Part shown: positions 1-64,000 of the stretch, piece by piece
How positions within the stretch are numbered: the stretch's first letter is position 1
How the letters are laid out: every line of letters begins with the position of its first letter
Source: an uncultured virus (IMG/VR IMGVR_UViG_3300050343_000130)
Taxonomy: Duplodnaviria > Heunggongvirae > Uroviricota > Caudoviricetes > Crassvirales
IMG/VR virus record: IMGVR_UViG_3300050343_000130
DNA: 64,000 nt
Direction: 5' to 3' (one strand)
The notes under the pieces: generated by a model
What the model saw: only the letters and a program-made list of their open reading frames with translations
The model's database searches: none
What the model was told of the DNA's origin: nothing
Translations under genes and position numbers: made by a program

Positions 1-99
1 GTATTAAGAGAGGTGTGCCCACGAAGTACTTCGTTTACGTAAACCCGCCGTTGTTTGTTGGGCAAGTATATCTCTGCATATCTGCCACCCCTCTGTTAG

Positions 100-178
100 T
101 GGAAGTGGGCGGAATCGAACCGCCGTTTAAGTTAGTGTGACTTTCGCCTCCTATTTCTTAGCTTACCTTATCACTCCC
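100..178 (-). ncRNA. tRNA-like RNA resembling a tmRNA tRNA-like domain (Ala identity), no canonical D/anticodon arms
   Basis: Minus strand: 5' GGGAGTG pairs with 3' CACTTCC (G3:U70 wobble), discriminator A, perfect T-arm GGCGG-TTCGATT-CCGCC; CCA not encoded. Confidence 0.55.
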
Positions 179-274
179 GTTAGTAGCTAGCAATTCACTT
201 ACGTATGAGAATCCATCATATAACCTATTTTTCATGATCAACTTCAAACTCATCTAATTAAGCTACTCGTCTAG

Positions 275-463
275 CTACTTTCTTCGCCAAGCTCTGTGCA
301 CTGATGCACTTACTTCTTGGCTAACTATTTGTATTTCAAGCACTTGCTTGTTAGCAATGATAGGTACATAACTGTAGTCTTGAACTGTGCTACAAGGAAC
401 ACAAGTTTTATATCCATAACCTACTCTTATTGGGTGTACTTTTTCGCCGCATTTACAATACAT
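275..463 (-). CDS. small Zn-finger protein (DksA/TraR C4-like)
   Basis: CxC...CxxC motif (YCKCGE..., TCVPC); directly downstream of early promoter motif at 488-520. Confidence 0.65.
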   Translation of the reverse strand: MYCKCGEKVHPIRVGYGYKTCVPCSTVQDYSYVPIIANKQVLEIQIVSQEVSASVHRAWRRK

Positions 464-487
464 ATATTTAATTTAATTTGTTACATT

Positions 488-520
488 TATATTATCGATA
501 TGTATTCGTATTTGTTTTGT
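488..520 (-). promoter_or_regulatory. class I (early) promoter-like motif, copy 1
   Basis: ACA-N5-AATACGA-N8-CGATAATATA on minus strand upstream of ORF 275-463. Confidence 0.75.
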
Positions 521-521
521 G

Positions 522-653
522 TTAATACATATCTTGTTGCCACTTTGGTATCTCGGAATTATATCTAGTCCAATACTCTCGCTCTATCGCCTCGATTTCT
601 ACCAATTTAATCTTGTGATGACTAAACTTCCGTTTCTTTCTGGATTTCTTCAT
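522..653 (-). CDS. hypothetical 43-aa basic protein (MKKSRKKRKFSHH...)
   Basis: Translated by hand; ATG-TAA, fills the gap between neighbouring minus-strand genes. Confidence 0.55.
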   Translation of the reverse strand: MKKSRKKRKFSHHKIKLVEIEAIEREYWTRYNSEIPKWQQDMY

Positions 654-819
654 ACATTTTTTTGATCGCTAGATACATTACATGAGCATGTAGTTCATTA
701 TAAGAGTCGCCTTCAACGTGAAACTCTGCTATTTGCCAGTGAATGCTGTCATACATTAATTCTTTAGTGACGTCAGCAATACCTTGTGCTACCTCGTCTA
801 TTTCTTTCATTTTACTCAT
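622..819 (-). CDS. hypothetical early protein
   Basis: ORF track 622-861; likely start at MSKMKE, just after the upstream gene stop. Confidence 0.6.
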   Translation of the reverse strand: MSKMKEIDEVAQGIADVTKELMYDSIHWQIAEFHVEGDSYNELHAHVMYLAIKKMYEEIQKETEV

Positions 820-821
820 AG

Positions 822-1004
822 TTATGCTTTTATATATGTTAAACCTTTGTGGTTGAACCATTCAGATATACCGATTTGATCGCTACCGTCTTTGTCATTG
901 TATTTAAATGCAAATGTTGGTGGTAGATTGCCAAGATTGTATGGCTTATAGGTAATACCGTTTAGTTTTAATTTTTTCTCGTGGAGTTTTTTAAGTTTAT
1001 TCAT
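822..1004 (-). CDS. hypothetical early protein
   Basis: 60-aa ORF immediately downstream of promoter motif 1016-1048. Confidence 0.65.
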   Translation of the reverse strand: MNKLKKLHEKKLKLNGITYKPYNLGNLPPTFAFKYNDKDGSDQIGISEWFNHKGLTYIKA

Positions 1005-1015
1005 ATATTGTTTAT

Positions 1016-1048
1016 TATATTATCGTTAGTTATTCGTATTTACTTTGT
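1016..1048 (-). promoter_or_regulatory. class I promoter-like motif, copy 2
   Basis: ACA-AAGTA-AATACGA-ATAACTAA-CGATAATATA. Confidence 0.75.
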
Positions 1049-1252
1049 ATAATCAACATTCGGTTGTATACTTGCAGCGACACCTTGTCTGAATTGCCAC
1101 TCTCGTCTGCGATATTCGTGATCGGTGCACCACTTACGCCATGCTTTACTTACTGTATTGTTAGTACCGTATTTCGCTTCGAACTCTTCGACTTGCTTTA
1201 GTTTAGCGTCGATTTGGTCTTGAGGATAGTCGTTGAATTTAGTAGAAGTCAT
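1040..1252 (-). CDS. hypothetical early protein
   Basis: 70-aa ORF in the minus-strand early cluster. Confidence 0.65.
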   Translation of the reverse strand: MTSTKFNDYPQDQIDAKLKQVEEFEAKYGTNNTVSKAWRKWCTDHEYRRREWQFRQGVAASIQPNVDYTK

Positions 1253-1358
1253 AGTATATGTCTAAAACGGTTGATTTTTCTTCGCTAGTCAGTTTAGAGT
1301 AGCACTTGTTATATTTTCTGTAGCTTATTTTAAGCAGATAGGTATTCATATGTCCCAT
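1239..1358 (-). CDS. hypothetical 39-aa protein (MGHMNTYLLKISY...)
   Basis: Translated by hand; starts 17 nt after promoter motif copy 3. Confidence 0.5.
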   Translation of the reverse strand: MGHMNTYLLKISYRKYNKCYSKLTSEEKSTVLDIYYDFY

Positions 1359-1374
1359 AGTATTATTTATTTAT

Positions 1375-1407
1375 TATATTATCGTTAATTATTCGTATTT
1401 GTTTTGT
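1375..1407 (-). promoter_or_regulatory. class I promoter-like motif, copy 3
   Basis: ACA-AAACA-AATACGA-ATAATTAA-CGATAATATA. Confidence 0.75.
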
Positions 1408-1408
1408 G

Positions 1409-1558
1409 TTATCCGTAGATTCCGAAGCTTGTTGGTGCTCCGTTTTGTATCATATTTATTATTAATGAAATGGAACCAAAGATTACTAGAGTTACTTGAG
1501 CATAAGCGATCACGCCTATTACTATGTTAAGTACTTTGTTGTGGTGAAATTTTCTCAT
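1409..1558 (-). CDS. 49-aa single-pass membrane peptide
   Basis: Translated by hand: MRKFHHNKVLNIVIGVIAYAQVTLVIFGSISLIINMIQNGAPTSFGIYG; long hydrophobic stretch. Confidence 0.55.
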   Translation of the reverse strand: MRKFHHNKVLNIVIGVIAYAQVTLVIFGSISLIINMIQNGAPTSFGIYG

Positions 1559-1559
1559 A

Positions 1560-1763
1560 TTATTTATTTGTTGATTTATAAAATTCTATTCTATCTAAGA
1601 CATCTTGTCTAGTTATTTCACCTTCCATTTGTTTACCGATGTAGTGAGTCATGTCGATTTCTTTGCCGTTAGGACAAGTTAAAGTATATATCATATTATT
1701 ATTTTTAGTTGACATAGTGAGAATCGAACTCACATAAACCATTATGTCATTACTTGTTCGCAT
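1560..1763 (-). CDS. hypothetical early protein (true start may be internal, near 1694)
   Basis: ORF track; downstream of promoter copy 4. Confidence 0.55.
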   Translation of the reverse strand: MRTSNDIMVYVSSILTMSTKNNNMIYTLTCPNGKEIDMTHYIGKQMEGEITRQDVLDRIEFYKSTNK

Positions 1764-1806
1764 TTTTATACTTATAGAAACAAGTGGAACTTAAAGTTGT
1801 TACATT

Positions 1807-1839
1807 TATATTATCGATTACCGATCGTATTTAATCTGT
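1807..1839 (-). promoter_or_regulatory. class I promoter-like motif, copy 4
   Basis: ACA-GATTA-AATACGA-TCGGTAAT-CGATAATATA. Confidence 0.75.
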
Positions 1840-2142
1840 AACTGGATTTCTGTCTAGGATTAAATGTCTAGTATTTTTAGGCATATCGGTTGACTGTGAC
1901 CAGTATTGTCTCTTAATCCAGCAAGGCATTATAGATAACTTAGGTAACATTACTTTCAACACTTCGTCGTGATTGTAAGTTCTCTTAACACCTTTCTTGT
2001 TAGTGAAAGAGATGATTTGATTTCTACCGAGCCAAGACTTTCTTACTACAAAGTTCTTTCTTTCGATTGGTGGATAGATCGCACTTAATTCTTCAGTGCT
2101 TAGTTTACTGATAGCTTTCGCTAATAATTCTTTATTACTCAT
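1831..2142 (-). CDS. hypothetical early protein
   Basis: 103-aa ORF directly downstream of promoter copy 5. Confidence 0.7.
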   Translation of the reverse strand: MSNKELLAKAISKLSTEELSAIYPPIERKNFVVRKSWLGRNQIISFTNKKGVKRTYNHDEVLKVMLPKLSIMPCWIKRQYWSQSTDMPKNTRHLILDRNPVTD

Positions 2143-2164
2143 ATTATATTTATTTATTTACATT

Positions 2165-2197
2165 TATATTATCGTTTACTCTTCGTATTTAGTTTGT
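2165..2197 (-). promoter_or_regulatory. class I promoter-like motif, copy 5
   Basis: ACA-AACTA-AATACGA-AGAGTAAA-CGATAATATA. Confidence 0.75.
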
Positions 2198-2364
2198 ATT
2201 TAACATTCTTCAACTTTCAATACATCGTCTAATTTATAGAAATTAAAGACTTCTTGAATTGTGTTTACTTTTAGGTATTTAACATAGTTTGTAGGAATTC
2301 CATTTTTATTCAAGTATTCTCTAAAGTTATTTTAAACATAGTATTGTTATTTGTTTGTTACATA

Positions 2365-2397
2365 TATATTATCGTATACCAATCGTATTAGGTTTGT
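2365..2397 (-). promoter_or_regulatory. class I promoter-like motif, copy 6
   Basis: ACA-AACCT-AATACGA-TTGGTATA-CGATAATATA. Confidence 0.75.
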
Positions 2398-2450
2398 AAA
2401 GTAGTACTATTGTTTAGTAGTAGAAAAATAGTTGTAGGTATTATGCGAGG

Positions 2451-2511
2451 TGTCATTGTGTCATACAATAAGACAACACGTCATATGTCATAGTGTCATG
2501 ACGATCAGTCA
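2451..2511. repeat. cluster of (T/C)GTCAT short repeats
   Basis: TGTCAT at 2451, 2459, 2486 and 2495, CGTCAT at 2479, plus an inverted ATGACG; in the divergent intergenic region. Confidence 0.55.
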
Positions 2512-2782
2512 CTTACTTAGTACACTGAACTGGTTTGGTACGGTGATATAGGTAATGCTATACGTGATACAGTATGTGCAGTAAAAAAGGTGAAACATTT
2601 ACAGGAAATTATTTTAGTTAGTAGTGATGAGTAGCATGTAGTAGCGCGGTTGCAGACATATATACAACGTAAAACCTAAATGACTAGGGGGGCTGGGTAA
2701 ATAAAAACAGTTTCCCATATGGAATACGGGGTAAATACGGTAAAAGCAACCCTATACCCCAATATTTGCAATGATTTTTTTT

Positions 2783-2829
2783 TGAGACATTAGCTAGTTA
2801 TATATAAATAGTAGTACCCTATTGTCACA
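2783..2829. promoter_or_regulatory. spaced palindrome (11-N25-11), putative protein-binding/origin site
   Basis: TGAGACATTAG-N25-CTATTGTCACA; second copy with the same spacing at 63308-63354. Confidence 0.55.
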
Positions 2830-2866
2830 CTTTTAAGTACTTCTTTAAATGCGTAATCATACTCGT

Positions 2867-3112
2867 ATGACCCAGAAACTTTCCGCTACTGCTCGAAGAG
2901 ACAAGGCCGCTAGAGATAAGGCTTATGCAATGACGCCTGCTAGGAAGGCGAAGAAAGCGCATGCAGAGAGAGAAGCAAGAGCGAATCCATCTGAAGCTAA
3001 GAATAAAGACTATGATCACAAAGATCAGAGATGGGAATCACCTAAACAAAACAGAGGTAACGATGGTTTAGGTACAAAGAAAGAATCTAACAACAACTAC
3101 ACAACTAAATAA
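2867..3112 (+). CDS. small basic hypothetical protein (possible degenerate HNH-like DYDH...NRG)
   Basis: ORF 2849-3112, likely start MTQKLS; first gene of the plus-strand arm. Confidence 0.6.
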   Translation: MTQKLSATARRDKAARDKAYAMTPARKAKKAHAEREARANPSEAKNKDYDHKDQRWESPKQNRGNDGLGTKKESNNNYTTK

Positions 3113-3113
3113 C

Positions 3114-3344
3114 ATGGCAAGAATATCTACATACCCATTAGACGGCACCATAGCTTCAACAGATAAGCTATTAGGTACTGATGAAAACAATGTAACTACC
3201 AAGAACTTCCAAATACAGAACATAACTACTTATATAAATACCCAAACGGTAACAGAGCACGCAGATAACGCAGCTGCTATAGCCGCAGGACTACCGGTAG
3301 GAACAAGATACAGGACTGGTGATTTCTTAAAGATAGTACATTAA
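3114..3344 (+). CDS. putative virion/tail protein
   Basis: N-terminus MARISTYP shared with the 3751 gene. Confidence 0.6.
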   Translation: MARISTYPLDGTIASTDKLLGTDENNVTTKNFQIQNITTYINTQTVTEHADNAAAIAAGLPVGTRYRTGDFLKIVH

Positions 3345-3345
3345 C

Positions 3346-3744
3346 ATGAAAAAATTATTTGCATGGCTAACCGGAGGGGTTATCAAAGAAATAGGTAACG
3401 TAATTGATAACTTATCTACATCGAAAGAAGAAAAGCTTATAATAAAGAAGCAAATACAGCAGATATTAGAGGATGCAGACAATAATGCTCAAATTCAAGT
3501 AACAGAACGCTGGAAATCAGATATGAATTCAGACAGTTTCTTGTCTAAAAACATAAGACCTATGGTTCTTATATATTTAACTGTAATATTCAGCGCATTA
3601 TCGTTTACAGACGGTAACATTGGTACATTTAAAGTAGCTAAAGAGTATATACCTATATTTCAGACATTATTAGTGACTGTTTACGGGGCGTATTTTGTTG
3701 GTAGAAGTTGGGAAAAGGCAAAAAACACAATATTAAAGAAATAA
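3346..3744 (+). CDS. holin (3TM-type)
   Basis: Coiled coil, then W..D..SDS.LSKNIRP motif, two TM helices and YFVGRS.EK ending typical of 3TM holins. Confidence 0.7.
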   Translation: MKKLFAWLTGGVIKEIGNVIDNLSTSKEEKLIIKKQIQQILEDADNNAQIQVTERWKSDMNSDSFLSKNIRPMVLIYLTVIFSALSFTDGNIGTFKVAKEYIPIFQTLLVTVYGAYFVGRSWEKAKNTILKK

Positions 3745-3750
3745 TAGGAA

Positions 3751-4485
3751 ATGGCAAGAATTAGTACATACCCAGTTGATCAGAATCCAGAAGGATCGGA
3801 CATATTATTAGGTACGGATGCCTCCGGTGGGACAGATGCTACTAAAAATTTCCGTATATCAGACATATCGCTAATATTAATAAACGATTTTCTAGCTAAT
3901 AATAGCTGGACATTCAATATTGATGAAGCTGACGCTGAAATGCGCAAGGCGCAGCTGTTTTTTGCGGCAGGTGGCGGCAACAATACTAGTTGGGCAAATA
4001 TAACAACCCTAAGATCAGTGTTGTTAATGGGCAATAACACTAATGCTCAACCCTATCTTCAATACTTGCTTACTAATGACCCTGTAACTGGGCAACCTGT
4101 AGTAAATAACCTAATCAAGATATCAGATCGTAATGATTTAAGCTCTTTTGGCGTGTTTTCTTTTACATCGTTAACAGCAGTCGCTGGTAAAACGGATATA
4201 TACGACATGGGACTTACTTTTATTAAAGGTGCAGGCTCAATACAAAAGAAGCACGTGTATGGCATCAATATAGATCCATCCGATGCTACCGACAAAACAT
4301 TTGAATTTACTCAAGGAGTTCCTTCTACAACATGGAACATACAACACAACTTAAATAAGTTCCCGTCTATAACTGTAATCGATACAGCTGATACTGTAGT
4401 GACCGGACAATATACTTATATAGATAACAACAACGTAACACTAACATTTTCGGCAGGTTTTGCCGGCAAGGCATACCTAAACTAA
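3751..4485 (+). CDS. tail-associated structural protein
   Basis: C-terminal TWNIQHNLNKFPSITVID...AYLN module common in phage tail proteins. Confidence 0.6.
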   Translation: MARISTYPVDQNPEGSDILLGTDASGGTDATKNFRISDISLILINDFLANNSWTFNIDEADAEMRKAQLFFAAGGGNNTSWANITTLRSVLLMGNNTNAQPYLQYLLTNDPVTGQPVVNNLIKISDRNDLSSFGVFSFTSLTAVAGKTDIYDMGLTFIKGAGSIQKKHVYGINIDPSDATDKTFEFTQGVPSTTWNIQHNLNKFPSITVIDTADTVVTGQYTYIDNNNVTLTFSAGFAGKAYLN

Positions 4486-4491
4486 CAAACT

Positions 4492-5901
4492 ATGGCAATT
4501 AATTTTTTAAACACGGTTGATTTAAATCAGAATCAACTTAACCAAGCAACGATACAAAATCTTGCAGCTAACCCAGCTTCGGGTGTTGAGGGGCAGGTTT
4601 ATTTTAATACTGTATCTCAAACGATAAAAGTATATAAAGAAATATTACCGGCAACAAACCCTAAAACTTACGAATGGGCATCCATATCTGGCGATATAAC
4701 GGGGCTAATCGCAGGTACATATATTAATATAGATGATGCGGATGGTCCGGTACCTACTATTAATCATGATCTAACAACTAGAACAAATACTACATCGACA
4801 CAATCTCCAGCTTATGGGGCAGATGTCGTAGTTATAGATTCTATAACTTCAAACACAACAGGTCACATAACTGGTGTAAATACTAAAACAGTAACATTAC
4901 CAGCTGATACAAACGAAACATATACATTACCTGTAACCGCAGGCACAGTAGCCCCTGGGGCACCAACAAGCGGTAAAATATCTTTAACAGCTGGTGGAAC
5001 TGGGTCTGGCGTTAAATCTACAGTAGAATTTGTAGGTACAACAGGTAGAATAGATATAACAAGTGTTAATCAAAATAACGGTAGTATAACTATTGATTTA
5101 ACAGATGATGTTACAATAGTAGATGATTTAACTGTTGGAGGTGAATTAACAGTGTCTGGGACTGGTCAGTCTAGTTTTGCTGGTCAAGTAACAATACCTC
5201 AAACACCTGTTGCAGATACGGATGCTGCTTCTAAAAAATATGTATTAGATCAAGTTGCTGGATTAGGAAGTTTCCAAGGTGGGTATGATGCATCAACTGA
5301 TCCTGGATCTCCTGCATTAACAGGTGCTAGTAACATTGCTTTCGGACAAGGAGATTTTTATGCAGTTACAACAGCAGGTACTATAACATTCAGTGATTCT
5401 CCAACTGGGGACGCAACATTAGAAGTTGGTGATTTTATATTTTCAAATACAGATATTACCGCAAACTCAAATCCAGCATCAACGGATTTCACACTTATTT
5501 TAGCGGATCAAAACATTGCAGGCTCTGGAGCAACAGACGGTGCTACACCAAAAGGTGTCGCTGGTTTTGATTCAGCAAACTTTGACGTATCGGCAACTGG
5601 TTGGGTACAATTAAACTCTCAAAGAAATCCTTACGGTGCTAAACAGGCTTTAAATAATACAGCTCCATCTTCAAGAGCAGAGGCTGGGGGCGTAACAACA
5701 TTCACCTTAGACTTAGCTGATGCTAGTTTATTTGGAACAGGTGCTTTAGCAGAGAATGTTAAAGTAGAGGTAACTGACGGGTCCTCACCTTATCAAACAG
5801 TATTTGCAGAAGTGACAAGAAGTGGGTCCGCAAGTATGGCTATAGCTTTTACAGGCTCTATAGCAAACGACGCTTACCAAGTGCTTCTTTCACACGTATA
5901 G
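4492..5901 (+). CDS. tail fibre-like protein
   Basis: Thr/Gly/Ser-rich, DAASKKYV fibre repeat, position in tail cluster. Confidence 0.65.
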   Translation: MAINFLNTVDLNQNQLNQATIQNLAANPASGVEGQVYFNTVSQTIKVYKEILPATNPKTYEWASISGDITGLIAGTYINIDDADGPVPTINHDLTTRTNTTSTQSPAYGADVVVIDSITSNTTGHITGVNTKTVTLPADTNETYTLPVTAGTVAPGAPTSGKISLTAGGTGSGVKSTVEFVGTTGRIDITSVNQNNGSITIDLTDDVTIVDDLTVGGELTVSGTGQSSFAGQVTIPQTPVADTDAASKKYVLDQVAGLGSFQGGYDASTDPGSPALTGASNIAFGQGDFYAVTTAGTITFSDSPTGDATLEVGDFIFSNTDITANSNPASTDFTLILADQNIAGSGATDGATPKGVAGFDSANFDVSATGWVQLNSQRNPYGAKQALNNTAPSSRAEAGGVTTFTLDLADASLFGTGALAENVKVEVTDGSSPYQTVFAEVTRSGSASMAIAFTGSIANDAYQVLLSHV

Positions 5902-5922
5902 ATTAACTAATACTTATAATGC

Positions 5923-8280
5923 ATGGCATTAAAATTTTTAAATAACGGATATTTCGCCGGCAAGGTAGGTATTGGAACAGAAACATCGTACACGGTAGGG
6001 GGAACTGCTCAGGTAACTATTGCAACTGGATCTGCAGAAACAGCTTTAGCGTTTGGACCTAGTAACAACGATATGCTTTATATGCGTAGCGCTGGAAGTC
6101 AAGGTAATTTTCAATTTCAAACGTCTGTAAACAGTGGTAACTCGGGAAGTATTCAACTACAACCTTTTGGCGGCAACGTTGGTATAGGGACGACTACTCC
6201 AAATGCAAAACTTGACATTCAAGGAACGCAAGGGCAATTATTTTCTGTAACTGATGACTTGTCAGGAGAAATATTTGCTGTAGCTGACATCTCAGGTGTG
6301 CCTATTATGGCTGTTAACTCGAGTGGCACTTCTTATTTTGATGGAGATTTAGGTGTTGGAACATCTACCCCTTTAGCTAAGTTAGAAGTTAATGTAGCAA
6401 GTGGCGATGGTATTTTAATTAAAAGTGCAGATGTAGCTACATTAAAATTTAAAGGAAGTGGAGGCGTTTCAAACTGGGGATTTGCATCAACTAATTTAAC
6501 AGCTGGTGATTTTGGGTTATATGAGTCTAACTCTGTTGGAGGTGATCCTATATCAGCAGGGACATCCAGAATAATGATAAAACCAGGTGGCAACGTCGGG
6601 ATCGGAACGAATGATCCAGAATGTAAATTACATACAAAGGTAGGCACATCAGGTGGCTCCCCTTACGACAGTTCTGTTGGTATTTTTGCAGAAGGAGCGA
6701 CCAGAAGTATAATTCAAATGTCAAGCACATCTGATGCTTACTTAATGTTTGGGGATGCAAGTGTTAATAATCAGGCTTGGTTTGGTTATAATCACGCAAC
6801 TAACCAATTATTGTTACATACTGGTAGCACCATAACTATGGACGGTAACGTCGGGATTGGGACGACTGATCCTTTGGCTGAACTACAGGTTGGGCTTTCA
6901 ACAAGTAACACAGGTAATAGATCAACGTTAGCAATGTTTGGTGCCGCGGAGTCAGGGATTTTAAATGCTTTATCTTTAGTTAATACGACTGGAGCAGCTG
7001 CTACAGGATATGGAACAAGAATTAATTTTCATTTATCTTCTAATTATTCTCCTACTGGATGTATAGAAGTAGTAACTGAAGACTTAACATCCAATGCTAC
7101 TGATTCAACAATGAGGTTTAGCACTTACGGTACAATTGGTAGCTCAACAACCTATCAGTCCAGATTAGAAATTTCCTCTGCTGGAGCTATTAAATTTAAT
7201 GATTATAATTCTACCAAACAAACAGGTACTCCAACTTATATGTTAGGTACAGACGCTTCAGGTAATGTTGTAAAAGTATTAGGTGGCGATATACCAGGTG
7301 TACCAGGTGGATCAGGTACTTTAAACACCGTTCCTTTGTGGACGCCAGATGGCGATACACTGGGTGATTCTCCAATTACTATTAGCGGTAATGATATAAT
7401 TTCTTCAGGAAGAGGTGTCATTGAAAATACAACCAACTTAACAACTGGTGTAGTAGATAGTCTACTTATTAAAACACTTTCTTCTGGAACAACAATTACT
7501 AATGGTTTTGGTGGTGGGTTATCTTTTTATCTTGAAAATACAGTTTATTCAGCAGTAAATGAAGTTGGAAAAATTGCAGTTATTGAAACTGACACAATTG
7601 CAATAGACGATAAAATGGTTTTTTCTGTTAAAGATAATAATATTTTAGCAGAAAGATTAACCTTAACTGGTTCAGAAGCAGTTTTTACAGGCAACGTTGG
7701 GATTGGGATAACGAGTCCTGGAGATAAGTTACACGTTGAGGGTGGTATTATAATACAAAACGGAAACAACTTACAATGGGGAGGTCTATATTCTGCGGGA
7801 GCTCCTACAATATACGCATCTACAAATTACCTTCATTTTGTGCCAACGGGGACAACAGGATCAGGGTACAGGCAAATGCGATTAGATACAACTGGTCTTG
7901 GTATTGGAACATCTTCTCCAAGTGAGAAGTTAGATGTAGCAGGTAATATAAAAATACAATCAGCTTTACTCTCTAACCAAGAAAATACAGATATAGATAC
8001 AGGAGCTGAAGTAGTTGCTCAGGTTGCACACGCTACTTATACAGCAGCTTTCTTTGACTTTGTAGTTAAGAAAGGTACAAATGTAAGATCAGGTACAGTT
8101 TATGCTTGTCATAACGGAGATACAACTCCTTTAGTGGAATTTACAGAAACATCGACACAAGACTTAGGCGACACATCAGATGTTACACTAAGCGTAGATA
8201 TATCAGGAGCTAATATGAGATTATTAGCAACAGTGACTTCAGATGACTGGAGTGTTAAATCATTAATAAGAGCAATATAA
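5923..8280 (+). CDS. modular tail fibre protein with GNVGIGT repeats
   Basis: About 7 G(N/K/D)VGIGTxxP repeats separating variable beta-rich modules. Confidence 0.8.
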   Translation: MALKFLNNGYFAGKVGIGTETSYTVGGTAQVTIATGSAETALAFGPSNNDMLYMRSAGSQGNFQFQTSVNSGNSGSIQLQPFGGNVGIGTTTPNAKLDIQGTQGQLFSVTDDLSGEIFAVADISGVPIMAVNSSGTSYFDGDLGVGTSTPLAKLEVNVASGDGILIKSADVATLKFKGSGGVSNWGFASTNLTAGDFGLYESNSVGGDPISAGTSRIMIKPGGNVGIGTNDPECKLHTKVGTSGGSPYDSSVGIFAEGATRSIIQMSSTSDAYLMFGDASVNNQAWFGYNHATNQLLLHTGSTITMDGNVGIGTTDPLAELQVGLSTSNTGNRSTLAMFGAAESGILNALSLVNTTGAAATGYGTRINFHLSSNYSPTGCIEVVTEDLTSNATDSTMRFSTYGTIGSSTTYQSRLEISSAGAIKFNDYNSTKQTGTPTYMLGTDASGNVVKVLGGDIPGVPGGSGTLNTVPLWTPDGDTLGDSPITISGNDIISSGRGVIENTTNLTTGVVDSLLIKTLSSGTTITNGFGGGLSFYLENTVYSAVNEVGKIAVIETDTIAIDDKMVFSVKDNNILAERLTLTGSEAVFTGNVGIGITSPGDKLHVEGGIIIQNGNNLQWGGLYSAGAPTIYASTNYLHFVPTGTTGSGYRQMRLDTTGLGIGTSSPSEKLDVAGNIKIQSALLSNQENTDIDTGAEVVAQVAHATYTAAFFDFVVKKGTNVRSGTVYACHNGDTTPLVEFTETSTQDLGDTSDVTLSVDISGANMRLLATVTSDDWSVKSLIRAI

Positions 8281-9773
8281 TGGGATTTTATAGAGGACCA
8301 AATATAGTAACGGATGGATTAAGCTTCGCGTATGACGCGGGAAGCCAGAGAAGTTATAACGATATGCCAACCGAAGTAGAAGTTTTAGTTGTTGCTGGCG
8401 GCGGCGGCGGAGGAGTAGGATCTAACGGCGGTGGCGGTGGCGGTGCTGGAGGAGTGCTTTACGACTCTGCTTATTCTTTATCAAGCACAACATCTTTTAC
8501 GGTAACAGTAGGAGCTGGAGGAGCTGGTAGGGTTGGAAGAGGCTCAGGTACAAATGGAGCAAACTCGGTATTTGGAACACTTACTGCTATTGGCGGTGGT
8601 CGTGGAGGCGGACACCCTACAGGTGGCGGAAGCGTATCACCTAACACTGGTGGTTCAGGTGGAGGTGGATCTTATTCTACAGCTGGAGCAGCTGGAACAT
8701 CTGGACAAGGTAATTCTGGTGGTTCTGGCGCTTCAAACTTAGGATTACCAACCCCATCTGATTCAGGTGGTGGTGGTGGTGGAGCTGGCGCAGTTGGTGC
8801 AAACGGACAAGGAAGCTCTGGTGGTGGTGGAGCTGGTGGATCAGGAGCTAATTATGATATATCAGGAACAACAACTACATATGCAGGCGGTGGAGCTGGA
8901 GCTACAAATGATATGAACACGAGAGCTATAGGTGGGACTGGTGGTGGTGGTAATGGTGGAACACCTGCTTTTAAAGATGGAGACCCTGGATCACCGAACA
9001 CTGGTTCTGGTGGTGGTGGTGGAAACGGTGGTGGCGGAAGCAGTGGAGCTGGAGGGTCTGGAGTTGTAATTATTAGATACCTTGGCGTTCCTAAAGCAAC
9101 TGGAGGAAATGTAGTATTAGTGAATGGTTACACTGTTCATACATTTACATCAAGCGGAACTTTTCAATTATTTGATTTTGCATATAATTTAGTAGGATCA
9201 AGTAGAGGAACTTTACAAAACGGAGTGGGCTTTAATACTGCTAACGGCGGTTTTTGGGAGTTTGATGGTGTGGATGATAAGATTGAAGTTACTACTTTTC
9301 CAACGTCAATATTTAATGGACCTTGTACTATGGAAGCTTGGATATATTGGAATGATGACACAAGATCAGTTATTATTGGTAACTATGACCAAGGAGCAGG
9401 AGGACACGATATTAACTATGAAAAAAATCCTGGTGGAGATTTAAGATTTTATTGGGATAGAGGTTCAGCTAATGCCTTTAGCGGAAATGGTGCTGTAGCT
9501 ATAGGTGAATGGCAGCACGTAATAATAGTAAGAGATGTTTCTGGAAACGCTGTAAAGTTTTATGTAAATGGATCTCTTGTAACTACTGTTAGTGGTCAAG
9601 CAGGTTCTAACATCCCAACCACAGGTACTACTTTTAGAATAGGTGCTGACAGTCGAAATGGAGCTACTGTAACTAATGGTGATATTTCTATAGTTAAGAT
9701 GTATAGTATAGCTTTAACAGCAGCACAAGTAACACAAAATTATAACGCACAAAAATCAAGATTTGGATTATGA
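8280..9773 (+). CDS. LamG/concanavalin-A-like protein with inserted glycine-rich domain
   Basis: IVTDGL..YDAG N-terminus, VEVLVVAGGGGGG...GGSGVVIIRY Gly-rich block, FDGVDD...QNYNA LamG C-terminus. Confidence 0.75.
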   Translation: MGFYRGPNIVTDGLSFAYDAGSQRSYNDMPTEVEVLVVAGGGGGGVGSNGGGGGGAGGVLYDSAYSLSSTTSFTVTVGAGGAGRVGRGSGTNGANSVFGTLTAIGGGRGGGHPTGGGSVSPNTGGSGGGGSYSTAGAAGTSGQGNSGGSGASNLGLPTPSDSGGGGGGAGAVGANGQGSSGGGGAGGSGANYDISGTTTTYAGGGAGATNDMNTRAIGGTGGGGNGGTPAFKDGDPGSPNTGSGGGGGNGGGGSSGAGGSGVVIIRYLGVPKATGGNVVLVNGYTVHTFTSSGTFQLFDFAYNLVGSSRGTLQNGVGFNTANGGFWEFDGVDDKIEVTTFPTSIFNGPCTMEAWIYWNDDTRSVIIGNYDQGAGGHDINYEKNPGGDLRFYWDRGSANAFSGNGAVAIGEWQHVIIVRDVSGNAVKFYVNGSLVTTVSGQAGSNIPTTGTTFRIGADSRNGATVTNGDISIVKMYSIALTAAQVTQNYNAQKSRFGL

Positions 9774-10015
9774 TAACATACATTACAATAAACACGGACG
9801 AATTATCTTTAGTTGATTTCAACGAAGTTATGGAAACATCAGAAGATACAGTTAGATCATCAGTTGATGGTTTACAAACAGTATTAAAATGGGAAGGCGC
9901 AGAACCTGCATTTGTATCAACTTTAAGTTCATACGAAGGACCTTATACCCACGAGGAGATTTTAGCAATAATGGCTACTCCAGAATGGACTGAACCAATA
10001 GAAGAAGAAGAATAA
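9770..10015 (+). CDS. small acidic hypothetical protein (tail accessory)
   Basis: ORF overlapping neighbours in operon. Confidence 0.65.
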   Translation: MITYITINTDELSLVDFNEVMETSEDTVRSSVDGLQTVLKWEGAEPAFVSTLSSYEGPYTHEEILAIMATPEWTEPIEEEE

Positions 10016-10016
10016 T

Positions 10017-10733
10017 ATGGGAACATACGGAGGACCAGATATAATAACAGACGGATTAGTATTTGCGCAAGATGCAGGTAGTGAAAGAAGTTACCCAGGC
10101 TCAGGAACAGCTTGGTATGATTTAAGTAACGAAAAAAGCACAGGAACTTTGTATAATGGGGTTGCTTATTCTACAGCTGACGGAGGCACTATGGGATTTG
10201 ACGGATCTGACGATTATATGCAAGCCGATGTAAGTACAACGTCTCTTGACGGAGACCCAAGTTTAAGCGTAGATATGTTTGTAAAAAGAAGAACTGGCAC
10301 AAACGTTGGTTCAAACAACGGGTTTTGGGGAATAGGCGGAGTTAATCAAGGAAATGGAATATCTGGATGGACACCTACAACCAACCTTATAAATTTAGAT
10401 GTTTATGATTCTACAAGGTTAGCAACCTCAGTATATTATCCAGAAAATGAATGGATTCATATATGTTGGACAAAAAACGGTGCAGGTACAGAAACAACAA
10501 ACGTAAAGTGTTATATAAATGGAGTTTCGACTTCTTTAACTAAAACAAGAAACGCTACAAGAACAAATCAATTTAATACAAGTACAACTGGTGTATGTTT
10601 AGGAAGAATTTCTTCTAATTATAATGGGTTTTATTCACCTATAGATATTGCTACATATAAAATTTACAATAGAGCATTAACATCTGCGGAAGTATTACAA
10701 AATTATAACGCAATAAAAAACAGATTTATATAA
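10017..10733 (+). CDS. LamG/concanavalin-A-like lectin domain protein
   Basis: TDGLVF..DAG..RSYPGSGT.W, FDGSDDY, YNRALT..EV.QNYNA. Confidence 0.8.
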   Translation: MGTYGGPDIITDGLVFAQDAGSERSYPGSGTAWYDLSNEKSTGTLYNGVAYSTADGGTMGFDGSDDYMQADVSTTSLDGDPSLSVDMFVKRRTGTNVGSNNGFWGIGGVNQGNGISGWTPTTNLINLDVYDSTRLATSVYYPENEWIHICWTKNGAGTETTNVKCYINGVSTSLTKTRNATRTNQFNTSTTGVCLGRISSNYNGFYSPIDIATYKIYNRALTSAEVLQNYNAIKNRFI

Positions 10734-11440
10734 TGTACACAGGACCTCACATAGTAACAGACGGATTGATATTTGGAATTGACGCAGCAAGTGAAAGAAG
10801 TTATCCAGGTAGCGGAACTAACTGGACTGATATAGTTGGTGATAGTAACTGCGCTTTAGTAAATGGACCTACTTTTGATTCTGGAAATGGCGGTTCAATA
10901 GTACTTGATGGTTCTGACGACTATGTGTTAAGATCAACTACACCAACAGAGTTACAAGGAGACCCAAGTTTTACCATATCAATGTGGGTAAAGAGACTGG
11001 GGAATGAGCCTAATTATGCGGGGATATGGGGTATCGGTGGAAATGCTACAAATCAAGGTATAAATTCTTGGTGGTATCTTAACACAAATGAGATTACAAT
11101 AGATACTTGGAGTAGAGCTACATTCACTTCTGGGCAAACATACCCTTTAAACGAATGGGTGTTTGTTACCTGGCAAAAAACAGCAGGAGCAATGACTCGA
11201 GCAAATTGTACAATATGGAAAAATACTACAAGTTATACAGGAACTGATCTAACAGTATTGAGGTCAGAAAGCACAGCCCCTGCTATTAATAACGGTGGAA
11301 TATCATTAGGGACAATACATTCCACTTATACCCCTGTAGTAAATTTTGCATATGCAACAACTATAATATACAATAGAGTGCTTACTGCATCAGAAGTGAT
11401 ACAGAACTATAACGCAACTAAAGGAAGATTTGGATTATAA
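10733..11440 (+). CDS. LamG/concanavalin-A-like lectin domain protein (paralog)
   Basis: Same motifs as the 10017 gene. Confidence 0.8.
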   Translation: MYTGPHIVTDGLIFGIDAASERSYPGSGTNWTDIVGDSNCALVNGPTFDSGNGGSIVLDGSDDYVLRSTTPTELQGDPSFTISMWVKRLGNEPNYAGIWGIGGNATNQGINSWWYLNTNEITIDTWSRATFTSGQTYPLNEWVFVTWQKTAGAMTRANCTIWKNTTSYTGTDLTVLRSESTAPAINNGGISLGTIHSTYTPVVNFAYATTIIYNRVLTASEVIQNYNATKGRFGL

Positions 11441-11475
11441 AATAATAACTTTTTGGACAGTGAAAAAAAGATAAT

Positions 11476-14400
11476 ATGGCAAACGAATTTAAAATAAAAA
11501 AAAGGATTAATTGTAACAGGAGCTACAGGTGGAACAGCTTTAGATGTTCAAGGTTCACAAGGGCAATTGTTTTCAGTAACCGACAATTTAAGCGGATCTA
11601 TATTCGCGGTCTCAGATATATCAGGTGTACCAATATTTGATGTTAATTCTAACGGTGGATCTGTTTTTACAGGTTTAGTGTCTGGTATTACACCAGTTGC
11701 TGCGGATAACTTTGTTACTAAAGCATATGTAGATGGAACAGGTGGCGGTACAGGACCTTTTTTACCGTTAGCTGGTGGTACAATGTCTACTACTTCAAGA
11801 ATTAATTTTTATAATAATACTCAATATATACACGCAAGCAGTACAAATGATTTAACATTAGCAAGTGGAGATGATATAAACTTTAAATCTAATTATAATA
11901 GATTTTATAATGGCACTACTGAGTATGCCAGATTATCAGGAAGTACTAATTCTTGGTTAGCAAACGGCTCTGGTGGAAAAATTGGTATTTCAACAACTAA
12001 TCCTGTGGAAACATTAACTGTACCTGGCGGCGAAGGTGTTATGTTGGGATTCAAGAGGTTTTATTCAGATACAGGTCAAGTGCCAGCAGGAATTGGATCT
12101 TCGTACACCTTGACTGCCAATTTAAATATAGAACAAGGAACAACTTTAACAAGCCAGTATCAGTATAAATTTTATTTAACAACTACTGGAACTGGAACTT
12201 ATAATAGTTCTGTATACATAGTATATAGGAATTCTGCGGATAACGCTTGGGATGTTCATAGAGTAAGCTCTACAGGTTTAACAAGTAATCATCCTGAACT
12301 AACTGTAAGTAGCACGAGTGCTTTAATATACAATGATCACCCTAATGCTTATAATGTTTCTTATAGAGTAGAAACATCTTACTCTGGACAAGCTAAAACC
12401 AGTCCTCAAATATTTGGTTCAGACTATATGTGGACAAGAGATAATACTGATTTGTATTATATGGATGGAGATGTTGGTATTGGAGTTAGTAATCCTGTAT
12501 TTAAGTTAGATGTTGCAGGCGCAATACAAACAACTGGATCATTAAGAATAACAACAGCTAACCCTGGTGTTTTATTTAAAGAAACAGATATTACAGATAA
12601 AAACTGGGATATACAGGTTAACAATGGAAATTTAAAATTCTATGAAGTTAACGATGCAAGATCTGTGTTTAATGAACACGTAACCTTTGGTGCAGGAGGT
12701 AATGTAGGTATAGGATTTACAAGCCCTCAAGCAGCTCCTTTAGGAAGTATGAAATTATCTGTTGATGGTGATACTTATGTTTCAGGCTACGTGGGGATTG
12801 GAACAACTACACCAAGTAATCTATTAAGTTTAAAGGGTAGTGGACAAAATTGGAGTACCAGTGCTGCTATAAAAATATGGGATTCTTATAATTCTAAAGG
12901 ATGGTATGTAGGTAGTGCTAATAATCAAACAGCTGGAGATTTTTACATAAGATCAGTTGCTGCAGAAGCAGACTATCCTGTAGCCGCCGATCAACAATTT
13001 ACAATAAAGCAAACAGGTAATGTCGGGATTGGGACGATTAATCCTACTACTACATTAGATATAAGGACAGATACAGGAGTACTAATAAAAGGAGCAACTT
13101 CATCAGCAAACGGTAAACTTAAATTTATACCAGCTTCTGGTGGACGTCAATATAACTTTGAAAACGATAGCTCTAGTTTTCAAATAGTTGATGCATCGGC
13201 AGGTTCTAGTAGAATGTATTTTCATTATAATGGAAACTTAGGAATTGGAACGACTAGTCCTGATTTCAAATTAGACGTAGATGGAACATTTGGTGTTTCT
13301 GATTTACCAGGTAATGGAAGTTCTACTTCTGTATTAGTGCAAGACCAAACCACAACTCCACTTACAGTTGTAAACGGAGATTTTGCAACAGATACTGGTT
13401 GGGCTAAAGACGCGGGTTGGACTATATCAGGTGGTAAAGCCAATGTTTCTGGAGCTCAAACAGGAACAACTTATATTTATCAAGGTGGAATACTACCTAA
13501 TCCATCAGAAAATATAGAATATATAATTAAATATACAGTTTCTAATTATTCAGCAGGTGAATTTAGAATAAATGTAGGTGGATACATATCTAGTTCCCCT
13601 GCTCAAACAGCTAATGGTACATATGAGGTAAAAGTAACACCAACAAATTCATCTTCTAACACGAATATTTATATACAAGCCAACGCAGCCGCCATAGGCA
13701 GCATAGATAGAATATCAGTAAACCAAGTTACAGCTGGTACTAATCAAATTAAAACAAGAGAATTAGGAGGTGGAGTTTTTGACGACACGTGGGCAGTTAC
13801 ACCTACTGATAGCGATAATATATATAATCTTAATAGTGGCAACGTTGGGATTGGAACATCAACTCCTAACTCTAAATTAGACATACAAGGAACACAAGGT
13901 CAGTTATTCTCAGTTACAGATGATTTATCTGGTGATATATTCTCAGTTGCTGATATATCTGGTGTGCCTTTATTAAATGTTAATTCCAATGGTACATCTT
14001 ACTTTGATAGTGATTTAGGAATAGGAACAACAAGTCCAGATGGTAAATTAGAGGTTTCAAGTAATAGTTCTCTTTCAAGCTATGTAACGCAGTACACAAA
14101 TGATGCTGACGGAGCAGAGTTAGTACTAAGAACTGCAAGAGGCACTCAGTCAAGCCCTATTGGATACAGTAATAATGATAGCGCTGGAAGACTTTTATTT
14201 CAAGCTTACACTTCTTCAGGGGCATTTAGAGACGCTGCTTCTATAGAATCTGTTATGGAAAGTTGTTGCGCTAATGCTTATGGAGGGTTAAGATTTAATT
14301 ATATGCCTGATACAGCTCCTTATACTTTAAGAGAAGGTATGAGCATAAAAATGAACGGAGATGTTTTGATTCCTGGAGATGTAGGAATTGGAACGACAAA

Positions 14401-15508
14401 TCCTACCGCACCTTTAACAATTGCAGGTACTGGAGCAGACGGAAATGCTATGCTAAGATTAGAAGCCACAGGTGGAAGTCAAACTTTTAACTGGATGACA
14501 AGTACAGTTTATCCAAATTTACAAGCAGGTAACACTATTCTTCACTTGTTTGGTAAACAGCAGTCAACAAACAACCAAGCTTGGATTGGATTTAAATATG
14601 TTTCATCTGCTTCTACAAGTAATACGCTATCTTTAGGTTTTTATGCTAATAATCATTTAGTTAATCTTGAAGCAAGCGGAAATTTAGGAATTAAGACAGA
14701 AGATCCTCAAACAAGATTAGCGTTAGGTAGTTCTCAAGGAAGTGGTATAGATTTTCTTTACGATTCTACTAATAATTATAAACATCAAATTAAAAATTAC
14801 TGGAATTCAAACACAGACAGTAGAATGGACTTTAATATTGGTCGTACTTCTGGTCAAACTCCTGAAACTATTATGTCTGTTGGTTATGGTGGTAATGTTG
14901 GTATTGGGACTAAAACTCCAGTATGCTTATTAGATGTTAGAGACGGAACTATTAGCGGTCAAATCGCAAGGTTTACTGCTATTAATCCTCACGTTGTAAT
15001 TGAATCAAGTACAGCAGGTAATAGTGTTTTACATTTTAAACCAAATACAACAAGTAGTAAATCTGGTCAATTCAAGGTAACAGCTGGAAATGGTTATAAT
15101 TTTAAATGGACTAATGATGCTGCTGGTACAGGTGAAACTATTTATATGGACTTAGATACAAGTACCACAGGAGGCGGAGACTTGACAGTGAAAGGAGATA
15201 TAATAGCTTATGGTGCGCCTTCTGATAAAAAGTATAAAGAAAATATTAAGCCAATTGAAAGTGCTTTAGATAAAGCAATGCAACTTCAAGGGGTTACGTT
15301 TGATTGGAAAGATAGCGAAAGTATATTAGATATAAAAGAAGATATAGGTTTTATAGCTCAAGATGTTGAAAAAGTTTTACCAGAACTCGTTAGAGATAGT
15401 GGTAAAGGAAACTTATCTTTAAGGTATCAAGGAATAACACCTATACTTTTAGAAGCTATAAAAGAATTAAAAGCTGAAATAGAAGAGCTTAAAAAACAAA
15501 TTAAATAA
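11476..15508 (+). CDS. long tail fibre with C-terminal intramolecular chaperone (peptidase S74); apparent +1 frameshift in A-run at ~11500
   Basis: About 11 GNVGIG-type repeats; SDKKYKENIKPI...GFIAQDVEKVLPELV...coiled coil; start MANEFKIKK joins ORF 11567 if one A is removed. Confidence 0.8.
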
Positions 15509-15954
15509 TGGCAGTACCAACGTCAGGAGCATTATCAATGAAGGATATGGCACAGGAAGCGCTATATGGAACTTGGGGATCAGGTACTATTACCTCTCCC
15601 ATTTCATTATACGATCTCGTTAATGGCGGTAACACTGGAGGGTCAGGAAACACTTACCCAACAGTAAATACTAACTGTACACCTAATCCAGCTGATAGAG
15701 GCACATACAATTCTTTTACTATTTACAACGGCTCTGGGGGAACAATAACATTATACACAACGGTAGCGCTAACAGCAGTAACAATAGGAACTATTATATA
15801 CAGTAACGTAAGCGGGTCAGTATACACTGGTGGCGGTGGATTTATTCAAGGTCCATCAGGTACAGTTTGGTTTGGTGGTAGTTGTACCTGCCCAGCGATC
15901 TCAACGAACACAACAACAGGTGCGGTAACAGCAACTGGCTGTGGTTGCCCATAA
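15508..15954 (+). CDS. small tail-associated protein
   Basis: MAVPTSGALS N-terminus, Thr/Gly/Cys-rich, follows the S74 fibre. Confidence 0.6.
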   Translation: MAVPTSGALSMKDMAQEALYGTWGSGTITSPISLYDLVNGGNTGGSGNTYPTVNTNCTPNPADRGTYNSFTIYNGSGGTITLYTTVALTAVTIGTIIYSNVSGSVYTGGGGFIQGPSGTVWFGGSCTCPAISTNTTTGAVTATGCGCP

Positions 15955-15964
15955 AATATAAATT

Positions 15965-16291
15965 ATGCCTATAGCTTATCCATATAAATTTTCAGACTGG
16001 TACGGTTACGATAAAGACTGTACAACAACAACATCATTTAGCTCTGGCTCAGGGCAAGCGGATACTAAGTTCATATGTACTCAATCTGTAAATACAACAA
16101 AATATCACGATGGTAGTGGTAATAACCCAAGCACAGGAGATACTGTTTATGAGAATTCTTCAGGAACAACAACAACTGCAAATGGTTTTTACACAATCCA
16201 AAACGGAGCATCGCCTCCTGCGACAATAGGTTATTATAGAATAACAGGTGGAAGCGGAGTAGTAGCATCACTGGGACTATGTTTCCCTTAA
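15965..16291 (+). CDS. small tail-associated protein
   Basis: Thr/Gly-rich, GDTVY...ANGFY motif. Confidence 0.6.
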   Translation: MPIAYPYKFSDWYGYDKDCTTTTSFSSGSGQADTKFICTQSVNTTKYHDGSGNNPSTGDTVYENSSGTTTTANGFYTIQNGASPPATIGYYRITGGSGVVASLGLCFP

Positions 16292-16321
16292 AATAAATCA
16301 ATAAATCTTTAAAATTAAAAA

Positions 16322-16732
16322 ATGGCAATTACTTACAAATGGGATATTCCCGCAATGAACGCTCACATTCAAGCAGAAGGTGAAGACAATGTAATATACA
16401 CGGTACATTACAGATATACCGGTTCTGAAGAATCTGGAGGTGAAATTTATTCATCAACTAATATAGGGACACAAAGTTATACATATATAGCAGGCGAACC
16501 TTTTGTACCTTACGAAGATACAGAAGCTTTTGAAAATGTAGTTATCGGATGGTTAGAAGGATCGTTGGATGTACCTGCAATGCAAGCGAGTATAGCCGCG
16601 AGTATAGAATCTCAAATTACACCAGTAAATGAGGACTTGTACTTTACATGGCAAAATCCTCAACCACCAACCCCCCCACCAACTCCAGAACCACCGGTAG
16701 AGGAGGAAGAAGAAGTTAACGACGAAAAATAA
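16322..16732 (+). CDS. hypothetical protein (possible tail fibre assembly factor)
   Basis: Acidic 136-aa ORF, Pro/Glu tail. Confidence 0.6.
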   Translation: MAITYKWDIPAMNAHIQAEGEDNVIYTVHYRYTGSEESGGEIYSSTNIGTQSYTYIAGEPFVPYEDTEAFENVVIGWLEGSLDVPAMQASIAASIESQITPVNEDLYFTWQNPQPPTPPPTPEPPVEEEEEVNDEK

Positions 16733-16745
16733 TACGTAATAATAA
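16731..16745 (+). promoter_or_regulatory. class II promoter-like motif AATACGTAATAATAA
   Basis: Exact 15-mer also at 40582 (+) and 61910 (-), always upstream of an operon. Confidence 0.65.
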
Positions 16746-16793
16746 ACCCATACCAAAGAGGTATGAAACCAATGTTAATTAAAACCAAAACCA

Positions 16794-17111
16794 ATGACAC
16801 TATTTTACCAGACTAGTACGTGGAGTAGTCAACCACAACCAACAGAAAAAACCATCGAATCTTGGAAGCATGCAGCAGAGAAGAAAAACTGGAGAATCAC
16901 ACAATTACCAAACGGATTTTTTCAAACAGAAATCAAAGACATAAATTGTGCTTGCGATCCAGAAAAAGATACTTGCTGCGAAAAGTGGATAGATGTAACC
17001 AGGCGAGAAACTCTTGAAGGTGCTGAAAGCGCAATTGATGGGTCTGTCGATCATTACCAAAGAAAACTAGATTATATATCTGGACCGAAAGTGGTAAAAA
17101 CATTTAAATAA
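16794..17111 (+). CDS. hypothetical protein
   Basis: 105-aa ORF upstream of groEL. Confidence 0.65.
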   Translation: MTLFYQTSTWSSQPQPTEKTIESWKHAAEKKNWRITQLPNGFFQTEIKDINCACDPEKDTCCEKWIDVTRRETLEGAESAIDGSVDHYQRKLDYISGPKVVKTFK

Positions 17112-17140
17112 TATATTATACTTAACTAAAATTTAATAAA

Positions 17141-18745
17141 ATGGAATTTAATTTACCTAGTCAGATTGTTAAAGATCTGAATTTCGGCGATGATGCACGA
17201 AATAAAATCATGTCCGGTGTTTCTAAATTATCCGACGCAGTGAAGTCCACATTAGGTGCTTCTGGAAAATGCGTTATATACGAAGACGCCATGGGCAGAC
17301 CGGTAATCACAAAAGATGGTGTAACCGTTGCGGAAAGCGTAGTCTTAATGGACCCGGTCGAAAATATAGGAGCTACTTTAATAAAAGAAGCTGCTAGTAA
17401 TACAGTGAAAGAAGCAGGTGACGGTACCACTACGGCTATCGTCCTTGCTCAATCACTATTAAATAAACTAAACGAATACGATGGCGAAGAATCAATTAGA
17501 TATATTAAAGAAGGAGTTGCAGGATGTGCTAAAGAGATTATGGACTATCTTGATACTACCTCCACTGAGGTTAAAGGTGAAATGCTTAGTCAAGTTGCAT
17601 ATATTAGCTGTAACAATGACCAAGAACTTGGAGACAAGATTGGAGAAGCATATGAAAAAGTTGGACGAAACGGAGTCGTATTAATGGAAGATTCCCCTAC
17701 AAATGAAACTTATGTTGAGTTTGTTGAGGGTACACAATTTAATTCAGGTATTAAATCACCACACTTAATAACGGATAAAGAAAAAGGTACAGCAGTATTA
17801 GAAAATCCTTATGTGTTAATAGTAAGTTCAGCAATACCCAATGTAAGAAGAATACAAGGCATATTAGAACACGTTATAAAAAGCAAACGTTCTTTATTGA
17901 TTGTTGCTCCAGTAGACCAACAACCATATGCCACATTACTTGCTAATAAAGTTAAGGGCAATATAAAAGTAAATATTGTAGATTTGCCAGGGTTTGGGCC
18001 AACTAAAGAAGATGCTATAGAAGATTTAGCTATCCTGACTGGTGCTACAGCTGTTAACGAGGAGTTAGGCGATGATTTAGACTTAATAGATGTAAATGTA
18101 CTAGGTGAAGTCGTTAAGTCCGTTACAGACGATAAAAACACTACATTACAAATTAATGAAGTTACAGAACCTGTAGCTGAAAGAATTAAAGACGTAAAAA
18201 GAAAAATAGAAAAAGAAAAAAACGGCTGGATCAAAAAGAAGCTACAAGAAAGATTATCGATGCTTACTGGAAAAGTTGGGGTAATTTATATTGGCGCGGA
18301 TTCAGAGGTTGAACTTAAGGAAAAGAAAGATAGAGTTGATGATGCATTGCATGCAACTAAAGCTGCATTAGCGGAGGGCATTGTGCCAGGTGGAGGAGTT
18401 GCTTTGCTTAATGCTTCACAGACTATAGTAAAACAAGATGAAGGTTACGATATATTATTAAGCGCTATAACAGCGCCTTACCATACTATATTAAAAAACG
18501 CTGGATTTGATGATGCTTTAAACCCTAAAGAATATGTCGAAAGTAATAAAGACATAAATGATAGAGACTGGGCAGGTGTTGGTATTGATGCCACTTGCGG
18601 ATGTTATAAGAATATGATTGATAGTGGAATTATAGATCCAGTATTAGTAACTAAAGCAGCTTTAAAAAATGCAATAAGTGTAGCGACTACAATTGTATCG
18701 GCTGATTGTATAATCTCAAACGTAAGAACTCTTGAAAGCAATTAA
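17141..18745 (+). CDS. groEL: chaperonin GroEL (phage-encoded)
   Basis: ITKDGVTVA, AGDGTTTA, EGIVPGGG, GIIDP motifs; no GGM tail. Confidence 0.95.
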   Translation: MEFNLPSQIVKDLNFGDDARNKIMSGVSKLSDAVKSTLGASGKCVIYEDAMGRPVITKDGVTVAESVVLMDPVENIGATLIKEAASNTVKEAGDGTTTAIVLAQSLLNKLNEYDGEESIRYIKEGVAGCAKEIMDYLDTTSTEVKGEMLSQVAYISCNNDQELGDKIGEAYEKVGRNGVVLMEDSPTNETYVEFVEGTQFNSGIKSPHLITDKEKGTAVLENPYVLIVSSAIPNVRRIQGILEHVIKSKRSLLIVAPVDQQPYATLLANKVKGNIKVNIVDLPGFGPTKEDAIEDLAILTGATAVNEELGDDLDLIDVNVLGEVVKSVTDDKNTTLQINEVTEPVAERIKDVKRKIEKEKNGWIKKKLQERLSMLTGKVGVIYIGADSEVELKEKKDRVDDALHATKAALAEGIVPGGGVALLNASQTIVKQDEGYDILLSAITAPYHTILKNAGFDDALNPKEYVESNKDINDRDWAGVGIDATCGCYKNMIDSGIIDPVLVTKAALKNAISVATTIVSADCIISNVRTLESN

Positions 18746-18989
18746 TTATTACATCGTTATCGATAAAATAAAAGAAGCGCCGAAGACAGTAGGTGGTCTT
18801 GAATTAACTGAAAGTCAAAATAAAGACATTAGGTACTTAAAGGCGAAAGTCATAAGTTCTGGTGATAAAGTAGATTACATAAAAAAAGATAGTATTATAA
18901 GGTACGACAAGCATGCAGGTCATGGTATTGAATGGGACGATAAGATGTACCATGTTATTACCATCAATGATGTTGTTTTAGTAGAATGA
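18732..18989 (+). CDS. groES: co-chaperonin GroES
   Basis: 85 aa, KTVGGLEL mobile loop, overlaps groEL end; TTG start. Confidence 0.85.
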   Translation: MKAINYYIVIDKIKEAPKTVGGLELTESQNKDIRYLKAKVISSGDKVDYIKKDSIIRYDKHAGHGIEWDDKMYHVITINDVVLVE

Positions 18990-19426
18990 GATTAACTTCA
19001 AAAGATCTACGAGAAATGAATTTGTTTAAGTATTACAGGCTTGTTAGAAAATGGGCTTGTAAAACTTATGACATAAAAGACGCAGATCTTGAATTGCTAT
19101 TTTATTTAGATTGTAAAAAGCATTTTACACGTAATGATTTTATAGAAGGTGTGTACACATACTCCTGGGATAAAGCTAGATGGGAAAGATTAAGAACTGG
19201 AGGCTGGATTGATGTATGGAGTCAAAGGAACAGAACAACAAAAAAGTTTACTGTATATACAACATCTTTTAAATGTAAAAATTTAATTAATAGAATATAT
19301 AGAATACTATTAGCAGAAGAAGATTTACCAACATCTTCAAGAAGTAAATTTTATAAAAACAAAACATACACGGACAAAGTTTATAATAAAGCTATTGACG
19401 ATATGATAAAAGATAAAAATAGATAA
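18986..19426 (+). CDS. hypothetical protein (possible winged helix)
   Basis: 146-aa ORF in operon with groES. Confidence 0.65.
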   Translation: MRLTSKDLREMNLFKYYRLVRKWACKTYDIKDADLELLFYLDCKKHFTRNDFIEGVYTYSWDKARWERLRTGGWIDVWSQRNRTTKKFTVYTTSFKCKNLINRIYRILLAEEDLPTSSRSKFYKNKTYTDKVYNKAIDDMIKDKNR

Positions 19427-19442
19427 CTAATAAATATTAAAA

Positions 19443-20012
19443 ATGGGATATTCAGGATTTAAAGGAATTGGTCCAAACAAAATTGGAGCAAGAAAAGGTG
19501 GAGCTGTGTCACCTGCTAAAATGTACGGTGGTAAAAAAGGAGATGAATCTAAAAGTAAATTAGATTACGAATCACCTGCAAAGCAAACAGCTAAGCAAAA
19601 AGCAAACTTACCAAAGCAAATTGTAGATGCAATTGCTGCTAAGCAAGGGAAGTCACCAGCTAAAAAAATGAACAAAGGAATGAAGTATGATATTAAAGAG
19701 GCTTCAAACCAAAGTTTAAGTAAATCCGCAAGAAAACATTATGCGGAAAATGCTCAAGCTGCTAATAAAGGCGGATATGGCAATAAAGAAAAAGGTAGTC
19801 CAGCAAAACAAAAAAAAGTAAACAGGGCTGATGGCGTTCAAGTAAAAGAAGTGCCAAAAGTTGTAAAAGAAGAAGTTGGAAAAGCAAGTAAAAAAGTTGG
19901 CAACTTTATTAAAAAAGTTGGTAAAAAGGTAGGTGATATAACACTTACTAAAACTAAGAAAGAAAAAATAAAAAAAGCACAAGAAAAGCTTAAAAAACTA
20001 AAAAGAAAGTAG
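19443..20012 (+). CDS. Lys-rich protein with four SPAK motifs (putative virion core protein)
   Basis: VSPAK, ESPAK, KSPAK, GSPAK. Confidence 0.65.
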   Translation: MGYSGFKGIGPNKIGARKGGAVSPAKMYGGKKGDESKSKLDYESPAKQTAKQKANLPKQIVDAIAAKQGKSPAKKMNKGMKYDIKEASNQSLSKSARKHYAENAQAANKGGYGNKEKGSPAKQKKVNRADGVQVKEVPKVVKEEVGKASKKVGNFIKKVGKKVGDITLTKTKKEKIKKAQEKLKKLKRK

Positions 20013-20013
20013 T

Positions 20014-20367
20014 ATGGCATTTAAGTTGAAACCTCATGCAGAAGTATTCGGGATACACGAAAAAACATCTCAATTTGGTACTCCTGTTATTTTAAAAGAT
20101 GATTTGGAAAAAGGGGTTGAAGCTGAAGCCAATAGAGACGGTACTATTTTTGTTAGTTCTAAGTTATCTGATAAAAAGATAGAAAAAGCTGTTGCTCATG
20201 AAAAAGTGCATTTAGATCAGCTAGCTACAGGTCGATTACAATACACAGAAGATTCTGTAACTTGGAAAAGAGATACAAAATCCCCAATGAAAGTGTACAA
20301 GCGATCTGAAATGAACGAAGGTCACCCTGATTTTGAGTGGGAAGACGAGGCATATAAACAATCATAA
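20014..20367 (+). CDS. small zincin-like metallopeptidase
   Basis: AHEKVH (HExxH) with downstream WEDEAY third ligand; MAFKLK start; SPMK motif. Confidence 0.6.
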   Translation: MAFKLKPHAEVFGIHEKTSQFGTPVILKDDLEKGVEAEANRDGTIFVSSKLSDKKIEKAVAHEKVHLDQLATGRLQYTEDSVTWKRDTKSPMKVYKRSEMNEGHPDFEWEDEAYKQS

Positions 20368-20369
20368 TT

Positions 20370-20783
20370 ATGGCAATTACATATAGAGGACAAGCAAGTA
20401 GACTTAATAAAATTGAGTCAAAACAAAACGCAAGTGGTTTTCAAGAAAAATCTGATCCAGGCCCAAGACAAGGAGTTGGCGGTGAAGATGTATCTTTGAA
20501 ACAAGCTAAAGCATCTTTTCAAGAAAGACTTTCGTCACCAGGTAAAAAGAAAAACTTTTATGGTGGTGAAGCTTATTTTCAAGACGGGTACGGTGGCGAT
20601 TTAGCTAGTCCTGCTAAAATGAATCCAATAACACAAAAATCAAAATCATCGCCTTTTAAAATAAACGAGGCTTTAGTATCAGGTGCTGCATTAACAGGTA
20701 AAAAGTTTGTAGATGTAGGAGCTGAAGTAGGCAAAGCTTTTAAGGAACAAGAAGAACCTAAAGCGGCGGATCTAACAAAATAA
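20370..20783 (+). CDS. SPxK-motif protein
   Basis: SPGK, SPAK, SPFK; C-terminal segment resembles N-terminus of the 41294 gene. Confidence 0.65.
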   Translation: MAITYRGQASRLNKIESKQNASGFQEKSDPGPRQGVGGEDVSLKQAKASFQERLSSPGKKKNFYGGEAYFQDGYGGDLASPAKMNPITQKSKSSPFKINEALVSGAALTGKKFVDVGAEVGKAFKEQEEPKAADLTK

Positions 20784-20797
20784 CATAACTAACTAAA

Positions 20798-21778
20798 ATG
20801 GGAACAAAAGGGAAAAAGAACATACCGATTACTGCAAGAGTAGAATCAGGTTTATTTAATCAAAAGAAAGGTGTGAAAGAGCCTTTATTAAACGTGGGAC
20901 CAGCTGGTGTGCATGGTAATAATCAAACTAGAGATATACCATCACCAAGTAAACTAAGAGGTTACTCAATGAAAAAAAAAACTGAGTCACCACTAAAACA
21001 GCAGTTAGCAGAAAATAAACCTATACAAGCTGTAATTACAACACAGGGTGCTGGTCAAATGATTACTGAAAAAGGTAAAGAAAAAACTAGAAATAAGAGT
21101 TGGGACGATTTAAGAGCTGAAGGCTGGTCTGAAGATAAAATACAAGAGGCAAAAGATTGGAGGTCTAAGAACAAAGATGCCCCTAGTGATCAGGTGGGGA
21201 CAGGAGAATTTGAACCAGATACAAAGAAATTTGTACCTGGCAAAAAAGAAATTAAATTAGAAGATCTTGAAGCGGAAGGTAAAAGAGGAATTTCTCAAGG
21301 TTGGGAAGTAAATCAACAAGCAAGAAAACAAAGAAAACTAAGTGGCAATATTGAAAAAGGTCAAAAGAATATAGACAAGTATTCTGGAAGGCTTAGTGAA
21401 TTGGGAACACAGGGAAAAGATGGGACTTGGACCATGAATGAAGGTGGTAATTCTAAAAAGTTTAAGAAAAACTTAAGACGTCTTAATGAAGCAACCAGAA
21501 ATAGAAAAGCTTCTCAGGATCAGTTTGATACTTATTCTAAAGGTGTTTCAAGAGGTGCTAGCGGATATAGGGGTGATACATTTAATGTAACGGAAAAAGC
21601 AACTATTTCTGATGTAGGTAATATAGACCAACAAGTCGCTTTTTTAACCGGAGGTAACGAAGGAACTAACAGCAGTAATACAACAAACCCGTTAATTGAT
21701 GATGTAAAAGGACCGCCTAAAAAATACTCTAGATTTTTTAAGACTAAATCACCAATGAAGAAAAACTACTTTAAATAA
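20798..21778 (+). CDS. basic SPxK-motif protein
   Basis: SPSK, SPLK, SPMK motifs. Confidence 0.65.
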   Translation: MGTKGKKNIPITARVESGLFNQKKGVKEPLLNVGPAGVHGNNQTRDIPSPSKLRGYSMKKKTESPLKQQLAENKPIQAVITTQGAGQMITEKGKEKTRNKSWDDLRAEGWSEDKIQEAKDWRSKNKDAPSDQVGTGEFEPDTKKFVPGKKEIKLEDLEAEGKRGISQGWEVNQQARKQRKLSGNIEKGQKNIDKYSGRLSELGTQGKDGTWTMNEGGNSKKFKKNLRRLNEATRNRKASQDQFDTYSKGVSRGASGYRGDTFNVTEKATISDVGNIDQQVAFLTGGNEGTNSSNTTNPLIDDVKGPPKKYSRFFKTKSPMKKNYFK

Positions 21779-22137
21779 TGGCATTTAAAATGAAACCTTG
21801 TTCTCCAGCTTTAATGACGACTGAGAGATACGGAAGTCCTATTAAAAAGGCAAAGTCAAAATCATACGCACCTAAGCGTAATAAAAAATCTGGTAACTAC
21901 GCTGAAGTTAAAAAAGGTGGAGGTACTGGTAAAGATGCTGGAGGCGGAATGACAGCCAAAGGTGTTGCTAATTACAATAAAAAAACTGGTGGTAATTTAA
22001 AAACCGCAGTAACAACCCCTCCATCAAAATTAGATCCAGATAGTAAAGCAGCAAAAAGACGTAAATCATTTTGTGCGAGATCAAGAGGTTGGACTGGTGA
22101 AAGAGGTAAAGCAGCAAGACGTAAATGGAATTGCTAA
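21778..22137 (+). CDS. basic conserved phage protein (RRKSFCAR...WNC family)
   Basis: MAFKMK start, SPIK motif, RRKSFCARS...RRKWNC C-terminus. Confidence 0.65.
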   Translation: MAFKMKPCSPALMTTERYGSPIKKAKSKSYAPKRNKKSGNYAEVKKGGGTGKDAGGGMTAKGVANYNKKTGGNLKTAVTTPPSKLDPDSKAAKRRKSFCARSRGWTGERGKAARRKWNC

Positions 22138-22138
22138 A

Positions 22139-22294
22139 ATGAAATCAAAAGGATTAGGGGATACCATAGAAAAAATAACCAAAGCAACCGGAATTAAGAA
22201 GCTAGTAGATAAACTACCTGGCGATTGCGGATGCGCAAATAGAAAAGAAATGTTAAACAAAGCATTTCCTTATAAACAAAAACCAAACAATTAA
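22139..22294 (+). CDS. small conserved phage protein (GLGDT...DCGC..R)
   Basis: MKSKGLGDTIEKITKATGIKK...DCGCANRKE. Confidence 0.6.
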   Translation: MKSKGLGDTIEKITKATGIKKLVDKLPGDCGCANRKEMLNKAFPYKQKPNN

Positions 22295-22305
22295 ATTAAA
22301 TCATT

Positions 22306-22584
22306 ATGAGTAAATTAAAAACAGTAGACGTAGATCACAAAGAAGTAAAGTCAATTTCTGAAGAGCAATTAAAATCGTTGCAAGAAACAGTAAATAAGCA
22401 AAATCAAATACAAATGCAAATTGGTGGTATTGAAGGGCATAAGGCCGGTTTAGTATCTCAGTTGCAAGAAGTGGTTAGTGAATTGCAAAAACTACAAGCT
22501 GATTTAGAGAAAGAGCATGGACCAGTTAATATTGATTTAACTACAGGGGAAATTAGTGAACAAGATGTCCCAGCAAGTAATTAG
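22306..22584 (+). CDS. coiled-coil hypothetical protein
   Basis: Heptad Q/E/L pattern. Confidence 0.65.
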   Translation: MSKLKTVDVDHKEVKSISEEQLKSLQETVNKQNQIQMQIGGIEGHKAGLVSQLQEVVSELQKLQADLEKEHGPVNIDLTTGEISEQDVPASN

Positions 22585-22789
22585 AAAAATCAGTGTTGGA
22601 AAAGACTATAAGAATGACGCTATGCACTATGCTGTTGGACAGGAAGTGTATGGCGGTCATACTATAGCCCATATTGTAGAGGAAGAAGAAAAGTACTCTA
22701 TCTACATTACAAAGAAAGATATGTTGATGCCTTGGAAAGATTTCAATAAGAACATGTCTATATCCGTGGAATATGATCTTTCATGGTAA
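22565..22789 (+). CDS. hypothetical protein
   Basis: ORF 22556-22789, likely start MSQQ. Confidence 0.65.
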   Translation: MSQQVIRKISVGKDYKNDAMHYAVGQEVYGGHTIAHIVEEEEKYSIYITKKDMLMPWKDFNKNMSISVEYDLSW

Positions 22790-23383
22790 ATGCACAGTGT
22801 ATTTAATTATTTAGTTGAACCGAAGGGTAGTAGGTCAACTGGAAAAAAAAATATAGAAGGACAAGAACTATTATTAAATACAGACTTACAAAATCACGAA
22901 TACGTAAATAGAATAGGTACCGTGTTAAGTTTACCACTAGTAACAGTATATAAAGAATTAAAAGAAGGTGATGATGTTATTGTACATCATAATGTGTTCA
23001 GAAGATTCAGAGATGTTAGGGGTAAAGAGAAAGATAGTAAGAACTACTTAAGTGAAAATGTATATTTAGTTCAACCAGATCAAGTATATGCTTATAAAAG
23101 AAATGACGAATGGAAAGCCTTAGAAGGTTTTGTATTTGTTATGCCTATAAAAGAAACAAAAATGTTTTCGGTAAATGATGAAAAACCATTAATAGGTATT
23201 GTAAAATACTCAAATGGTGAATTTGAAAAAGAGCAATTGATAGGGTTTAGACCAAATTCAGAATATGAATTTATAATAGAAGGGCAGAGGTTATACCGAG
23301 TACCCGTCAATTCAATTACAATCAAATATGAACATCAAGGAAACGAAGAAGAATATAATCCAGGCTGGGCACAGGGCAGTTGA
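22790..23383 (+). CDS. GroES-like protein (extended, possibly tandem fold)
   Basis: YLVEP...GTVLSLP...LKEGDDVIVHH pattern, second half FVFVMP...GIVKY. Confidence 0.55.
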   Translation: MHSVFNYLVEPKGSRSTGKKNIEGQELLLNTDLQNHEYVNRIGTVLSLPLVTVYKELKEGDDVIVHHNVFRRFRDVRGKEKDSKNYLSENVYLVQPDQVYAYKRNDEWKALEGFVFVMPIKETKMFSVNDEKPLIGIVKYSNGEFEKEQLIGFRPNSEYEFIIEGQRLYRVPVNSITIKYEHQGNEEEYNPGWAQGS

Positions 23384-23603
23384 GGAACTTATAAAAGTAG
23401 CTAAAGAAGATATTGTTGATTCAGACGATGATATATCAGCTGACAGATTAAAAAATGCCGCAGCCACTAAAAAGCTTGCAATTTTCGACGCTTTTGAGAT
23501 ACTTAACCGCATCGAGGAAGAAGAAAGAATTCTTGATAACAAACCAAAAAAAGAAGTTAAATCAACTTCGTTTGGTGGTTTTGCTGAAAATAGATCTAAA
23601 TAA
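23328..23603 (+). CDS. putative terminase small subunit
   Basis: Helical 91-aa ORF immediately upstream of terL. Confidence 0.45.
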   Translation: MNIKETKKNIIQAGHRAVEELIKVAKEDIVDSDDDISADRLKNAAATKKLAIFDAFEILNRIEEEERILDNKPKKEVKSTSFGGFAENRSK

Positions 23604-25819
23604 TGTACGAGCAATCTCTATATAAAGTTATAGAACCTATAAAGCGTACTACAATATCTAGGCTTAATAAAGGTAAAAAATGGGATTACGGATATAACAA
23701 GGAACATGATGTAGTTGTTATCAGTAAAACTGGACAAATAGGAAAAATATATGAGATACAAAATCTCAAAATAGCATTACCTAAATCACCAGGTAAGCTA
23801 GATAAAACTACAGATAAATGGACGCCAGCTGAGTATCCTCCTCAATTAAAAAGTATTAAAACTATTTTTGATTGGAGAGATTATCCAGAAGGTTTTAAAA
23901 AAACTTGGGGGGAATATATAGATGAAAACTTTAATAAACGGGAAAACGGTCATTGGTTCAATAATAAGGGTGTGGATACTTACATTACTGGTACTCACTT
24001 TATGTACTTGCAGTGGTCCAAAATTGATGTTGGGAAACCAGACTTTAGGGAAGCAAATAGATTATTCTTCATTTTCTGGGAAGCTTGCAGAGCCGATTCT
24101 AGATCCTATGGGATGTGCTACCTTAAGAACCGTCGATCTGGATTTTCTTTCATGTCATCAGCTGAAATTGTTAATCTTGCAACAATATCCTCGGATTCAC
24201 GGTTCGGTGTATTGTCCAAATCTGGACAGGATGCTAAGAAGATGTTCACTGACAAGGTGGTACCAATCTCTGTTAATTATCCGTTCTTCTTCAAACCAAT
24301 ACAAGACGGAATGGACCGCCCGAAGACCGAACTCGCGTATAGGGTCCCGGCCTCGAAATTTACCAGGAAGACTCGATTCGAAGGATAGATCCGGAAGAGA
24401 AACGCTTGAAGGATTGGATACGACCATCGATTGGAAGAACACCGGCGACAACGCCTATGATGGGGAGAAACTTAAACTCCTCGTCCACGATGAATCAGGG
24501 AAAGTGGGAAAGGCCGAACAACATCCTCAACAACTGGCGTGTTACGAAAACCACCCTTAGATTAGGTAGTAGAGTAATAGGTAAGTGTATGATGGGATCA
24601 ACATCAAACGCTTTAGACAAAGGAGGGAGAAAATTTTAAGAAATTATATAATAGTTCAGATGTTACAAAAAGAAACGCCAATGGACAGACTCGCTCGGGA
24701 TTATATAGTTTGTTCATACCTATGGAATGGAACTACGAGGGATTCATTGATTCTTATGGGTTACCTGTATTCGACACACCAAAAGAACAAGTTGTCGGGC
24801 CTCATGGGGATGAGATCGACCAAGGAGTAATAGAGCATTGGAATAACGAAGTTGAAGGTTTAAAAGGCGATCAAGATGCTTTAAATGAATTTTACAGACA
24901 ATTTCCAAGAACAGAAGAGCACGCTTTTAGAGACGAAACAAAAAACAGTATATTTAATTTAGCAAAAATATACGAACAAATAGATTACAACGAAGACTTA
25001 GGTAACAGTAATGTTTTAACAAGGGGTAGTTTTCAATGGGAAAATGGTATAAAGGATTCAAAAGTAATTTTTTCACCAAATCCAAATGGAAGATTTCTAA
25101 TAAGCTGGATACCTAATTATGATATACAGAATAGACAGATATCAAAAAACGGTATTAAATGGCCCGGTAATGAACATATGGGCGCTTTTGGCTGTGATAG
25201 TTATGATATATCAGGGACAACAGACGGTAGGGGATCTAAAGGGGCTTTACATGGATTAACTAAGTTTAGTATGGAAGATGCACCACCTAGCACATTCTTT
25301 TTAGAATATGTAGCAAGACCACAAACAGCTGAAATGTTTTTTGAAGATGTATTAATGGCTTGTGTATTTTATGGTATGCCACTTCTTTGTGAAAATAACA
25401 AACCAAGACTTTTATATTATTTTAAAAGAAGAGGTTACAGAGGTTACTCTATGAATCGTCCTGATAAACTATGGAACAAATTATCAGTAACCGAAAGAGA
25501 AATAGGTGGAATACCTAATTCAAGTGAAGATATTAAACAAGCCCACGCTGCTGCTATTGAAATGTATATAGATAAGCACGTAGGTTTAAACGACCAAAAC
25601 GAATATGGAACAATGTATTTTAATGAAACATTACAAGACTGGGCCAAATTCGATATAAATAACAGAACAAAATTTGATGCCGCTATTAGCTCAGGGCTTG
25701 CTATTATGGCTTGTCATAAAGATTTATATAGACCAAATATCAAAATGGAAAGAGCACCAATTAATTTAAGATTTGCTAAGTATCAAATCGAAGGATCAAC
25801 ATCAAAAATAATAAAATAG
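23603..25819 (+). CDS. terL: terminase large subunit (three apparent +1 frameshifts at ~24370, ~24500, ~24630)
   Basis: KNRRSGFS Walker A, LLVHDESGK Walker B, GST motif, GCDSYD and KFDAAIS nuclease motifs across four consecutive ORF pieces. Confidence 0.85.
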
Positions 25820-25823
25820 TAAT

Positions 25824-28255
25824 ATGGCAGGAGTAGTAAATAGTTTTTTCCCAAGTCAAGTCGCAAGTGACTCTGAGAAGATGTCACGAGACTACGGGCT
25901 CCAAGTTGGAAGAGCAATTCAGAATGAGTGGTTCTCGAACAACTCTGGTGTAACTAGATTCAGAAGTAATCAAAATACATTCCATAGCTTAAGGCTATAT
26001 GCAAGAGGTGAACAGCCTATACAAAAATATAAAGATGAAATGTCTATCAACGGCGATTTATCTTATCTTAATTTAGATTGGAAGCCAGTACCTATATTAT
26101 CAAAGTTTGTAGATATAGTTGTTAATGGCATAGCTGATAGATCTTTTGACCTTACAGCTTATTCTCAAGATCCATACGGGGTTAGCAAAAGAACCAAGTA
26201 TATGGAATCTATTATAAGAGATTTACAAACTGAAGAATTAAATGTATTTGCACAAGAAAATTTTGGTATAAATTTATTTGAAAACAATCCAGATAAATTG
26301 CCAGACTCTGAAGAAGAGTTAGATTTACACATGCAGCTAAGCTATAAGCAAGGGATTGAAATAGCAGAAGAAGAAGCTTTGAGTGTTATGTTTGACGAAA
26401 ACAGATATGACTTAACAAAGAAAAGATATTATTATGATATAACAACTCTAGGTATTGGTGCTGTTAAAAATAATTTTACAGAAGCAGAGGGTGTAACTGT
26501 AGAATATGTTGATCCAGCTTATTTAATTTATTCTTACACAGAGGACCCGTATTTTCAAGATATATATTATGCAGGCGAGGTTAAATTCGTGCCCTTAAAC
26601 GAGCTTAAAAAGCAGTTTCCGAACCTATCTGAGGAACAAATGGATCAGATACAATCACAAGGATCGCAAAATTATGGTGTTTGGAATAATAATATAAGTA
26701 ATACAAACAATAATAATAGAGATCAAAATATAGTTCAGATACTTTACTTTAATTATAAAACTTACATGAACGAAGTTTATAAAGTGAAAGAAACTGCAAC
26801 AGGCGCTTCAAAAATAATAGCAAGGGATGACCAGTTCAATCCACCTATTGAAATGTACGAAGAGCAATTTGGTAAAATGTCTAGATCACTTGAAGTATTA
26901 TACGAAGGTGTAATGGTATTGGGAACTGATATATTGCTTAAATGGGAAATGGCTAAAAACATGATGCGACCAAAAAGCGATAGCAGCTAAGGTTAAAATG
27001 AATTACGCTATAACAGCCCCTAGAATGTATCAAGGCAGAATAGAATCAATAGTAAGTCGTTGTACTGCTTTTGCTGATATGATACAATTAACACATTTAA
27101 AACTACAACAAGTATTACAAAGAATGATACCAGACGGTGTTTACTTAGATGCTGACGGTATAAATGAAGTTGATTTAGGTAATGGTACAAATTATAATCC
27201 TCAGGAAGCACTTAATATGTTTTTTCAAACAGGATCTATAATAGGTAGGTCGTTTACACAAGAGGGTGATATGAACCCTGGTAAAGTGCCAATACAAGAA
27301 GTACAGACTGGAAGCGGAGGTCAAAAGCTACAAACACTTATATCTACGTACAACTATTATCTTCAAATGATAAGAGATGTAACTGGATTGAATGAAGCAA
27401 GAGATGGTAGCACGCCAGATTCAAGAGCTTTAGTAGGTGTACAAAAATTAGCAGCAGCTAATTCTAACACAGCGACAAGACATATACTTGATGCAGGTTT
27501 ATATTTAACAAGAGAAACAGCGGAGTGTTTATCTTTAAGAATATCTGATATACTTGAATACCACCCAGCAAAAGAATCTTTTATTCAAAAAATTGGAGGA
27601 TTTAATGTAGCTACTTTAGATGAATTAAGGGATTTACATTTGCATGATTTCGGTATATTTTTAGAGTTAACTCCCTGATGATGAAGAAAAACAACTTTTA
27701 GAAAACAATGTTCAACAAGCATTATCAGCTGGATTAATTGATTTATCCGATGCAATAGATATAAGAGAGGTTAAGAATATAAAGTTAGCTAATCAATTAT
27801 TGAAAGTTAGACAAAAGAAACGTCAAGAAAGATTACAACAAGAACAGCAAGCAAATATACAAGCTCAAGCTCAAGCAAATGCACAAGCACAACAAGTAGC
27901 GGCACAAGCTGAAATACAAAAAGACCAAGCTTTATTTCAAACAAAGTCTCAATTAGAACAATTAAAAGGTCAAATTGAACAGCAAAGAATAGGCGTTGAA
28001 GTTGGTGCTAAAAAAGAATTGATGGCTTTAGAATTCCAATACAACATGCAACTAAAAGGTATGGAAGTTCAGAATGCTAAAGACAAAGAAAAAGAAATAG
28101 AAGATCGAAAAGATCAGCGTACAAGAATACAAGGTACACAGCAAAGTGAAATGATTGCGCAAAGAAAAAACGATACACCACCGACTAACTTCGAATCTGG
28201 AGGAAATGACACAATGGGAGGTGGATTTGGCTTAGGTGCTTTTGATCCTAGGTAA
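25824..28255 (+). CDS. portal protein (two apparent +1 frameshifts at ~26985, ~27673)
   Basis: Follows terL; PILSKFVDIVVNG, IRDVTGLNEARDG, Q-rich C-terminal coil. Confidence 0.8.
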
Positions 28256-28287
28256 TAATAATAGTAACAATTATATAATATTTTATC

Positions 28288-29538
28288 ATGTCAGAAATTA
28301 AAACAGAAGGTAGCTTTAAGATTAAAGCCCCTGAAAAAAAAGAACCAGTAGCTGAACAAGTTAAAGAAGCTCCTGAAGAAGTTAAAGCTGAACCTCAGCC
28401 AAAAGTTGATTCCCCGGTTTCAATAGACGAAGAAAGTGGTGGTATTAAATTAGACTTAACTCAACTTAATAAACCACAAGAAGATGCCAATACAGAGCAA
28501 GAAACAACAGACGTGGCTTCAGATCAACAAGCCGAACCTGTACAAGAAGTGGAAAAAGAAATACCACAACAACCAGAGCCCGTTCAAGCTGAAGAATCCG
28601 TTCTCGAAGAAATAACAGACGAAGAGGTTGAAGAAAAAACAGAAGAGCTAAAAGAAGAAATAGAACAAGCTGTTCAGCAATCACAAGACACCGCTGAACC
28701 TTTACCTGAAAACATACAAAAAGTTGTAGAGTTTATGAATGAAACCGGTGGAAGTCTGGAGGATTACGTAAAGCTTAATCAGGACTATAGCTCTTTAAAT
28801 GAGAATCAATTACTAAGAGAGTATTATGAAAACACAAGACCTCACTTAGATAAAGAAGATATTGATTTTCTTATGGAAGATAAATTTTCTTATGACGAAG
28901 AGGTAGATGATGAAAGAGAAGTAAGGCGTAAGAAGATATCACAAAGAGAAGAATTAGCTAAAGCTAAAAATCATTTAGACGGTTTAAAGTCTAAGTATTA
29001 TAAAGAAATAAAATCAGGTTCTAAATTAGCGCCTGAGCAACAAAAAGCGGTGGATTTTTTCAATCGCTATACAAAAGAAAACGAAGAGGCAACTCGAGTA
29101 GCTGAGAAGCAAACAGAAGTGTTTTTAAATAAAACGAGTAATGTTTTTGGTGATGATTTCAAAGGTTTTGATTATCAAGTCGGAGACAAAAAATACCGTT
29201 TTAAAGTTAAAGACGCTAGTTCCGTTAAAGAAAACCAAAGCGATATTAACAATTTTGTCAAGAAGTTCTTGAATGAAAAAAACGAAATGTCAGATGCCAA
29301 AGGTTATCACAAAGGATTATTCACAGCTATGAATGCAGACTCAATTGCAAATCACTTTTATGAGCAGGGCAAAGCCGACGCTATGAAAGACAGTATGGCA
29401 AAAAGTAAAAACGTACAGATGGGAGCGAGAGGCGTTCATCAAGAAGTTAAAACTGCCAACGGATTTACAGTTAGATCAGTCGATTCAGGAAGCGCCGATT
29501 CAAAATTACGAATTAAAACTTTTAAACATTTAAAATAA
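28288..29538 (+). CDS. capsid scaffolding protein
   Basis: Acidic, coiled, lies between portal and major capsid protein. Confidence 0.65.
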   Translation: MSEIKTEGSFKIKAPEKKEPVAEQVKEAPEEVKAEPQPKVDSPVSIDEESGGIKLDLTQLNKPQEDANTEQETTDVASDQQAEPVQEVEKEIPQQPEPVQAEESVLEEITDEEVEEKTEELKEEIEQAVQQSQDTAEPLPENIQKVVEFMNETGGSLEDYVKLNQDYSSLNENQLLREYYENTRPHLDKEDIDFLMEDKFSYDEEVDDEREVRRKKISQREELAKAKNHLDGLKSKYYKEIKSGSKLAPEQQKAVDFFNRYTKENEEATRVAEKQTEVFLNKTSNVFGDDFKGFDYQVGDKKYRFKVKDASSVKENQSDINNFVKKFLNEKNEMSDAKGYHKGLFTAMNADSIANHFYEQGKADAMKDSMAKSKNVQMGARGVHQEVKTANGFTVRSVDSGSADSKLRIKTFKHLK

Positions 29539-29544
29539 TTTATT

Positions 29545-31002
29545 ATGGCATTTGATGTAGCGCCAGCAACGTTGGCAAATTTAAACCACCTTACACCGAG
29601 ACCAGTAAAGGGGCTGTTTGGAGATAACTATTTATCTTTAGCAGATATGAGCTGGACTCAACAATTTTTACCTGAAGTTTACGAGAAAGAAGTAGAGAGA
29701 TACGGTAACCGTACTATCACTGGATTCTTAAGAATGGTAGGAGCAGAGATGCCTATGGCATCAGATCAAGTAGTTTGGTCAGAACAAGGAAGATTACACA
29801 TAGCTTACGATACGGCAGTATCTAATGCACCTGCAGGAGCAGCTGGTACTCAGACTATCGGTTTACCTTCTCCAGGAGCAGATGGAAAAGTTCCATTATT
29901 AGGACCTGGTATGACTATCGTTATTGCTAAAGGTACTGTAACTAACAAAGCATTTGTTAAGTCTGTAGGGGCTTTAGCAGGTGGTGTTCAGACTTACGCT
30001 ATTGAAGTATATGATAACGCAAACAGAAACCTTACAGTAGCTTTACAAGGAGCAACAAATGGTAACGGTAACTTAAGCTTATTCGTATTTGGTTCTGAAT
30101 ATGGAAAAGGATCTTCATTAGCTGGTAATTCAGTTGATGCATCTTTTACAACTTTCAGTAACAAACCAATCATCTTAAGAGACAAGTATGAGGTTAACGG
30201 TTCAGACGTTGCTCAAATTGGATGGGTTGAAGTTACTACTGAAATAGGAACTGGTGGATACTTATGGTACTTAAAATCTGAGCATGAGTCAAGAATTAGA
30301 TTCGAAGACTACTTAGAAATGAGTATGGTTGAAGCAGAAAATGCAGCTACTCCATTCACGAATGCAGCAGGAGCTACACTTTCAGGTATGCAAGGATTAT
30401 TCTCTACACTAGAAGAAAGAGGATTAGTATGGTCAGGAACTGATTTTGCAACAGTAGGTGCAGGAACAGGGATCGATGCATTTGATCAAATCTTACAAGA
30501 GCTAGATAAGCAGGGAGCTATTGAGGAGAACATGATGTTTTTAGATAGAGCTACGTCTCTAGGTATTGACGACATGCTAGCTGCTCAAAATTCTTACGGA
30601 GCTGGAGGTACATCTTACGGTGTATTTGACAATTCTGAAGATATGGCACTAAACCTTGGATTCTCTGGATTCAGAAGAGGAGCTTACGATTTCTACAAAA
30701 CAGACTGGAAATATTTAAATGATTCTACAACTCGTGGATTAATTAACGATATCAAAGGTGTTATTGTACCGGCTGGAACTTCTACAGTTTACGATCAACA
30801 ATTAGGACAAAACATTTCAAGACCTTTCTTACACATCAGATACAGAGCTTCTGAAGCTGATGATAGAAGACTAAAATCTTGGGTGACTGGTTCAGTTGGC
30901 GGAAACTATACAAGTGACACGGATGTTATGAATGTGCATTTCTTATCAGAAAGAACAATGTGTACTCAAGCAGCGAACAACTTCGTATTATTAAAAGCTT
31001 AG
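29545..31002 (+). CDS. major capsid protein
   Basis: 485 aa, strongly biased codons, follows scaffold, followed by hairpin. Confidence 0.8.
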   Translation: MAFDVAPATLANLNHLTPRPVKGLFGDNYLSLADMSWTQQFLPEVYEKEVERYGNRTITGFLRMVGAEMPMASDQVVWSEQGRLHIAYDTAVSNAPAGAAGTQTIGLPSPGADGKVPLLGPGMTIVIAKGTVTNKAFVKSVGALAGGVQTYAIEVYDNANRNLTVALQGATNGNGNLSLFVFGSEYGKGSSLAGNSVDASFTTFSNKPIILRDKYEVNGSDVAQIGWVEVTTEIGTGGYLWYLKSEHESRIRFEDYLEMSMVEAENAATPFTNAAGATLSGMQGLFSTLEERGLVWSGTDFATVGAGTGIDAFDQILQELDKQGAIEENMMFLDRATSLGIDDMLAAQNSYGAGGTSYGVFDNSEDMALNLGFSGFRRGAYDFYKTDWKYLNDSTTRGLINDIKGVIVPAGTSTVYDQQLGQNISRPFLHIRYRASEADDRRLKSWVTGSVGGNYTSDTDVMNVHFLSERTMCTQAANNFVLLKA

Positions 31003-31021
31003 GCTGACTATCAAGTAGTGG

Positions 31022-31048
31022 TTACCCTCGTTGAACTGACGGGGGTAA
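31022..31048 (+). terminator. stem-loop after major capsid gene
   Basis: TTACCCTCGT-TGAACTG-ACGGGGGTAA. Confidence 0.6.
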
Positions 31049-31084
31049 TTATTACTCTTATTAACATTTATATTATATTATATC

Positions 31085-31891
31085 ATGGCTAAAAAAGCAC
31101 AAGCAGAAACTATTGAGGTTGCACCTCAAAAAATAAAAGTACCTGAAGTAAAAAAAGATACTTGGGTAATTAAAGATAGATTATATGAACTTGCTACGGG
31201 TAAAGAACCCTTAGTATATTCTATAGCAACAGCGCATTCAAGAGTTAAATCACTACTTTGGTTTGATGAAGAAAAAGGGTATCAAAGAGAATTAAGATAC
31301 GCAACCAACCAAAGATCACCATTCGTTGACGAACAAAAAGGTCAAGTTATAATGGGGAGAATCATTTTTAGAAATGGTAAATTATCAGTGAAAAAAGAAG
31401 ATGTTGCATTACAAAAACTATTATCATTATATCACCCAGATTTGGGTTTAATATATAAAGAATATAAACCTCAACAAGTTGCTACTAATGAAGTAGAATG
31501 GATTGAGTTTGAATTACAAGCATTGAATATGGCCAAAGGATTATCCTTAGAAGATGCTGAAGCTATATTGCGTGTAGAAGTTGGGGAACAAGTAAATACA
31601 TTATCATCATCTGAATTAAAAAGAGATGTATTAATATTTGCTAGAAAAAACCCACAATTATTCCTTGAGTTAGCAACAGATGACAATACCCAATTAAGAA
31701 ACTTCGGTATTAAAGCTGTTGAAGCGGGAATATTAAATTTATCACAAGATCAAAGAACTTTCACTTACGGTGGAAATGGTCGAAAAGTAATGACTGTACC
31801 ATTTGATGAGCATCCTTATTCAGCTCTATCAGCATTTTTCAAAACAGATGAAGGTATGGAAATATACAAAGCAATTGAAAAAAGACTTTAA
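31085..31891 (+). CDS. conserved hypothetical protein (head module)
   Basis: 268-aa ORF after capsid gene. Confidence 0.7.
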   Translation: MAKKAQAETIEVAPQKIKVPEVKKDTWVIKDRLYELATGKEPLVYSIATAHSRVKSLLWFDEEKGYQRELRYATNQRSPFVDEQKGQVIMGRIIFRNGKLSVKKEDVALQKLLSLYHPDLGLIYKEYKPQQVATNEVEWIEFELQALNMAKGLSLEDAEAILRVEVGEQVNTLSSSELKRDVLIFARKNPQLFLELATDDNTQLRNFGIKAVEAGILNLSQDQRTFTYGGNGRKVMTVPFDEHPYSALSAFFKTDEGMEIYKAIEKRL

Positions 31892-31905
31892 TAGTCACCT
31901 TATAG

Positions 31906-31933
31906 TAATAGGCTACTAAACGGTGGCCTATTA
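31906..31933 (+). terminator. stem-loop
   Basis: TAATAGGCTAC-TAAACG-GTGGCCTATTA. Confidence 0.55.
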
Positions 31934-31955
31934 TTATAATAATAAAAAATAAATT

Positions 31956-32708
31956 ATGGCTGTAAGCGTAGATACTGTATATCAAAGAGTATTAGCAATA
32001 CTTAATAAAGAACAAAGAGGGTATGTTACTCCTCAAGAATTTAATCTATTTGCTAATCAAGCTCAATTAGATATATTCGAACAATACTTTTATGATATTA
32101 ATCAGTTTGGAAGAGTACCAGGTAATGATACCGAGTTTTCCGATATGCTTAACATCCTTAATGAAAAGATTAACATATTCGAAAAAAATGGGCCTATGAC
32201 TTATAGTGCTCAAAACTATTGGACAGCGCCCGCTGATCTATATAGGTTAGGTACTATTGTTTATGCAAACACAGTATCATCCCTTTCATTATATCCAACA
32301 CCAAATACTGTAGTAAATACAACGACTCTTGTTGAAGCGGAACGCACAAACTACAATGAGTACTTAATGATCAATCAATCCGAGTATTTAAAACCTACTA
32401 ACTCAAGACCTGTTTTTGTGGCTAGTGATGCTGGCTATAAGGTATACGGTGCAAGTGGCGAGTTAATTACCGGTGTAACGTGTAATTATATAAAAGTACC
32501 GTCAGAGGTAGCGTGGGGATACCAAATGGTATACGGTGAAGCATTGTATGACGCTACAACCGCTGTTAATTTTGAGTTGCATGAATCAGAAGAAACCGAG
32601 CTAGTTATCAAGATATTAGGCTTTGCTGGTTTATCTACTAAAGAAATTCAAATGTATCAAGTTGCTAATAGCATAGAGGCGCAAACTACACAACAAGAAA
32701 AACAATAA
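31956..32708 (+). CDS. head-tail adaptor / tail ring protein
   Basis: NKEQRGY.TP.EFN.FANQAQ N-terminus, position. Confidence 0.6.
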   Translation: MAVSVDTVYQRVLAILNKEQRGYVTPQEFNLFANQAQLDIFEQYFYDINQFGRVPGNDTEFSDMLNILNEKINIFEKNGPMTYSAQNYWTAPADLYRLGTIVYANTVSSLSLYPTPNTVVNTTTLVEAERTNYNEYLMINQSEYLKPTNSRPVFVASDAGYKVYGASGELITGVTCNYIKVPSEVAWGYQMVYGEALYDATTAVNFELHESEETELVIKILGFAGLSTKEIQMYQVANSIEAQTTQQEKQ

Positions 32709-32711
32709 TAG

Positions 32712-33635
32712 ATGGCATTAATAAATAAAACACAGGAAGAATATTATTTAGGACCAGACGGTGTTTGGGATAGTAATGATGAAAATTACGGTGGCTATCA
32801 GTTTGTAAGCATATCAGATATTATAAACAATTTTATGGTTATTTATGTTGGCCAAGAAAAAATAATAACAAAAGTTAAAAGAACAGATGTTGCTTTCCAT
32901 GCTCAACAAGCTATACAAGAGTTTAGTTTCGATACTTTACCACAAGAAAAATCAGTTGAGATTGAGTGTCCTCCTGGTTTATATATGGTTATGCCTCAGG
33001 ATTATGTTAACTATACTAAATTATCTTGGGTAGATAATAAGGGTATTGAAAGAATAATATACAGAACAGACCTAACTAGTAACCCGCTTCCATATGCACA
33101 AGACGGTAATTACGAATATATATTCGATGAAAACGGTGAAGTTGCATATCCTCAACCATCTGAAACATTAAGGAGATGGCAAGAAAACAGCAGATACCCT
33201 TTAGGTGATTCTGAGAACGGTTGGAACGCTTGGCAAAATAACCCAGACTTGTTAAATCTTTATGCTTATGGCGGAAGATACGGTATAAATCCAGAACAAA
33301 CACAATCTAATGGTGTATTTTATATAGATCAAAAGAAAGGCATGATACGCTTTAGTTCAAATCTAGTTGGCAAAATTGTAACTTTAAAATATATAAGCGA
33401 TGGGCTTGGTTCCGATGAAGACATGACTGTTCATAAATTTGCCATTGATGCAATATACAAATATATAGCTCACGCTATCTTATCAGTAAGAGCCAACACA
33501 CAAGAATACGCTATACAAAGATTTAAAAAAGAAATGGTAGCAGCTAGAAGAAATGCTAAGATTCGTTTATCAGAATTAAAATCAGATCTAATGGCACAAG
33601 TAATGAGAAATCAATCCAAATGGATTAAATCGTAA
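32712..33635 (+). CDS. tail ring/structural protein
   Basis: Position between adaptor and tail stabilisation gene; LKYISDG motif. Confidence 0.6.
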   Translation: MALINKTQEEYYLGPDGVWDSNDENYGGYQFVSISDIINNFMVIYVGQEKIITKVKRTDVAFHAQQAIQEFSFDTLPQEKSVEIECPPGLYMVMPQDYVNYTKLSWVDNKGIERIIYRTDLTSNPLPYAQDGNYEYIFDENGEVAYPQPSETLRRWQENSRYPLGDSENGWNAWQNNPDLLNLYAYGGRYGINPEQTQSNGVFYIDQKKGMIRFSSNLVGKIVTLKYISDGLGSDEDMTVHKFAIDAIYKYIAHAILSVRANTQEYAIQRFKKEMVAARRNAKIRLSELKSDLMAQVMRNQSKWIKS

Positions 33636-33641
33636 AACTGA

Positions 33642-36600
33642 ATGGCAGAATTAATACACACATTTACCTGGGAAAATGAACAAAGATCTTGATGAAAGAT
33701 TAGTTCCTAACGGTGAATATCGCGATGCTTTAAATTTAGAGATTGCCTCTTCTGATAATTCACAAGTCGGTTCATTTCAAAATATAAAAGGTAATAGAGA
33801 ATTATTCTATGAGTCTAAGCAACTTAAAAAACAGGTGCTTTTACTTTATGGAGTGGCAGTGATTATATAACATCACTAAGCAATCCTGTGTGTATTGGCG
33901 CAATCTCCGATGAAAATTCAGATGATATATATTGGTTTATAGCCTCAGATAATGTAAGTGCTATAGCTAAATATAATTCTATAACTCAATTAACACTCCC
34001 ATTACTTGTAGACACCCAAAACATTTTAAAATTTAGCAAAAATTATTTAATAACTGGTATTAACGTACTTGAGGGTATGTTATTTTGGACTGACAATCAA
34101 ACAGAGCCAAAAAAAATAATCATAAAAGATTGGGCACCGCCAGCTAATTTCTCTACTCATTCACAAATATATGGCAGAAACTTTATAGAATCTGATATAA
34201 CTGTTATAAAAAAATATCCTTTACAACCACCAACAATAACAACTTACTCAACTACGCAAAAGCTACCAGATGGCACTGTTGCTAATATTGATACTCAAAC
34301 ATTATTTTCTTTTACAAAAAACGTAGGGACTGTTGCAGCGCCTATAATAGCGCCTTTATCACCACAAGATGGGGCACAAACTTTAACCTGGCTAGGCAAT
34401 ACTCCTCCATACTACAAGGTTGGAGACATTTTAATATTTTCATTAGCCACCAATGATCCTTTAGATACAGATGCGGTTATAAAGTGTAAAGTATTAAGTG
34501 TTATTGGTGGAAGTACAAATCAAACAGGAGCATCAGTACAAGTTCTTACAGTAGGCCCAGGTTCTGAAACACAAACATTAGACCCCGGTTTATTTGATGT
34601 AACTCTTGAAGAAGACACACCGTTTTTTGAAATGAGATTTGCAAGGTTTGGTTATAGATACAAATATGAAAATAATGAAATATCTGCATTTTCTCCATTT
34701 AGCAATCCAGCCTTTATACCTGGAGCTTTTGATTACTCCCCAAGACAAGGCTATAATTTAGCTATGGTTAATAATGTTCGACAATTAACTATATCTAATT
34801 TTATTCCGTCTAATATTCCAGTGGATGTAATTAGTGTTGATATATTATACAAAGCTACCAACAATGCAAATGTATATGTGGTAGATACATTTACATCGAA
34901 TGATGATGAGTGGACTTCTAATAGCTTTAATATTGAAACAGAAATAATAACATCTGTTGTTAATGCTAATCAATTATTAAGACCATATGATAATGTACCT
35001 AAAGCTGCGTTAGCCCAAGAGATTACTGCCAATAGGCTTATATACGGAAATTACGTACAAAACTTTAATTTGTTAACTCCAAGCGGAGATACTTTACAGA
35101 CAATTTTAGCTATAGGTACTGATTCAAATGAACTTTTTGATCCAGTTACAAATAGTTTGACAAGCGTTACTATAGATAATGAGCAGGTTGCTGAATCAAT
35201 AAAATCACTAAGAACATACCAAGTGGGGGTTGCTTACATGGACGAATACGGTAGAACAACTCCTGTGTTTACAAGTAAAGAAGCTTCTGTTGTTATACCC
35301 AAAGAAGAGGCGCAATTTTCAAATAAGCTAACAGCTCAGTTAGCAAGCGCAATACCTTATTACGATCAGCAAAATCAATTTCCTTATTTTAAATACTATG
35401 TTAAGGAAACTTCTCAGGAGTATTATAATTTATGTTTAGATAGATTTTATGATGCTGAGGATGGTAATATATGGTTGTCTTTTCCATCGGCAGAAAGAAA
35501 CAAAGTAGACGAGGAAACTTTTATTATACTAAAAAAAGAGCATGATAATAATGATCCCGTAACTGAACAAGCTAGATATAAAATTATTGCAATTGAAAAT
35601 GAAGCTCCTCAATATTTAAAAGAAACAAAACTATCCATGGGGCTTCTTGCGACTACTTTTAATGTTGGTGGTTTTCCAATAGAAGGTGTTAATGAAATTT
35701 GGGTAGACAAAGACGACTTTGATGAACAATTTGGGGATACGACAAGAACGACCTCAGGTTTATTAATGAGGGTAACAGCGGGGGCAAACGTTAGTGAATA
35801 TTATAAAATAACCACGTTTGGATTAGCAGGAGCTAGCAATGCTTATGTTAGGTTACAGAGCTCTTCTGTTTTTGGCCCTGATATGAATTTCACGTCTACA
35901 TCACCTTATGGGTTTCCAAATGCAATTAGCGGTTTAAATTTAGAAATTTCAAGAGTTGAAATACAAAATAAACCAGAATTTACTGGTAGGTTCTTTGTCA
36001 AGGTGAATCAAGATGCTTTATTGGAACAAAAAATAGTAGCCGCATCTGCTAGTGCTAATGCTAACTATGCTAGAAAAGCATTAGGATACTGTTATTGGCT
36101 AACTGGCACTTATACGAGTGCTGGATTTTGGCAGGATTATTGGAAGAGGCCTGATGCGCAAGGAGCAACTAACAGGCTATTTATAGATAATATGCGCGCT
36201 GATTGTGAGCCTCGTGGAAACGGAGTAAATATAGCGGGCTCTATGGAATTAAGTTGGTCTGGTGGATATGGAGGATCAAGAGGTGATGGTATTAGATTGG
36301 AAAATCCAGCTTTATTAGAACAACTAGATAGCGGCGGAGTTTTATTTAGATTTATAGATGCAGGCAATGGTATATCAGATCCACAAGGCACAATATATCA
36401 AGTAACTAGCGTTACTAAATTAAGAGGTAATGTTTGGGATTGTAGTGACAACTGGTTTGACAACCATAGTGCATTTACAAATCAATTAACAAAATGGAAA
36501 ATAAAATTTAATGTAGCTAATGGATGGCAAGGTTTACAATGGGACCCTACTAATACCACAGATGGAATTGCGCCCTGGGTACAAAGTCAATCTAGTTATA

Positions 36601-38144
36601 ATAATGCCTATGTTGGAATTGAATTTATAGGTTTTGGAACAGATGATGATAGTTTTACAACAAATAATCCAGCTATATTTGAAACAGAACCAAAAGAAGC
36701 TGCAGAGCTTGATATATACTACGAAGTTCCCGGGTCTTATGCTAAATCAGAAGCGGGTAACGTGCATCAGTTAGATTTTTTTAATTGCTATTCATTTGGT
36801 AATGGTGTTGAATCAGATCGTATAAGAGATGATTATAATCAACCTACAATAGAAAATGGAGTTAAAGCATCGGCAACTTTAGACGAGCCTTATAACGAAG
36901 AACACAGAGGTAATGGCTTAATATTTTCACAAATATTTAATTCAACATCTGGTGTTAATGGTTTAAACCAATTTATACAAGCAGAATCTATTACTAAAGA
37001 TGTAAACCCAGAGTATGGTAGCATACAAAAGCTTTACTCTAGAGACACTAACTTAGTTACATTGTGTGAAAATAAGTCAATGAAAATATTGGCCAATAAG
37101 GATGCTCTATTCAATGCTGATGGCAGTTCCAACATTACATCTAATCAAGCGGTGCTTGGAGCGACTGTAACTTTTCAAGGAGAATTTGGTATTGCAACAA
37201 ACCCAGAATCATTTGCTGAATACGGATTTAGAATGTATTATACAGATGCGAATAGAGGAACTGTCATAAGACTTTCAAATGATGGCATTACAGAAATTTC
37301 AGATTACGGAATGCATGGATTCTTTTCAGATAACTTAAAATTAAACAGTAAGATTGTGGGTACATGGGATGCTGATAGAAGAAATTACAATGTTTCTTTG
37401 TCAACGCTTTCTCCGTACTGGCAACAAACATTAGGGGCTGGACAATTTGATAGGCTTAATAAAGATCCTTTATGTAATCAATTTGTTAATACATATCCAA
37501 CAACTTCTACAACTATTTCATTTAAAGAAGATGTGAATGGATGGACTTCTAGGAAAACTTATATACCAGAAGCCGGTGTGTTTTTGAATGGTGTTTATTA
37601 CACATTTAAAGCTGGTAGATTATGGGAACATAATAGTAACGCCTTACATAATACTTTTTATGGGACAGGACCAAATAGTGTTTCGCTGGGCGCTTATTAT
37701 GAAAGTTCTTTCAACGTTATATTTAACGAGCAGCCTTCTAGTGTTAAAGGATTTAAAACAGTAAATTATAGTGGTACTGCTTCTAAAGAATATGTGTATA
37801 AAATATTACCTAGTCTGAGGACTTATTCATTGGCACAAATTCAAGCACAACAATTAACACCTAATAATGTAACATCTACAGTCGGATGGTATACTAATTC
37901 TATTACAACGGATTTACAAGAGGGTCAAGTCAAAGAATTTGTAGATAAAGAAGGTAAATATTTTAATTACATAAGAGGATTGAATACTTTTTACAATACA
38001 AATTGTGATAACAATGTTGACTCCCATGAATTTAATGTACAGGGTATTGGAAGAGCATCTGCAATAAGCGGGAATGTAAATCCTACTGAATTTACAGTAA
38101 CAACTTCACTTGACGATAACTGTTTCCCTGATCCAACACCTTAA
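33642..38144 (+). CDS. tail stabilisation/nozzle protein (frameshifts at ~33670 and ~33820)
   Basis: GKMNKDLDERLVPNGEYRDALN N-terminus, GNGVESDRIRDD and FGIATNPESFA; ORFs 33676 and 33888 join. Confidence 0.7.
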
Positions 38145-38162
38145 TATAGAAACGCAAAAGAT

Positions 38163-39632
38163 ATGGCATCAATACAAATAAATAATTTTTCAGTAACGGT
38201 TGTTACTTTTGACGCGGTAGTTGGGGTTGATTTTACTCAAAACAATCCTTCTGTTGTATTGTTATTAACTCCTGATCCTGGATATACATTAACAGCGTCT
38301 AATTTTACCGCAACAAGTCCGCTACCTAATTATGTAAGCAGTGCTGTATTTTCTCAAAATGGATTAAATGTAAATTGTGTTGTTAACTATATATCACCAA
38401 GTATTATGCCTGCGGCAGATGTACTTATAGATGTATGTGGTACTGGATTTGCCGTAGAAACCAACTCAACATTAAATGGTATAATAAAAAGCTGTGGTAT
38501 ATCATACGTATCTAATCCGCCTAATGACTTAAAACCTCCAGTTGCTTATAATGGAAGCGGTGCTTTTGGAACATCCGCTATTGTAATTTCTCAAACAGTG
38601 ACAGCCGATGCGGGTTTTTATTTTGACACGGAACCTTCCTTATCTTTAACTATAGGAATTATAAATAACTACACTATTACTAGTGTAAAAACATATAATA
38701 CAGAAGGCTTACTTACTCAAATAATATTTACTGTAAATTATACTTTTCCAGCAAACAATGTCACTGGAGATGAATTTTGTTTGATTGCTAATGCTGTCCC
38801 TATATACAATCCACCTACAGAAATACAATCTTATAGCTTTAATACTTCTGCTATAATTTCTTCTGGAGAAACAAGAACATTCACAATAAACGGTATTGAA
38901 GGGGCTAATTGGAACTTAGTAGCGCTAGCTAATGTTGGAGGAGCTAATATAGTTAACACATCGGGAACTATAGACTCGACAGGGCAAGCTATTGTGAATG
39001 TAATATTCCCTTTAACCACAGTTGATCAAACTTATACCTTTACATTAACAGGAAATTTAGCGAGTACATTCGATACAACAAGTGGGCAACCTTCAATATT
39101 TACAGTATATCAATATATTTCGAAAACTCTTTGCTTTGCTTTTACCAGTACAAATTCAGATATAACAGTAGGTGCTCCGGATTGCAAAACATTTATACCT
39201 TATTCAGAAACACCAGAAACTTATAGCTATACGATTACAGCTACTTCTACATCTAACATTGTTTTACTTAATCCATTGCCAAGTGGCGAATGGACAAATC
39301 AAAATTTATTACAACCAAATTTTGGACAAAATGTAGATAGCACCTCGACTATAATAAACAATACAGTCACACCTAAAACTTTAACAGCTAATATATTAGT
39401 CGCTATTGATTTTGCAGGTACAACAAACTTATCGAGTGTATTTAATTTAGATAGTTATGTTCAAGGCCCTTTAGTTCCTGTTTCGTTATCTTTTGGATCA
39501 ACAGCAACTTTAGCTTGTTGTACAGCGCCGGCTAGCAATTATTTTGTAGCAAGCGGACAAACATTTTTAACAGCAACATCAATATTAGACGCTTCAGGAA
39601 ATCCTGCAGCAGATGGATTTTATAAACAATAA
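38163..39632 (+). CDS. tail-associated beta-rich protein
   Basis: Thr/Asn/Ser-rich, Ig-like pattern. Confidence 0.6.
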   Translation: MASIQINNFSVTVVTFDAVVGVDFTQNNPSVVLLLTPDPGYTLTASNFTATSPLPNYVSSAVFSQNGLNVNCVVNYISPSIMPAADVLIDVCGTGFAVETNSTLNGIIKSCGISYVSNPPNDLKPPVAYNGSGAFGTSAIVISQTVTADAGFYFDTEPSLSLTIGIINNYTITSVKTYNTEGLLTQIIFTVNYTFPANNVTGDEFCLIANAVPIYNPPTEIQSYSFNTSAIISSGETRTFTINGIEGANWNLVALANVGGANIVNTSGTIDSTGQAIVNVIFPLTTVDQTYTFTLTGNLASTFDTTSGQPSIFTVYQYISKTLCFAFTSTNSDITVGAPDCKTFIPYSETPETYSYTITATSTSNIVLLNPLPSGEWTNQNLLQPNFGQNVDSTSTIINNTVTPKTLTANILVAIDFAGTTNLSSVFNLDSYVQGPLVPVSLSFGSTATLACCTAPASNYFVASGQTFLTATSILDASGNPAADGFYKQ

Positions 39633-39637
39633 TAAAT

Positions 39638-39895
39638 ATGGCAACTTACAGACAACAAACAGGAGCGACATTAGGTTCATCACAAACTTGTGCAACCTGT
39701 TCTACACAATTAATTTTGTGTTATGCATCTACAACTAGTGCTTTGTGTTGTGGAACATCTACAACAGCAACAGTATATGTAGCCTCCGGGGCAACATTTG
39801 CTACAGCAACAAACTTATATTCTGATGCAGCTTTAACAACTTTAGCTACGGCTGGTTTTTATAGCTCAAATGCAGGTACTTGTTCAACACCTTAA
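39638..39895 (+). CDS. small Cys/Thr-rich virion protein
   Basis: MATYRQQ start shared with the next gene. Confidence 0.6.
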   Translation: MATYRQQTGATLGSSQTCATCSTQLILCYASTTSALCCGTSTTATVYVASGATFATATNLYSDAALTTLATAGFYSSNAGTCSTP

Positions 39896-39906
39896 TATAA
39901 TTTAAT

Positions 39907-40242
39907 ATGGCAACTTATAGACAACAAAGTGGGCTTGGCTTGGCCGCGGAAAACACTTGTCCCAGCTGTAGCACCTCGTGGAAAGCTACTAATTGCAACA
40001 ACCCCAGTACTGTTTATTATTTAGACAAATTAAACGGTTATCAAGGAAGCCAATCTATAGTTTTATCTTATAGCTATTCTGTTGGAGATGTAGTATGGGT
40101 TAAAAATTCACCGAGCGGTGCAATATATTGCGCTACAATAACAGCCAATTCGTCATCACCACCTTTGGCTTATAAAATAGATGAAAACGCTAATAGCGGG
40201 AACGGTCCTTATTCTAATTGTTCAAGCTGTACAGTACCTTAA
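39907..40242 (+). CDS. small Cys-rich virion protein
   Basis: MATYRQQ start, CxxC pairs. Confidence 0.6.
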   Translation: MATYRQQSGLGLAAENTCPSCSTSWKATNCNNPSTVYYLDKLNGYQGSQSIVLSYSYSVGDVVWVKNSPSGAIYCATITANSSSPPLAYKIDENANSGNGPYSNCSSCTVP

Positions 40243-40253
40243 TAAAATAATTT

Positions 40254-40583
40254 ATGGCAAGTATAACATTAACATTTCCACAACCCTTGAACGTATCTGT
40301 TCAAATAGGAGACACTGCTTATTTTACTAATGATATAAACGGTGATGATATACAAAAAATAGGTATAATAACCGGTATACCTTCAGCGTCGTCTATAACA
40401 TGTAACATAGCTTCTTCTCAAACAAGACCAACTGTTACTAGTTTTATACTGTTTAGTAAAACAGCAAATGTAAATACAAGCGGATTAAAAGGCTACTATG
40501 CTGAAATGCAATTAAAAAATGATTCATTAGATTATGCAGAATTATTTTTAGTTGGTTCTGAAATATTTGAAAGTAGCAAATAA
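40254..40583 (+). CDS. structural hypothetical protein
   Basis: LNVSVQIGDTAY...GLKGYYAE...ESSK. Confidence 0.65.
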   Translation: MASITLTFPQPLNVSVQIGDTAYFTNDINGDDIQKIGIITGIPSASSITCNIASSQTRPTVTSFILFSKTANVNTSGLKGYYAEMQLKNDSLDYAELFLVGSEIFESSK

Positions 40584-40596
40584 TACGTAATAATAA
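40582..40596 (+). promoter_or_regulatory. class II promoter-like motif
   Basis: AATACGTAATAATAA, 23 nt upstream of the ejection-protein operon. Confidence 0.65.
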
Positions 40597-40618
40597 CCTA
40601 TAAAACAATTCAATACAT

Positions 40619-41284
40619 ATGATACCAATGTTAGGTGCCGTACAGGGTCTCGCGGGAATAGCCGGGGGGATCATAGGAAGCGGTAAAAGAAAACGAGAAC
40701 AAAGAAAAGCTCAGAAAGAATTTGATAAGAACAAAGCACGTATGGAGGGCTTGGATACATCTAACTTAGCTGTTAACCAAGAAAACACCATGGAAGACTT
40801 GACTGTCAACACACAGCAAGCTGACTTTGTAAATCAACAGCAACAAGCTGGTATGGCTAGTACTATGGATAAGTTATCCGGTGCTGCTGGTGGATCCGGT
40901 ATTGCTGCATTGGCACAATCACTTGCTCAACAGCAAACCGCAAATGCTCAATCAGCATCTGCAAGTATTGGACAGCAAGAAGCTCAAAACCAAATGGCAG
41001 AAAGACAAATGGCTGCACAACTTCAAAGACAAGAGTTACAAGGAGCTTATGATTCAAGAGCTGCTGAAAAAGATAAAACGGAAACTATGCTGGGTATGTC
41101 ACAGCAAAGACTCGGAGCTGCTAATGCGGCTAGAGATGCTGCTACTAAATCAATAATTGGTGGAGTTTCAGGTTTAGCTGGTGCTGCTTTGCCACAAATA
41201 CCAGGACTTGGTGGAAGAGGCGGAGATTTTGTTCAGAATATGTTTGGCCTTGGGAAAAGTGATCAAGCGCCAAAAAAACTTTAA
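40619..41284 (+). CDS. putative ejection/internal virion protein 1
   Basis: Gly/Ala hydrophobic N-terminus, Q/A-rich coil; first of three size-increasing genes typical of podovirus ejection proteins. Confidence 0.6.
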   Translation: MIPMLGAVQGLAGIAGGIIGSGKRKREQRKAQKEFDKNKARMEGLDTSNLAVNQENTMEDLTVNTQQADFVNQQQQAGMASTMDKLSGAAGGSGIAALAQSLAQQQTANAQSASASIGQQEAQNQMAERQMAAQLQRQELQGAYDSRAAEKDKTETMLGMSQQRLGAANAARDAATKSIIGGVSGLAGAALPQIPGLGGRGGDFVQNMFGLGKSDQAPKKL

Positions 41285-41293
41285 TAACACATT

Positions 41294-42517
41294 ATGGCAA
41301 ATAACGCATTAATACAAGGAGCCGCTTTAACTGGCAGAAAATTTTTAGATGTTGGAGGTGCCGTAGCGCAGGGACTAGCCACTTCTATGGTAGCTGCTCC
41401 TGGGACTGCCCCAGCGGGTAGGGTGGCTGAAAATAAAGCAATACAAAATAAAGTGAATTCTTACATGAGTAAGATGAAAACTGATATGGATTTCACTAGC
41501 TTTAGCCCCTCTGAAACAAAAACAATGCGCAACTTTTTAATGAACCAGCGTAACATATATGCAAACGCTGCCAAAAAGGCTGCGGAATTCGAAGACACTA
41601 CGGATCCGAACTACATGCTATACGTAGATCAAATGCAAAACGTTAACAATAGCTTTACAAATTTAGCGTCTCAATTAAAATCTTATAAAGAAGGTAAGCT
41701 TGAATATGCTAAAACAATGCAAGAAGGTTTGTATTCAGATGGCAACTCACCACAAAGATCTAAAGAAGCATCTATCATATACGGATTTTATGACAGTGAT
41801 GGTGATGGCAGAAGTGAAGCTAGATACGACGCACCTTTTCAAATACAAGATGGAGGTAATATAGCTTTCAATGTAGGTGGTCAGGACATATCCTATAATA
41901 GCATGGAAGAACCATTTCTTAAAGATACTAAATTTTTAAACGGATTAAATACAACTTCTGAAAATGCTTATAACTCAGGTTTGAGCGGCAAGCCTAATAA
42001 TCCATACTCACAAGATTCTTACAACCAGCAGCTAAACGACGCTTTGCAAAATGAAAATACTTTAAGGTCGATTATATATGATTTTAATGCAGAGGCACCT
42101 ATGTCCGATATCGGTAATAGTTTAGATAATGGCAGTATAGATATACCTCAAGCTAGAGAATTAGTTAAGCAAAGACTTCTTCAAACAAGAGAAGATGCTT
42201 ATAAAAAAGGCAAAAAACAATATGACAAAAAGAAAGAAGGGTTAGGCTCGCAAGGCTTTAATTTAAGTGGAAGTCAAATTGCATCTAATAACGAAAACAC
42301 TGAAATATTAAATGCATGGGCCAGTGACACTACTATAACTGGACCCAAGAAGTTTAATTATATTGTAAGATCACCTAGGTCAAGAGCAACAACAACTCAG
42401 CGAGCGTATGAAATAAGTAAAACTGCTGATGGAAGATATTTCTTAATAAGCAATGGAAGACCAGAAGCCTTAAGCCCAGAATTAGCAAAAGAAATGTTTA
42501 ATATAGATTTAAAATAA
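41294..42517 (+). CDS. putative ejection/internal virion protein 2
   Basis: Position and helical composition. Confidence 0.55.
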   Translation: MANNALIQGAALTGRKFLDVGGAVAQGLATSMVAAPGTAPAGRVAENKAIQNKVNSYMSKMKTDMDFTSFSPSETKTMRNFLMNQRNIYANAAKKAAEFEDTTDPNYMLYVDQMQNVNNSFTNLASQLKSYKEGKLEYAKTMQEGLYSDGNSPQRSKEASIIYGFYDSDGDGRSEARYDAPFQIQDGGNIAFNVGGQDISYNSMEEPFLKDTKFLNGLNTTSENAYNSGLSGKPNNPYSQDSYNQQLNDALQNENTLRSIIYDFNAEAPMSDIGNSLDNGSIDIPQARELVKQRLLQTREDAYKKGKKQYDKKKEGLGSQGFNLSGSQIASNNENTEILNAWASDTTITGPKKFNYIVRSPRSRATTTQRAYEISKTADGRYFLISNGRPEALSPELAKEMFNIDLK

Positions 42518-42528
42518 AATATAATATT

Positions 42529-45500
42529 ATGCCAAAATATACAGATTCAAATGGTAACGTTGTTTCAGAAGAACAGGTTGCTCAGGATATGGCTATAGTC
42601 GAGTTTACTGATTTACAAACTTACTTAGAATTTGCAGGCTTAAAGCCAGTAAAGGAAAACGGAGTTGCGGAGACGGGTGCGTCTGCGGCTCCAGACAACA
42701 ATCAAGCGCTCAATCAAAAGGGAGTAGATACGGGATCCAATTGGGATCAAGATTCTTTGGATACGTCAAATACTGAAGAAGCAAAGCCAATTGACAATGT
42801 TCGCTATATAAAATTCAAAAGCGGTGCTGTAGTTTATGAAGATGAATATTTAGATAAATATGCTGGCACTGAAAGGTTCCCAGCCAGCTTTGATGATTAT
42901 GCCGCAAAATTTAAAACAAAACCTATCACACCTTCTCCGTCTAATGTAGAGCTAGAAGAAGTTGTGGTTGAAGCAAAGCTTAGTCCTGAAGTAAAAAAAG
43001 CGCAAGATAATGCAATCAAATACGTTCAAACAATTGATAGCAAAAATGAAATAACTTTAAAGGGTGAAATAGGTATTAATTACTTTAACCTTACTGACGA
43101 GTATAATGGTATTGGAAAACTTGAACCTAAGTTTAAAAGAGAGCAGCAATTTAAAACTCTTCCTGGCGGGAGAAAATCAGGGTATTCAGAATATGTTAAT
43201 GATATTGATACAGATTTTAAAAATGAACTAGGTGAAACTAAATACAATCAATGGCAAGCTATATTAAAAGCAGCAGGAGATACAGTAATAACTAAAGAAA
43301 ATATTGCTGAATTTATAGATTTAGCTAAAATAGATAATGCTACTAAATCTGAAGTTGTAAATTCTGCTAAGAATAAAGCTTCGGAATTATTTATATACGA
43401 TAATGATTTATCTGAAGCTGAGCAGGAAAAAATGTTAATGAACCTGCCTTATAGCTCAAAGACTAAAGCGGCTATGCGGGAAGAGGTTGCCAAAAGAAAA
43501 CAAGATGAAATTGATTTTGAAAATAAATTTGGTAGAACTTTAGTAAGAGAAGAAACACTACAAGGTAGAACTTATAAGCCTTATTCGCTTGCGGTGAATG
43601 AAAACATGTTCGACGATATCATAGCAAAAGAAAACGCAACTTTAAAAACTGATTTTGAAGCAATAAATATTGACGCTAAAAAATTTATATCTGCACAAAA
43701 TGATTTTACACAAGTAAGATCTCAATATGAAAACGAATTAATTGATTTAGAAAATCAAATAAAAAATTATTCAACAGATAATTATTCTTCTCCAGAAGAA
43801 ATAAATATTAGAAATTCATTTGTAACAAGATATAATGACATTTTGTCCTTAGCTAACTCTGAAGCCATGCAGTCTCAATGGAAAGACCTAACCGCATCTA
43901 GGGCTGAATTAAAAGAAAGAAGTGACGCTTTGACATTAAGAGCTAAACAACTTAATGATTTAAATATAGGTGCTGGCGCAATTGGCAAAAGTTATGAATT
44001 AGGAGATCAGTTCGCCCAAGTAATGGAAGAAAGCTTTTTAGGAACTTCCGCTATGTTAGGAGGGTCTGTTTTTAAGTTAATTGGTAATATTGCAACCATA
44101 GGACAAACAGAAGACGAGGCAATGCAGAATAGCTTTTATAGGGATATGAAAGATATGAAAATGGCAGCCGTTGATTATAATGAAAGACTTCAAAAAAGAA
44201 GGGAAAATTATTTGCCTTCGCGAATTGAATGGGACGATAAAGAGGCTGGATGGGGTGATTACGTAAGCACTATGCTGGTTGAAAATTCTCCTTCTATACT
44301 AACTGCTATGGGTACATTAGGGGCAAGCTCTGCTGGTGTTTTATCAGTAAAGGCAGCCACTAACGTTGGTACAGGCATATTTTTTGTTATGGAAGCTGGA
44401 GGCCAAATGTCAGGACTAGAAATAGCGCAAAGAAATGCAGATGAAATAATATTGTCTTTAAATGAAGAGCTAAAAACAGCGGTAGGTGACTCTGAAAAAA
44501 GAGAAATACAAAGACAAATTCAAGAGCAAAAAGATATATTAAATTTATCTCAATGGAAAAAATCATTAAGTAGCTTGGTATACGGAGGTACAGCTGCTGT
44601 GGCAGAACGGTTTGGTACATTAAATTTTATAAATAATTTTCAAAAATATTCTAGAGCTATTGGGGCTAACCAGTTTAAAAAGTTAGTCGGCGATGGCATG
44701 GCTAGAACATTAGCTAAAACAACAGGAACGATTGCTGGCGTTGGAATGGGAGGAGGAATAGAACTGCTAGAAGAAGGTTTTACTTTAATCGGCCAAAACA
44801 TATCAGATGTTGCTATATTAAAAGAAGATAAAAATATATTTGAGGGATTAGACAAAGATTTTATTGCGAACACATTAGCTACAAGCATGGCTATATCCGG
44901 CCCTCAAGCTTCTCAAAATATATATTCTATTGTAAAGTCAGAAGTAATATCTAGAAGGGAAGCAAGAGAGGAATCTAAACTTAGAGACGAAATATTAGGC
45001 TTACAAAATAGTATAAACGGAGATAAACTTACTGCGGAAGAAAGAAAGAGAGCAAGGAGAAAGAAGTACGAACTAATGACAGAATTAGGTTTACAAAATA
45101 CAGAAGCTGTATTAAAAATAAACGATATGACTGCTCAAGAGTTTGAAAATGTAACCGAAATTAATAGAGAAATGAGAGCTTTAGAAAACGAAGCCTCACA
45201 GTTAGGGGCCGGAGGAGACGTTTCTGGTTATGCCTTGAATGAATTAAAAAATTTAAAATCTAAATATAAAGATTTAATATCTCAGAGAGAAGCCATACTT
45301 GAAAGGCAAAAAAATGAAATAGACAAGTTATTTGATAGCGATGGCGAATTAAATGTAAACAAACAATATTCGGCTCAGTTATTTAATTTTGCTAAAAATA
45401 TAATTAAAAATAATAAAGGCACAAAAAGTCAAAATTTTACCACAAGTGCAGATGCTATAAAATTTATTAAAGAAAATCATTCAAAATGGTTTGCTGATTT

Positions 45501-48500
45501 AAATGATCAAGATAAAAAAGATTTTGAAAGCGGACAATGGGGAGGACTAAACATCGGTAATAATATATATACAAACCAAGAGTCTGTGTATAATGATATT
45601 AATACTGGTAATTTAAGAGTTGGGCAAATGGCAGCGATGTCACCTTTGCATGAACTCGGCCATATTCAAGCTGTCAAAGCAGGAATAATAAAAGACGAGA
45701 AATTTGTTGGAGACGCGAACGCTATGATAAATGGCGTAAAACAAGAGGTTGCTAACTTATTTAATCAAAGAAAAATATCAGCTGAGGATTATAAATTATT
45801 CCAAGATAGAATGGCCCAGTATATAGACGCTAATACAGGCCAAGTAAATGCAGATGAACTAATACAACTTATCGGAGACTTCACTAATTTAGGTATATTA
45901 CCAAGAAGTTCTTTTAATAGTGTTTTTGAAATTAAAAACTTTGTTAGTAATTTAATGAAGAAGGCAAATGGTGATGCGGAAATGTATTTTAGATTTAATA
46001 AACCAGAAAACGTATTTGGTTTTGTTAATTCTTGGACAAAAAAAGCTATTGGTGGAAAACAATTAGGTGGTATTGAAGATAAAGAAAAAAGCAAAGCTAA
46101 GCTAAGTAAATCTCAAGTACAACTTGAAAAAACAAAAGCTAAGTTTAAAGAATTAGAATCTAATTTCCAATCAGGAGCAGCCCAAAATGCGATAGCTAGT
46201 GAGTTGTTTAACATGGTTGACACACAAATTGGTAATAGATTTAATTTAAGGCCACAAGTAAAACAAGATCTTAGAGATGATGTAATTGAACGAATATATA
46301 AAGCACAAGAAACTACAAAATGGGACGGTAGAGGTAGCTTATATGGCTTTATAAACGGTCGTATTGCTAAAAGAATACTTGATGCTTTAAGAGGTGATCA
46401 ATCTTATTTGGAAAATATTGATAATAATCAATTTGAGCAATTAGAAAAAGCAGCAGCTGTAGTGGTGGAGGATAAACCTGTTACTCAAAAAGCAAAACCA
46501 CAATATAAAAATTTATTAAAAAGTAATGTGCTATCTAGCGAAGCTATAGCAAATATAAATTCAAAAGTATTAACAATAGTACGAACGCTTAAATCTAAAT
46601 TAAACGAAAAAATTTCTAATAATAGAACCGTTACACCTTTAATCGCTGAGATTAAAAAAGAAATGGGGAAGCAGGCTGATATTGATTTAAAGAAAGCTAT
46701 GGGCGGTATTAAAGATAATGCCATACAGAAATTTCTTACTAAAAATAAAAAAGCTATATTAGAAAACATGACCACTACGTGGTTAATGGGTGCTATCCCA
46801 AGTGCTGTACAAAAGCAAGTTGATGGAAAGTTTATATCTAATTGGAAAGGCCAAAAAATTGATAGAGAAACCGTTGGAACAGATAATGCGGGTAGAACAT
46901 CTGGCGCGGAAATAACACGAAGAAAGCCAAATGTAGCATCAATGCCTGATGCGGAATTCTTAAGTTATTTTATTGCTGACAATAAACTCATTAGAGGCAG
47001 GAAAGAATCACTTGCTAAAGCAATGGCTGAAGAAATATCTTTAGAAATATTTAACACTGAGCTACAGAATGAAAATAGCGAGATAAGCAAGGCTTTTGAA
47101 CAAAATCAAACATTAAAAGGTGTAGAGCTATTAGACAATTATATAGTAGAAGTTGCTAAACAAACAGAAAGAGGAAATGCTAAGTTTAGCAAATCACTAA
47201 GTGCTAACGAGGCTAATATTGTAAAAAGTAAAGCGAATCAATTAAAAAATAAGTTAATAAAAGCTGATGTAAAATTAACTGCCAAAAGATTATTACCATT
47301 TTTAATAGACACGTACCCTGAAATAGACGAAAAAAGATTAAAATCTTTTGCTACAGAAGCTATACAATCTATACAAAGATATATTAAAAAAATTGAAATA
47401 ACCGATAAAGTTGATTTTGGTAATTTTATTTTTGAAGGGATGTCTTTAAAAGAAAGCAATAGTAATTTATTAAAGTTTTTTGGATTTTTAAAAAATGATG
47501 TAGAGTCTTTAGGTGCGTTGTTTAATAACCCTGATCTTATAGCAGAACAAAGGGGTCTTGAGCTTTCTTATAATACTAATTTAATTTTAAAAGAAGGCGC
47601 TGATGGATTAATAAAAATATTAAGATGGGGAAGGGGCCATAATGTTACTTCAGGAAAAATTGGTGGTGGTAGAAATCAAATTTATGCAGGCAACCCCGAT
47701 TATTTAGATAATAATTTAAATAATATACCAGATGTTGAAGTAGTTTATAAAAAAGGCAAATCAACTTCTATTAAAGCTGTTTTCTATAAAGGTATTGAAG
47801 TAGAAAAATGGAAAGAAAGGATACAATCCCCAGCCCAAAAACCCGCAGGTGGAATAGAAGGCTTTAGAAAGGATTCTCAAATTAGAGAAGATGCTGCAAG
47901 AGAAGCGTGGACTTACTTAACGGACTATCTACAACACGTAAAAGATAACGGCTCTAAAATAAACTGGGTCATGACTATGATGAGTTTGAAATCGAACATG
48001 TCATCCGTCCTTAAAGCGGCGGCTCCTGTTAAGTATTACTTTAACGGTAATTACAAAGGGCCATTAAGGTATGAGCATATGATACCTACCGAATACATGG
48101 TGCTAAAACTTACCGACTATTATTATAATGGCAAAAGCTTTGATTTAAATACCTTAAGGGACAAGTATAATGTTGCTATTATTCCTGTAATAATGGACAA
48201 TAATTTTAACGTTCTTACTCAGTCTCAAATGAACAGTTCGTTTGATCCAATGGTTGATTCCGAAGTTGATAGATATTTTAATGAAAACACCTATGGATAT
48301 CCTAATATGTTTCCTATAGAATCTTTAACCGGAGAAACTAAGGGTAATATTGAGGGTGAAACTTGGGTAAAATTTAACAACGTTTTAAAGCCACAGGCTG
48401 CGAAAATGTCTAAGTCAATGCGTATAGCAGATAAGGCTATGAACGCTGCTAGAATGCCAGACTACGGAGTAAACCCAAAAGGAATTAGTGTTTATGACTT

Positions 48501-51188
48501 TGACGATACTTTAGCTTTTAGTAAAAGTAAAATTATTGTAACTATGCCCGACGGTAAAGTTACTAAGATCACACCTGCTGAATTTGCAGCTAAAGACGAA
48601 ATACTTTCAGAACAAGGAGCGTCTTTTGATTTTAGTGAATTTAACAAAGTTGTTCAAGGTACTAAAGGGCCATTAGCAGCTAGACTAGAAAAAGCAATAA
48701 AGAAATTCGGCAATAAAAATATATATGTTTTAACTGCTAGGCCACAAGCGTCAGCACCTGCTATATACGAATTTTTAAAAGGTATTGGTTTAGAAATACC
48801 ATTAGAAAATATAACTGGATTACAAGACGGAAGACCTTCTGCTAAAGCTGACTGGATGATTGAGAAATTTTCAGAAGGTTACAATGATTTTTATTTTGTA
48901 GATGATGCATATAAAAATGTTAAAGCGGTGCAAGATGTGTTAAGTGTTTTAGATGTGAAGTCTAAAGTGCAGCAAGCTAGAGCAAAATTCAGTAGATCAT
49001 TAAGTTCTGAGTTTAATAAAATGATTGAACGTAACAAAGGTGTTACTGCTGAAGCTCAATTTTCAAATGCTGTTGCTAAAAGAAGAGGAGCTAATATTGG
49101 TAAATACAAATGGTTTATACCATCGTCGGCTGATGACTTTAGAGGATTGACACAATATACTTTTGCAGGTAAAGGAAAACAAGGTGAAGCAGATCAAGCG
49201 TTTTTTGAAAAAGCTTTAATGGATCCCTACTTCGCGGGAATATCTGCTATTGAATCATCGAGACAGATGATGAAAAATGCTTATGCTAATTTGTTAAAAC
49301 AAATGAAGCCAGTAAGAAAGAAGCTTAATAAATTAATACCTGATACAAGCTATACTTATGATCAAGCTATAAGGGTTTATTTATGGAACAAAGCAGGATA
49401 CGATATTCCAGGTTTATCTAAAAGAGATTTAAAAAAGTTACTTAGTATAATTAATAATGACTCGGATTTATCGGCGTTCGCTGATGGGGCTTTGTTATCT
49501 TCTAAGCAAGATCAATGGTCCGAACCCTCTGAGCACTGGCAAGCTGGGACTATACTTAAAGATTTAAATGAGTTAACTGAAAAAGTAAATAGAAAAGAAT
49601 ACTTAGGTGAGTTTATAGCTAATTCAGAAATATTATTCAGTCCTGAGAACATGAACAAAATTGAAGCTTTATATGGATCTAGACATAGGGAGGCTTTAGA
49701 GGATGCACTATATAGAATGCGTAATGGGACTAATAGACCATCGGGTGGCAATAGATTAACAAACGCGTGGAATAACTGGGTTAATAATTCTGTAGGTACT
49801 ATTATGTTCTTCAATAGAAGATCGGCTTTATTACAGTTATTATCAACAGTAAACTTTATAAATTGGTCTGATAATAATCCGTTAAAAGCTAGTATAGCTT
49901 TTGCTAATCAGCCACAATACTGGAAAGATTGGGTTAGAATATTTAATTCTGATAAACTAAAGCAAAGACGTGGTGGTTTAAAATCAGATATACAAGAGCA
50001 AGAGATAGCGAGTCAGGCTAAAAACTCTAAAGATAAGTCATCAGCTATAATAGCTTACTTATTAAAAATAGGTTTTACGCCAACACAAATTGCAGATAGT
50101 ATGGCCATCGCAACAGGTGGAGCAACGTTTTATAGAAATAGAATAAACACGTACCTTAAACAAGATATGTCAAAAGAAGAAGCTGAAGCAAAAGCTTGGG
50201 CAGACTTTAGTAAAATATCAGACGAAGCACAGCAATCGGGTGACCCGGCTTTAGTATCTCAACAGCAAGCTAGTGTCCTAGGTAGATTAGTGTTAGCTTT
50301 CCAAAATACACCTATGCAATATACTAGGTTAATGAAAAAAGCTGGGCTTGACATTATAAACAGACGTGGTGATTTTAAAACAAATTTTAGTAAAATAATA
50401 TATTACGGTGCTGTTCAAAACTTTATATTCTCAGCGTTGCAGAATGCATTGTTTGCTATGATTCCTGGGTTTGATGATGAAGAAGAAACTGAAGAAGATA
50501 AGAAAAAGAAAGAAAACCAAAAGACTGGCAGAATAATACATAGTATGGTAGATACTATATTAAGAGGATCTGGTTTAGCCGGAGCAGTTGCAACTACCAC
50601 TAAAAATACTATTAGAAAATTTTTAGAGCAAGAAGAAAAAGGTTTTACCGCAGATCATACCTACACTATTATTGAAGCGGCTAACATATCACCACCTATA
50701 GGATCTAAATTAAGAAAACTATACGGAGCAATACAAACATGGAAGTTTGATAAAGACGTTGTTAAGGAAAGAGGTTTTGATGTTACTTTAAATGGTAAAT
50801 TAAACATTAGCCCAACATACAATATAATAGGTAATCTGTCATCTGCTTTAGTAAACTTACCGCTTGATAGAGCTTTAATGGAAGTTGAAGGTATTGTTGA
50901 AGCGTTAGATGAAAGAAATACTTTATACCAAAGAATAGCTTTAGCTTTAGGTTGGAGAACTTGGGGTGTGGGTGCTAAAAATGAAGAAGAAGATCTTATA
51001 AAGGATGCTGCTAAAGCAAAAAGAAAAGAAGAAGGAAAATTAAAAGCAAAAGAAACTAGAAGAGTTAATAAAGATGCTTTATAAAACTTGAATTAGAAAT
51101 AGATGGTGATAATTTTATTGAGTATTATGAATGGAAAAAAGGTAAAAGTATCAAAGATAAAATAGAATGGCTTAAATCAAAAAAATAA
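42529..51188 (+). CDS. giant polyvalent ejection protein: metallopeptidase + sigma-like + unknown + HAD phosphatase + C-terminal domain (ORF ends 51084; likely frameshift extends to 51188)
   Basis: HELGH at 45649; sigma region-2-like segment 46200-46400; DFDDT/LTARP/VDD HAD motifs 48496-48910; four AK[LFM]S[KR]S linkers. Confidence 0.75.
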
Positions 51189-51496
51189 TGAACGAACCAA
51201 TTACAATTAGAGTACGAAAAGCTAGAAGCAACGTAAAAGCACCAGAGGGTATGGAAATATCCATGAATGCAGATGGCAGTGGTGGTGCTGTCCCAGAAAA
51301 AAATCCATCACCTGCTAAAAAAATTGGACCTCAAGGCTTAGGCGTTAAAGGCAACAATGGGTATAGTATAGGATCACCGGCTAAAGCAAAAGATGCATGC
51401 TACCATAAAGCGAAAGCAAAGTATGATGTATTCCCTTCTGCTTATGCATCGGGATATATAGCTAAGTGCAGAAAAAAGAAAGGTAATATAAAATAG
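51188..51496 (+). CDS. basic SPAK-motif protein
   Basis: SPAK twice; DACYHKAK...FPSAYASG..KCRK C-terminus. Confidence 0.65.
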   Translation: MNEPITIRVRKARSNVKAPEGMEISMNADGSGGAVPEKNPSPAKKIGPQGLGVKGNNGYSIGSPAKAKDACYHKAKAKYDVFPSAYASGYIAKCRKKKGNIK

Positions 51497-51497
51497 T

Positions 51498-51755
51498 ATG
51501 GCTTTTAAAATGAACTCACCTTTGAAAGTTAAGAAAACTAAAAAGGGCGCATCACTTAGGCGTTGGTTTAAAGAAGAATGGAAAACACCAAAGGGGAAAG
51601 AAGATTACACAGACGGCGAAAATACTTTTAGACCAACTAAAAGAGTGACAAAAGATACACCAGCAACTTGGAACGAATTAACTCCTGCTGAAAAAGCAAG
51701 AGGTCAAAAAGAAAAAAATACTAAAGGTAGAGTTAGTAGATATAAAAAAAAATAA
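51498..51755 (+). CDS. basic SPLK-motif protein
   Basis: MAFKMNSPLK start; LRRWFKEEW motif. Confidence 0.65.
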   Translation: MAFKMNSPLKVKKTKKGASLRRWFKEEWKTPKGKEDYTDGENTFRPTKRVTKDTPATWNELTPAEKARGQKEKNTKGRVSRYKKK

Positions 51756-51756
51756 A

Positions 51757-51927
51757 ATGACTATAGACGACGCAAAATTGTACGCATTAAACACAACAAC
51801 ACTTGGGGCAACAACTTTTATGCATTTCGAAGACGCTTTAAAAATAATACTATTGCTAGTAACTATAGGTTATACAATATCAAAATGGATTGGTGTTAAG
51901 AAAGATAAAAAGAAATGCGACAAATAA
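51757..51927 (+). CDS. small membrane protein (holin-like)
   Basis: Translated by hand: MTIDDAKLYALN...KIILLLVTIGYTISKW...; overlaps endolysin start. Confidence 0.55.
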   Translation: MTIDDAKLYALNTTTLGATTFMHFEDALKIILLLVTIGYTISKWIGVKKDKKKCDK

Positions 51928-52340
51928 ATAAACTAATAGTACACTGTTCCGCTACACAAGAAGGTAGAGAATTAGATGCGGCTGAAATAAATCGGTGGCA
52001 TTTAAAAAGAGGTTGGAAAGGCATAGGGTATCATTATGTTATTTTGTTAGATGGTACCATAGAATATGGTCGCAACATATATGAGCAAGGTGCTCACGTT
52101 AAAAATCATAATAAAGGATCAATAGGAATTTGTTATATTGGAGGTGTTGAATCAGAACGTGGCTCTAATGGTAAATGGATTGCTAAGGATACTAGAACAC
52201 CAGAACAAAAAGAAAGCTTATTATTATTGCTTAAAACATTAAAGAAGATGCATCCGGATGCCACGATACATGGCCACAACGAATTTGCCGCGAAAAGTTG
52301 CCCGTGCTTTGATGCAAAAGAAGAATATTGTAATATATAA
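51915..52340 (+). CDS. N-acetylmuramoyl-L-alanine amidase (T7 lysozyme-like endolysin)
   Basis: IVHCSAT, IGYHYVI, GAHV, SIGICY, GHNE..AKSCP. Confidence 0.92.
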   Translation: MRQINKLIVHCSATQEGRELDAAEINRWHLKRGWKGIGYHYVILLDGTIEYGRNIYEQGAHVKNHNKGSIGICYIGGVESERGSNGKWIAKDTRTPEQKESLLLLLKTLKKMHPDATIHGHNEFAAKSCPCFDAKEEYCNI

Positions 52341-52374
52341 AAAAAAAAGGAGGCTAACTACAACCTCCCTTTTT
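52341..52374. terminator. bidirectional intrinsic terminator at convergent junction
   Basis: A-run, GGAGG...CCTCC stem, T-run. Confidence 0.65.
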
Positions 52375-52376
52375 CC

Positions 52377-52400
52377 AACTAACTAACTAACTAACTAACT
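52377..52400. repeat. (AACT)6 tandem repeat
   Basis: Six direct AACT units. Confidence 0.85.
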
Positions 52401-52473
52401 AATACATATAAATTATTGAATTTTTTATACACATTAGTTTTTATATGTATAAAAAAGTCATAACTTCTATCCT

Positions 52474-54198
52474 TTAGCCATCGCATGCAAGACAATCTTC
52501 ATTCATTGCTTGCTGTGCAATATCTCCACGCAAGACAGACTCTGTCCTCGTATAATATAAAGTTTTAACCCCTCGTTTCCACGCTTCAAAATGAACTTTG
52601 TTAATCCATTTTGGTGTTGCAATGCTCGGGAACGCTAAATTTAAACTAACCGACTGATCTACATACTGCTGTCTCAGTCCAGCTTGATTGATTAATTCTA
52701 ATTGATTTATTTCCTTAAAAGTCTTAAACACTTCCTTAGCAGGAATATCATGTCCGATTGTAATATCACTAAGTTCAGATATATTTTGAACAGACCCTCC
52801 ATCAGCCAATATCTTATCCCATATTTCATTTGTATTTATTTTAAGTTTTTTCAATAGCTTAACTAGTGTCGGGTTTTTCCTAATGAAAGTCCCCTTCGCA
52901 CTCTGTTCTGTAAAAACATTCGCAGCCCACGGTTCAATACCTGGCGAAACATTTCCACTAAGCTTGCTATTACTAACAGTAGGAGCAATAGCACGTAAAT
53001 GAGTATTGCGCATACCAGTTCCAGCACACCACAAAGGTTCGCCGTATGTCTCTGCAAGATCCATTGAAGCTCTTTCGCTTTCAATTTTAACTTGTGAAAA
53101 TATTTTCCTAGTTTCAAACTGAGCAAGCAAACCTTCAAAAGGTATTCCCTTTTCTTGGAGATACGTGTGCCATCCCAAGACACCCAACCCAAGCGCTCGT
53201 CCTTTCTGAGCAGAACGAATGGCATTTTCAAAACCTCTAAGTCCTTTTGCTCTTTGAATAAATTCCTCCATAACGCCATCAAGAAACCATATAGAGTCGT
53301 ATATAAGGTTTGTGTTTTTCCACTCTTCATATTTTGCTAAATTTAATGATGATAAGCAACAAACAAAACTGTGATTTTCATCTGTATGTAAAGTAATCTC
53401 AGAACATATATTGGTCATATGAACTTTGAGACCGTTATCTTTGTATGCTGCTGGGTTATTTTTGTTTGTATTTCCCTTAAATAAAATATAAGGCTCTCCA
53501 GTTGCTTTTCGCTTTTGTAATAATTTTGACCATCTCTTTCTTGCATCTTTATCACCTCCTTCAACTCTTCGCATGAACTTGTCGCCGACCACAGCGCACT
53601 GGTGTAGGTTGAGGGACTGACGATTAACGTCTCCTTTAGGTTCTCTAATTTCGATCCAGTCTTCGAAATCGGCATGCTCAATATTGATGTTAACTGAAGC
53701 AGCTCCTCGTCGGACAGATCCTTGATTAGTGGCGAGTATTGTTGAATCGTAAATCTTACAAAACGGCACAACTCCATCAGATGTTCCATTTCCTGTTATT
53801 TTAGCGCCAGCGGGTCTTATTTGATTTATACCGATACCAACTCCACCGCCGTGCTTAGCGAGTAGCATCATCTCTAGATTCTTTTGTCCTATGTCTTGTA
53901 TACTATCAGCCACATCAATACCAAAGCAACTAATAGGCAAGCCGCGATCAGTACCTGTATTAGATAATACTGGACTAGCGAGACATAACCAACCATTCCA
54001 AATGTACTCGAAGAAAGTTTCTGCCATTTCTGGTTTATATAATCTACGAGCAACCGTCTTAGCGACTCTTTGGTATGCTTCTTTAGGCGTTTCTCCGTTG
54101 AATAAATATCCCCCGGATATAGTCTTCTTGTATACGTCGTTATTACCCCACGCAGGGTAATCTTCTCCTTTTTTCCAATCATCATTCCACATTTGCAT
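52474..54198 (-). CDS. nrdA: ribonucleotide reductase class Ia alpha subunit
   Basis: SPVLSN, PISCF, TNICSEI, AIAPTVS, KTLYY, C-terminal CLACDG. Confidence 0.95.
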   Translation of the reverse strand: MQMWNDDWKKGEDYPAWGNNDVYKKTISGGYLFNGETPKEAYQRVAKTVARRLYKPEMAETFFEYIWNGWLCLASPVLSNTGTDRGLPISCFGIDVADSIQDIGQKNLEMMLLAKHGGGVGIGINQIRPAGAKITGNGTSDGVVPFCKIYDSTILATNQGSVRRGAASVNINIEHADFEDWIEIREPKGDVNRQSLNLHQCAVVGDKFMRRVEGGDKDARKRWSKLLQKRKATGEPYILFKGNTNKNNPAAYKDNGLKVHMTNICSEITLHTDENHSFVCCLSSLNLAKYEEWKNTNLIYDSIWFLDGVMEEFIQRAKGLRGFENAIRSAQKGRALGLGVLGWHTYLQEKGIPFEGLLAQFETRKIFSQVKIESERASMDLAETYGEPLWCAGTGMRNTHLRAIAPTVSNSKLSGNVSPGIEPWAANVFTEQSAKGTFIRKNPTLVKLLKKLKINTNEIWDKILADGGSVQNISELSDITIGHDIPAKEVFKTFKEINQLELINQAGLRQQYVDQSVSLNLAFPSIATPKWINKVHFEAWKRGVKTLYYTRTESVLRGDIAQQAMNEDCLACDG

Positions 54199-54385
54199 CA
54201 GGTTGTTTTTGTTGTTCTTCTAATAACTTAGCTATAGCTTCTTCATATCCAGGCATTCTTTTAACTGTCTCTAATAAACCTTGAGCCAGTGTATTAACGT
54301 GCATTATGCCTTGTGTATTATTGTGCATTCCTTGAACTATCTTGCCCATGTCATGCTTCATATTAATTAACGTTTTTTCTTTCAT
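54182..54385 (-). CDS. hypothetical protein
   Basis: ORF 54182-54478, likely start MKEKT. Confidence 0.55.
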   Translation of the reverse strand: MKEKTLINMKHDMGKIVQGMHNNTQGIMHVNTLAQGLLETVKRMPGYEEAIAKLLEEQQKQPDANVE

Positions 54386-54633
54386 TTCATAAAATGTGTT
54401 ATCCAGGCTATTAACCCGTTTAAATTTAAAGTAACTAGATTCCATTGTTTCCTCGAGGCTGTCTGTACCATTACGCATATAAAACCAATTATATAAAGCG
54501 ATGGTTCAATTGTCCATTGTGCTGCTATCAGGAAGCCTGCTCCCATATAACCTATACGGGATGCAAACTTTTGATATGATGTTAACTTATTTGTATAAGC
54601 TAACAGCTTAAGTAATTTTCTTTTTGTTACCAT
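54382..54633 (-). CDS. small membrane protein
   Basis: Two to three hydrophobic segments. Confidence 0.55.
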   Translation of the reverse strand: MVTKRKLLKLLAYTNKLTSYQKFASRIGYMGAGFLIAAQWTIEPSLYIIGFICVMVQTASRKQWNLVTLNLNGLIAWITHFMK

Positions 54634-55595
54634 ATGTCCTCGAAGTCTTCTCCTTCGCCAGCTTTAGAATAATCTGTTGGCCTAATAGCGAAAAAGTCAG
54701 TATGAGTGACGCCCCCGGTAAGATGATAAAACCAATTAAGATTATCCGCTGCATCTTTTTCATACGCGAAATACGATCCCAAATCGATGTACCCCAATTC
54801 AACAAGCTTTTCATTTGTTCTCTTTCTTATAAATTGTTTTAAATCATTTGCCTTAATGCCTTCAATGTCTCCCATCTCAAACATTTTGTCTATATACTTC
54901 TCTTCTAAATCTACCATTGCTTCGGCAGCTTTAATTACATTTGCCCTGCATGCTTCTAGTAAAGTATCATCTTCCTGACACATATGTCTAAATAATTGAC
55001 AACCCATTTTACTATGCAATGATTCATCTCTTACAGACCATTTCATTTGCTGACCAATTCCTTTGAGTAAATTACGTAATTGAAAACTATATAACACAGC
55101 GAAAGCACTATATAAACTAACACCCTCTGCGAAAGCGGAAAATATAGCCAAGCTTGTACCGATGCCAACACTACTAGTACCGTCATAAGCAACCAAGTTA
55201 TCAAAACGTCTAGCTGTTGCAGGTTCGTGTAAAAATGCTTCATAGTCTTCTAATTTTAATGTTTCATTTAGATAGCTATATGCTACAGCATGCACAGTTT
55301 CTTGTGAGCCAAACATCATAGCCATCTGTCTTATCTCGTGTTTAGGAAACCACGATACGACCTTCTGGGTCCAATAGTCTGAAACAGCGCATTCGGTCTG
55401 CGCGAATCCAAGAAGTATGTTCCCAACGAGGTTTTTTTCTTTTTTGTCAAGTCTTTCATTCCAATCTTTTATATCGCTCTGCATTGAGATTTCAGTATGT
55501 AACCAAAATGCTTGAGCTTGTTTTAACCAACCTTCTGTATAGTATTCAGGATAATCAAATGGTTTGTACGCTATGCGCTCATCAAACAATCCCAT
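54627..55595 (-). CDS. nrdB: ribonucleotide reductase class Ia beta subunit
   Basis: QETVHAVAYS, AEGVSLYSAF, RDESLH di-iron motifs. Confidence 0.95.
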   Translation of the reverse strand: MGLFDERIAYKPFDYPEYYTEGWLKQAQAFWLHTEISMQSDIKDWNERLDKKEKNLVGNILLGFAQTECAVSDYWTQKVVSWFPKHEIRQMAMMFGSQETVHAVAYSYLNETLKLEDYEAFLHEPATARRFDNLVAYDGTSSVGIGTSLAIFSAFAEGVSLYSAFAVLYSFQLRNLLKGIGQQMKWSVRDESLHSKMGCQLFRHMCQEDDTLLEACRANVIKAAEAMVDLEEKYIDKMFEMGDIEGIKANDLKQFIRKRTNEKLVELGYIDLGSYFAYEKDAADNLNWFYHLTGGVTHTDFFAIRPTDYSKAGEGEDFEDIW

Positions 55596-55738
55596 TATTT
55601 AAATATTTCTAACGCTATATCTACAAAAGGTAAATATAAGACATGCGTTACTTGTGTTTCTTCGTCATAAGTTCTTGCTCCTAGTAGTACACCAGGATAC
55701 GTACCTATAGATAAACTCCAATTCTTATTTTCCTCCAT
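55595..55738 (-). CDS. hypothetical 47-aa protein
   Basis: Translated by hand (MEENKNWSLSIGTYPG...), stop overlaps nrdB start. Confidence 0.55.
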   Translation of the reverse strand: MEENKNWSLSIGTYPGVLLGARTYDEETQVTHVLYLPFVDIALEIFK

Positions 55739-55904
55739 ATGCTTTAATATTATATTTATCTTGTAGTTCAACTAATTCTTTATATTTTATTTTGCCTCTA
55801 ACATCCCAACTCCATTTGCACCATTTATCAATCTGTCTTTCAGCGTACTTTTGCCTAGCTAATCTTTTCGACTGGCTTGGATGAGGCTTATCGTTTCGTC
55901 GCAT
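55725..55904 (-). CDS. hypothetical 59-aa protein
   Basis: Translated by hand (MRRNDKPHPSQSKRLARQKYAERQIDKW...), fills operon gap. Confidence 0.5.
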   Translation of the reverse strand: MRRNDKPHPSQSKRLARQKYAERQIDKWCKWSWDVRGKIKYKELVELQDKYNIKAYGGK

Positions 55905-56317
55905 TCTTTTTGATTTTGTGGTTTGTATAATGTTGTACCCGGAAACTGCCTAACTATTAATTGCTTAAATAATTTCCATCGCATAGGAAATGATTCGTTT
56001 GCTCTACCTTTGGTTTCAATTATAAAATCTTCGCCAATAAAATCTGGTGTATACTTTATAGGTAATATTCTTTTTTCACCTCTATTCTTGTAATCACCTT
56101 TACCATTGGATTGTCTTTCATAAACTTTATTATCAAAATGAAATCCATTTAATAAAACAAACGTTTCTCCCTCGTATTTAGCTTTAATTCTTGCTTTCTT
56201 TAAAGCCATATACATATAACGTTCAAGGCCCGAAGCAAAGTTGATACCATCATATGATACCTTCTTTGCTTGCACTGGTCCTCTCTTCTTTTTTCTTTTA
56301 TAAGGTTTTCTCATCAT
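55859..56317 (-). CDS. T7 endonuclease I-like Holliday junction resolvase
   Basis: FASGLE, YTPDF, IIETKG (PD-(D/E)XK). Confidence 0.75.
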   Translation of the reverse strand: MMRKPYKRKKKRGPVQAKKVSYDGINFASGLERYMYMALKKARIKAKYEGETFVLLNGFHFDNKVYERQSNGKGDYKNRGEKRILPIKYTPDFIGEDFIIETKGRANESFPMRWKLFKQLIVRQFPGTTLYKPQNQKECDETISLIQASRKD

Positions 56318-56516
56318 AAGCTTCTTTTGCTTTTTGTAAATATAACACAGCATCCATAAGCTCTTCTTGTAAATGATTAAGCCAGTCTATTACTTTACTA
56401 GGATCTTCATCTAGTGTAACACCGTATTTAGCATAGCCTACATCTGATCTAGACACAAATTTATCTACAACTCGCTCAACAACTGGATCTCTAAATTCTA
56501 TTTGTTTTTTACTCAT
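56298..56516 (-). CDS. small helical protein (NTP-pyrophosphatase-like fragment)
   Basis: RS..G..KYGVTL...WLNHLQEELMDAVLY. Confidence 0.6.
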   Translation of the reverse strand: MSKKQIEFRDPVVERVVDKFVSRSDVGYAKYGVTLDEDPSKVIDWLNHLQEELMDAVLYLQKAKEAYDEKTL

Positions 56517-57282
56517 TGTCTGTATCTTTTACGAATGTTCCATTAATCATTTTACCTGTTCTTGCCGCTATAACTTTATAAGCTTCGTCAATACAATATT
56601 CTATATTGTATCCTTCTAAATGAGCTAAGTTTGTAAGCACTACAACAATATCACCTATTGCATCTATAACTTCAGGTTTATCGTTCTTAAGTAATGCTTT
56701 AGCTAACTCTCCAGCTTCTTCTTGTAATTTGACATATTGTGTATGTGAATTACCTTCGTTATATAATCCTCTTGTAGCTGCCCAGTTTCTTATAAGATCG
56801 AATCTTTCGTCTGAACGTACATCAGGATTGTGGTCTGTGTTATAAAACGCTTCATAAAAAGCTTTATTATATATATAGCTTCTTTTATCATTGTACATTG
56901 ATGTTTTACAATTCTGCATAATCCAAGGTATTGTTTTGGCTGTTATTTCAAATGTGCCAAATTCCGTAGACCATTTAGCCCCTATGTGGTCCGATAAATT
57001 ACCTTTAAGTTTATTTACTGGATAGGGGAATGTACTTGTCTGCTCTGTAGCGTTAATTTTCATTTTATTTGATTTAATTAAATTTTTATAAGTTTGTCTA
57101 TCAACTTTATAGCCGTAAGACTTTTGAAGTTCTATTTCCTTTGCGGATATAATTTCTATATCATCGCTTGTAAATAAAACTTCATACTCTTCTGGTGCAT
57201 ATCCTTGTTGCTCCGTAACTCTTTTATTAAGATTACGTGTAACTCCAATTTTTTTACCAGGAATGTGATAAATGTTGTACAT
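56509..57282 (-). CDS. GIY-YIG-like N-terminal domain fused to MazG-like NTP pyrophosphohydrolase
   Basis: YNIY...KIGVTRNLNKR N-terminus; KLQEEAGEL...DAIGDIVV C-terminus. Confidence 0.7.
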   Translation of the reverse strand: MYNIYHIPGKKIGVTRNLNKRVTEQQGYAPEEYEVLFTSDDIEIISAKEIELQKSYGYKVDRQTYKNLIKSNKMKINATEQTSTFPYPVNKLKGNLSDHIGAKWSTEFGTFEITAKTIPWIMQNCKTSMYNDKRSYIYNKAFYEAFYNTDHNPDVRSDERFDLIRNWAATRGLYNEGNSHTQYVKLQEEAGELAKALLKNDKPEVIDAIGDIVVVLTNLAHLEGYNIEYCIDEAYKVIAARTGKMINGTFVKDTDNE

Positions 57283-57291
57283 ATTTTTAGT

Positions 57292-58104
57292 TTATTTGCC
57301 AACACTCAACTCTGCTTTTATAGCAGGATAAGGATTGTATTTGATTAAATTTATTTCATTATGCTTAGGTATTTCTAAAGAAACATCTAAACCTTTATCT
57401 AACTTAAGCTTTGGTAAAACTCTTTTAGGTCTGTTTATATATACATTTGCTTGTTCTAAATGATTGTTATATAAATGACAATCCCCAAGCTGTCCTATAA
57501 GCTTCCCAGGCTTCAAATTAGAGCCTTTAGCCAACATCTCGAGTAGTAAGCCATACATTGAAATATCGTACGGCAGACCAAGAAATATATCGACTGATCT
57601 TTGTTGCCACATTAAATCCATAACGCCATTGTTTATGTATATTTGAAATCCGTAATGACACGGAGGCAACACCATATCATCCATTTCATGAGGAGCCCAG
57701 GCGGATAACATAATGCGACGACTGTGCGGTGTATCACGTATAGCATTTACTACATTTGCTAGTTGATCAACCCCATTGAAGTCACGCCATTGTTTTCCAT
57801 ATACAGGGCCAAGTGTTTCGTCCGTTCTACCTGATCTATTATAATCAGGGCGCCAGTATTTAACACCATTGTCTTCAAGATATTTAAGATCTGTTCTACC
57901 TTGTAATATCCAAAGCAATTCTGTTTTAACTGCTTGGAAGCTTATCCTTTTACCTGTGAGTATAGGGAAGCCAAGTGACATATCGTGCTTAATCGTTCTT
58001 CCGAAGACAGCTCTCGTCCCTGTCCCTGTTCTATCCTCTTTATTAGATCCGCCGTGGAGTACACCTCCCATAAGTGCTTTATATTCATTTTCTATGTTTA
58101 TCAT
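57292..58104 (-). CDS. thyA: thymidylate synthase
   Basis: DRTGTGT, LGPVYGKQWR, LPPCH, QRSVDIFLGLPYD, HLYNNH. Confidence 0.95.
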   Translation of the reverse strand: MINIENEYKALMGGVLHGGSNKEDRTGTGTRAVFGRTIKHDMSLGFPILTGKRISFQAVKTELLWILQGRTDLKYLEDNGVKYWRPDYNRSGRTDETLGPVYGKQWRDFNGVDQLANVVNAIRDTPHSRRIMLSAWAPHEMDDMVLPPCHYGFQIYINNGVMDLMWQQRSVDIFLGLPYDISMYGLLLEMLAKGSNLKPGKLIGQLGDCHLYNNHLEQANVYINRPKRVLPKLKLDKGLDVSLEIPKHNEINLIKYNPYPAIKAELSVGK

Positions 58105-58363
58105 AATAATATTTACAAAATTCATAATACGCTTTCCAAATCGCATCTCTATTATATATACTCGGTGCTACATTAGGTTTCTCTCCACGTTTGTATGGGC
58201 CAAGTGTTATAGTTATTCGCCAGTTATCTGGATCGTTCTGTATTCCTTGAGGTGCAATTCTTATATCATTACGTATACAATACAAACAAGCTTTAATCTC
58301 GTCTGTAGTAGGAACGTATTTTGGCATGCTATAATTAGCGCCTTTTCTATATAAGCTTTTCAT
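58085..58363 (-). CDS. hypothetical protein
   Basis: 92-aa ORF within operon. Confidence 0.6.
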   Translation of the reverse strand: MKSLYRKGANYSMPKYVPTTDEIKACLYCIRNDIRIAPQGIQNDPDNWRITITLGPYKRGEKPNVAPSIYNRDAIWKAYYEFCKYYYDKHRK

Positions 58364-60082
58364 TTATTCCCAAGGCATAGCCTCATCTGTTAAGTTTAAT
58401 TGCTCGTGAGGTATAAAGCAACCCGACTTTGGTTCCCATTTAAAATGTGCTTCAGCACCGTTCTCTCCTAAGTTTTGAAACTTAACTTTAAGAACTTTAG
58501 CTTTAACAGTTTTCTCTTCATAATTTCTATGAACTAATATACCGTGATAAGAAGCATCATACCATTCACCTCCACCTTTAATGTTATACATTGTAGGTTC
58601 TTCAATCTTACCGTCTTGTGTCTTATACATCTTAGTAGGGTGAGCTACTATAAATACAAGCACATCGTACTTCTTAGCAAATATTTCGATCTTAGTTAAG
58701 TATTCCATAGTATACCTGTTAACATCTTCTGTCTTACAGTCTACGTCTCTAACCTTATTAAAAGGATCTATAACTAAACATTTAATACCTTTACGTTTTA
58801 CTAGCTCAGCACCTTTACGTAACACAGACTCTAATGTGTAACGTTCCATATCAATATGAAAATAATTACTATTGCAATGATCAGCTATTTGATTCCATTT
58901 GTCTCCGTGTATATCTGAAGCTGATGGCATACCTTCCCAGGTTTTTCTCATTAGCTTGTGAGCATGTAAATACGTCGGCGCATTTTCTGGTGATGCAAAA
59001 GCCGTCTTCCAACCGTAGTTACGATTATATCCGACAACCATCTGATCAACAAAGTCTGATTTACCTGAACTAGGTATACCAGTGACAGTAATAAATTGAC
59101 CGGTATAAGTACTAAAAATGTCATCAAAATTGGATAAGCCAACTTGATATCCTTTCTTAAAGCCGTTACGAACAAAGTCAGTAACCTCATCCTCAATATC
59201 TCTGAATGTCGTAACATTTTCAAGCGGAACGGGTCTCGCTCCGGTAATACGCTCTGATAGTTTTTCTTTTCCATGCTTGATTAAGTATTCATTAGCATCT
59301 TTACAATCATCAAACGTTGCTAAGTAACAAACTTCTGCTCCTAGCCTTCTAACTAATTCTGATTGCAATGCTTGTCCAGCTTCATCCGAATCAACTGCTA
59401 ATATTATTTTCTCTTTGTCTTCAAAATAATCAATACAATTGTCTAGATAATCTAAGTTATTACTATTTAGTGTTGCGCCATTAGGAACTGATATTGCGTT
59501 AGGTATTCCAGCTTCGTGCAATGCTAACACATCCATTTCACCTTCTACTATAATACAATATTCATATCCTACTATACTATTTATATTATAAAATACTTTC
59601 TCAGCTCCTTTATATAGTTTAAAGTTTTTTCTACCGTCTCTATATTTAATATTAATAAGCTGATCACCCATTATATAATTAAACTGAATCGTATTCTCGG
59701 CCTTGCCGGTTTGAGGCATATATTCAGAACCTTCAGTCACGTGTAATTCGTCTAAAGTTTTCTGTGATATACCTCTTGTTTTAAACCATTCATATACTTT
59801 AGATCCTAACTGTTCAGGATCTGCAACATGCAACGCATTGGGCCTAACGTATTCTTTTTCGCTAGCACCCTTGCGTTGATATGTATGTAATTGAAATGAT
59901 GTGTTACAATTATGACAAGTACCGAGACCACGTTCCCAATCGTAAGAAGCGCACTTTAATTTTTGCTTCTTGGGTTGTCTATCAGAAGAGCACAAAGGAC
60001 ACGTCCCTTGTTTCTTACCTTCGTCAAGCTTATATTGATTGAACTCATCAATCAAGAATCCATTGATCTCTGTTGTCTGCAT
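58364..60082 (-). CDS. primase-helicase (T7 gp4/Twinkle-like)
   Basis: CPLC..CHNC Zn finger, VEGEMD/DSD TOPRIM, GIPSSGKS Walker A, LVIDP, VAHP. Confidence 0.92.
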   Translation of the reverse strand: MQTTEINGFLIDEFNQYKLDEGKKQGTCPLCSSDRQPKKQKLKCASYDWERGLGTCHNCNTSFQLHTYQRKGASEKEYVRPNALHVADPEQLGSKVYEWFKTRGISQKTLDELHVTEGSEYMPQTGKAENTIQFNYIMGDQLINIKYRDGRKNFKLYKGAEKVFYNINSIVGYEYCIIVEGEMDVLALHEAGIPNAISVPNGATLNSNNLDYLDNCIDYFEDKEKIILAVDSDEAGQALQSELVRRLGAEVCYLATFDDCKDANEYLIKHGKEKLSERITGARPVPLENVTTFRDIEDEVTDFVRNGFKKGYQVGLSNFDDIFSTYTGQFITVTGIPSSGKSDFVDQMVVGYNRNYGWKTAFASPENAPTYLHAHKLMRKTWEGMPSASDIHGDKWNQIADHCNSNYFHIDMERYTLESVLRKGAELVKRKGIKCLVIDPFNKVRDVDCKTEDVNRYTMEYLTKIEIFAKKYDVLVFIVAHPTKMYKTQDGKIEEPTMYNIKGGGEWYDASYHGILVHRNYEEKTVKAKVLKVKFQNLGENGAEAHFKWEPKSGCFIPHEQLNLTDEAMPWE

Positions 60083-60095
60083 TAATTATATTAGT

Positions 60096-60404
60096 TTAAA
60101 ATGGTAAATCATCTGCCGGTTGTGCTACCGGTTGAGCTTGTTGTGGTTGATCTGTTCTTGGTGCAGCGGCTACATTATCACCGTTAGTCCACACCACTTT
60201 AACATTTCCTAAATAAGTCTTAGCTACTTTAGCTTCACGCTCCTCTTTAGATTGTTCAACAATAACCGGTCCTTGATTACCATAGTTGTCAACTTCGTCA
60301 TTAATTGTAATTGTTATAGGTAAATACTTACCTTTCTTGCCCACATAGATTTTATCTTTTGGGATTTCATTCAAGTTAATACTTGCTTTAATTATACTTG
60401 CCAT
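60096..60404 (-). CDS. putative single-stranded DNA-binding protein
   Basis: Beta-rich body with acidic DDLPF C-terminus. Confidence 0.65.
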   Translation of the reverse strand: MASIIKASINLNEIPKDKIYVGKKGKYLPITITINDEVDNYGNQGPVIVEQSKEEREAKVAKTYLGNVKVVWTNGDNVAAAPRTDQPQQAQPVAQPADDLPF

Positions 60405-60405
60405 A

Positions 60406-60582
60406 TTAGTACGCGTTTATCTGATTAAACATTCTTGTTAATTGCTCTTTTGTAGCGCCAGTATTTCTTCTCATATTGTCTACTGCTTTAACATGATTTT
60501 GGTTAGTATAAAAATTATCTACACTTGTTTTCATTCCTGTTACTGTACAAATTTTTGTTTGGTTTTTTCTTGGTCTTGCCAT
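60406..60582 (-). CDS. hypothetical 58-aa protein
   Basis: Translated by hand (MARPRKNQTKICTVTG...). Confidence 0.55.
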   Translation of the reverse strand: MARPRKNQTKICTVTGMKTSVDNFYTNQNHVKAVDNMRRNTGATKEQLTRMFNQINAY

Positions 60583-60591
60583 AATTAATAA

Positions 60592-61338
60592 TTAAAGGGT
60601 TTTGTTAATAAAAAATTGTTGTGGATCGAAATCCGGGTTTTTAAAAAATAGTTCATATGCTTCTATAGCTCTTTCAACTTTATCTCTACCGCTTTCCAAA
60701 AACTTTGGAGAACAATCAAATATACCTATTTGATGAGATGATTTGTCTATAGCCATAAACACCAGCTCATAACCAAATAATTTTTGGTAAATATAAGCTT
60801 GTGAATCGTAATTATATTTTCGTGCACTATACTGAAATTTTGATATGTCAGCTGTAGTTTTCAAATCAATAATTAATTTTTCACCGTGGTTTATTATATC
60901 AGCTTTGCCTTTCCACATATGACCGCCTATTTCTTCAATCCCAGGCTGTTCGTAAGTTACACTCTCACCTGTTCCACGAATCAAATCTCTACATATGTCA
61001 TTAGACATTATCTTGTCTACTAACAATTCAGTTTTATCTACTTCGTGTTGCAATAAGCATATCTCACCGCCTGAGATCTCTCTATACGCTTTTGTATTTC
61101 TAGTTGTAGCTTCTACAATCTTAAAGTTATTAAGCTTTTCAGGTTCTAGTATAGCTGTATGAAAATACCCACCAATTAAAAATGCAGGTCTATTCTCTAG
61201 AGGTACGCCTAGCGATAGAGGGTTTGTTAACAGTGTAGAGATGTCAGAATTACTTAAAAACTTCTTACCGTAACTGCCGTAATAGTTTTTATCTTCCTTA
61301 AGTTTTTCTAACACCTCTTTCTTGTTAGCTTTTTCCAT
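60592..61338 (-). CDS. RecE/exonuclease VIII-like PD-(D/E)XK nuclease
   Basis: LSNSDI, G..FH..ILEP, KGKAD, IIDLKTT, YDSQAYIY. Confidence 0.8.
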   Translation of the reverse strand: MEKANKKEVLEKLKEDKNYYGSYGKKFLSNSDISTLLTNPLSLGVPLENRPAFLIGGYFHTAILEPEKLNNFKIVEATTRNTKAYREISGGEICLLQHEVDKTELLVDKIMSNDICRDLIRGTGESVTYEQPGIEEIGGHMWKGKADIINHGEKLIIDLKTTADISKFQYSARKYNYDSQAYIYQKLFGYELVFMAIDKSSHQIGIFDCSPKFLESGRDKVERAIEAYELFFKNPDFDPQQFFINKTL

Positions 61339-61339
61339 T

Positions 61340-61885
61340 TTATAGAGTTTTCAATTTTGCCTCTACTTCTTTAGATAAGGCATACTTTGCTTTTATAGCT
61401 TCAATCTTACCTCCTGCTTTAACGTAATCCTTTGCTTTAGCAAATGCTGGATCTTTGTCTGATGTTAAGGTAGGCTTGTTAGCTCTCGGTGCATTACCGT
61501 GGTTGTTTGTAGCGTCACTATCTGCAGTGTCGTCAATTAAAAATAAATTACCTAGCGCATATTTTTTTCCGTAAGATGATGCACTACCGAACTTTTGAGG
61601 CATTTGCATACCCTTCTGAGTTAGGTCAACGCCTACAAGTGCAGTAGCACGTATAGCATTTTCGCCATCGCAGATGATAGCAGTTGATTTGATAATTGGA
61701 AATTCTTGATTGTCAATTAGTTCCTCATCAATTCTTACTGATACTCCTAACTCTAAGAGAAAGGGTTTAGTTGCTTCTAGGATGTCTTCGGCTGATCTGA
61801 AGTTGTATTTGCCGAATGAATTAAATCTACTCTTCTTCGATTTAAATTTTGTCTGGATTTGGGCCAGCTTTTGGTTTATGGTCAT
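61340..61885 (-). CDS. ERF-family single-strand annealing protein
   Basis: NSFGKYNFRSAEDI, QKFGSASSYGKKYAL..LFLIDD. Confidence 0.85.
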   Translation of the reverse strand: MTINQKLAQIQTKFKSKKSRFNSFGKYNFRSAEDILEATKPFLLELGVSVRIDEELIDNQEFPIIKSTAIICDGENAIRATALVGVDLTQKGMQMPQKFGSASSYGKKYALGNLFLIDDTADSDATNNHGNAPRANKPTLTSDKDPAFAKAKDYVKAGGKIEAIKAKYALSKEVEAKLKTL

Positions 61886-61909
61886 AAGGTATTGTTTGGT
61901 TTCTTATTA

Positions 61910-61924
61910 TTATTATTACGTATT
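61910..61924 (-). promoter_or_regulatory. class II promoter-like motif
   Basis: AATACGTAATAATAA on minus strand, 25 nt upstream of ERF. Confidence 0.65.
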
Positions 61925-61935
61925 TTATTCATAAG

Positions 61936-62688
61936 TTAAAGATAATCAATTACTTGGTTGCTGTCGACATTAGCGATTAAATGGTCGATTGCTTCTTTTT
62001 TAATCTGCGAAACTATAACAGTTGCAGTCGGAACTTTGAGACCAATATAGTCTGCTATTTCTTTTGCAGAATGTTTGTTGCAATCTAAACCATAAAATAA
62101 TCTAACTACGTCGTATTGTTTTGATGTTAAATGTTCTTGCATTAGACTAAGCAAATAAGTGTTTAGTAAAGCTATGTTATATGGCTCGGACTTATCAGGT
62201 AATTGATAAGCAAAGTTATCTTCATCGGCTGGTGTTATATCATAACTTGAAAACATACTATTAAAAAACAACGCTACCATCTTATCATCTTTAGGGTTCT
62301 TGCGTATTTCATTTAGCTTGTGTTCTGGTATTTTAATATCGCCTCTGTTAATATCTATTGATCTTCTTATAGCTCCTTTAATTCTTTTACTTAGAAATGA
62401 CTTCAATGTTTTTTCAATGTCCTCTGATTCGTTTAAAACATCCCAGTCTAATCTGTCCACAGCTTTAGTTAATCCTGCACCGCCTTCTTGCAATAGATCA
62501 TTGATACTTAAAACTCCCGAAGCCTGCTGTGTTGTTGAAAACTTGCGAGCTAGATTTTCTACCAACGGCAGAAATCTAATTATAAGTTTATCTCTTGATA
62601 ATTCACTATAGCCAATGTCTTCATCAGGCATAGATGACTTAACATCTTCTTTATACCTAATGTAATTCTGTATATTATATTTTTTCAT
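61936..62688 (-). CDS. sigma70-family RNA polymerase sigma factor
   Basis: Region 2 LPLVENLARKF...DLLQEG..GL.KAVDR...IKGAIRRSI; region 4 LT.KQ.DVV.LFYGL...SAKEIA. Confidence 0.85.
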   Translation of the reverse strand: MKKYNIQNYIRYKEDVKSSMPDEDIGYSELSRDKLIIRFLPLVENLARKFSTTQQASGVLSINDLLQEGGAGLTKAVDRLDWDVLNESEDIEKTLKSFLSKRIKGAIRRSIDINRGDIKIPEHKLNEIRKNPKDDKMVALFFNSMFSSYDITPADEDNFAYQLPDKSEPYNIALLNTYLLSLMQEHLTSKQYDVVRLFYGLDCNKHSAKEIADYIGLKVPTATVIVSQIKKEAIDHLIANVDSNQVIDYL

Positions 62689-62694
62689 TACTCA

Positions 62695-63315
62695 TTATAA
62701 TTGCTGGTTTAATAGTTCTTTTTCTCGTCTTAATTCATTTGTCATATTTCTATGCACTGTACGTGTTGAACAACCTAACATTATACTTATCTTTGATATA
62801 TTGATTTTTTGTTTATTATCATTTAATATAAGCATACTATCATATATTTCAGCAGCCGATAGCTTTTGTCTACCAACCATCTGGCCTACTATAGATAGCT
62901 TTTGTCTCATATCTAAACCGCAGTGATCTTTGAATATAACCTTACGCAATTTATTTGGTGGTGGTTTTTCTAAGTCCTGCATTGATACATCATATACCAT
63001 GCTCTGCATTAATTGTTCTGATACTTTAAAAGTAACAAATCCATTTCTATTATCGCAGACGTATCGTGTTAATGCTGTAAAAGCATCAGCATCCATTTGG
63101 GGATTCAAGTACCATAATACGTACAAGTGCCACTTTAAAGATCTATATGTAGTTATCTTTGCTCTTGATGCAAACAAGTTATAACATTCATGGGTACCGT
63201 CTGCATAAAAATCACCCCAGGCAAATTGCTCTGTTGGTTTATCGCTGATCGGATTACGCCTGTATATTACTCTATGCCTGTTAAGATAATCTTTATTTCT
63301 TTCGTACTGTGACAT
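62695..63315 (-). CDS. DNA-binding protein with C-terminal HTH (possible replication initiator)
   Basis: ISKISIMLGCSTRTVHRNM HTH; start codon lies inside spaced palindrome. Confidence 0.6.
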   Translation of the reverse strand: MSQYERNKDYLNRHRVIYRRNPISDKPTEQFAWGDFYADGTHECYNLFASRAKITTYRSLKWHLYVLWYLNPQMDADAFTALTRYVCDNRNGFVTFKVSEQLMQSMVYDVSMQDLEKPPPNKLRKVIFKDHCGLDMRQKLSIVGQMVGRQKLSAAEIYDSMLILNDNKQKINISKISIMLGCSTRTVHRNMTNELRREKELLNQQL

Positions 63316-63354
63316 TAGCCTGTTACTATTATTATTATACTACCTATCGTCCCT
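63308..63354. promoter_or_regulatory. spaced palindrome (11-N25-11), second copy
   Basis: TGTGACATTAG-N25-CTATCGTCCCT overlapping the start of the 62695-63315 gene. Confidence 0.5.
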
Positions 63355-63547
63355 ATATGGACAAATACTTTAATCTTCTGTTATATTTAAGAAAAAGCTG
63401 GCTTTTTATTTTTGCCATCTCATAATTATCTTCTATAACATATAATACTATGCTGTTATGAAGCTCTGTTATTGCCTGTTCTAAAATTCTTTTGTGGTGC
63501 CGCTTTCTTCGGCTTTCGATAAGCTTTAATTTTATTGCTAATTCCAT
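63353..63547 (-). CDS. hypothetical protein
   Basis: 64-aa ORF in operon. Confidence 0.55.
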   Translation of the reverse strand: MELAIKLKLIESRRKRHHKRILEQAITELHNSIVLYVIEDNYEMAKIKSQLFLKYNRRLKYLSI

Positions 63548-63999
63548 TGTAATTCGTGCTTATTAAGTGGTCTACTAATTTTTTGCTCATTTTTATTTGC
63601 TATTTTACATTTATCTAATTCATAATAATTCCAGTATGCTCTAATACTATCACCCTCGACCTTGTATTCGTCTGGCATACATTGAGGTGGTTCTTCGAAA
63701 GTACCTGTTGGTATTCCTGGAGGTGGGGTAGCTAAAATATCTTTGCATTTTGTAATTGTTAAGTGAGTTTTATTATATCTATTTGTGTATTCTTTACCAA
63801 GTGCTAACATATGATTATATAACCATAAGTATTGCGATTTATTTGTTCTGCACCATATAGTTGACGGATGATTTAAATGTGCTTTCTTATATGGAACGTT
63901 GTTATTACCTAGTGCTATATGAGCCGTACAAAGCATTTGTGCTGACTCTAAGATCATTTTAACTTTATGCTTATCATAAAAGTAACTAGCTGAAACAAC
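63538..63999 (-). CDS. pyrimidine-dimer DNA glycosylase (DenV-like family), 5' end outside window
   Basis: DKH.VKMILESAQML, H.NHPSTIW, PQCMPD motifs; frame open to window edge. Confidence 0.7.
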   Translation of the reverse strand, partial: VVSASYFYDKHKVKMILESAQMLCTAHIALGNNNVPYKKAHLNHPSTIWCRTNKSQYLWLYNHMLALGKEYTNRYNKTHLTITKCKDILATPPPGIPTGTFEEPPQCMPDEYKVEGDSIRAYWNYYELDKCKIANKNEQKISRPLNKHELQWN

Positions 64000-64000
64000 A

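Follow-up and report, generated by a model that had tools for sequence, protein, structure and literature searches.

To our knowledge, phages start transcription in one of two ways, from host-type promoters or with a packaged polymerase. T4 gp55, SPO1 gp28/gp34 and phiEco32 gp36 are phage sigma-type proteins that redirect the host core polymerase in temporal order; in cascades of this type the first wave uses the host sigma factor, and the phage sigmas are made after infection. In the crAss-like phage phi14:2, early transcription is served by gp66, a giant virion RNA polymerase delivered at infection, and the accessible part of that report describes early transcripts without a common upstream motif and middle promoters of host type, TTG..TAnnTTTG (bioRxiv 10.1101/2020.03.07.982082). 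Polyvalent proteins combine a zincin HExxH peptidase with swappable cargo domains, and are proposed, in the accessible part of the paper, to be injected and self-processed (PMC5512222). The PeSL cassettes of T4-like phages have repeated early promoters, each ahead of small genes that vary between phages, where shuffled modules meet (PMC2839356, accessible part), and the Flavobacterium sigmaA promoter has TTG near -33 and TAnnTTTG at -12..-5 (PMC9723704, accessible part).

The DNA analysed here, referred to as the window, is a stretch of 64,000 nt from an uncultured virus (IMG/VR IMGVR_UViG_3300050343_000130). It represents most of a ~66.5-kb phage genome and is collinear with a relative (G001, 66,183 nt), by comparison with which ~2.5 kb is missing between the window ends, holding two more copies of the motif described below. 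Virion genes occupy the plus strand from 2849, while the minus strand from 2397 carries small genes, followed by replication genes. The terminase, portal and muzzle genes are split in the window, and split elsewhere in G001, which looks like assembly error. The major capsid protein is 37-48% identical to those of phi38:1, Calle, Elemo, Panino and MW202828, which makes a marine member of the Bacteroidota the probable host; the RNA runs holding the window region are recorded as seawater or marine. Virion gene order, GroEL/GroES and capsid (major capsid protein 37-46% identical) resemble those of the Pervagoviridae (phi38:1, Calle), Elemovirus and Maribacter phage Panino, yet these phages have host-type promoters and lack the motif, the sigma region-2 module and the stand-alone sigma factor with which this report is concerned.

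A pattern scan of the whole window found six zero-mismatch copies of the motif, termed class I, all on the minus strand, with 0.01 expected by chance; 100 dinucleotide shuffles gave a mean of 0.01 copies and a maximum of one even when three mismatches were allowed. The six invariant copies of the original prediction, at 488, 1016, 1375, 1807, 2165 and 2365, are thus all present. A weaker seventh copy lies near the other end of the window.

488..520, minus strand: predicted class I promoter, predicted start 484, preceding the 62-aa Cys-rich gene 275-463
1016..1048, minus strand: predicted class I promoter, predicted start 1012, preceding 822-1004
1375..1407, minus strand: predicted class I promoter, predicted start 1371, preceding 1239-1358 and 1040-1252
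1807..1839, minus strand: predicted class I promoter, predicted start 1803, preceding the small genes 1560-1763 and 1409-1558
2165..2197, minus strand: predicted class I promoter, predicted start 2161, preceding the 103-aa gene 1831-2142
2365..2397, minus strand: predicted class I promoter, heading the early strand, with its start predicted at 2361 (G)
62695..63315, minus strand: 206-aa protein with a C-terminal HTH, found in 46/46 motif-bearing genomes and 0/4 outgroups
63046..63078, minus strand: weak seventh class I copy with two mismatches, inside the HTH gene

The 103-aa and Cys-rich genes have homologues in 19 and 14 of 22 relatives, respectively. The HTH protein could be an activator or a shut-off factor, and the copy inside its gene, which precedes the stand-alone sigma gene by 358 nt, may have a function or may have survived by chance. 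An ATG does follow each of the six copies closely, at 24, 11, 16, 43, 22 and 25 nt from the motif end in the order listed, so that the range is 11-43 nt and not the 12-45 nt first given; behind the 2365 copy, the frame that starts at the ATG runs for 9 codons in the window, compared with 46 in three related loci.

Class I is very probably an early promoter, a reading that draws chiefly on a start-site signature visible in the alignment of 334 distinct sites. Position 37 is a purine in 99% of these and position 36 a T in 71%, both positions lying outside the search pattern that gathered the sites. Where an ATG falls at position 37, at least 35 codons are open in 26/26 cases, as opposed to 9/129 for an ATG at position 35; counting against a start at 37, an open ATG lies upstream of it in 20/334 sites. 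Taking 37 as the start, a purine 7 nt past GATAAT, places GATAAT at -12..-7, AAYACGA at -28..-22 and TACA at -37..-34. The spacers are 5 and 10 nt in 127 sites from 20 genomes, with no site at 14 neighbouring spacings, and the ACA block was recovered at 96-99% though absent from the query pattern. Class I thereby has the form of a promoter, with fixed-spacing boxes in a single orientation upstream of genes, and across the 334 sites it carries an A at -11, a T at -7 and a pyrimidine-purine step at -1/+1, all textbook promoter features. Contigs from four RNA runs, which carry no start or strand information, partly cover 1-2337; 2395-2850 is uncovered in the assembled contigs of three runs and covered in those of the fourth.

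The original prediction held that the motif matches neither the Bacteroidota housekeeping consensus nor an E. coli-type promoter, and both statements were borne out. The minus strand of 1-2900 contains no TAnnTTTG box, and a generic sigma70 scan gave 9 matches, compared with 15.5 in shuffled sequence. Class I also does not fit the tripartite TTG..TAnnTTTG motif of the phi14:2 middle promoters. The sigma28 box is CGATAA, and sigma54 boxes are likewise a known type; likeness to either was ruled out, as the C at -13 is not conserved across the family. An N4-type single-strand hairpin promoter and a dyad operator were discarded too, class I having neither conserved hairpin nor dyad symmetry (its fold energy averages -1.0, and -0.9 once spacers are swapped). 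Set beside the Bacteroidota sigmaA promoter, as given in the accessible part of PMC9723704, class I shares the A at -11, the T at -7 and a purine start, but departs from it at -12, -8, -6 and -5 and carries two further boxes upstream that are peculiar to it.

One class I copy stands ahead of each one- or two-gene cassette, and such promoter and small-gene cassettes recur in changed order among relatives. Homology between relatives often stops at the upstream edge of the motif: 37/120 distinct homology-block ends, which are not independent of one another, lie within 25 nt of it, with 17% expected. This arrangement of repeated early promoters before small variable genes, perhaps also at module edges, resembles that of the PeSLs, although those, in the accessible part of their description, comprise host sigma70-type promoters and terminator hairpins, whereas class I is non-host and has no hairpin.

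An exact motif scan of IMG/VR returned at least 170 stretches. Among uncultured relatives of phi38:1, Elemo and Panino, class I is found at 5-13 copies per genome on one strand only, so that the motif search in related genomes proposed at the outset gave a family-wide result. In one motif search 13/22 records matched; six are at least 90% complete, five of them picked by giant protein and the sixth by motif. All five near-complete records picked by giant protein alone carry 11-13 copies on one strand (reversed control 0), and 15/15 records picked by the two proteins, giant and stand-alone sigma, match the motif. Some loci without a strict match have relaxed versions with a decayed middle box. 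Four outgroups, phi38:1, MW202828, Panino and Elemo, have host-type promoter sites, no class I site at one mismatch and no sigma2 segment, and phi14:2 has no class I site. Co-occurrence of class I is equally strict with the stand-alone sigma, the HTH gene and the giant domain, which counts against singling out the last as its reader. Class I is most likely the first-gene start signal of a widespread uncultured ocean phage family, unlike host promoters; the claim that the early strand begins with a promoter specific to the phage and foreign to the host finds support in the start signature, the fixed spacers and the family-wide conservation, together with its absence from the four outgroups and a lack of enrichment in host-family genomes.

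Two sigma-like proteins are encoded in the window, a 250-aa stand-alone sigma factor and a segment of a 2851-aa giant. The parts of the giant are as follows.

42529..51084, plus strand: 2851-aa polyvalent protein of virion type, closing the block of ejection proteins
45649..45663, plus strand: zincin-type HExxH motif at aa 1041-1045, N-terminal to sigma2
46123..46401, plus strand: domain resembling sigma region 2 (aa 1199-1291), a candidate for reading the -10 box
46486..47148, plus strand: conserved basic domain (aa 1320-1540), candidate reader of the -28 and -35 boxes

The N-terminal part of the giant is homologous to phi38:1 gp101 (E 7e-27), which is annotated as structural and holds the same position; gene position and homology together suggest that the giant is packaged in the virion and ejected with the DNA. 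As in phi14:2, judged by the accessible part of its report, a giant protein ends the virion block of a Bacteroidota podophage with a crassvirus-type muzzle, although delivery in the present phage is a matter of inference. Unlike the phi14:2 virion polymerase, the giant has no RNA polymerase catalytic motif, and DFDxD is absent from every frame of the window, outside which ~2.5 kb of the genome lies. In size, multi-domain layout and the pairing of an HExxH zincin with variable cargo domains, the giant fits the pattern of the polyvalent proteins as the accessible part of PMC5512222 presents them; the giant has a sigma2 domain, whereas the word sigma is absent from the main text of that paper in its accessible part. 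The HExxH motif, which marks a candidate self-release protease, precedes the sigma2 segment in 22/22 giants, while the G093 giant, from a wider set, lacks it.

The sigma2 domain of the giant is real, on fold and profile evidence: aa 1199-1291 show the sigma70 domain 2 fold and the region 2.3-2.4 pattern. In a predicted model of aa 1190-1560 (mean pLDDT 79.6), residues 10-102 match sigma domain 2, and sigma factors make up 16 of the 17 best structural matches; the first of these (Z 8.3, rmsd 2.5, 90 aligned) scores beneath the threshold under which the tool urges caution with helical bundles. The matches include 7d7d and 9m7y, chain 7d7d_F being one that we take to be T4 gp55. Foldseek returned nothing under E 0.001 from the PDB and viral models. 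A sigma2 profile of 38 rows, drawn from 46 segments with the window's included, found SigE domain 2 at E 0.0028, six of the nine matches being sigma; in leave-one-out searches it recovered the segment in 44/52 giants, with reversed controls at no more than 6 bits and outgroup giants at no more than 4.4 bits. Pfam gave weak sigma matches for just 2/46 segments, and in a protein atlas the nearest named cluster, Sigma70_r2 (19% of members, low recognition), is a lead only. Profile-profile comparison with the stand-alone sigma was weak (probability 12%, E 0.0024), and neither protein matched any cultured phage. The domain after sigma2 has a confident model (pLDDT 88.6) and comes in 13 types in the family; its fold search gave a best Z of 4.3 with no sigma4 among the matches, and Foldseek nothing under E 0.001.

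The stand-alone sigma gene and a second promoter class, class II, were not part of the original prediction.

61936..62688, minus strand: 250-aa stand-alone sigma, which probably reads class II
61911..61939, minus strand: class II promoter immediately behind the sigma gene, made up of a TAA box, a 14-nt spacer and RYGTAATWATA
16716..16744, plus strand: class II promoter of the late block, with the TAA box and RYGTAATWATA pattern
40585..40595, plus strand: -10 box of class II, upstream of the ejection-protein genes that start at 40619 and include the giant

A class II site directly follows the sigma gene in 71/79 distinct loci (the other eight being without box or site), and further sites lie ahead of late genes. 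The base before the class II TAA is G for 23/23 sigmas with E in region 4.2 and for 0/48 with Q. The tree needs two changes for this, one a reversion in L436. The correlation carries the caveats of tight linkage and a small number of events; at some late sites the rule fails, and in the whole genomes of G021, G052 and G054 not every extra class II site follows it. The TACA box of class I does not respond to the E/Q change. The stand-alone sigma is thus the likely reader of class II and, lying downstream of class I and covarying with class II, a less likely reader of class I.

That role may fall to the injected domain. It is plausible that the sigma-factor-like piece of the giant virion protein reads class I, and the whole chain of events that this would entail, drawn from sequence, strikes us as evenly poised between right and wrong. 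In such a chain class I would be the immediate-early promoter of the phage family. The giant would be packaged and then ejected with the DNA into the host, where its sigma2 domain, which the adjacent zincin may release by cleavage, would dock on the host core RNA polymerase and open the class I -10 box, the post-sigma2 domain standing in for sigma regions 3-4 at the upstream boxes. Class I transcripts would include that of the stand-alone sigma, which would then read class II promoters for replication and virion genes; the presence of this sigma and of class II strengthens the cascade logic.

Covariation of the motif with the sigma-like segment, suggested originally as a check, was sought in 48 genomes with at least four class I sites (46 after near-copy removal), G089 and G093, which both carry a sigma2-like segment, being left out on account of alignment. 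Bases -13/-12 are fixed within genomes (302/352, with 173 expected and spacer controls slightly raised) and fall into natural classes CG, TG, AG, GG, GT and AT; orthologous cassettes carry the variant of the resident genome, CG in the window and GT in G043. Different bases fixed genome-wide call for a lineage-specific reader. Pairs alike in giant region 2.3-2.4 and not in the stand-alone sigma share their class in 30/40 cases, compared with a baseline of 229/894 and 5/26 for control pairs based on the neighbouring zincin, though the 40 pairs come from about three clusters and so are not independent. In G043 (GT)/G086 (GG) and G094 (CG)/G085 (GG), the stand-alone sigmas are 88-90% identical and the giant sigma2 segments unlike. 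The -28 box is intact in 18/18 genomes with the window-type post-sigma2 domain and decayed in 4/5 with another type (Mantel r 0.37, partial 0.355). Against these stand clear counter-cases. In G036/G040, G076/G079 and G083/G081, the stand-alone sigmas are 97-99% identical and the promoter class is the same, but the giant sigma2 segments are just 12-15% identical, and a recognition helix freely swapped without promoter change fits an invariant promoter core poorly. No residue-to-base code was found in giant region 2.4 across the 46-genome set, and nearest-neighbour prediction of class was equal for the two sigma-like proteins (32 and 33 of 46). The outcome is mixed: bases -13/-12 partly follow region 2.4, and while the predicted sigma-like domain holds up on fold and profile, it stays a candidate reader of class I.

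The swapped segments lend themselves to a different explanation, in which the host sigmaA holoenzyme reads class I after redirection by a virion protein as an activator or appropriator, the sigma2 domain merely gripping or jamming the core polymerase with a sequence that sets no specificity. This would account for near-identical phages exchanging giant sigma2 while their promoters stay unchanged, and for the weak Mantel signal of giant sigma2 with -14..-12 (r 0.08; partial 0.08, p 0.08); bases 30-37 also loosely resemble TAnnTTTG (TA..WWTG). It is nevertheless unlikely. In the register fixed by the start, -12, -8, -6 and -5 all differ from TAnnTTTG (PMC9723704, accessible part), the alternative register puts 26 open ATGs inside the -7 box, and the fixed -13/-12 variants of each genome ask for a reader that differs between lineages.

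Somewhat less likely again is that the stand-alone sigma reads class I, perhaps class II as well, and amplifies itself once primed by leaky host transcription or a few packaged copies. It is conserved like the motif core (52-81% identical to the window's among non-sister genomes) and is the best Mantel partner for -14..-12 (r 0.34), pairs alike only in this protein share their promoter class in 51/88 cases, and a class I copy lies directly before its gene in G002, G004, G023 and G024. Its region 2.4, however, is near-invariant across the CG, TG, AG, GG, GT and AT classes, the region 4.2 change is mirrored in class II and not in the class I TACA box, no consistent host-type promoter lies upstream of its gene in 19 genomes, and, since the gene lies next to the early region, linkage could produce the Mantel signal.

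Copies of the motif in bacteria raise the question of a host alternative sigma, with the phage having adopted a host stress promoter, which we consider improbable. The strict pattern occurs at 49 loci in 185,579 species genomes, and 38 of these loci carry homologues of the phage family; complete intergenic sense copies before non-phage genes occur on flavobacterial contigs at L506, L481, L493, L503, L495 and L528, that at L506 standing ahead of a TerB-domain gene on a 1.39-Mb contig, and a match at L492, inside a coding region, is due to chance. However, only 9/251 Flavobacteriaceae genomes match at one mismatch, compared with 12 reversed-control matches, in a sample outside which the true host may lie. 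The five positive genomes examined have one or two copies each, none before a sigma gene, and copy-bearing genomes hold no homologue of the stand-alone sigma. In one case the gene behind the host copy is homologous to phage gene 1831-2142 (E 1e-6), which points to capture from phage, the simplest reading of the host copies generally. Least probable of all is that the motif is no promoter and serves as an operator for the HTH protein or as a recombination repeat for cassette shuffling, alternatives weighed from the beginning: the homology-block ends and the ubiquitous HTH gene are compatible with it, but the motif has no dyad or conserved hairpin, its strict orientation, start-site signature and ATGs at +1 favour a promoter, genomes whose HTH helices are almost the same may have the -28 box either intact or decayed, and shuffling accords with a promoter role, as in the PeSLs.

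Compared with known systems, then, the class I system would act like the first step of a phage sigma cascade, in place of the crAss virion polymerase, and be a member of neither group. It differs from the T4, SPO1 and phiEco32 cascades in that its first wave seems to be non-host and its candidate sigma consists of domain 2 only, within a virion protein. The literature searched, supplements aside, holds no description of the motif, the phage family or a packaged sigma, and the accessible parts of PMC7824862 and 10.64898/2026.08.21.746148 likewise describe none of these.

A phage that carries no polymerase and yet has a first-wave promoter of its own needs a third way of starting transcription. 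The consensuses, predicted starts and natural variants make the question of the reader testable in vitro without phage culture. The motif is also a marker for a common uncultured family, and its copies in bacteria may help to identify hosts and genes switched on by infection. We tentatively propose, while thinking it somewhat more likely wrong than right, that in a large family of ocean podophages an injected sigma module took the place of the crAss-type virion RNA polymerase. Cut from the giant ejection protein and consisting of sigma2 and a domain of novel fold, this module would turn the host polymerase to a private promoter as the DNA enters, and some small-genome flavobacteria would have captured this promoter ahead of TerB-like and other accessory genes, where it would serve as an infection-triggered switch.

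Near-identical phages exchange the sigma2 segment of the giant virion-type protein (window 42529-51084), together with the domain after it, the exchanged segments being 12-15% identical where the stand-alone sigma factors are 97-99% identical. The domain after sigma2 occurs in 13 types, and a HAD-like DFDDT motif lies near residue 1990 of the giant protein. Class II promoters, the likely target of the stand-alone sigma, consist of a TAA box, 14 nt and RYGTAATWATA; the first base of the TAA box follows whether region 4.2 of that sigma has E or Q. In the window they lie at:

61911-61939, minus strand, class II promoter
16716-16744, plus strand, class II promoter
40585-40595, plus strand, class II promoter
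about 28250, plus strand, class II promoter

The sigma gene is directly preceded by the gene for a 206-aa HTH protein (window 62695-63315) in 46/46 genomes, and this protein is absent from all four outgroups.

In the window, the genes for terminase, portal and muzzle, as well as the first early gene, are interrupted or cut short (23603-28255, 33676-33888, 2200-2339), likely through assembly errors, since the splits in its closest relative, G001, fall at other positions. A GC-rich hairpin (ACCCTCG...CGGGGGT, window 31002-31085) in the intergenic stretch after the major capsid gene, conserved in many relatives, is probably an attenuator or processing site. The gene-free stretch at 2400-2850, where the strands diverge and GC and AT skew both switch sign, is probably a genome end or origin region; the corresponding gap in G013, G037, G039 and G073 holds a class I-like copy in opposite orientation.

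The early region of phage G082 (L409:346-3054 and 4422-7418) carries two subtypes of class I, the presumed early promoter, whose coexistence suggests a recent mosaic:

upstream subtype, AAAACGA, AT at -13/-12
downstream subtype, GCA..AATACGT, AG at -13/-12

Class I promoters also occur, complete, on flavobacterial contigs, and a class I-like site lies on L535:

L506:3001-3034, class I promoter, TerB-domain gene
L481:411-444, class I promoter
L493/L528:3001-3034, class I promoter
L503:3001-3034, class I promoter
L495:3001-3034, class I promoter
L546:1501-1532, class I promoter
L535:1501-1827, Flavobacteriales chromosomal contig, class I-like site together with a gene homologous to early gene 1831-2142 of the phage

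The L535 pair, adjoined by a gene that looks LexA/UmuD-like by eye, points to an early cassette captured from a phage. Behind the complete copies, accessory genes follow 11-99 nt downstream in sense orientation. That of L506 has a TerB domain, MORN-repeat and DUF285 genes lie near other copies, and the L546 gene, which has no Pfam match, appears TerB-like by eye only. These accessory genes are candidate infection-triggered host genes.

What the first reader, a model, noticed from the sequence alone, without database searches (positions are those of the whole stretch)
42529..51188. Giant ejected protein looks like a self-cleaving polyprotein: HExxH protease plus four AK[LFM]S[KR]S linkers at domain boundaries
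Seen: HELGH (45649-45663, aa ~1041) with a downstream DE (NADEL). The hexapeptides AKLSKS (46096, aa 1190), AKFSKS (47179, aa 1551), AKMSKS (48400, aa 1958) and AKFSRS (48982, aa 2152) recur. They divide the protein into an N-terminal membrane/protease part, a ~360-aa sigma-like piece, a ~405-aa unknown piece, a ~195-aa piece containing just the HAD domain, and a ~700-aa C-terminal piece. Known: large polyvalent phage proteins with zincin metallopeptidase domains are thought to be injected with the DNA. Inference: the zincin cuts at this motif and releases a kit of effector proteins, in the virion or after injection.
Basis: partly seen in the sequence, partly recalled or inferred. Interest (0 to 1): 0.92.

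Follow-up and report, generated by a model that had tools for sequence, protein, structure and literature searches.

The report
Phage giant protein with repeated junction motif
A 2,851-residue phage protein carries one conserved zinc-protease motif and a short peptide repeated exactly at the borders between its swappable modules, which looks like a built-in cutting code for releasing a kit of injected proteins, though cutting itself has not been shown.

Summary
ORF 42529-51084 (2,851 aa) has AKLSKS, AKFSKS, AKMSKS and AKFSRS at aa 1190, 1551, 1958 and 2152, and a single HELGH at aa 1041. No shuffle of 5,000 gave two or more such motifs.

The protein belongs to a large metagenome-only family of marine phage giant proteins, with 1,474 hits. 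All 120 listed homologs and all 70 complete IMG/VR genes have exactly one HExxH.

The motif generalises to [VAI]-K-x-S-x-x-[L]:
- It sits at homology breakpoints: 42 of 109 internal HSP ends, against 4.6 expected.
- It sits in or at the edge of predicted coil linkers.
- It is kept at the protein level, with serine codons mixing AGY and TCN.
- It changes in concert at all junctions of a lineage (KFS, KRS, KES, KSS, KFSE, MFSRD, KFKR).

Cleavage is inferred, not shown. Nothing ties the motif to the zincin beyond co-occurrence: motif type does not track zincin similarity.

The HAD piece resembles the T4 Pnkp 3'-phosphatase. The "sigma-like" label is unsupported.

Iyer et al. 2017 already proposed zincin autoprocessing of polyvalent proteins; the explicit junction code is the new part.

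The parts
42529..51084 (+). Giant ORF, 2,851 aa including the stop codon; a phage-type polyvalent protein
   Evidence: 1,474 homologs at E<=1e-3 among 8,000 scored candidates. No PHROG, Pfam or PDB sequence hit for the whole protein.
51084..51188 (+). Frameshifted tail: the last 34 codons plus stop of the gene as found in close relatives, here in the next reading frame
   Evidence: The translation of this frame equals the C-terminus of P0001/P0002.
42529..45348 (+). N-terminal region, aa 1-940: largely helical, with conserved Gly-rich blocks at about aa 590-780; function unknown
   Evidence: The A1 consensus. Model 1 covers aa 581-940 as helices of low confidence. The highest hydropathy peak is only 1.36.
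45349..46053 (+). Zincin-like metallopeptidase domain, about aa 941-1175. HELGH lies at 45649-45663 and the putative third ligand E1110 at 45856-45858
   Evidence: H1041, E1042 and H1045 are invariant in 52 of 52 sequences and E1110 in 51 of 52. There is one HExxH in 120 of 120 and 70 of 70 homologs. In model 1 local residues 361-540 have pLDDT of about 80-90, with strands 386-390, 426-429 and 432-436, HExxH in helix 458-470 and E530 in helix 528-540.
46096..46113 (+). Junction J1, AKLSKS (aa 1190-1195), directly after the zincin module
   Evidence: It lies in the pLDDT<50 coil at local 600-617 of model 1. 8 internal HSP ends fall within +-12 aa. Homologs carry lineage-matched variants here.
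46114..47178 (+). Module 2, aa 1196-1550. The C-terminal 250 aa are among the best conserved parts of the family; function unknown and not demonstrably sigma-like
   Evidence: Many invariant and near-invariant columns at aa 1324-1554. No Pfam hit. Weak TFIIB-like Z 7.4 for aa ~1217-1320.
47179..47196 (+). Junction J2, AKFSKS (aa 1551-1556), at a fixed distance after the conserved ...ERGN of module 2
   Evidence: K1552 and S1554 are conserved in at least 90% of A1 sequences. It lies in the pLDDT<50 coil at local 969-975 of model 1. 15 HSP ends fall here.
47197..48399 (+). Module 3, aa 1557-1957: a confident alpha/beta fold of unknown function, absent or replaced in many homologs
   Evidence: Model 2 local 1-300 has pLDDT of 80-92. 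It is swapped out in many homologs. No Pfam hit.
48400..48417 (+). Junction J3, AKMSKS (aa 1958-1963)
   Evidence: It lies at the start of helix local 306-323 of model 2, where block pLDDT is 68 then 62. 10 HSP ends fall here.
48418..48981 (+). HAD-superfamily phosphatase module, aa 1964-2151, most like the 3'-phosphatase domain of T4 polynucleotide kinase/phosphatase
   Evidence: VIA-align matches 5uj0_B (Z 12.3, rmsd 2.8, 128 aligned), 4xrp_A (Z 11.8) and 1ltq_A (Z 11.7), over model range 331-501 = aa 1982-2152. Foldseek finds HAD phosphatases at probability 1.00 and E about 0.03. The DFDDT motif is visible. Homologs insert or substitute a P-loop kinase of the AAA_33/Zeta_toxin families.
48982..48999 (+). 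Junction J4, AKFSRS (aa 2152-2157), at a fixed distance before the conserved C-terminal domain
   Evidence: It lies in the pLDDT<50 coil at local 501-505 of model 2. 9 HSP ends fall here. It is present upstream of the C-terminal domain even where the preceding module differs.
49000..51081 (+). C-terminal domain, aa 2158-2851: all-helical and the most conserved part of the family; function unknown
   Evidence: More than 100 invariant columns. Model 2 is helical throughout this range. BFVD gives distant matches to giant phage proteins annotated PolyVal/LPD/MuF-C. The Atlas leads LPD39 and LPD38 were not confirmed by HMM.
41294..42517 (+). Conserved upstream neighbour, 407 aa, function unknown. 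A gene of this size class precedes the giant gene in most related loci
   Evidence: many loci show a stop-to-stop ORF of about 360-520 aa ending just before the giant ORF. Homology among these ORFs was not tested. No PHROG or Pfam hit.

Best explanation
The gene encodes a phage-type polyvalent protein: one long polypeptide, probably packed in the virion, that strings together swappable effector modules.

Order of parts:
- N-terminal helical region plus zincin (aa 1-1189)
- conserved module 2 (aa 1196-1550)
- unknown alpha/beta module 3 (aa 1557-1957)
- a Pnkp-like 3'-phosphatase (aa 1964-2151)
- a conserved helical C-terminal domain (aa 2158-2851)

The hexapeptides [AVI]-K-[F/L/M]-S-[K/R]-S lie in the exposed linkers between these parts. 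They are a conserved junction signal read at the protein level.

The most likely reading is that they are endoproteolytic processing sites, probably cut next to the invariant Lys (K|F). Cutting would separate the modules after assembly or after entry.

The resident zincin is the most economical candidate for the protease. It is the only protease-like element, is present exactly once in every family member, and is followed directly by junction J1.

Shown: the motif's existence, its placement at module borders and in linkers, protein-level selection on it, its concerted lineage-specific variation, and zincin conservation.

Inferred: that the sites are cut, where the scissile bond lies, that the zincin cuts them (my odds about 0.35-0.4), and that the protein is packaged and ejected.
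For: 1. The motif is non-random. No shuffle of 5,000 had two or more copies.

2. It marks the borders.
- 42 of 109 internal BLAST HSP ends against 51 non-redundant homologs fall within +-12 aa of the four motifs, against 4.6 expected.
- J1, J2 and J4 lie in pLDDT<50 coil between confident folds, and J3 at the start of a pLDDT 60-68 helix.
- The structural match to the Pnkp phosphatase ends at aa 2152, exactly J4.

3. It is conserved. K and S of J2 are at least 90% conserved. A J4 motif precedes the C-terminal domain even when the upstream module is a kinase or something else.

4. It is selected as protein, not as a DNA repeat. The four window copies differ at synonymous sites, and the first Ser uses AGT, AGC, TCT and AGT. 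The same AGY/TCN mixing is seen within genes of other lineages.

5. It varies in concert within a protein.
- The residue after K is the same at J2 and J4 in 43 of 51 non-redundant proteins.
- Over five positions, same-protein identity is 2.41 against 1.25 +- 0.1 after shuffling partners; 0 of 10,000 shuffles reached the observed value.
- Distant lineages carry 3-4 copies of their own variant: KFSK, KFSE, MFS.D, KFKR, QFSK, I.FSK, VAFS, VKSS.

6. It is exclusive to the giant protein. There are 66 copies in 20 giant proteins (57,188 aa) and none in 65,488 aa of flanking ORFs. The patterns were chosen from the giants.

7. The zincin is conserved. There is one HExxH in 120 of 120 and 70 of 70 homologs. 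H1041, E1042 and H1045 are invariant and E1110 is present in 51 of 52. The secondary-structure order is zincin-like at pLDDT 80-90.

8. The gene is kept whole.
- 70 of 80 IMG/VR loci hold one complete ORF of 2,312-4,044 aa.
- One locus is split by a frameshift away from any junction, and 9 are cut by locus ends.
- Of 108 shorter hits, the 32 I picked from contigs of about 10 kb or longer all start or end inside modules.
- This fits a need to make and load the modules as one chain.

9. Precedent: Iyer et al. 2017 (PMC5512222, passages read) argue that zincin MPTases process polyvalent proteins, and cite processed P1 DdrB.
Against: - No cleavage product has been observed, and no proteomic data exist for this family. 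It has no member in the 50,697-record phage collection by tblastn.
- Motif type does not follow the zincin. The Spearman correlation of motif similarity with zincin similarity is 0.003 (partial 0.026, permutation p 0.32), against 0.48 with module 2 and 0.16 with the C-terminal domain.
- The KRS variant forms one clade of 9 proteins that carry at least three zincin sequence types: HEIGH, HELLH and HEVGH/HEVSH.
- The window protein and P0011 share 94% identical C-terminal parts but have different zincin classes.
- No convincing specificity-determining zincin column was found.
- With phylogeny controlled and F/non-F coding, the J2-J4 covariation is underpowered: 7 independent pairs, J4 following in about 3.3 and unchanged in about 3.7, median p 0.25.
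- J3 is predicted helical rather than coil.
- The N4 virion RNA polymerase, a zincin-bearing polyvalent protein, is packaged unprocessed according to Iyer et al.. So a zincin in such a protein does not by itself imply self-cleavage.
- Fold membership of the zincin rests on motif and secondary structure only. Whole-model fold searches gave no zincin match.
Confidence: 0.5

Rival explanations
1. The junction motifs are processing sites, but they are cut by a protease other than the resident zincin. This could be a host protease met in the periplasm or cytoplasm, or another phage protein. The zincin would then act on host targets, or only on its own C-terminal junction.
For: Motif variants are inherited with module 2 and the C-terminal half, not with the zincin (rho 0.003 against 0.48). 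Zincin cassettes of different classes are exchanged on otherwise near-identical proteins. Iyer et al. list host-targeting as an alternative role for these MPTases. The invariant Lys before the variable residue would also suit a Lys-specific serine protease (inference).
Against: No other protease family was detected among 51 window ORFs by PHROGs, or among 15 by Pfam. The motif is absent from all flanking virion genes, unlike substrates of prohead proteases. The zincin is retained exactly once in 190 of 190 family members examined. A host protease would have to co-vary with phage lineages to explain the switches among KFS, KRS, KES and KFSE.
Confidence: 0.17
2. The motifs are not cut. They are conserved linker elements with another role: a short docking or recognition peptide read by a common partner (for packaging into the head, threading through the tail, or binding a host factor), or simply the preferred seams at which modules are recombined.
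For: All evidence here is about placement and conservation, which any border-specific signal would satisfy. The gene is never found split at a junction. The N4 vRNAP precedent shows a polyvalent protein delivered uncut. J3 is predicted as part of a helix.
Against: A recombination seam should be conserved as DNA, but synonymous sites and even serine codon families differ between copies. A 6-9 residue motif in disordered linkers that changes in concert at every junction of a lineage is what polyprotein cleavage sites look like (inference from RNA-virus polyproteins and MARTX toxins, recalled). Modules with unrelated activities (a nucleic-acid end phosphatase, a protease, unknown enzymes) are unlikely to share one place of action, the argument made by Iyer et al..
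Confidence: 0.25
3. The repeats are a chance or low-complexity feature of a Lys/Ser/Ala-rich protein.
For: The protein is rich in K (9.5%), A (8.7%) and S (6.7%). Some pentamer reaches 4 copies in 5 of 50 shuffles.
Against: The specific hexamer never occurs twice in 5,000 shuffles. It is conserved in position across homologs down to about 40% identity and coincides with homology breakpoints, 42 against 4.6 expected.
Confidence: 0.01

Closest known systems
Phage-type polyvalent proteins with zincin-like MPTase domains (Iyer, Burroughs, Anand, de Souza, Aravind 2017, J Bacteriol; PMC5512222, passages read)
   Same: It is a giant multi-module protein in the late/virion gene block of a phage. It has one HExxH-plus-Glu zincin and unrelated enzymatic cargo (a Pnkp-like phosphatase, and kinases in homologs), with rampant module swapping. 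The authors already propose that the MPTase processes the chain into functional units. BFVD gives distant structural matches to proteins annotated PolyVal/LPD, and the Atlas gives LPD leads.
   Different: No Pfam PolyVal/LPD/MPTase model matches, even at E<=5 on the separate pieces. The passages I read give no cleavage-site motif: 'linker' occurs 0 times and I read 12 of 30 'cleav/process' places. Here an explicit, lineage-covarying junction peptide is defined. The family is absent from cultured phages in the collection searched.
MARTX toxins of Vibrio, with an internal cysteine protease domain that releases effector domains (recalled, not looked up here)
   Same: It works alike in outline: one huge chain with conserved delivery parts at the ends, an interchangeable effector cassette in the middle, an in-chain protease, and short cut sites in inter-effector linkers.
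   Different: The protease class differs (Cys protease activated by inositol hexakisphosphate, against a zincin). The organism and delivery route differ, and there is no sequence or fold relationship. Cleavage here is unproven.
Processing of packaged and ejected head proteins by prohead proteases: T4 gp21 on internal proteins/Alt, phiKZ gp175, SPN3US gp245 (the SPN3US paper PMC10052503 was seen as a search listing and abstract only; the rest is recalled)
   Same: Short consensus sites in proteins that travel inside the capsid and are ejected, with cleavage occurring during head maturation.
   Different: Those sites occur in many different head proteins and are cut in trans by a dedicated prohead protease. 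Here the motif is confined to one protein, and no prohead protease family was detected in the window.
Phage P1 DdrB (processed) and N4 virion RNA polymerase (unprocessed), as discussed by Iyer et al.
   Same: Both are zincin-bearing proteins packaged in phage heads. DdrB is known to be shortened before packaging.
   Different: No sequence similarity was detected, and no multi-site junction code has been described. N4 vRNAP shows that the zincin need not imply self-cleavage.
T4 polynucleotide kinase/3'-phosphatase (Pnkp) and the Pnkp1 RNA-repair enzyme (PDB 5uj0, 1ltq, 4xrp)
   Same: The aa 1982-2152 module superposes on their HAD phosphatase domain (Z 11.7-12.3) and has the DxDxT motif. Homologs add a P-loop kinase, recreating the kinase-plus-phosphatase pair.
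   Different: The window protein has the phosphatase alone. Sequence identity is 13-18%. No HAD Pfam model passes, and activity on nucleic-acid ends is inferred from fold ranking only.
RNA-virus polyproteins with cis-acting proteases (recalled)
   Same: There are multiple short sites in linkers, all changing together with lineage, and a protease that sits next to one of its own sites (J1 follows the zincin).
   Different: This is a dsDNA tailed phage. The products would be accessory or delivery proteins rather than the replication machinery. The protease-site pairing is not evolutionarily locked.

Membership tests
Phage-type polyvalent protein (Iyer et al. 2017) | One polypeptide combining several unrelated globular or enzymatic domains, encoded by a phage among late/virion genes | tested here: met
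   A zincin, a Pnkp-like HAD and at least three further modules. The gene lies between a muzzle-like/virion block and the amidase lysis gene.
Phage-type polyvalent protein (Iyer et al. 2017) | Match to the family's curated domain models (MPTase-PolyVal, LPD1-40) | tested here: inconclusive
   No Pfam hit for the whole protein at E<=0.01 or for six pieces at E<=5. The Atlas feature search gives LPD23/LPD1 for the zincin piece (0.93, 157 shared features) and LPD39/LPD38 for the C-terminal piece, as leads only. BFVD hits to PolyVal-annotated proteins have E of 1e-5 to 1e-3 and TM about 0.2.
Zincin (gluzincin-type) metallopeptidase | HExxH in a helix, plus a downstream Glu in a second helix as third zinc ligand | tested here: met
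   H1041, E1042 and H1045 are present in 52 of 52 and E1110 in 51 of 52. The model places HExxH in helix local 458-470 and E530 in helix 528-540.
Zincin (gluzincin-type) metallopeptidase | Core fold of a three-stranded sheet with flanking helices, superposable on solved zincins | tested here: inconclusive
   Three short strands precede the HExxH helix at pLDDT 80-90. Fold searches could only use the 1,200-residue model and returned no zincin.
Zincin (gluzincin-type) metallopeptidase | Peptidase activity | not testable with these tools
   Needs an enzyme assay.
Self-cleaving polyprotein | Discrete products with termini at the junction sites | not testable with these tools
   No proteomic data are available. 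Placement, conservation and covariation are compatible with cleavage.
Self-cleaving polyprotein | Protease and cleavage sites co-evolve | tested here: not met
   Motif similarity against zincin similarity gives rho 0.003, partial 0.026, p 0.32. One KRS clade carries several zincin types. No specificity column was found. No pair of zincin regions of 80% identity or more among the nearest neighbours listed carries a radically different motif, so the test does not exclude co-adaptation.
HAD-superfamily phosphatase, Pnkp 3'-phosphatase type | HAD Rossmannoid fold with the DxDxT nucleophile motif | tested here: met
   DFDDT follows the first strand. VIA-align gives Z 12.3, 11.8 and 11.7 to T4 Pnkp and Pnkp1 phosphatase domains, followed by about 45 other HAD enzymes at Z 8.7-11.2. 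Foldseek gives probability 1.00.
HAD-superfamily phosphatase, Pnkp 3'-phosphatase type | Match to curated HAD sequence models; polynucleotide substrate | tested here: inconclusive
   No HAD Pfam family at E<=5; only DUF2608 at 0.016. The Pnkp hits lead other HADs by about 1 Z unit only. The substrate is not testable here.
   No sigma Pfam model at E<=5. The best structural rows are TFIIB/Brf1 cyclin-like folds at Z 6.7-7.4, below the tool's own noise guide of 8. A separate phage sigma factor gene exists at 61939-62688.
Prohead-protease substrate set (T4 gp21 / phiKZ gp175 type) | A dedicated prohead protease gene, and the same site in several head proteins | tested here: not met
   No protease PHROG among the 51 window ORFs. 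The motif is absent from other window ORFs except one loose hit, and absent from 65,488 aa of flanking ORFs in 20 loci.
crAss-like virion RNA polymerase polyprotein | Two-barrel RNAP domain within the giant virion protein; crAss-type structural module | tested here: inconclusive
   The upstream 1,418-aa protein hits crAss_MUZ_C below threshold, 25.1 against 27 bits. No RNAP family or PDB sequence match was found for the giant protein. DxDxD-type RNAP motifs were not examined specifically.

The most novel reading that the evidence does not exclude
The junction peptide may be a portable, lineage-programmable release code that also sets the lifetime of each released module.

If the bond cut is K|x, the new N-termini would be F, Y, L, M or W in most lineages and R, E or D in others. 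Of the 103 J2/J4 sites tallied, F, R, Y, E and L account for 95. These are the residue classes that bacterial N-degron pathways (ClpS/ClpAP, and the Aat and Bpt transferases; recalled, not tested here) treat as destabilising.

The phage would then inject one chain that cuts itself into a kit of early effectors, each born with a built-in degradation timer. This would resemble nsP4 of Sindbis virus (recalled).

The concerted F-to-R or F-to-E switches would then be re-tunings of that timer or of the protease pocket.
Probability: 0.1. Interest if true: 0.85.

Novelty: new variant of a known kind. Interest (0 to 1): 0.62.

Why it matters
Polyvalent proteins are thought to be the first weapons a phage or plasmid delivers. 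How one chain becomes many working parts has been a proposal without a defined site.

This family offers a concrete, testable code:
- a short peptide at every module border
- kept by selection on the protein
- rewritten in concert in different lineages
- next to a universally retained zincin

If cleavage is confirmed, three things follow:
- It gives the first cleavage-site consensus for a polyvalent protein.
- It gives a rule for parsing thousands of unannotated giant phage ORFs into functional units.
- It gives a natural scaffold in which cargo such as a Pnkp-like end-healing phosphatase or kinase, plausibly countering RNA-cutting defences, is swapped between fixed delivery parts.

If cleavage is refuted, the motif remains an unexplained border signal read by something unknown.

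The family is abundant in marine viromes, with 1,474 or more proteins and 588 or more IMG/VR stretches, yet it has no cultured representative in the collection searched.

Tried and rejected
- **Whole-protein look-ups.** PHROGs, Pfam, PDB sequences by phmmer, and tblastn against 50,697 phage records all gave nothing. The C-terminal domain alone against phages at E<=0.01 gave nothing. A profile of alignment A4 against PDB sequences gave only coiled-coil noise.
- **Fold searches with the two 1,200-residue models.**
  - Foldseek against PDB on model 1 returned helical-repeat noise at E>=0.02.
  - VIA-wide on model 1 returned helical hairpins and a TFIIB-like match at Z 7.4, and no zincin.
- **Complex prediction** of the zincin domain (aa 935-1185) with a 53-aa J2 peptide and Zn scored 0.02 against a mark of 0.32. 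The verdict was 'no answer', and I do not count it either way.
- **Alignment A2** (fragment aa 1001-2200) misaligned the HExxH and was dropped in favour of A3/A4.
- **Specificity-determining zincin residues.** The best column was acidic in 13 of 14 R-type against 27% of F-type sequences. It lies in a poorly aligned stretch about 95 residues upstream of HExxH and is acidic in S- and E-type proteins too, so I rejected it.
- **Natural split genes at junctions.** None was found.
- **DNA-level repeat or gene conversion** as the source of motif similarity is rejected by the synonymous differences.
- **Prohead-protease sites** are rejected because the motif is absent elsewhere.
- **Maribacter phage Panino.** Its syntenic 1,829-aa gene has no HExxH, no motif and no BLAST similarity, so it is a different giant protein in the same position.
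- **QKYSRAI at aa 705-711** fits K-x-S-[KR], but it lies inside a conserved block and stays KYS in KRS-type proteins. I did not count it as a junction.
- **Other look-ups.** Earlier scan findings returned nothing, and no whole genome is held.
- **Literature.** Four searches found no described cleavage motif for polyvalent proteins. Two more searches, for Cellulophaga phage virion proteomes and for Tenacibaculum phage Gundel_1, found no proteomic data on this family. Subscription journals are not covered.

Full report
**What is there**

The window is a phage genome segment. It carries a holin, tail fibres, GroEL/GroES, a large terminase, a portal, a capsid-type virion protein, a muzzle-like 1,418-aa protein, an amidase, ribonucleotide reductase, thymidylate synthase, a primase-helicase, Erf and a sigma factor.

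By its capsid protein, its nearest cultured relatives are podophages of Flavobacterium, Cellulophaga and Maribacter, at 43-48% identity.

The finding's ORF starts at 42529 and stops at 51084, giving 2,851 aa. In the window a 1-nt frameshift near 51080 moves the last 34 homologous codons into the next frame.

All five sequence features are at the stated coordinates, and the piece sizes are 1,189, 355, 401, 188 and 694 aa.

**Is it more than chance?**

AK[LFM]S[KR]S never occurred twice in 5,000 shuffles of the protein. Elsewhere in the window, the looser pattern occurs once, in a portal fragment. By my own estimate from residue frequencies that is about what chance gives.

A fully unbiased repeated-pentamer search is less impressive. 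'AK.SK' x4 is the top repeat, but shuffles reach four copies of some pentamer in 5 of 50 runs. The case therefore rests on placement and conservation.

**The family**

The whole protein has no PHROG, Pfam, PDB-sequence or cultured-phage match. The 5.8-billion-protein collection holds 1,474 relatives at E<=1e-3 among 8,000 scored candidates. I examined the 120 listed, which are 2,068-3,304 aa long.

IMG/VR holds at least 588 matching stretches. I kept the best 80 loci:
- 70 carry one complete ORF of 2,312-4,044 aa.
- One locus (L002) is split by a frameshift at about aa 1810, away from any junction.
- 9 are cut by locus ends.

Every one of the 120 plus 70 proteins has exactly one HExxH.

In an alignment of the query with 51 non-redundant relatives (chosen by sharing less than 45% of 5-mers), H1041, E1042 and H1045 are invariant and E1110 is present in 51 of 52. 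The most conserved parts are aa ~1300-1554 and the C-terminal 694 aa.

**The motif marks module borders**

BLAST of the query against the 51 representatives gives 109 internal HSP ends. Of these, 42 lie within +-12 aa of the four motifs: 8 at J1, 15 at J2, 10 at J3 and 9 at J4. Only 4.6 are expected from the 4.2% of the length those windows cover. A further cluster at aa ~2000-2013 is a P-loop kinase inserted into the cap position of the HAD domain in some homologs, not a junction.

I ran two AlphaFold2 models with family alignments. Model 1 covers aa 581-1780 (mean pLDDT 63) and model 2 covers aa 1652-2851 (mean pLDDT 67).
- J1 falls in a pLDDT<50 coil, local 600-617 of model 1.
- J2 falls in a pLDDT<50 coil, local 969-975 of model 1.
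- J4 falls in a pLDDT<50 coil, local 501-505 of model 2.
- J3 falls at the first turn of a helix, with pLDDT 68 then 62.

The flanking modules are confident folds: the zincin at 80-90, module 3 at 80-92 and the HAD at 60-80.

**The motif is conserved, protein-selected and changes in concert**

Across the family the consensus is [N/R/K/T]-[V/A/I]-K-[F...]-S-[K/L/I/M]-[S/G/T]-[L]. J2 follows the conserved ...ERGN of module 2 at a fixed distance. J4 precedes the conserved start of the C-terminal domain at a fixed distance, whatever lies upstream (HAD, kinase or other).

The four window copies differ at synonymous positions, and the first serine uses both codon families. The same holds in other lineages. 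So this is not a DNA repeat or a product of gene conversion.

Within a protein the junctions resemble each other more than they resemble junctions of other proteins.
- The residue after K is identical at J2 and J4 in 43 of 51 proteins.
- Five-position identity is 2.41 against 1.25 +- 0.1 for shuffled partners; 0 of 10,000 shuffles reached the observed value.
- Examples: VKSSIAP/VKSSIAP, VKESKGL/VKESKGF, KYSLGL/AYSLGL, VKRSA.. /VKRSA...
- More distant IMG/VR lineages carry three or four copies of their own variant: KFSK, KFSE, MFS.D, KFKR, QFSK, I.FSK, VAFS.

These lineage motifs occur 66 times in 20 giant proteins and never in 65,488 aa of flanking ORFs. The patterns were picked from the giants, so only the zero is informative.

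With phylogeny taken into account the picture is weaker but in the same direction.
- On a tree of module 2 plus the C-terminal domain, KRS is a single clade of 9.
- With F/non-F coding there are only 7 independent contrasts. J4 follows J2 in about 3.3 of them, never goes the opposite way, and the median p is 0.25.
- The number of independent concerted switches to the same residue is about six by my reading of that tree.

**Who reads the motif?**

The zincin is the only protease-like element, is universal, and is followed directly by J1. But the comparative data do not tie the motif to it.
- Motif similarity correlates with module 2 (rho 0.48) and the C-terminal domain (0.16), but not with the zincin region (0.003; partial 0.026; p 0.32).
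- The zincin-bearing N-terminal half is itself a swappable cassette whose 3' border is at or near J1 (HSP starts at q1106-1190 in many homologs).
- The query (HELGH) and P0011 (HEMLH) are 94% identical downstream. The KRS clade carries HEIGH, HELLH and HEVGH/HEVSH zincins.
- No pair of zincin regions of 80% identity or more among the listed nearest neighbours carries radically different motifs. The closest such pairs are 54-57% identical. So co-adaptation is not excluded.
- I found no credible specificity-determining column.
- A complex prediction of the zincin with the J2 peptide gave no verdict.

I therefore hold 'these are processing sites' at about 0.65-0.7 overall. That splits into best explanation 0.5 and rival protease 0.17. 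'The zincin cuts them' stands at about 0.35-0.4.

**What the modules are**

- **HAD module.** aa 1982-2152 superposes best on the 3'-phosphatase domains of T4 Pnkp (5uj0_B: Z 12.3, rmsd 2.8, 128 residues; 1ltq_A: Z 11.7) and of Pnkp1 (4xrp_A: Z 11.8). About 45 other HAD enzymes follow at Z 8.7-11.2. Foldseek agrees on the HAD fold. Homologs add an AAA_33/Zeta_toxin-type P-loop kinase inside or in place of it. This recreates a Pnkp-like pair. An end-healing role against RNA-cutting host defences is an inference from T4 biology (recalled).
- **Module 2.** It is not demonstrably sigma-like.
- **Module 3 and the C-terminal domain.** BFVD links the latter distantly to proteins annotated as polyvalent.
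- **N-terminus.** It has no convincing membrane helix.

**Relation to what is known**

Iyer et al. 2017 defined polyvalent proteins and proposed that their zincin MPTases process them into units. They cite processed P1 DdrB and unprocessed N4 vRNAP. In the passages I read they give no site motif, and 'linker' does not occur in the text. Four literature searches found no such motif described. Two further searches, for virion proteomes of related flavobacterial phages, found no proteomic data on this family.

The defined, co-varying junction code in a large uncultured family is new. In working principle the closest analogue is the MARTX toxin design (recalled).

**Verdict**

The module-border reading is well supported. 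Self-cleavage by the zincin is plausible but unproven and lacks covariation support. This is a new variant of a known kind, with a clear bench test.

Noticed in passing
window 51070-51188: The giant ORF is cut short by an apparent 1-nt frameshift. The last 34 codons found in 94-96% identical relatives are intact in the next frame and end at 51188.
   Followed up: yes
window 25824-28255 and 23603-25819: The portal is spread over three consecutive ORFs in three successive frames (25824-26990, 26998-27678, 27800-28255) that together cover PHROG 6547 almost end to end. The large terminase is broken into 23603-24388 and 24710-25819, and the missing middle (including an LLVHDESGK stretch) is readable in another frame. 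This looks like indel errors in the assembly or a decaying genome rather than introns.
   Followed up: partly
window 17141-18745 and 22790-23383: The phage encodes its own GroEL-type chaperonin (PHROG 5725, E 1e-137; Pfam Cpn60_TCP1) and a GroES-like co-chaperonin.
   Followed up: no
window 61939-62688 (-): A separate phage sigma-factor-like gene (PHROG 351, E 9e-16) lies in the early/replication block. This argues against needing a sigma inside the giant protein.
   Followed up: no
window 41294-42517: A 407-aa gene of unknown function sits immediately upstream of the giant gene. Many related IMG/VR loci also show an ORF of about 360-520 aa just before the giant ORF. It may be a partner in packaging or ejection. 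Homology among these ORFs was not checked.
   Followed up: partly
L002:5657-13682: The closest IMG/VR relative (94% identity) has the giant gene in two overlapping ORFs (1,810 + 883 aa). The break is at about aa 1810, inside module 3 and not at a junction, so it is probably a frameshift.
   Followed up: partly
P0054 aa ~2020-2230; P0084 aa ~1960-2165: In some homologs a P-loop kinase (AAA_33/Zeta_toxin families) is inserted into the cap position of the HAD domain. In others the kinase stands alone between two junction motifs (FKFSIGS ... AKYSTGL).
   Followed up: partly
L001:31744-37233 (Maribacter phage Panino): The syntenic position holds a 1,829-aa gene annotated 'tRNA methyltransferase'. 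It has no HExxH, no junction motif and no BLAST similarity to the window protein, so a different giant protein occupies the same slot.
   Followed up: yes
window aa 705-711 of the giant ORF (nt ~44641-44661): QKYSRAI fits K-x-S-[KR], but it lies inside a conserved block and does not switch in KRS-type homologs. It serves as an internal negative control for the covariation.
   Followed up: partly
window 33888-38144: The 1,418-aa virion protein hits the crAss muzzle C-terminal domain just below Pfam's threshold (25.1 against 27 bits). This hints at a distant link between this podophage group and crAss-like tail architecture.
   Followed up: no
P0027 aa 2105-2198: One homolog carries a T6SS immunity-protein-like domain (PF21576 Tgi2PP, 27.1 bits, at threshold) at the start of its C-terminal part.
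   Followed up: no

Follow-up and report, generated by a model that had tools for sequence, protein, structure and literature searches.

The locus studied here raises the question of whether a phage can deliver a sigma factor ready-made with its virion. Among the known ways in which phages seize transcription are sigma factors encoded after entry, the injection of whole RNA polymerases as in N4 and the crassviruses, and the injection of polymerase-modifying enzymes such as T4 Alt. In a preliminary description of the window, i.e. the whole stretch of 64,000 nucleotides analysed here, a sigma region 2 had been seen inside a presumed virion ejection protein, and the phage was proposed to inject a pre-made sigma that redirects host RNA polymerase to early promoters and then to make a second sigma.

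Genome setting and the giant protein

The window represents a nearly complete phage genome of about 64–66 kb, and its nearest related record (G001) comprises 66,183 bases and has 46% of the sampled 31-mers in common with it. PHROG matches place tail fibres, chaperonins, terminase, portal, structural proteins and an amidase in its rightward block (2849-52340), and the leftward block carries genes of nucleotide and DNA metabolism plus one sigma factor. ARAGORN detected no tRNA in the window, tRNA-like strings notwithstanding. The window phage is a marine flavobacterial phage, and its capsid-type protein (29545-31002) has distant relatives alone, with identities under 60%, in 85 phage records, of which 68 are Flavobacterium, 15 Cellulophaga, 1 Maribacter and 1 uncultured.

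The residues quoted in the preliminary description were found where it had placed them, in frame 1 of the giant ORF, of which nucleotides 46114-47178 encode aa 1196-1550. This ORF follows a muzzle-like gene and lies directly ahead of the lysis gene:

34077..38144, + strand: tail "muzzle"-like structural gene upstream of the giant ORF (PF25729 crAss_MUZ_C, E 2.1e-5; phrog_14478)
42529..51084, + strand: giant ORF P0001, 2851 aa, largest ORF of the window, multi-domain "polyvalent"/cargo-type, containing the sigma-like segment

The muzzle-like gene scores 25.3 bits against PF25729, just below the cut-off of 27, and matches the virion structural protein family phrog_14478 with an E value of 1e-105. 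In PhiCrAss001, the muzzle gp44 is followed by the cargo proteins gp45 and gp46 and the polymerase-associated gp47, gp49 and gp50, all of which were detected in virions according to excerpts of PMC10172136. By its position, the giant ORF takes the place equivalent to the crassvirus cargo genes, and from synteny and size it is reasonable to infer that its product is packaged in the capsid and ejected.

As with the virion RNA polymerases carried by N4-like and crAss-like phages, the gene for the giant protein closes the structural module, here after the muzzle-like gene, and the presumed purpose, a transcription start without new protein synthesis, would be the same. Unlike them, the window protein carries no polymerase signature and would borrow the host enzyme. 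The earlier remark on the absence of a visible virion RNA polymerase motif thus holds: the single DxDxD of the giant protein, at aa 225, lies in a region with nine conserved positions, none of them inside the motif, and no polymerase emerged from the PHROG and PDB-profile searches. None of the 59 window ORFs, the giant ORF and the stand-alone sigma included, matched an RNA polymerase family in PHROGs, and the giant protein showed neither the catalytic Asp motif nor the likeness to solved virion polymerases that characterize these enzymes, nor any polymerase match in Pfam, PHROGs or PDB. Its whole-length profile gave nine matches to PDB sequences at E ≤ 1, which were coiled-coil-type noise only and included no polymerase.

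The giant protein belongs to no Pfam family (nothing below E 0.098) and to no PHROG family at E ≤ 0.01, and tblastn against 50,697 phage records gave no match. The syntenic 1829-aa Panino protein shows no detectable kinship to it, the best local E value being 0.008 over 92 residues. A metagenomic search with residues 1150–1660 returned at least 903 relatives of 1568–4990 aa at E ≤ 0.001 among 7994 scored candidates, so that, as far as sequence searches tell, the family appears to be large in metagenomes, unannotated and absent from cultured phages. In two scans of viral contigs the module was found at 79 loci, in 74 of which it sits in an ORF of at least 2000 aa, usually at about residue 1000–1800, while the remaining five are contig ends or interrupted frames. 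At one locus (L070) the frame is split into overlapping ORFs, 6232-10008 and 9941-13615, which looks like a frameshift at an inter-domain linker. Against the at least 903 giant proteins stand only 47 short stand-alone forms of the module (195–622 aa), which we read as fragments because they are mostly singletons on short contigs.

Conservation along the protein was assessed in an alignment of 20 diverse full-length relatives, in which positions kept in at least 95% were counted as conserved. The segment aa 1196-1550 is among the best conserved parts, with a mean identity to the window protein of 0.43–0.75 per 50-residue block, and it is flanked exactly by the first two of four recurrent motifs. 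These and the other recognizable parts of the protein are:

45649..45663, + strand: HELGH, putative zincin-type HExxH, aa 1041-1045, with a conserved downstream Glu (E1110)
46096..46113, + strand: AKLSKS, boundary motif 1, aa 1190-1195, present at this site only in close relatives
47179..47196, + strand: AKFSKS, boundary motif 2, aa 1551-1556, (V/I/A)K(F/Y)S kept in most of the family
48400..48417, + strand: AKMSKS, boundary motif 3, aa 1958
48418..48981, + strand: HAD-phosphatase-like domain, aa 1964-2151, by motifs only, no Pfam match
48982..48999, + strand: AKFSRS, boundary motif 4, aa 2152, KFS kept family-wide
49000..51081, + strand: C-terminal region with very high conservation (211 of 694 positions), aa 2158-2851

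With 0.0145 copies expected, the giant protein contains four of the pattern [AG]K[LFMIV]S[KR][SA], and not one of 2000 shuffles has as many; at the aa 1551 and 2152 sites, most of the family retains K(F/Y)S. H1041, E1042, H1045 and E1110 are conserved by the 95% criterion in the 20 relatives and are nearly invariant in a set of 52. In the 188 residues between boundary motifs 3 and 4, the set D1990-x-D1992-x-T1994, T2069, K2106 and D2125/D2126, which we take to be HAD-type motifs, is likewise kept throughout at this level, and in some relatives the first HAD motif is followed, 37 residues on, by an inserted P-loop kinase (PF13671, E about 1e-15). The ESM Atlas neighbours of aa 2158-2851 are hypothetical viral proteins; among those with a name, the nearest contain LPD38/LPD39 polyvalent-protein domains, which we regard as leads only.

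In its very large size, its unrelated domains, the conserved HExxH of a putative peptidase recognized by its motif, and its probable delivery with the DNA, the protein resembles the polyvalent proteins, giant proteins of unrelated domains that commonly include a zincin-like HExxH (Iyer et al. 2017, PMC5512222, in the sections consulted). Zincin-mediated processing and "jump-starting transcription" are among the themes of these sections, which also present T4 Alt as an injected modifier of the host polymerase; the word "sigma" is absent from the main text of that paper. Unlike the window module, Alt works by ADP-ribosylation and supplies no sigma-like subunit.

A relative of sigma-factor domain 2 and its conserved neighbour

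The segment between boundary motifs 1 and 2 consists of three parts:

46114..46413, + strand: sigma-factor domain-2-like helical domain, aa 1196-1295
46450..46497, + strand: acidic/Lys-Pro low-confidence linker, aa 1308-1323 (pLDDT below 50, model residues 113-128)
46498..47178, + strand: C-terminal subdomain, highly conserved, no assigned fold, aa 1324-1550

Modelled as a whole with 51 relatives as alignment, the segment reached a pLDDT of 81.9 and fell below 50 only at the linker. A structural search with this model returned sigma-factor domain 2 as 19 of the 20 top entries, and its N-terminal domain shows the helical bundle of regions 1.2–2.4 that defines the sigma2 fold of the Sigma-70 family. 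Foldseek against PDB gave nothing at E ≤ 0.001 for the whole segment, the sole suggestive rows being two B. subtilis sigma-RpoB integrative models with a probability of 0.28–0.30.

The kinship with sigma factors is also seen at the sequence level and runs through the family. A profile of 51 N-terminal domains, compared with 177,635 PDB sequences, found as its top match the N-terminal domain of SigE (8b3z_A, E 0.092) in an alignment that spans the equivalents of regions 2.1–2.4. Among the NCBIfam models matched by the 51 members, sigma70-ECF TIGR02937 is the commonest (6/51, best E 0.013) with other sigma models next, and Pfam Sigma70_r2 (PF04542) matches two of the 51 with a best E value of 0.017. 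The PHROG family phrog_234, "late sigma transcription factor", is matched over residues 55–91 by three relatives (L078, E 2.8e-6; L077, 0.0064; L062, 0.056), and one distant relative matches phrog_1740, "RNA polymerase sigma factor", with an E value of 6.7e-6; this match and the best one to phrog_234 fall at the same position of the segment. Divergent subgroups show region-2 strings such as EDFQNS...KQDIEKFLVNRAFLR, and every subgroup retains DxxQ(E/N)-type strings together with an aromatic/hydrophobic-x-x-R-x-x-x-R helix, a persistence which, given the deep divergence, suggests that a sigma-type surface is still under selection.

For the window's own copy the sequence methods agree only weakly. 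It does not match PF04542 at E ≤ 1, its best NCBIfam sigma match is SigI (E 0.058, 12.7 bits against a cut-off of 260), it stays below all curated cut-offs (PF04542, TIGR02937), and a six-frame PF04542 search of the nearest related genome found the stand-alone sigma and nothing else. The hhalign comparison of the N-terminal profile with the phage's own sigma aligned 21–22 columns at region 2.2–2.4 with a non-significant E value of 0.12–0.16, the sigma alignment being shallow since the homologues among the 120 matches listed are all at least 78% identical. We consider aa 1196-1295 to be, very probably, a diverged homologue of sigma domain 2. The earlier claim of a sigma region 2 just after the first AKLSKS hence stands in substance, although the quoted ELFNMVD begins 30 residues past the motif and the proposed letter pattern fits only with shifts of one to three residues. 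Its extent, however, has to be reduced: only about 100 of the 355 residues are sigma2-like, and the remainder is made up of the flexible acidic linker and another conserved domain.

The linker differs in length and sequence across relatives, and the subdomain behind it is by far the better conserved part of the segment, with 75 of 235 conserved positions against 6 of 120 in the sigma-like part, which is the least conserved. Its motifs include TPLIAEIKK, ENMTTTWLM, W.GKKIDRE, AGRTSGA, IRGRKESLAKA.AEE and ERGN, with many invariant Lys, Arg, Gly and Thr residues. Modelled alone, it reached a pLDDT of 88.6 and a pTM of 0.85, and Foldseek against PDB and BFVD found no match and the ESM Atlas search no usable one. 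R, TS and EE residues suggested that this subdomain might be an ADP-ribosyltransferase, a reading we discarded in view of the mainly helical model and the absence of such a fold from the structural matches listed.

The sequence of sigma2 fold, flexible linker and second domain, along with the weak sigma70-ECF profile matches, resembles the two-domain group 4 (ECF) sigmas. The module differs from these in staying below all curated thresholds and in being embedded near aa 1200 of a 2851-aa protein instead of free-standing. It also differs in having no detectable sigma domain 4, the helix-turn-helix domain for the -35 element and the beta flap: neither structure searches nor hhalign detected one in the segment or the C-terminal subdomain, and the sigma profile aligned with none of the other four regions of the giant protein.

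Host polymerase, promoter array and the stand-alone sigma

In sigma factors, domain 2 binds RNA polymerase at the beta-prime clamp helices and recognizes the -10 element. We modelled the sigma2-like domain in complex with residues 200–380 of Flavobacterium johnsoniae RpoC, which we take as the beta-prime fragment. The median score was 0.40 (runs 0.35, 0.51 and 0.40) against 0.01 for the best of three controls, which weakly supports docking with a fragment that comes from a stand-in host and is itself poorly folded (pLDDT 49–50). The runs agreed in at least 91% of contacts, with a partner pLDDT of at least 69. Of 157 solved complexes 116 pass the mark applied, and of 215 mismatches 2 do; scores of 0.60 or below account for no more than 18 of the 157 complexes but for both mismatches. 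As solved sigma/beta-prime complexes exist, the score may furthermore reflect memory of them. That the module engages the host polymerase at all seems to us slightly better than an even chance.

The promoters proposed to be served by the virion sigma, and the second sigma, are encoded as follows:

459..2400, - strand: six promoter-like direct repeats (family D1, six copies) ahead of small leftward ORFs
61936..62688, - strand: stand-alone sigma factor P0002, 250 aa (Sigma70_r2, E 4.1e-5; phrog_351, E 9.3e-16)

Both profile matches bear out the sigma factor claimed at 61936-62688, its score against Sigma70_r2 being 23.7 bits at a cut-off of 24, and homologues are present in all 19 related genomes examined (G001 and 18/18 further records). 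The D1 repeats follow a consensus of about ACAAA..AAATACGA-N8-CGATAATATAA(A/T)(T/A)G, unlike what we take to be the Bacteroidota promoter consensus, TTTG/TAnnTTTG. The core CGATAATATAA occurs 10 times against 2.78 expected, including six clustered copies at 487-2374. The signal TATAAAT(A/G), taken as that of gp55-type late promoters, was counted 13 times against 6.4 expected, with the matches scattered. In T4, gp55 is synthesized in the course of infection as a free late protein and cooperates with gp33 and the sliding clamp. The window copy of the module differs from this type in showing no match to phrog_234, the T4 gp55-like family, at E ≤ 0.1.

To see which candidate reads the core, we compared its occurrence with the identities of both sigma proteins in five records, a sample that disfavours the virion domain as the reader in a non-decisive way. 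Arrays of the core are found in G001, G002 and G009, with 12, 8 and 13 same-strand matches at no more than one mismatch. Their stand-alone sigmas are 99%, 71% and 64% identical to that of the window, and the virion domains at the corresponding loci 83%, 56% and 12%. As the core is kept where the virion domain is only 12–56% and the stand-alone sigma 64–71% identical, the simpler reading is that the stand-alone sigma or a sigma of the host serves the array. The correlation is imperfect for both candidate readers, since G004 and G005 have variant cores only, though their stand-alone sigmas are 64% identical to that of the window. On balance, the promoter core thus seems, on sequence grounds, to track the stand-alone (or host) sigma better than the variable virion domain, which may recruit polymerase without reading the array core. 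This weakens the proposal that the virion sigma fires the promoters at 488-2397. One point nevertheless speaks for it: the stand-alone sigma gene lies downstream of the array in the same transcription direction, so that the array has to be fired by some factor beforehand.

Possible roles of the module and their meaning

Most likely, the phage packs the giant multi-domain protein in its capsid and ejects it with or ahead of the DNA. Part one of the module (aa 1196-1295) very probably descends from sigma-factor domain 2, and part two (aa 1324-1550) is joined to it through the flexible acidic linker, in a layout that mirrors a minimal two-domain sigma. After ejection, the K-(F/L/M)-S boundary motifs of the protein may serve as cleavage sites, possibly for the putative HExxH peptidase that it carries itself, and the freed module would dock on the host core polymerase via its sigma2-like part. 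Both parts would then guide the polymerase to the incoming phage DNA, so that a first transcription could take place while the 250-aa sigma of the phage has yet to be made. We give this positive recruitment by a cut-free, ejected module a real chance, if one that stays below even. The original model of an injected pre-made sigma followed by a second one retains in its favour the embedded sigma2 homologue, the separate sigma, the absence of a phage polymerase from the window and the cargo-like gene position, and has against it that no sigma domain 4 was detected and that the sigma-like part is poorly conserved. In its furthest form, it would constitute a third way to start an infection: an ejected, protease-released sigma2 with a new domain in place of sigma4 would capture host core polymerase at the cell envelope, fire the tandem promoters of non-host type and carry out the first transcription, possibly coupled to genome entry, until the free sigma takes over. 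As a whole, this chain of events is rather unlikely.

This low conservation, next to the very high conservation of the adjoining subdomain with its many invariant residues, would also suit a sigma-derived domain that no longer contacts RNA polymerase and serves in the particle or during ejection, for example by binding DNA or another cargo domain, with the C-terminal subdomain carrying the real activity. The HExxH, the HAD motifs and the kinase insert of some relatives point to such a toolbox of unrelated activities, and the window copy stays below every curated sigma threshold. We consider this loss of the sigma function unlikely, as sigma-type strings and the helix persist in every subgroup despite deep divergence and the complex prediction weakly supports beta-prime docking.

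That same prediction, along with the sigma2 fold itself, would fit equally well with an ejected domain that binds the beta-prime clamp helices without initiating, competes with the host sigma and so shuts off host transcription, leaving the phage promoters to the stand-alone sigma. The lack of a detectable sigma4, the presence of the stand-alone sigma in all genomes examined and the promoter core that follows it agree with such competition. It would, however, leave unexplained why a far better conserved C-terminal subdomain is strictly linked to the domain and what first transcribes a sigma gene downstream of a non-host-like array, and a few copies per virion would presumably face the host's whole sigma pool, which makes it quite unlikely. 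That a generic four-helix bundle in a helix-rich protein aligns with sigma2 by chance is very improbable, given a structural list that is almost purely sigma, unlike the control list for the adjoining subdomain, independent sequence methods that indicate the same family and sub-region, and two relatives that match phage sigma PHROGs at E values of about 1e-6 in homologous position.

Overall, the sigma2-like domain itself is real, and its place in a giant, probably packaged protein hints at a possible takeover of host transcription as infection begins. Phage sigmas, injected transcription proteins and polyvalent proteins are each of a known kind; they would be combined here in a setting without precedent in the literature searched, where we found no report of a virion-packaged sigma factor. 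A sigma-derived domain in a probable cargo protein would add the combination missing from the known modes of transcription takeover, namely a specificity subunit that is brought alone. Should the module bind polymerase, its C-terminal partner domain might represent a new element that binds polymerase or DNA, and the K-(F/L/M)-S motif that recurs in the protein, taken with the conserved HExxH, offers a testable model for how giant proteins are cut into working parts. As the family is unannotated and absent from cultured phages, naming even one of its domains opens it to experiment.

Boundary motif and enzyme-like domains of the giant protein

The 2851-residue giant protein, which carries the sigma-like domain, contains the motif AK[LFM]S[KR]S four times, each copy lying at a domain boundary, and this recurrence was matched by none of 2000 shuffles. 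A K(F/Y)S core is kept across the giant-protein family at two of these sites. The four copies represent candidate maturation cleavage sites. Two enzyme-like motif sets were furthermore located:

45649-45663, zincin-type motif HELGH with a downstream Glu (E1110), conserved, in the N-terminal half
46096-46113, AK[LFM]S[KR]S motif
47179-47196, AK[LFM]S[KR]S motif
48400-48417, AK[LFM]S[KR]S motif
48418-48981, HAD-phosphatase-like domain, four motifs, all conserved
48982-48999, AK[LFM]S[KR]S motif

The part of the protein bearing HELGH and E1110 could, by its motif, be the peptidase responsible for processing. Some relatives (P0028, P0065 and P0046) carry a P-loop kinase insert (AAA_33/Zeta_toxin, E about 1e-15) in the HAD-phosphatase-like domain, 37 residues past its DxDxT, creating a kinase-phosphatase pair that recalls polynucleotide kinase-phosphatase. 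The pair hints at cargo that might serve in RNA or nucleotide repair, or in counter-defence.

At L070, a relative's locus (6232-13615) in the 129.5 kb record G013, the giant gene is divided between two ORFs that overlap and encode 1258 and 1224 aa, the break falling exactly at the linker that joins the sigma-like and conserved subdomains. G013, which contains two matches to the stand-alone sigma, may be a concatemer.

Early region and intergenic hairpin

Two kinds of repeated element were found in the early region:

96-120 and 1705-1729, tRNA-like T-arm strings of the GGTTCGATTCC type
459-2400 (-), promoter-like repeat of ~45 nt, six copies, upstream of small ORFs

Arrays of the repeat core CGATAATATAA also occur in the related records G001, G002 and G009, and the core is unlike the host-type promoter consensus. 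ARAGORN called no tRNA genes anywhere in the window. The two gene blocks converge on an intergenic region at 52341-52473 that contains a terminator-like site, namely a GC-rich hairpin with T's after it, and a short (CTAA)n-type tandem run.

Chaperonins and structural genes

The rightward block encodes both chaperonin types and a long structural protein:

17141-18745, GroEL-like chaperonin (phrog_5725, E 1e-137)
22790-23383, GroES-like chaperonin
34077-38144, 1355-aa structural protein with a crassvirus muzzle-like C-terminus (PF25729, E 2.1e-5, just below the cut-off)

PHROG matches to the terminase large subunit (23603-24388 and 24722-25819) and the portal protein (25824-26990 and 26998-27678) are each spread over two consecutive ORFs representing N- and C-terminal halves, whereas Maribacter phage Panino encodes each as one gene. 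An intron, an intein, another interruption or a sequencing frameshift are possible causes. The portal ORF also displays a motif similar to that of the giant protein, GKMSRS, at 26871-26888.

Because this marine phage of flavobacteria has a genome of 64-66 kb, its muzzle-like C-terminus suggests a crass-like tail tip outside Crassvirales proper.
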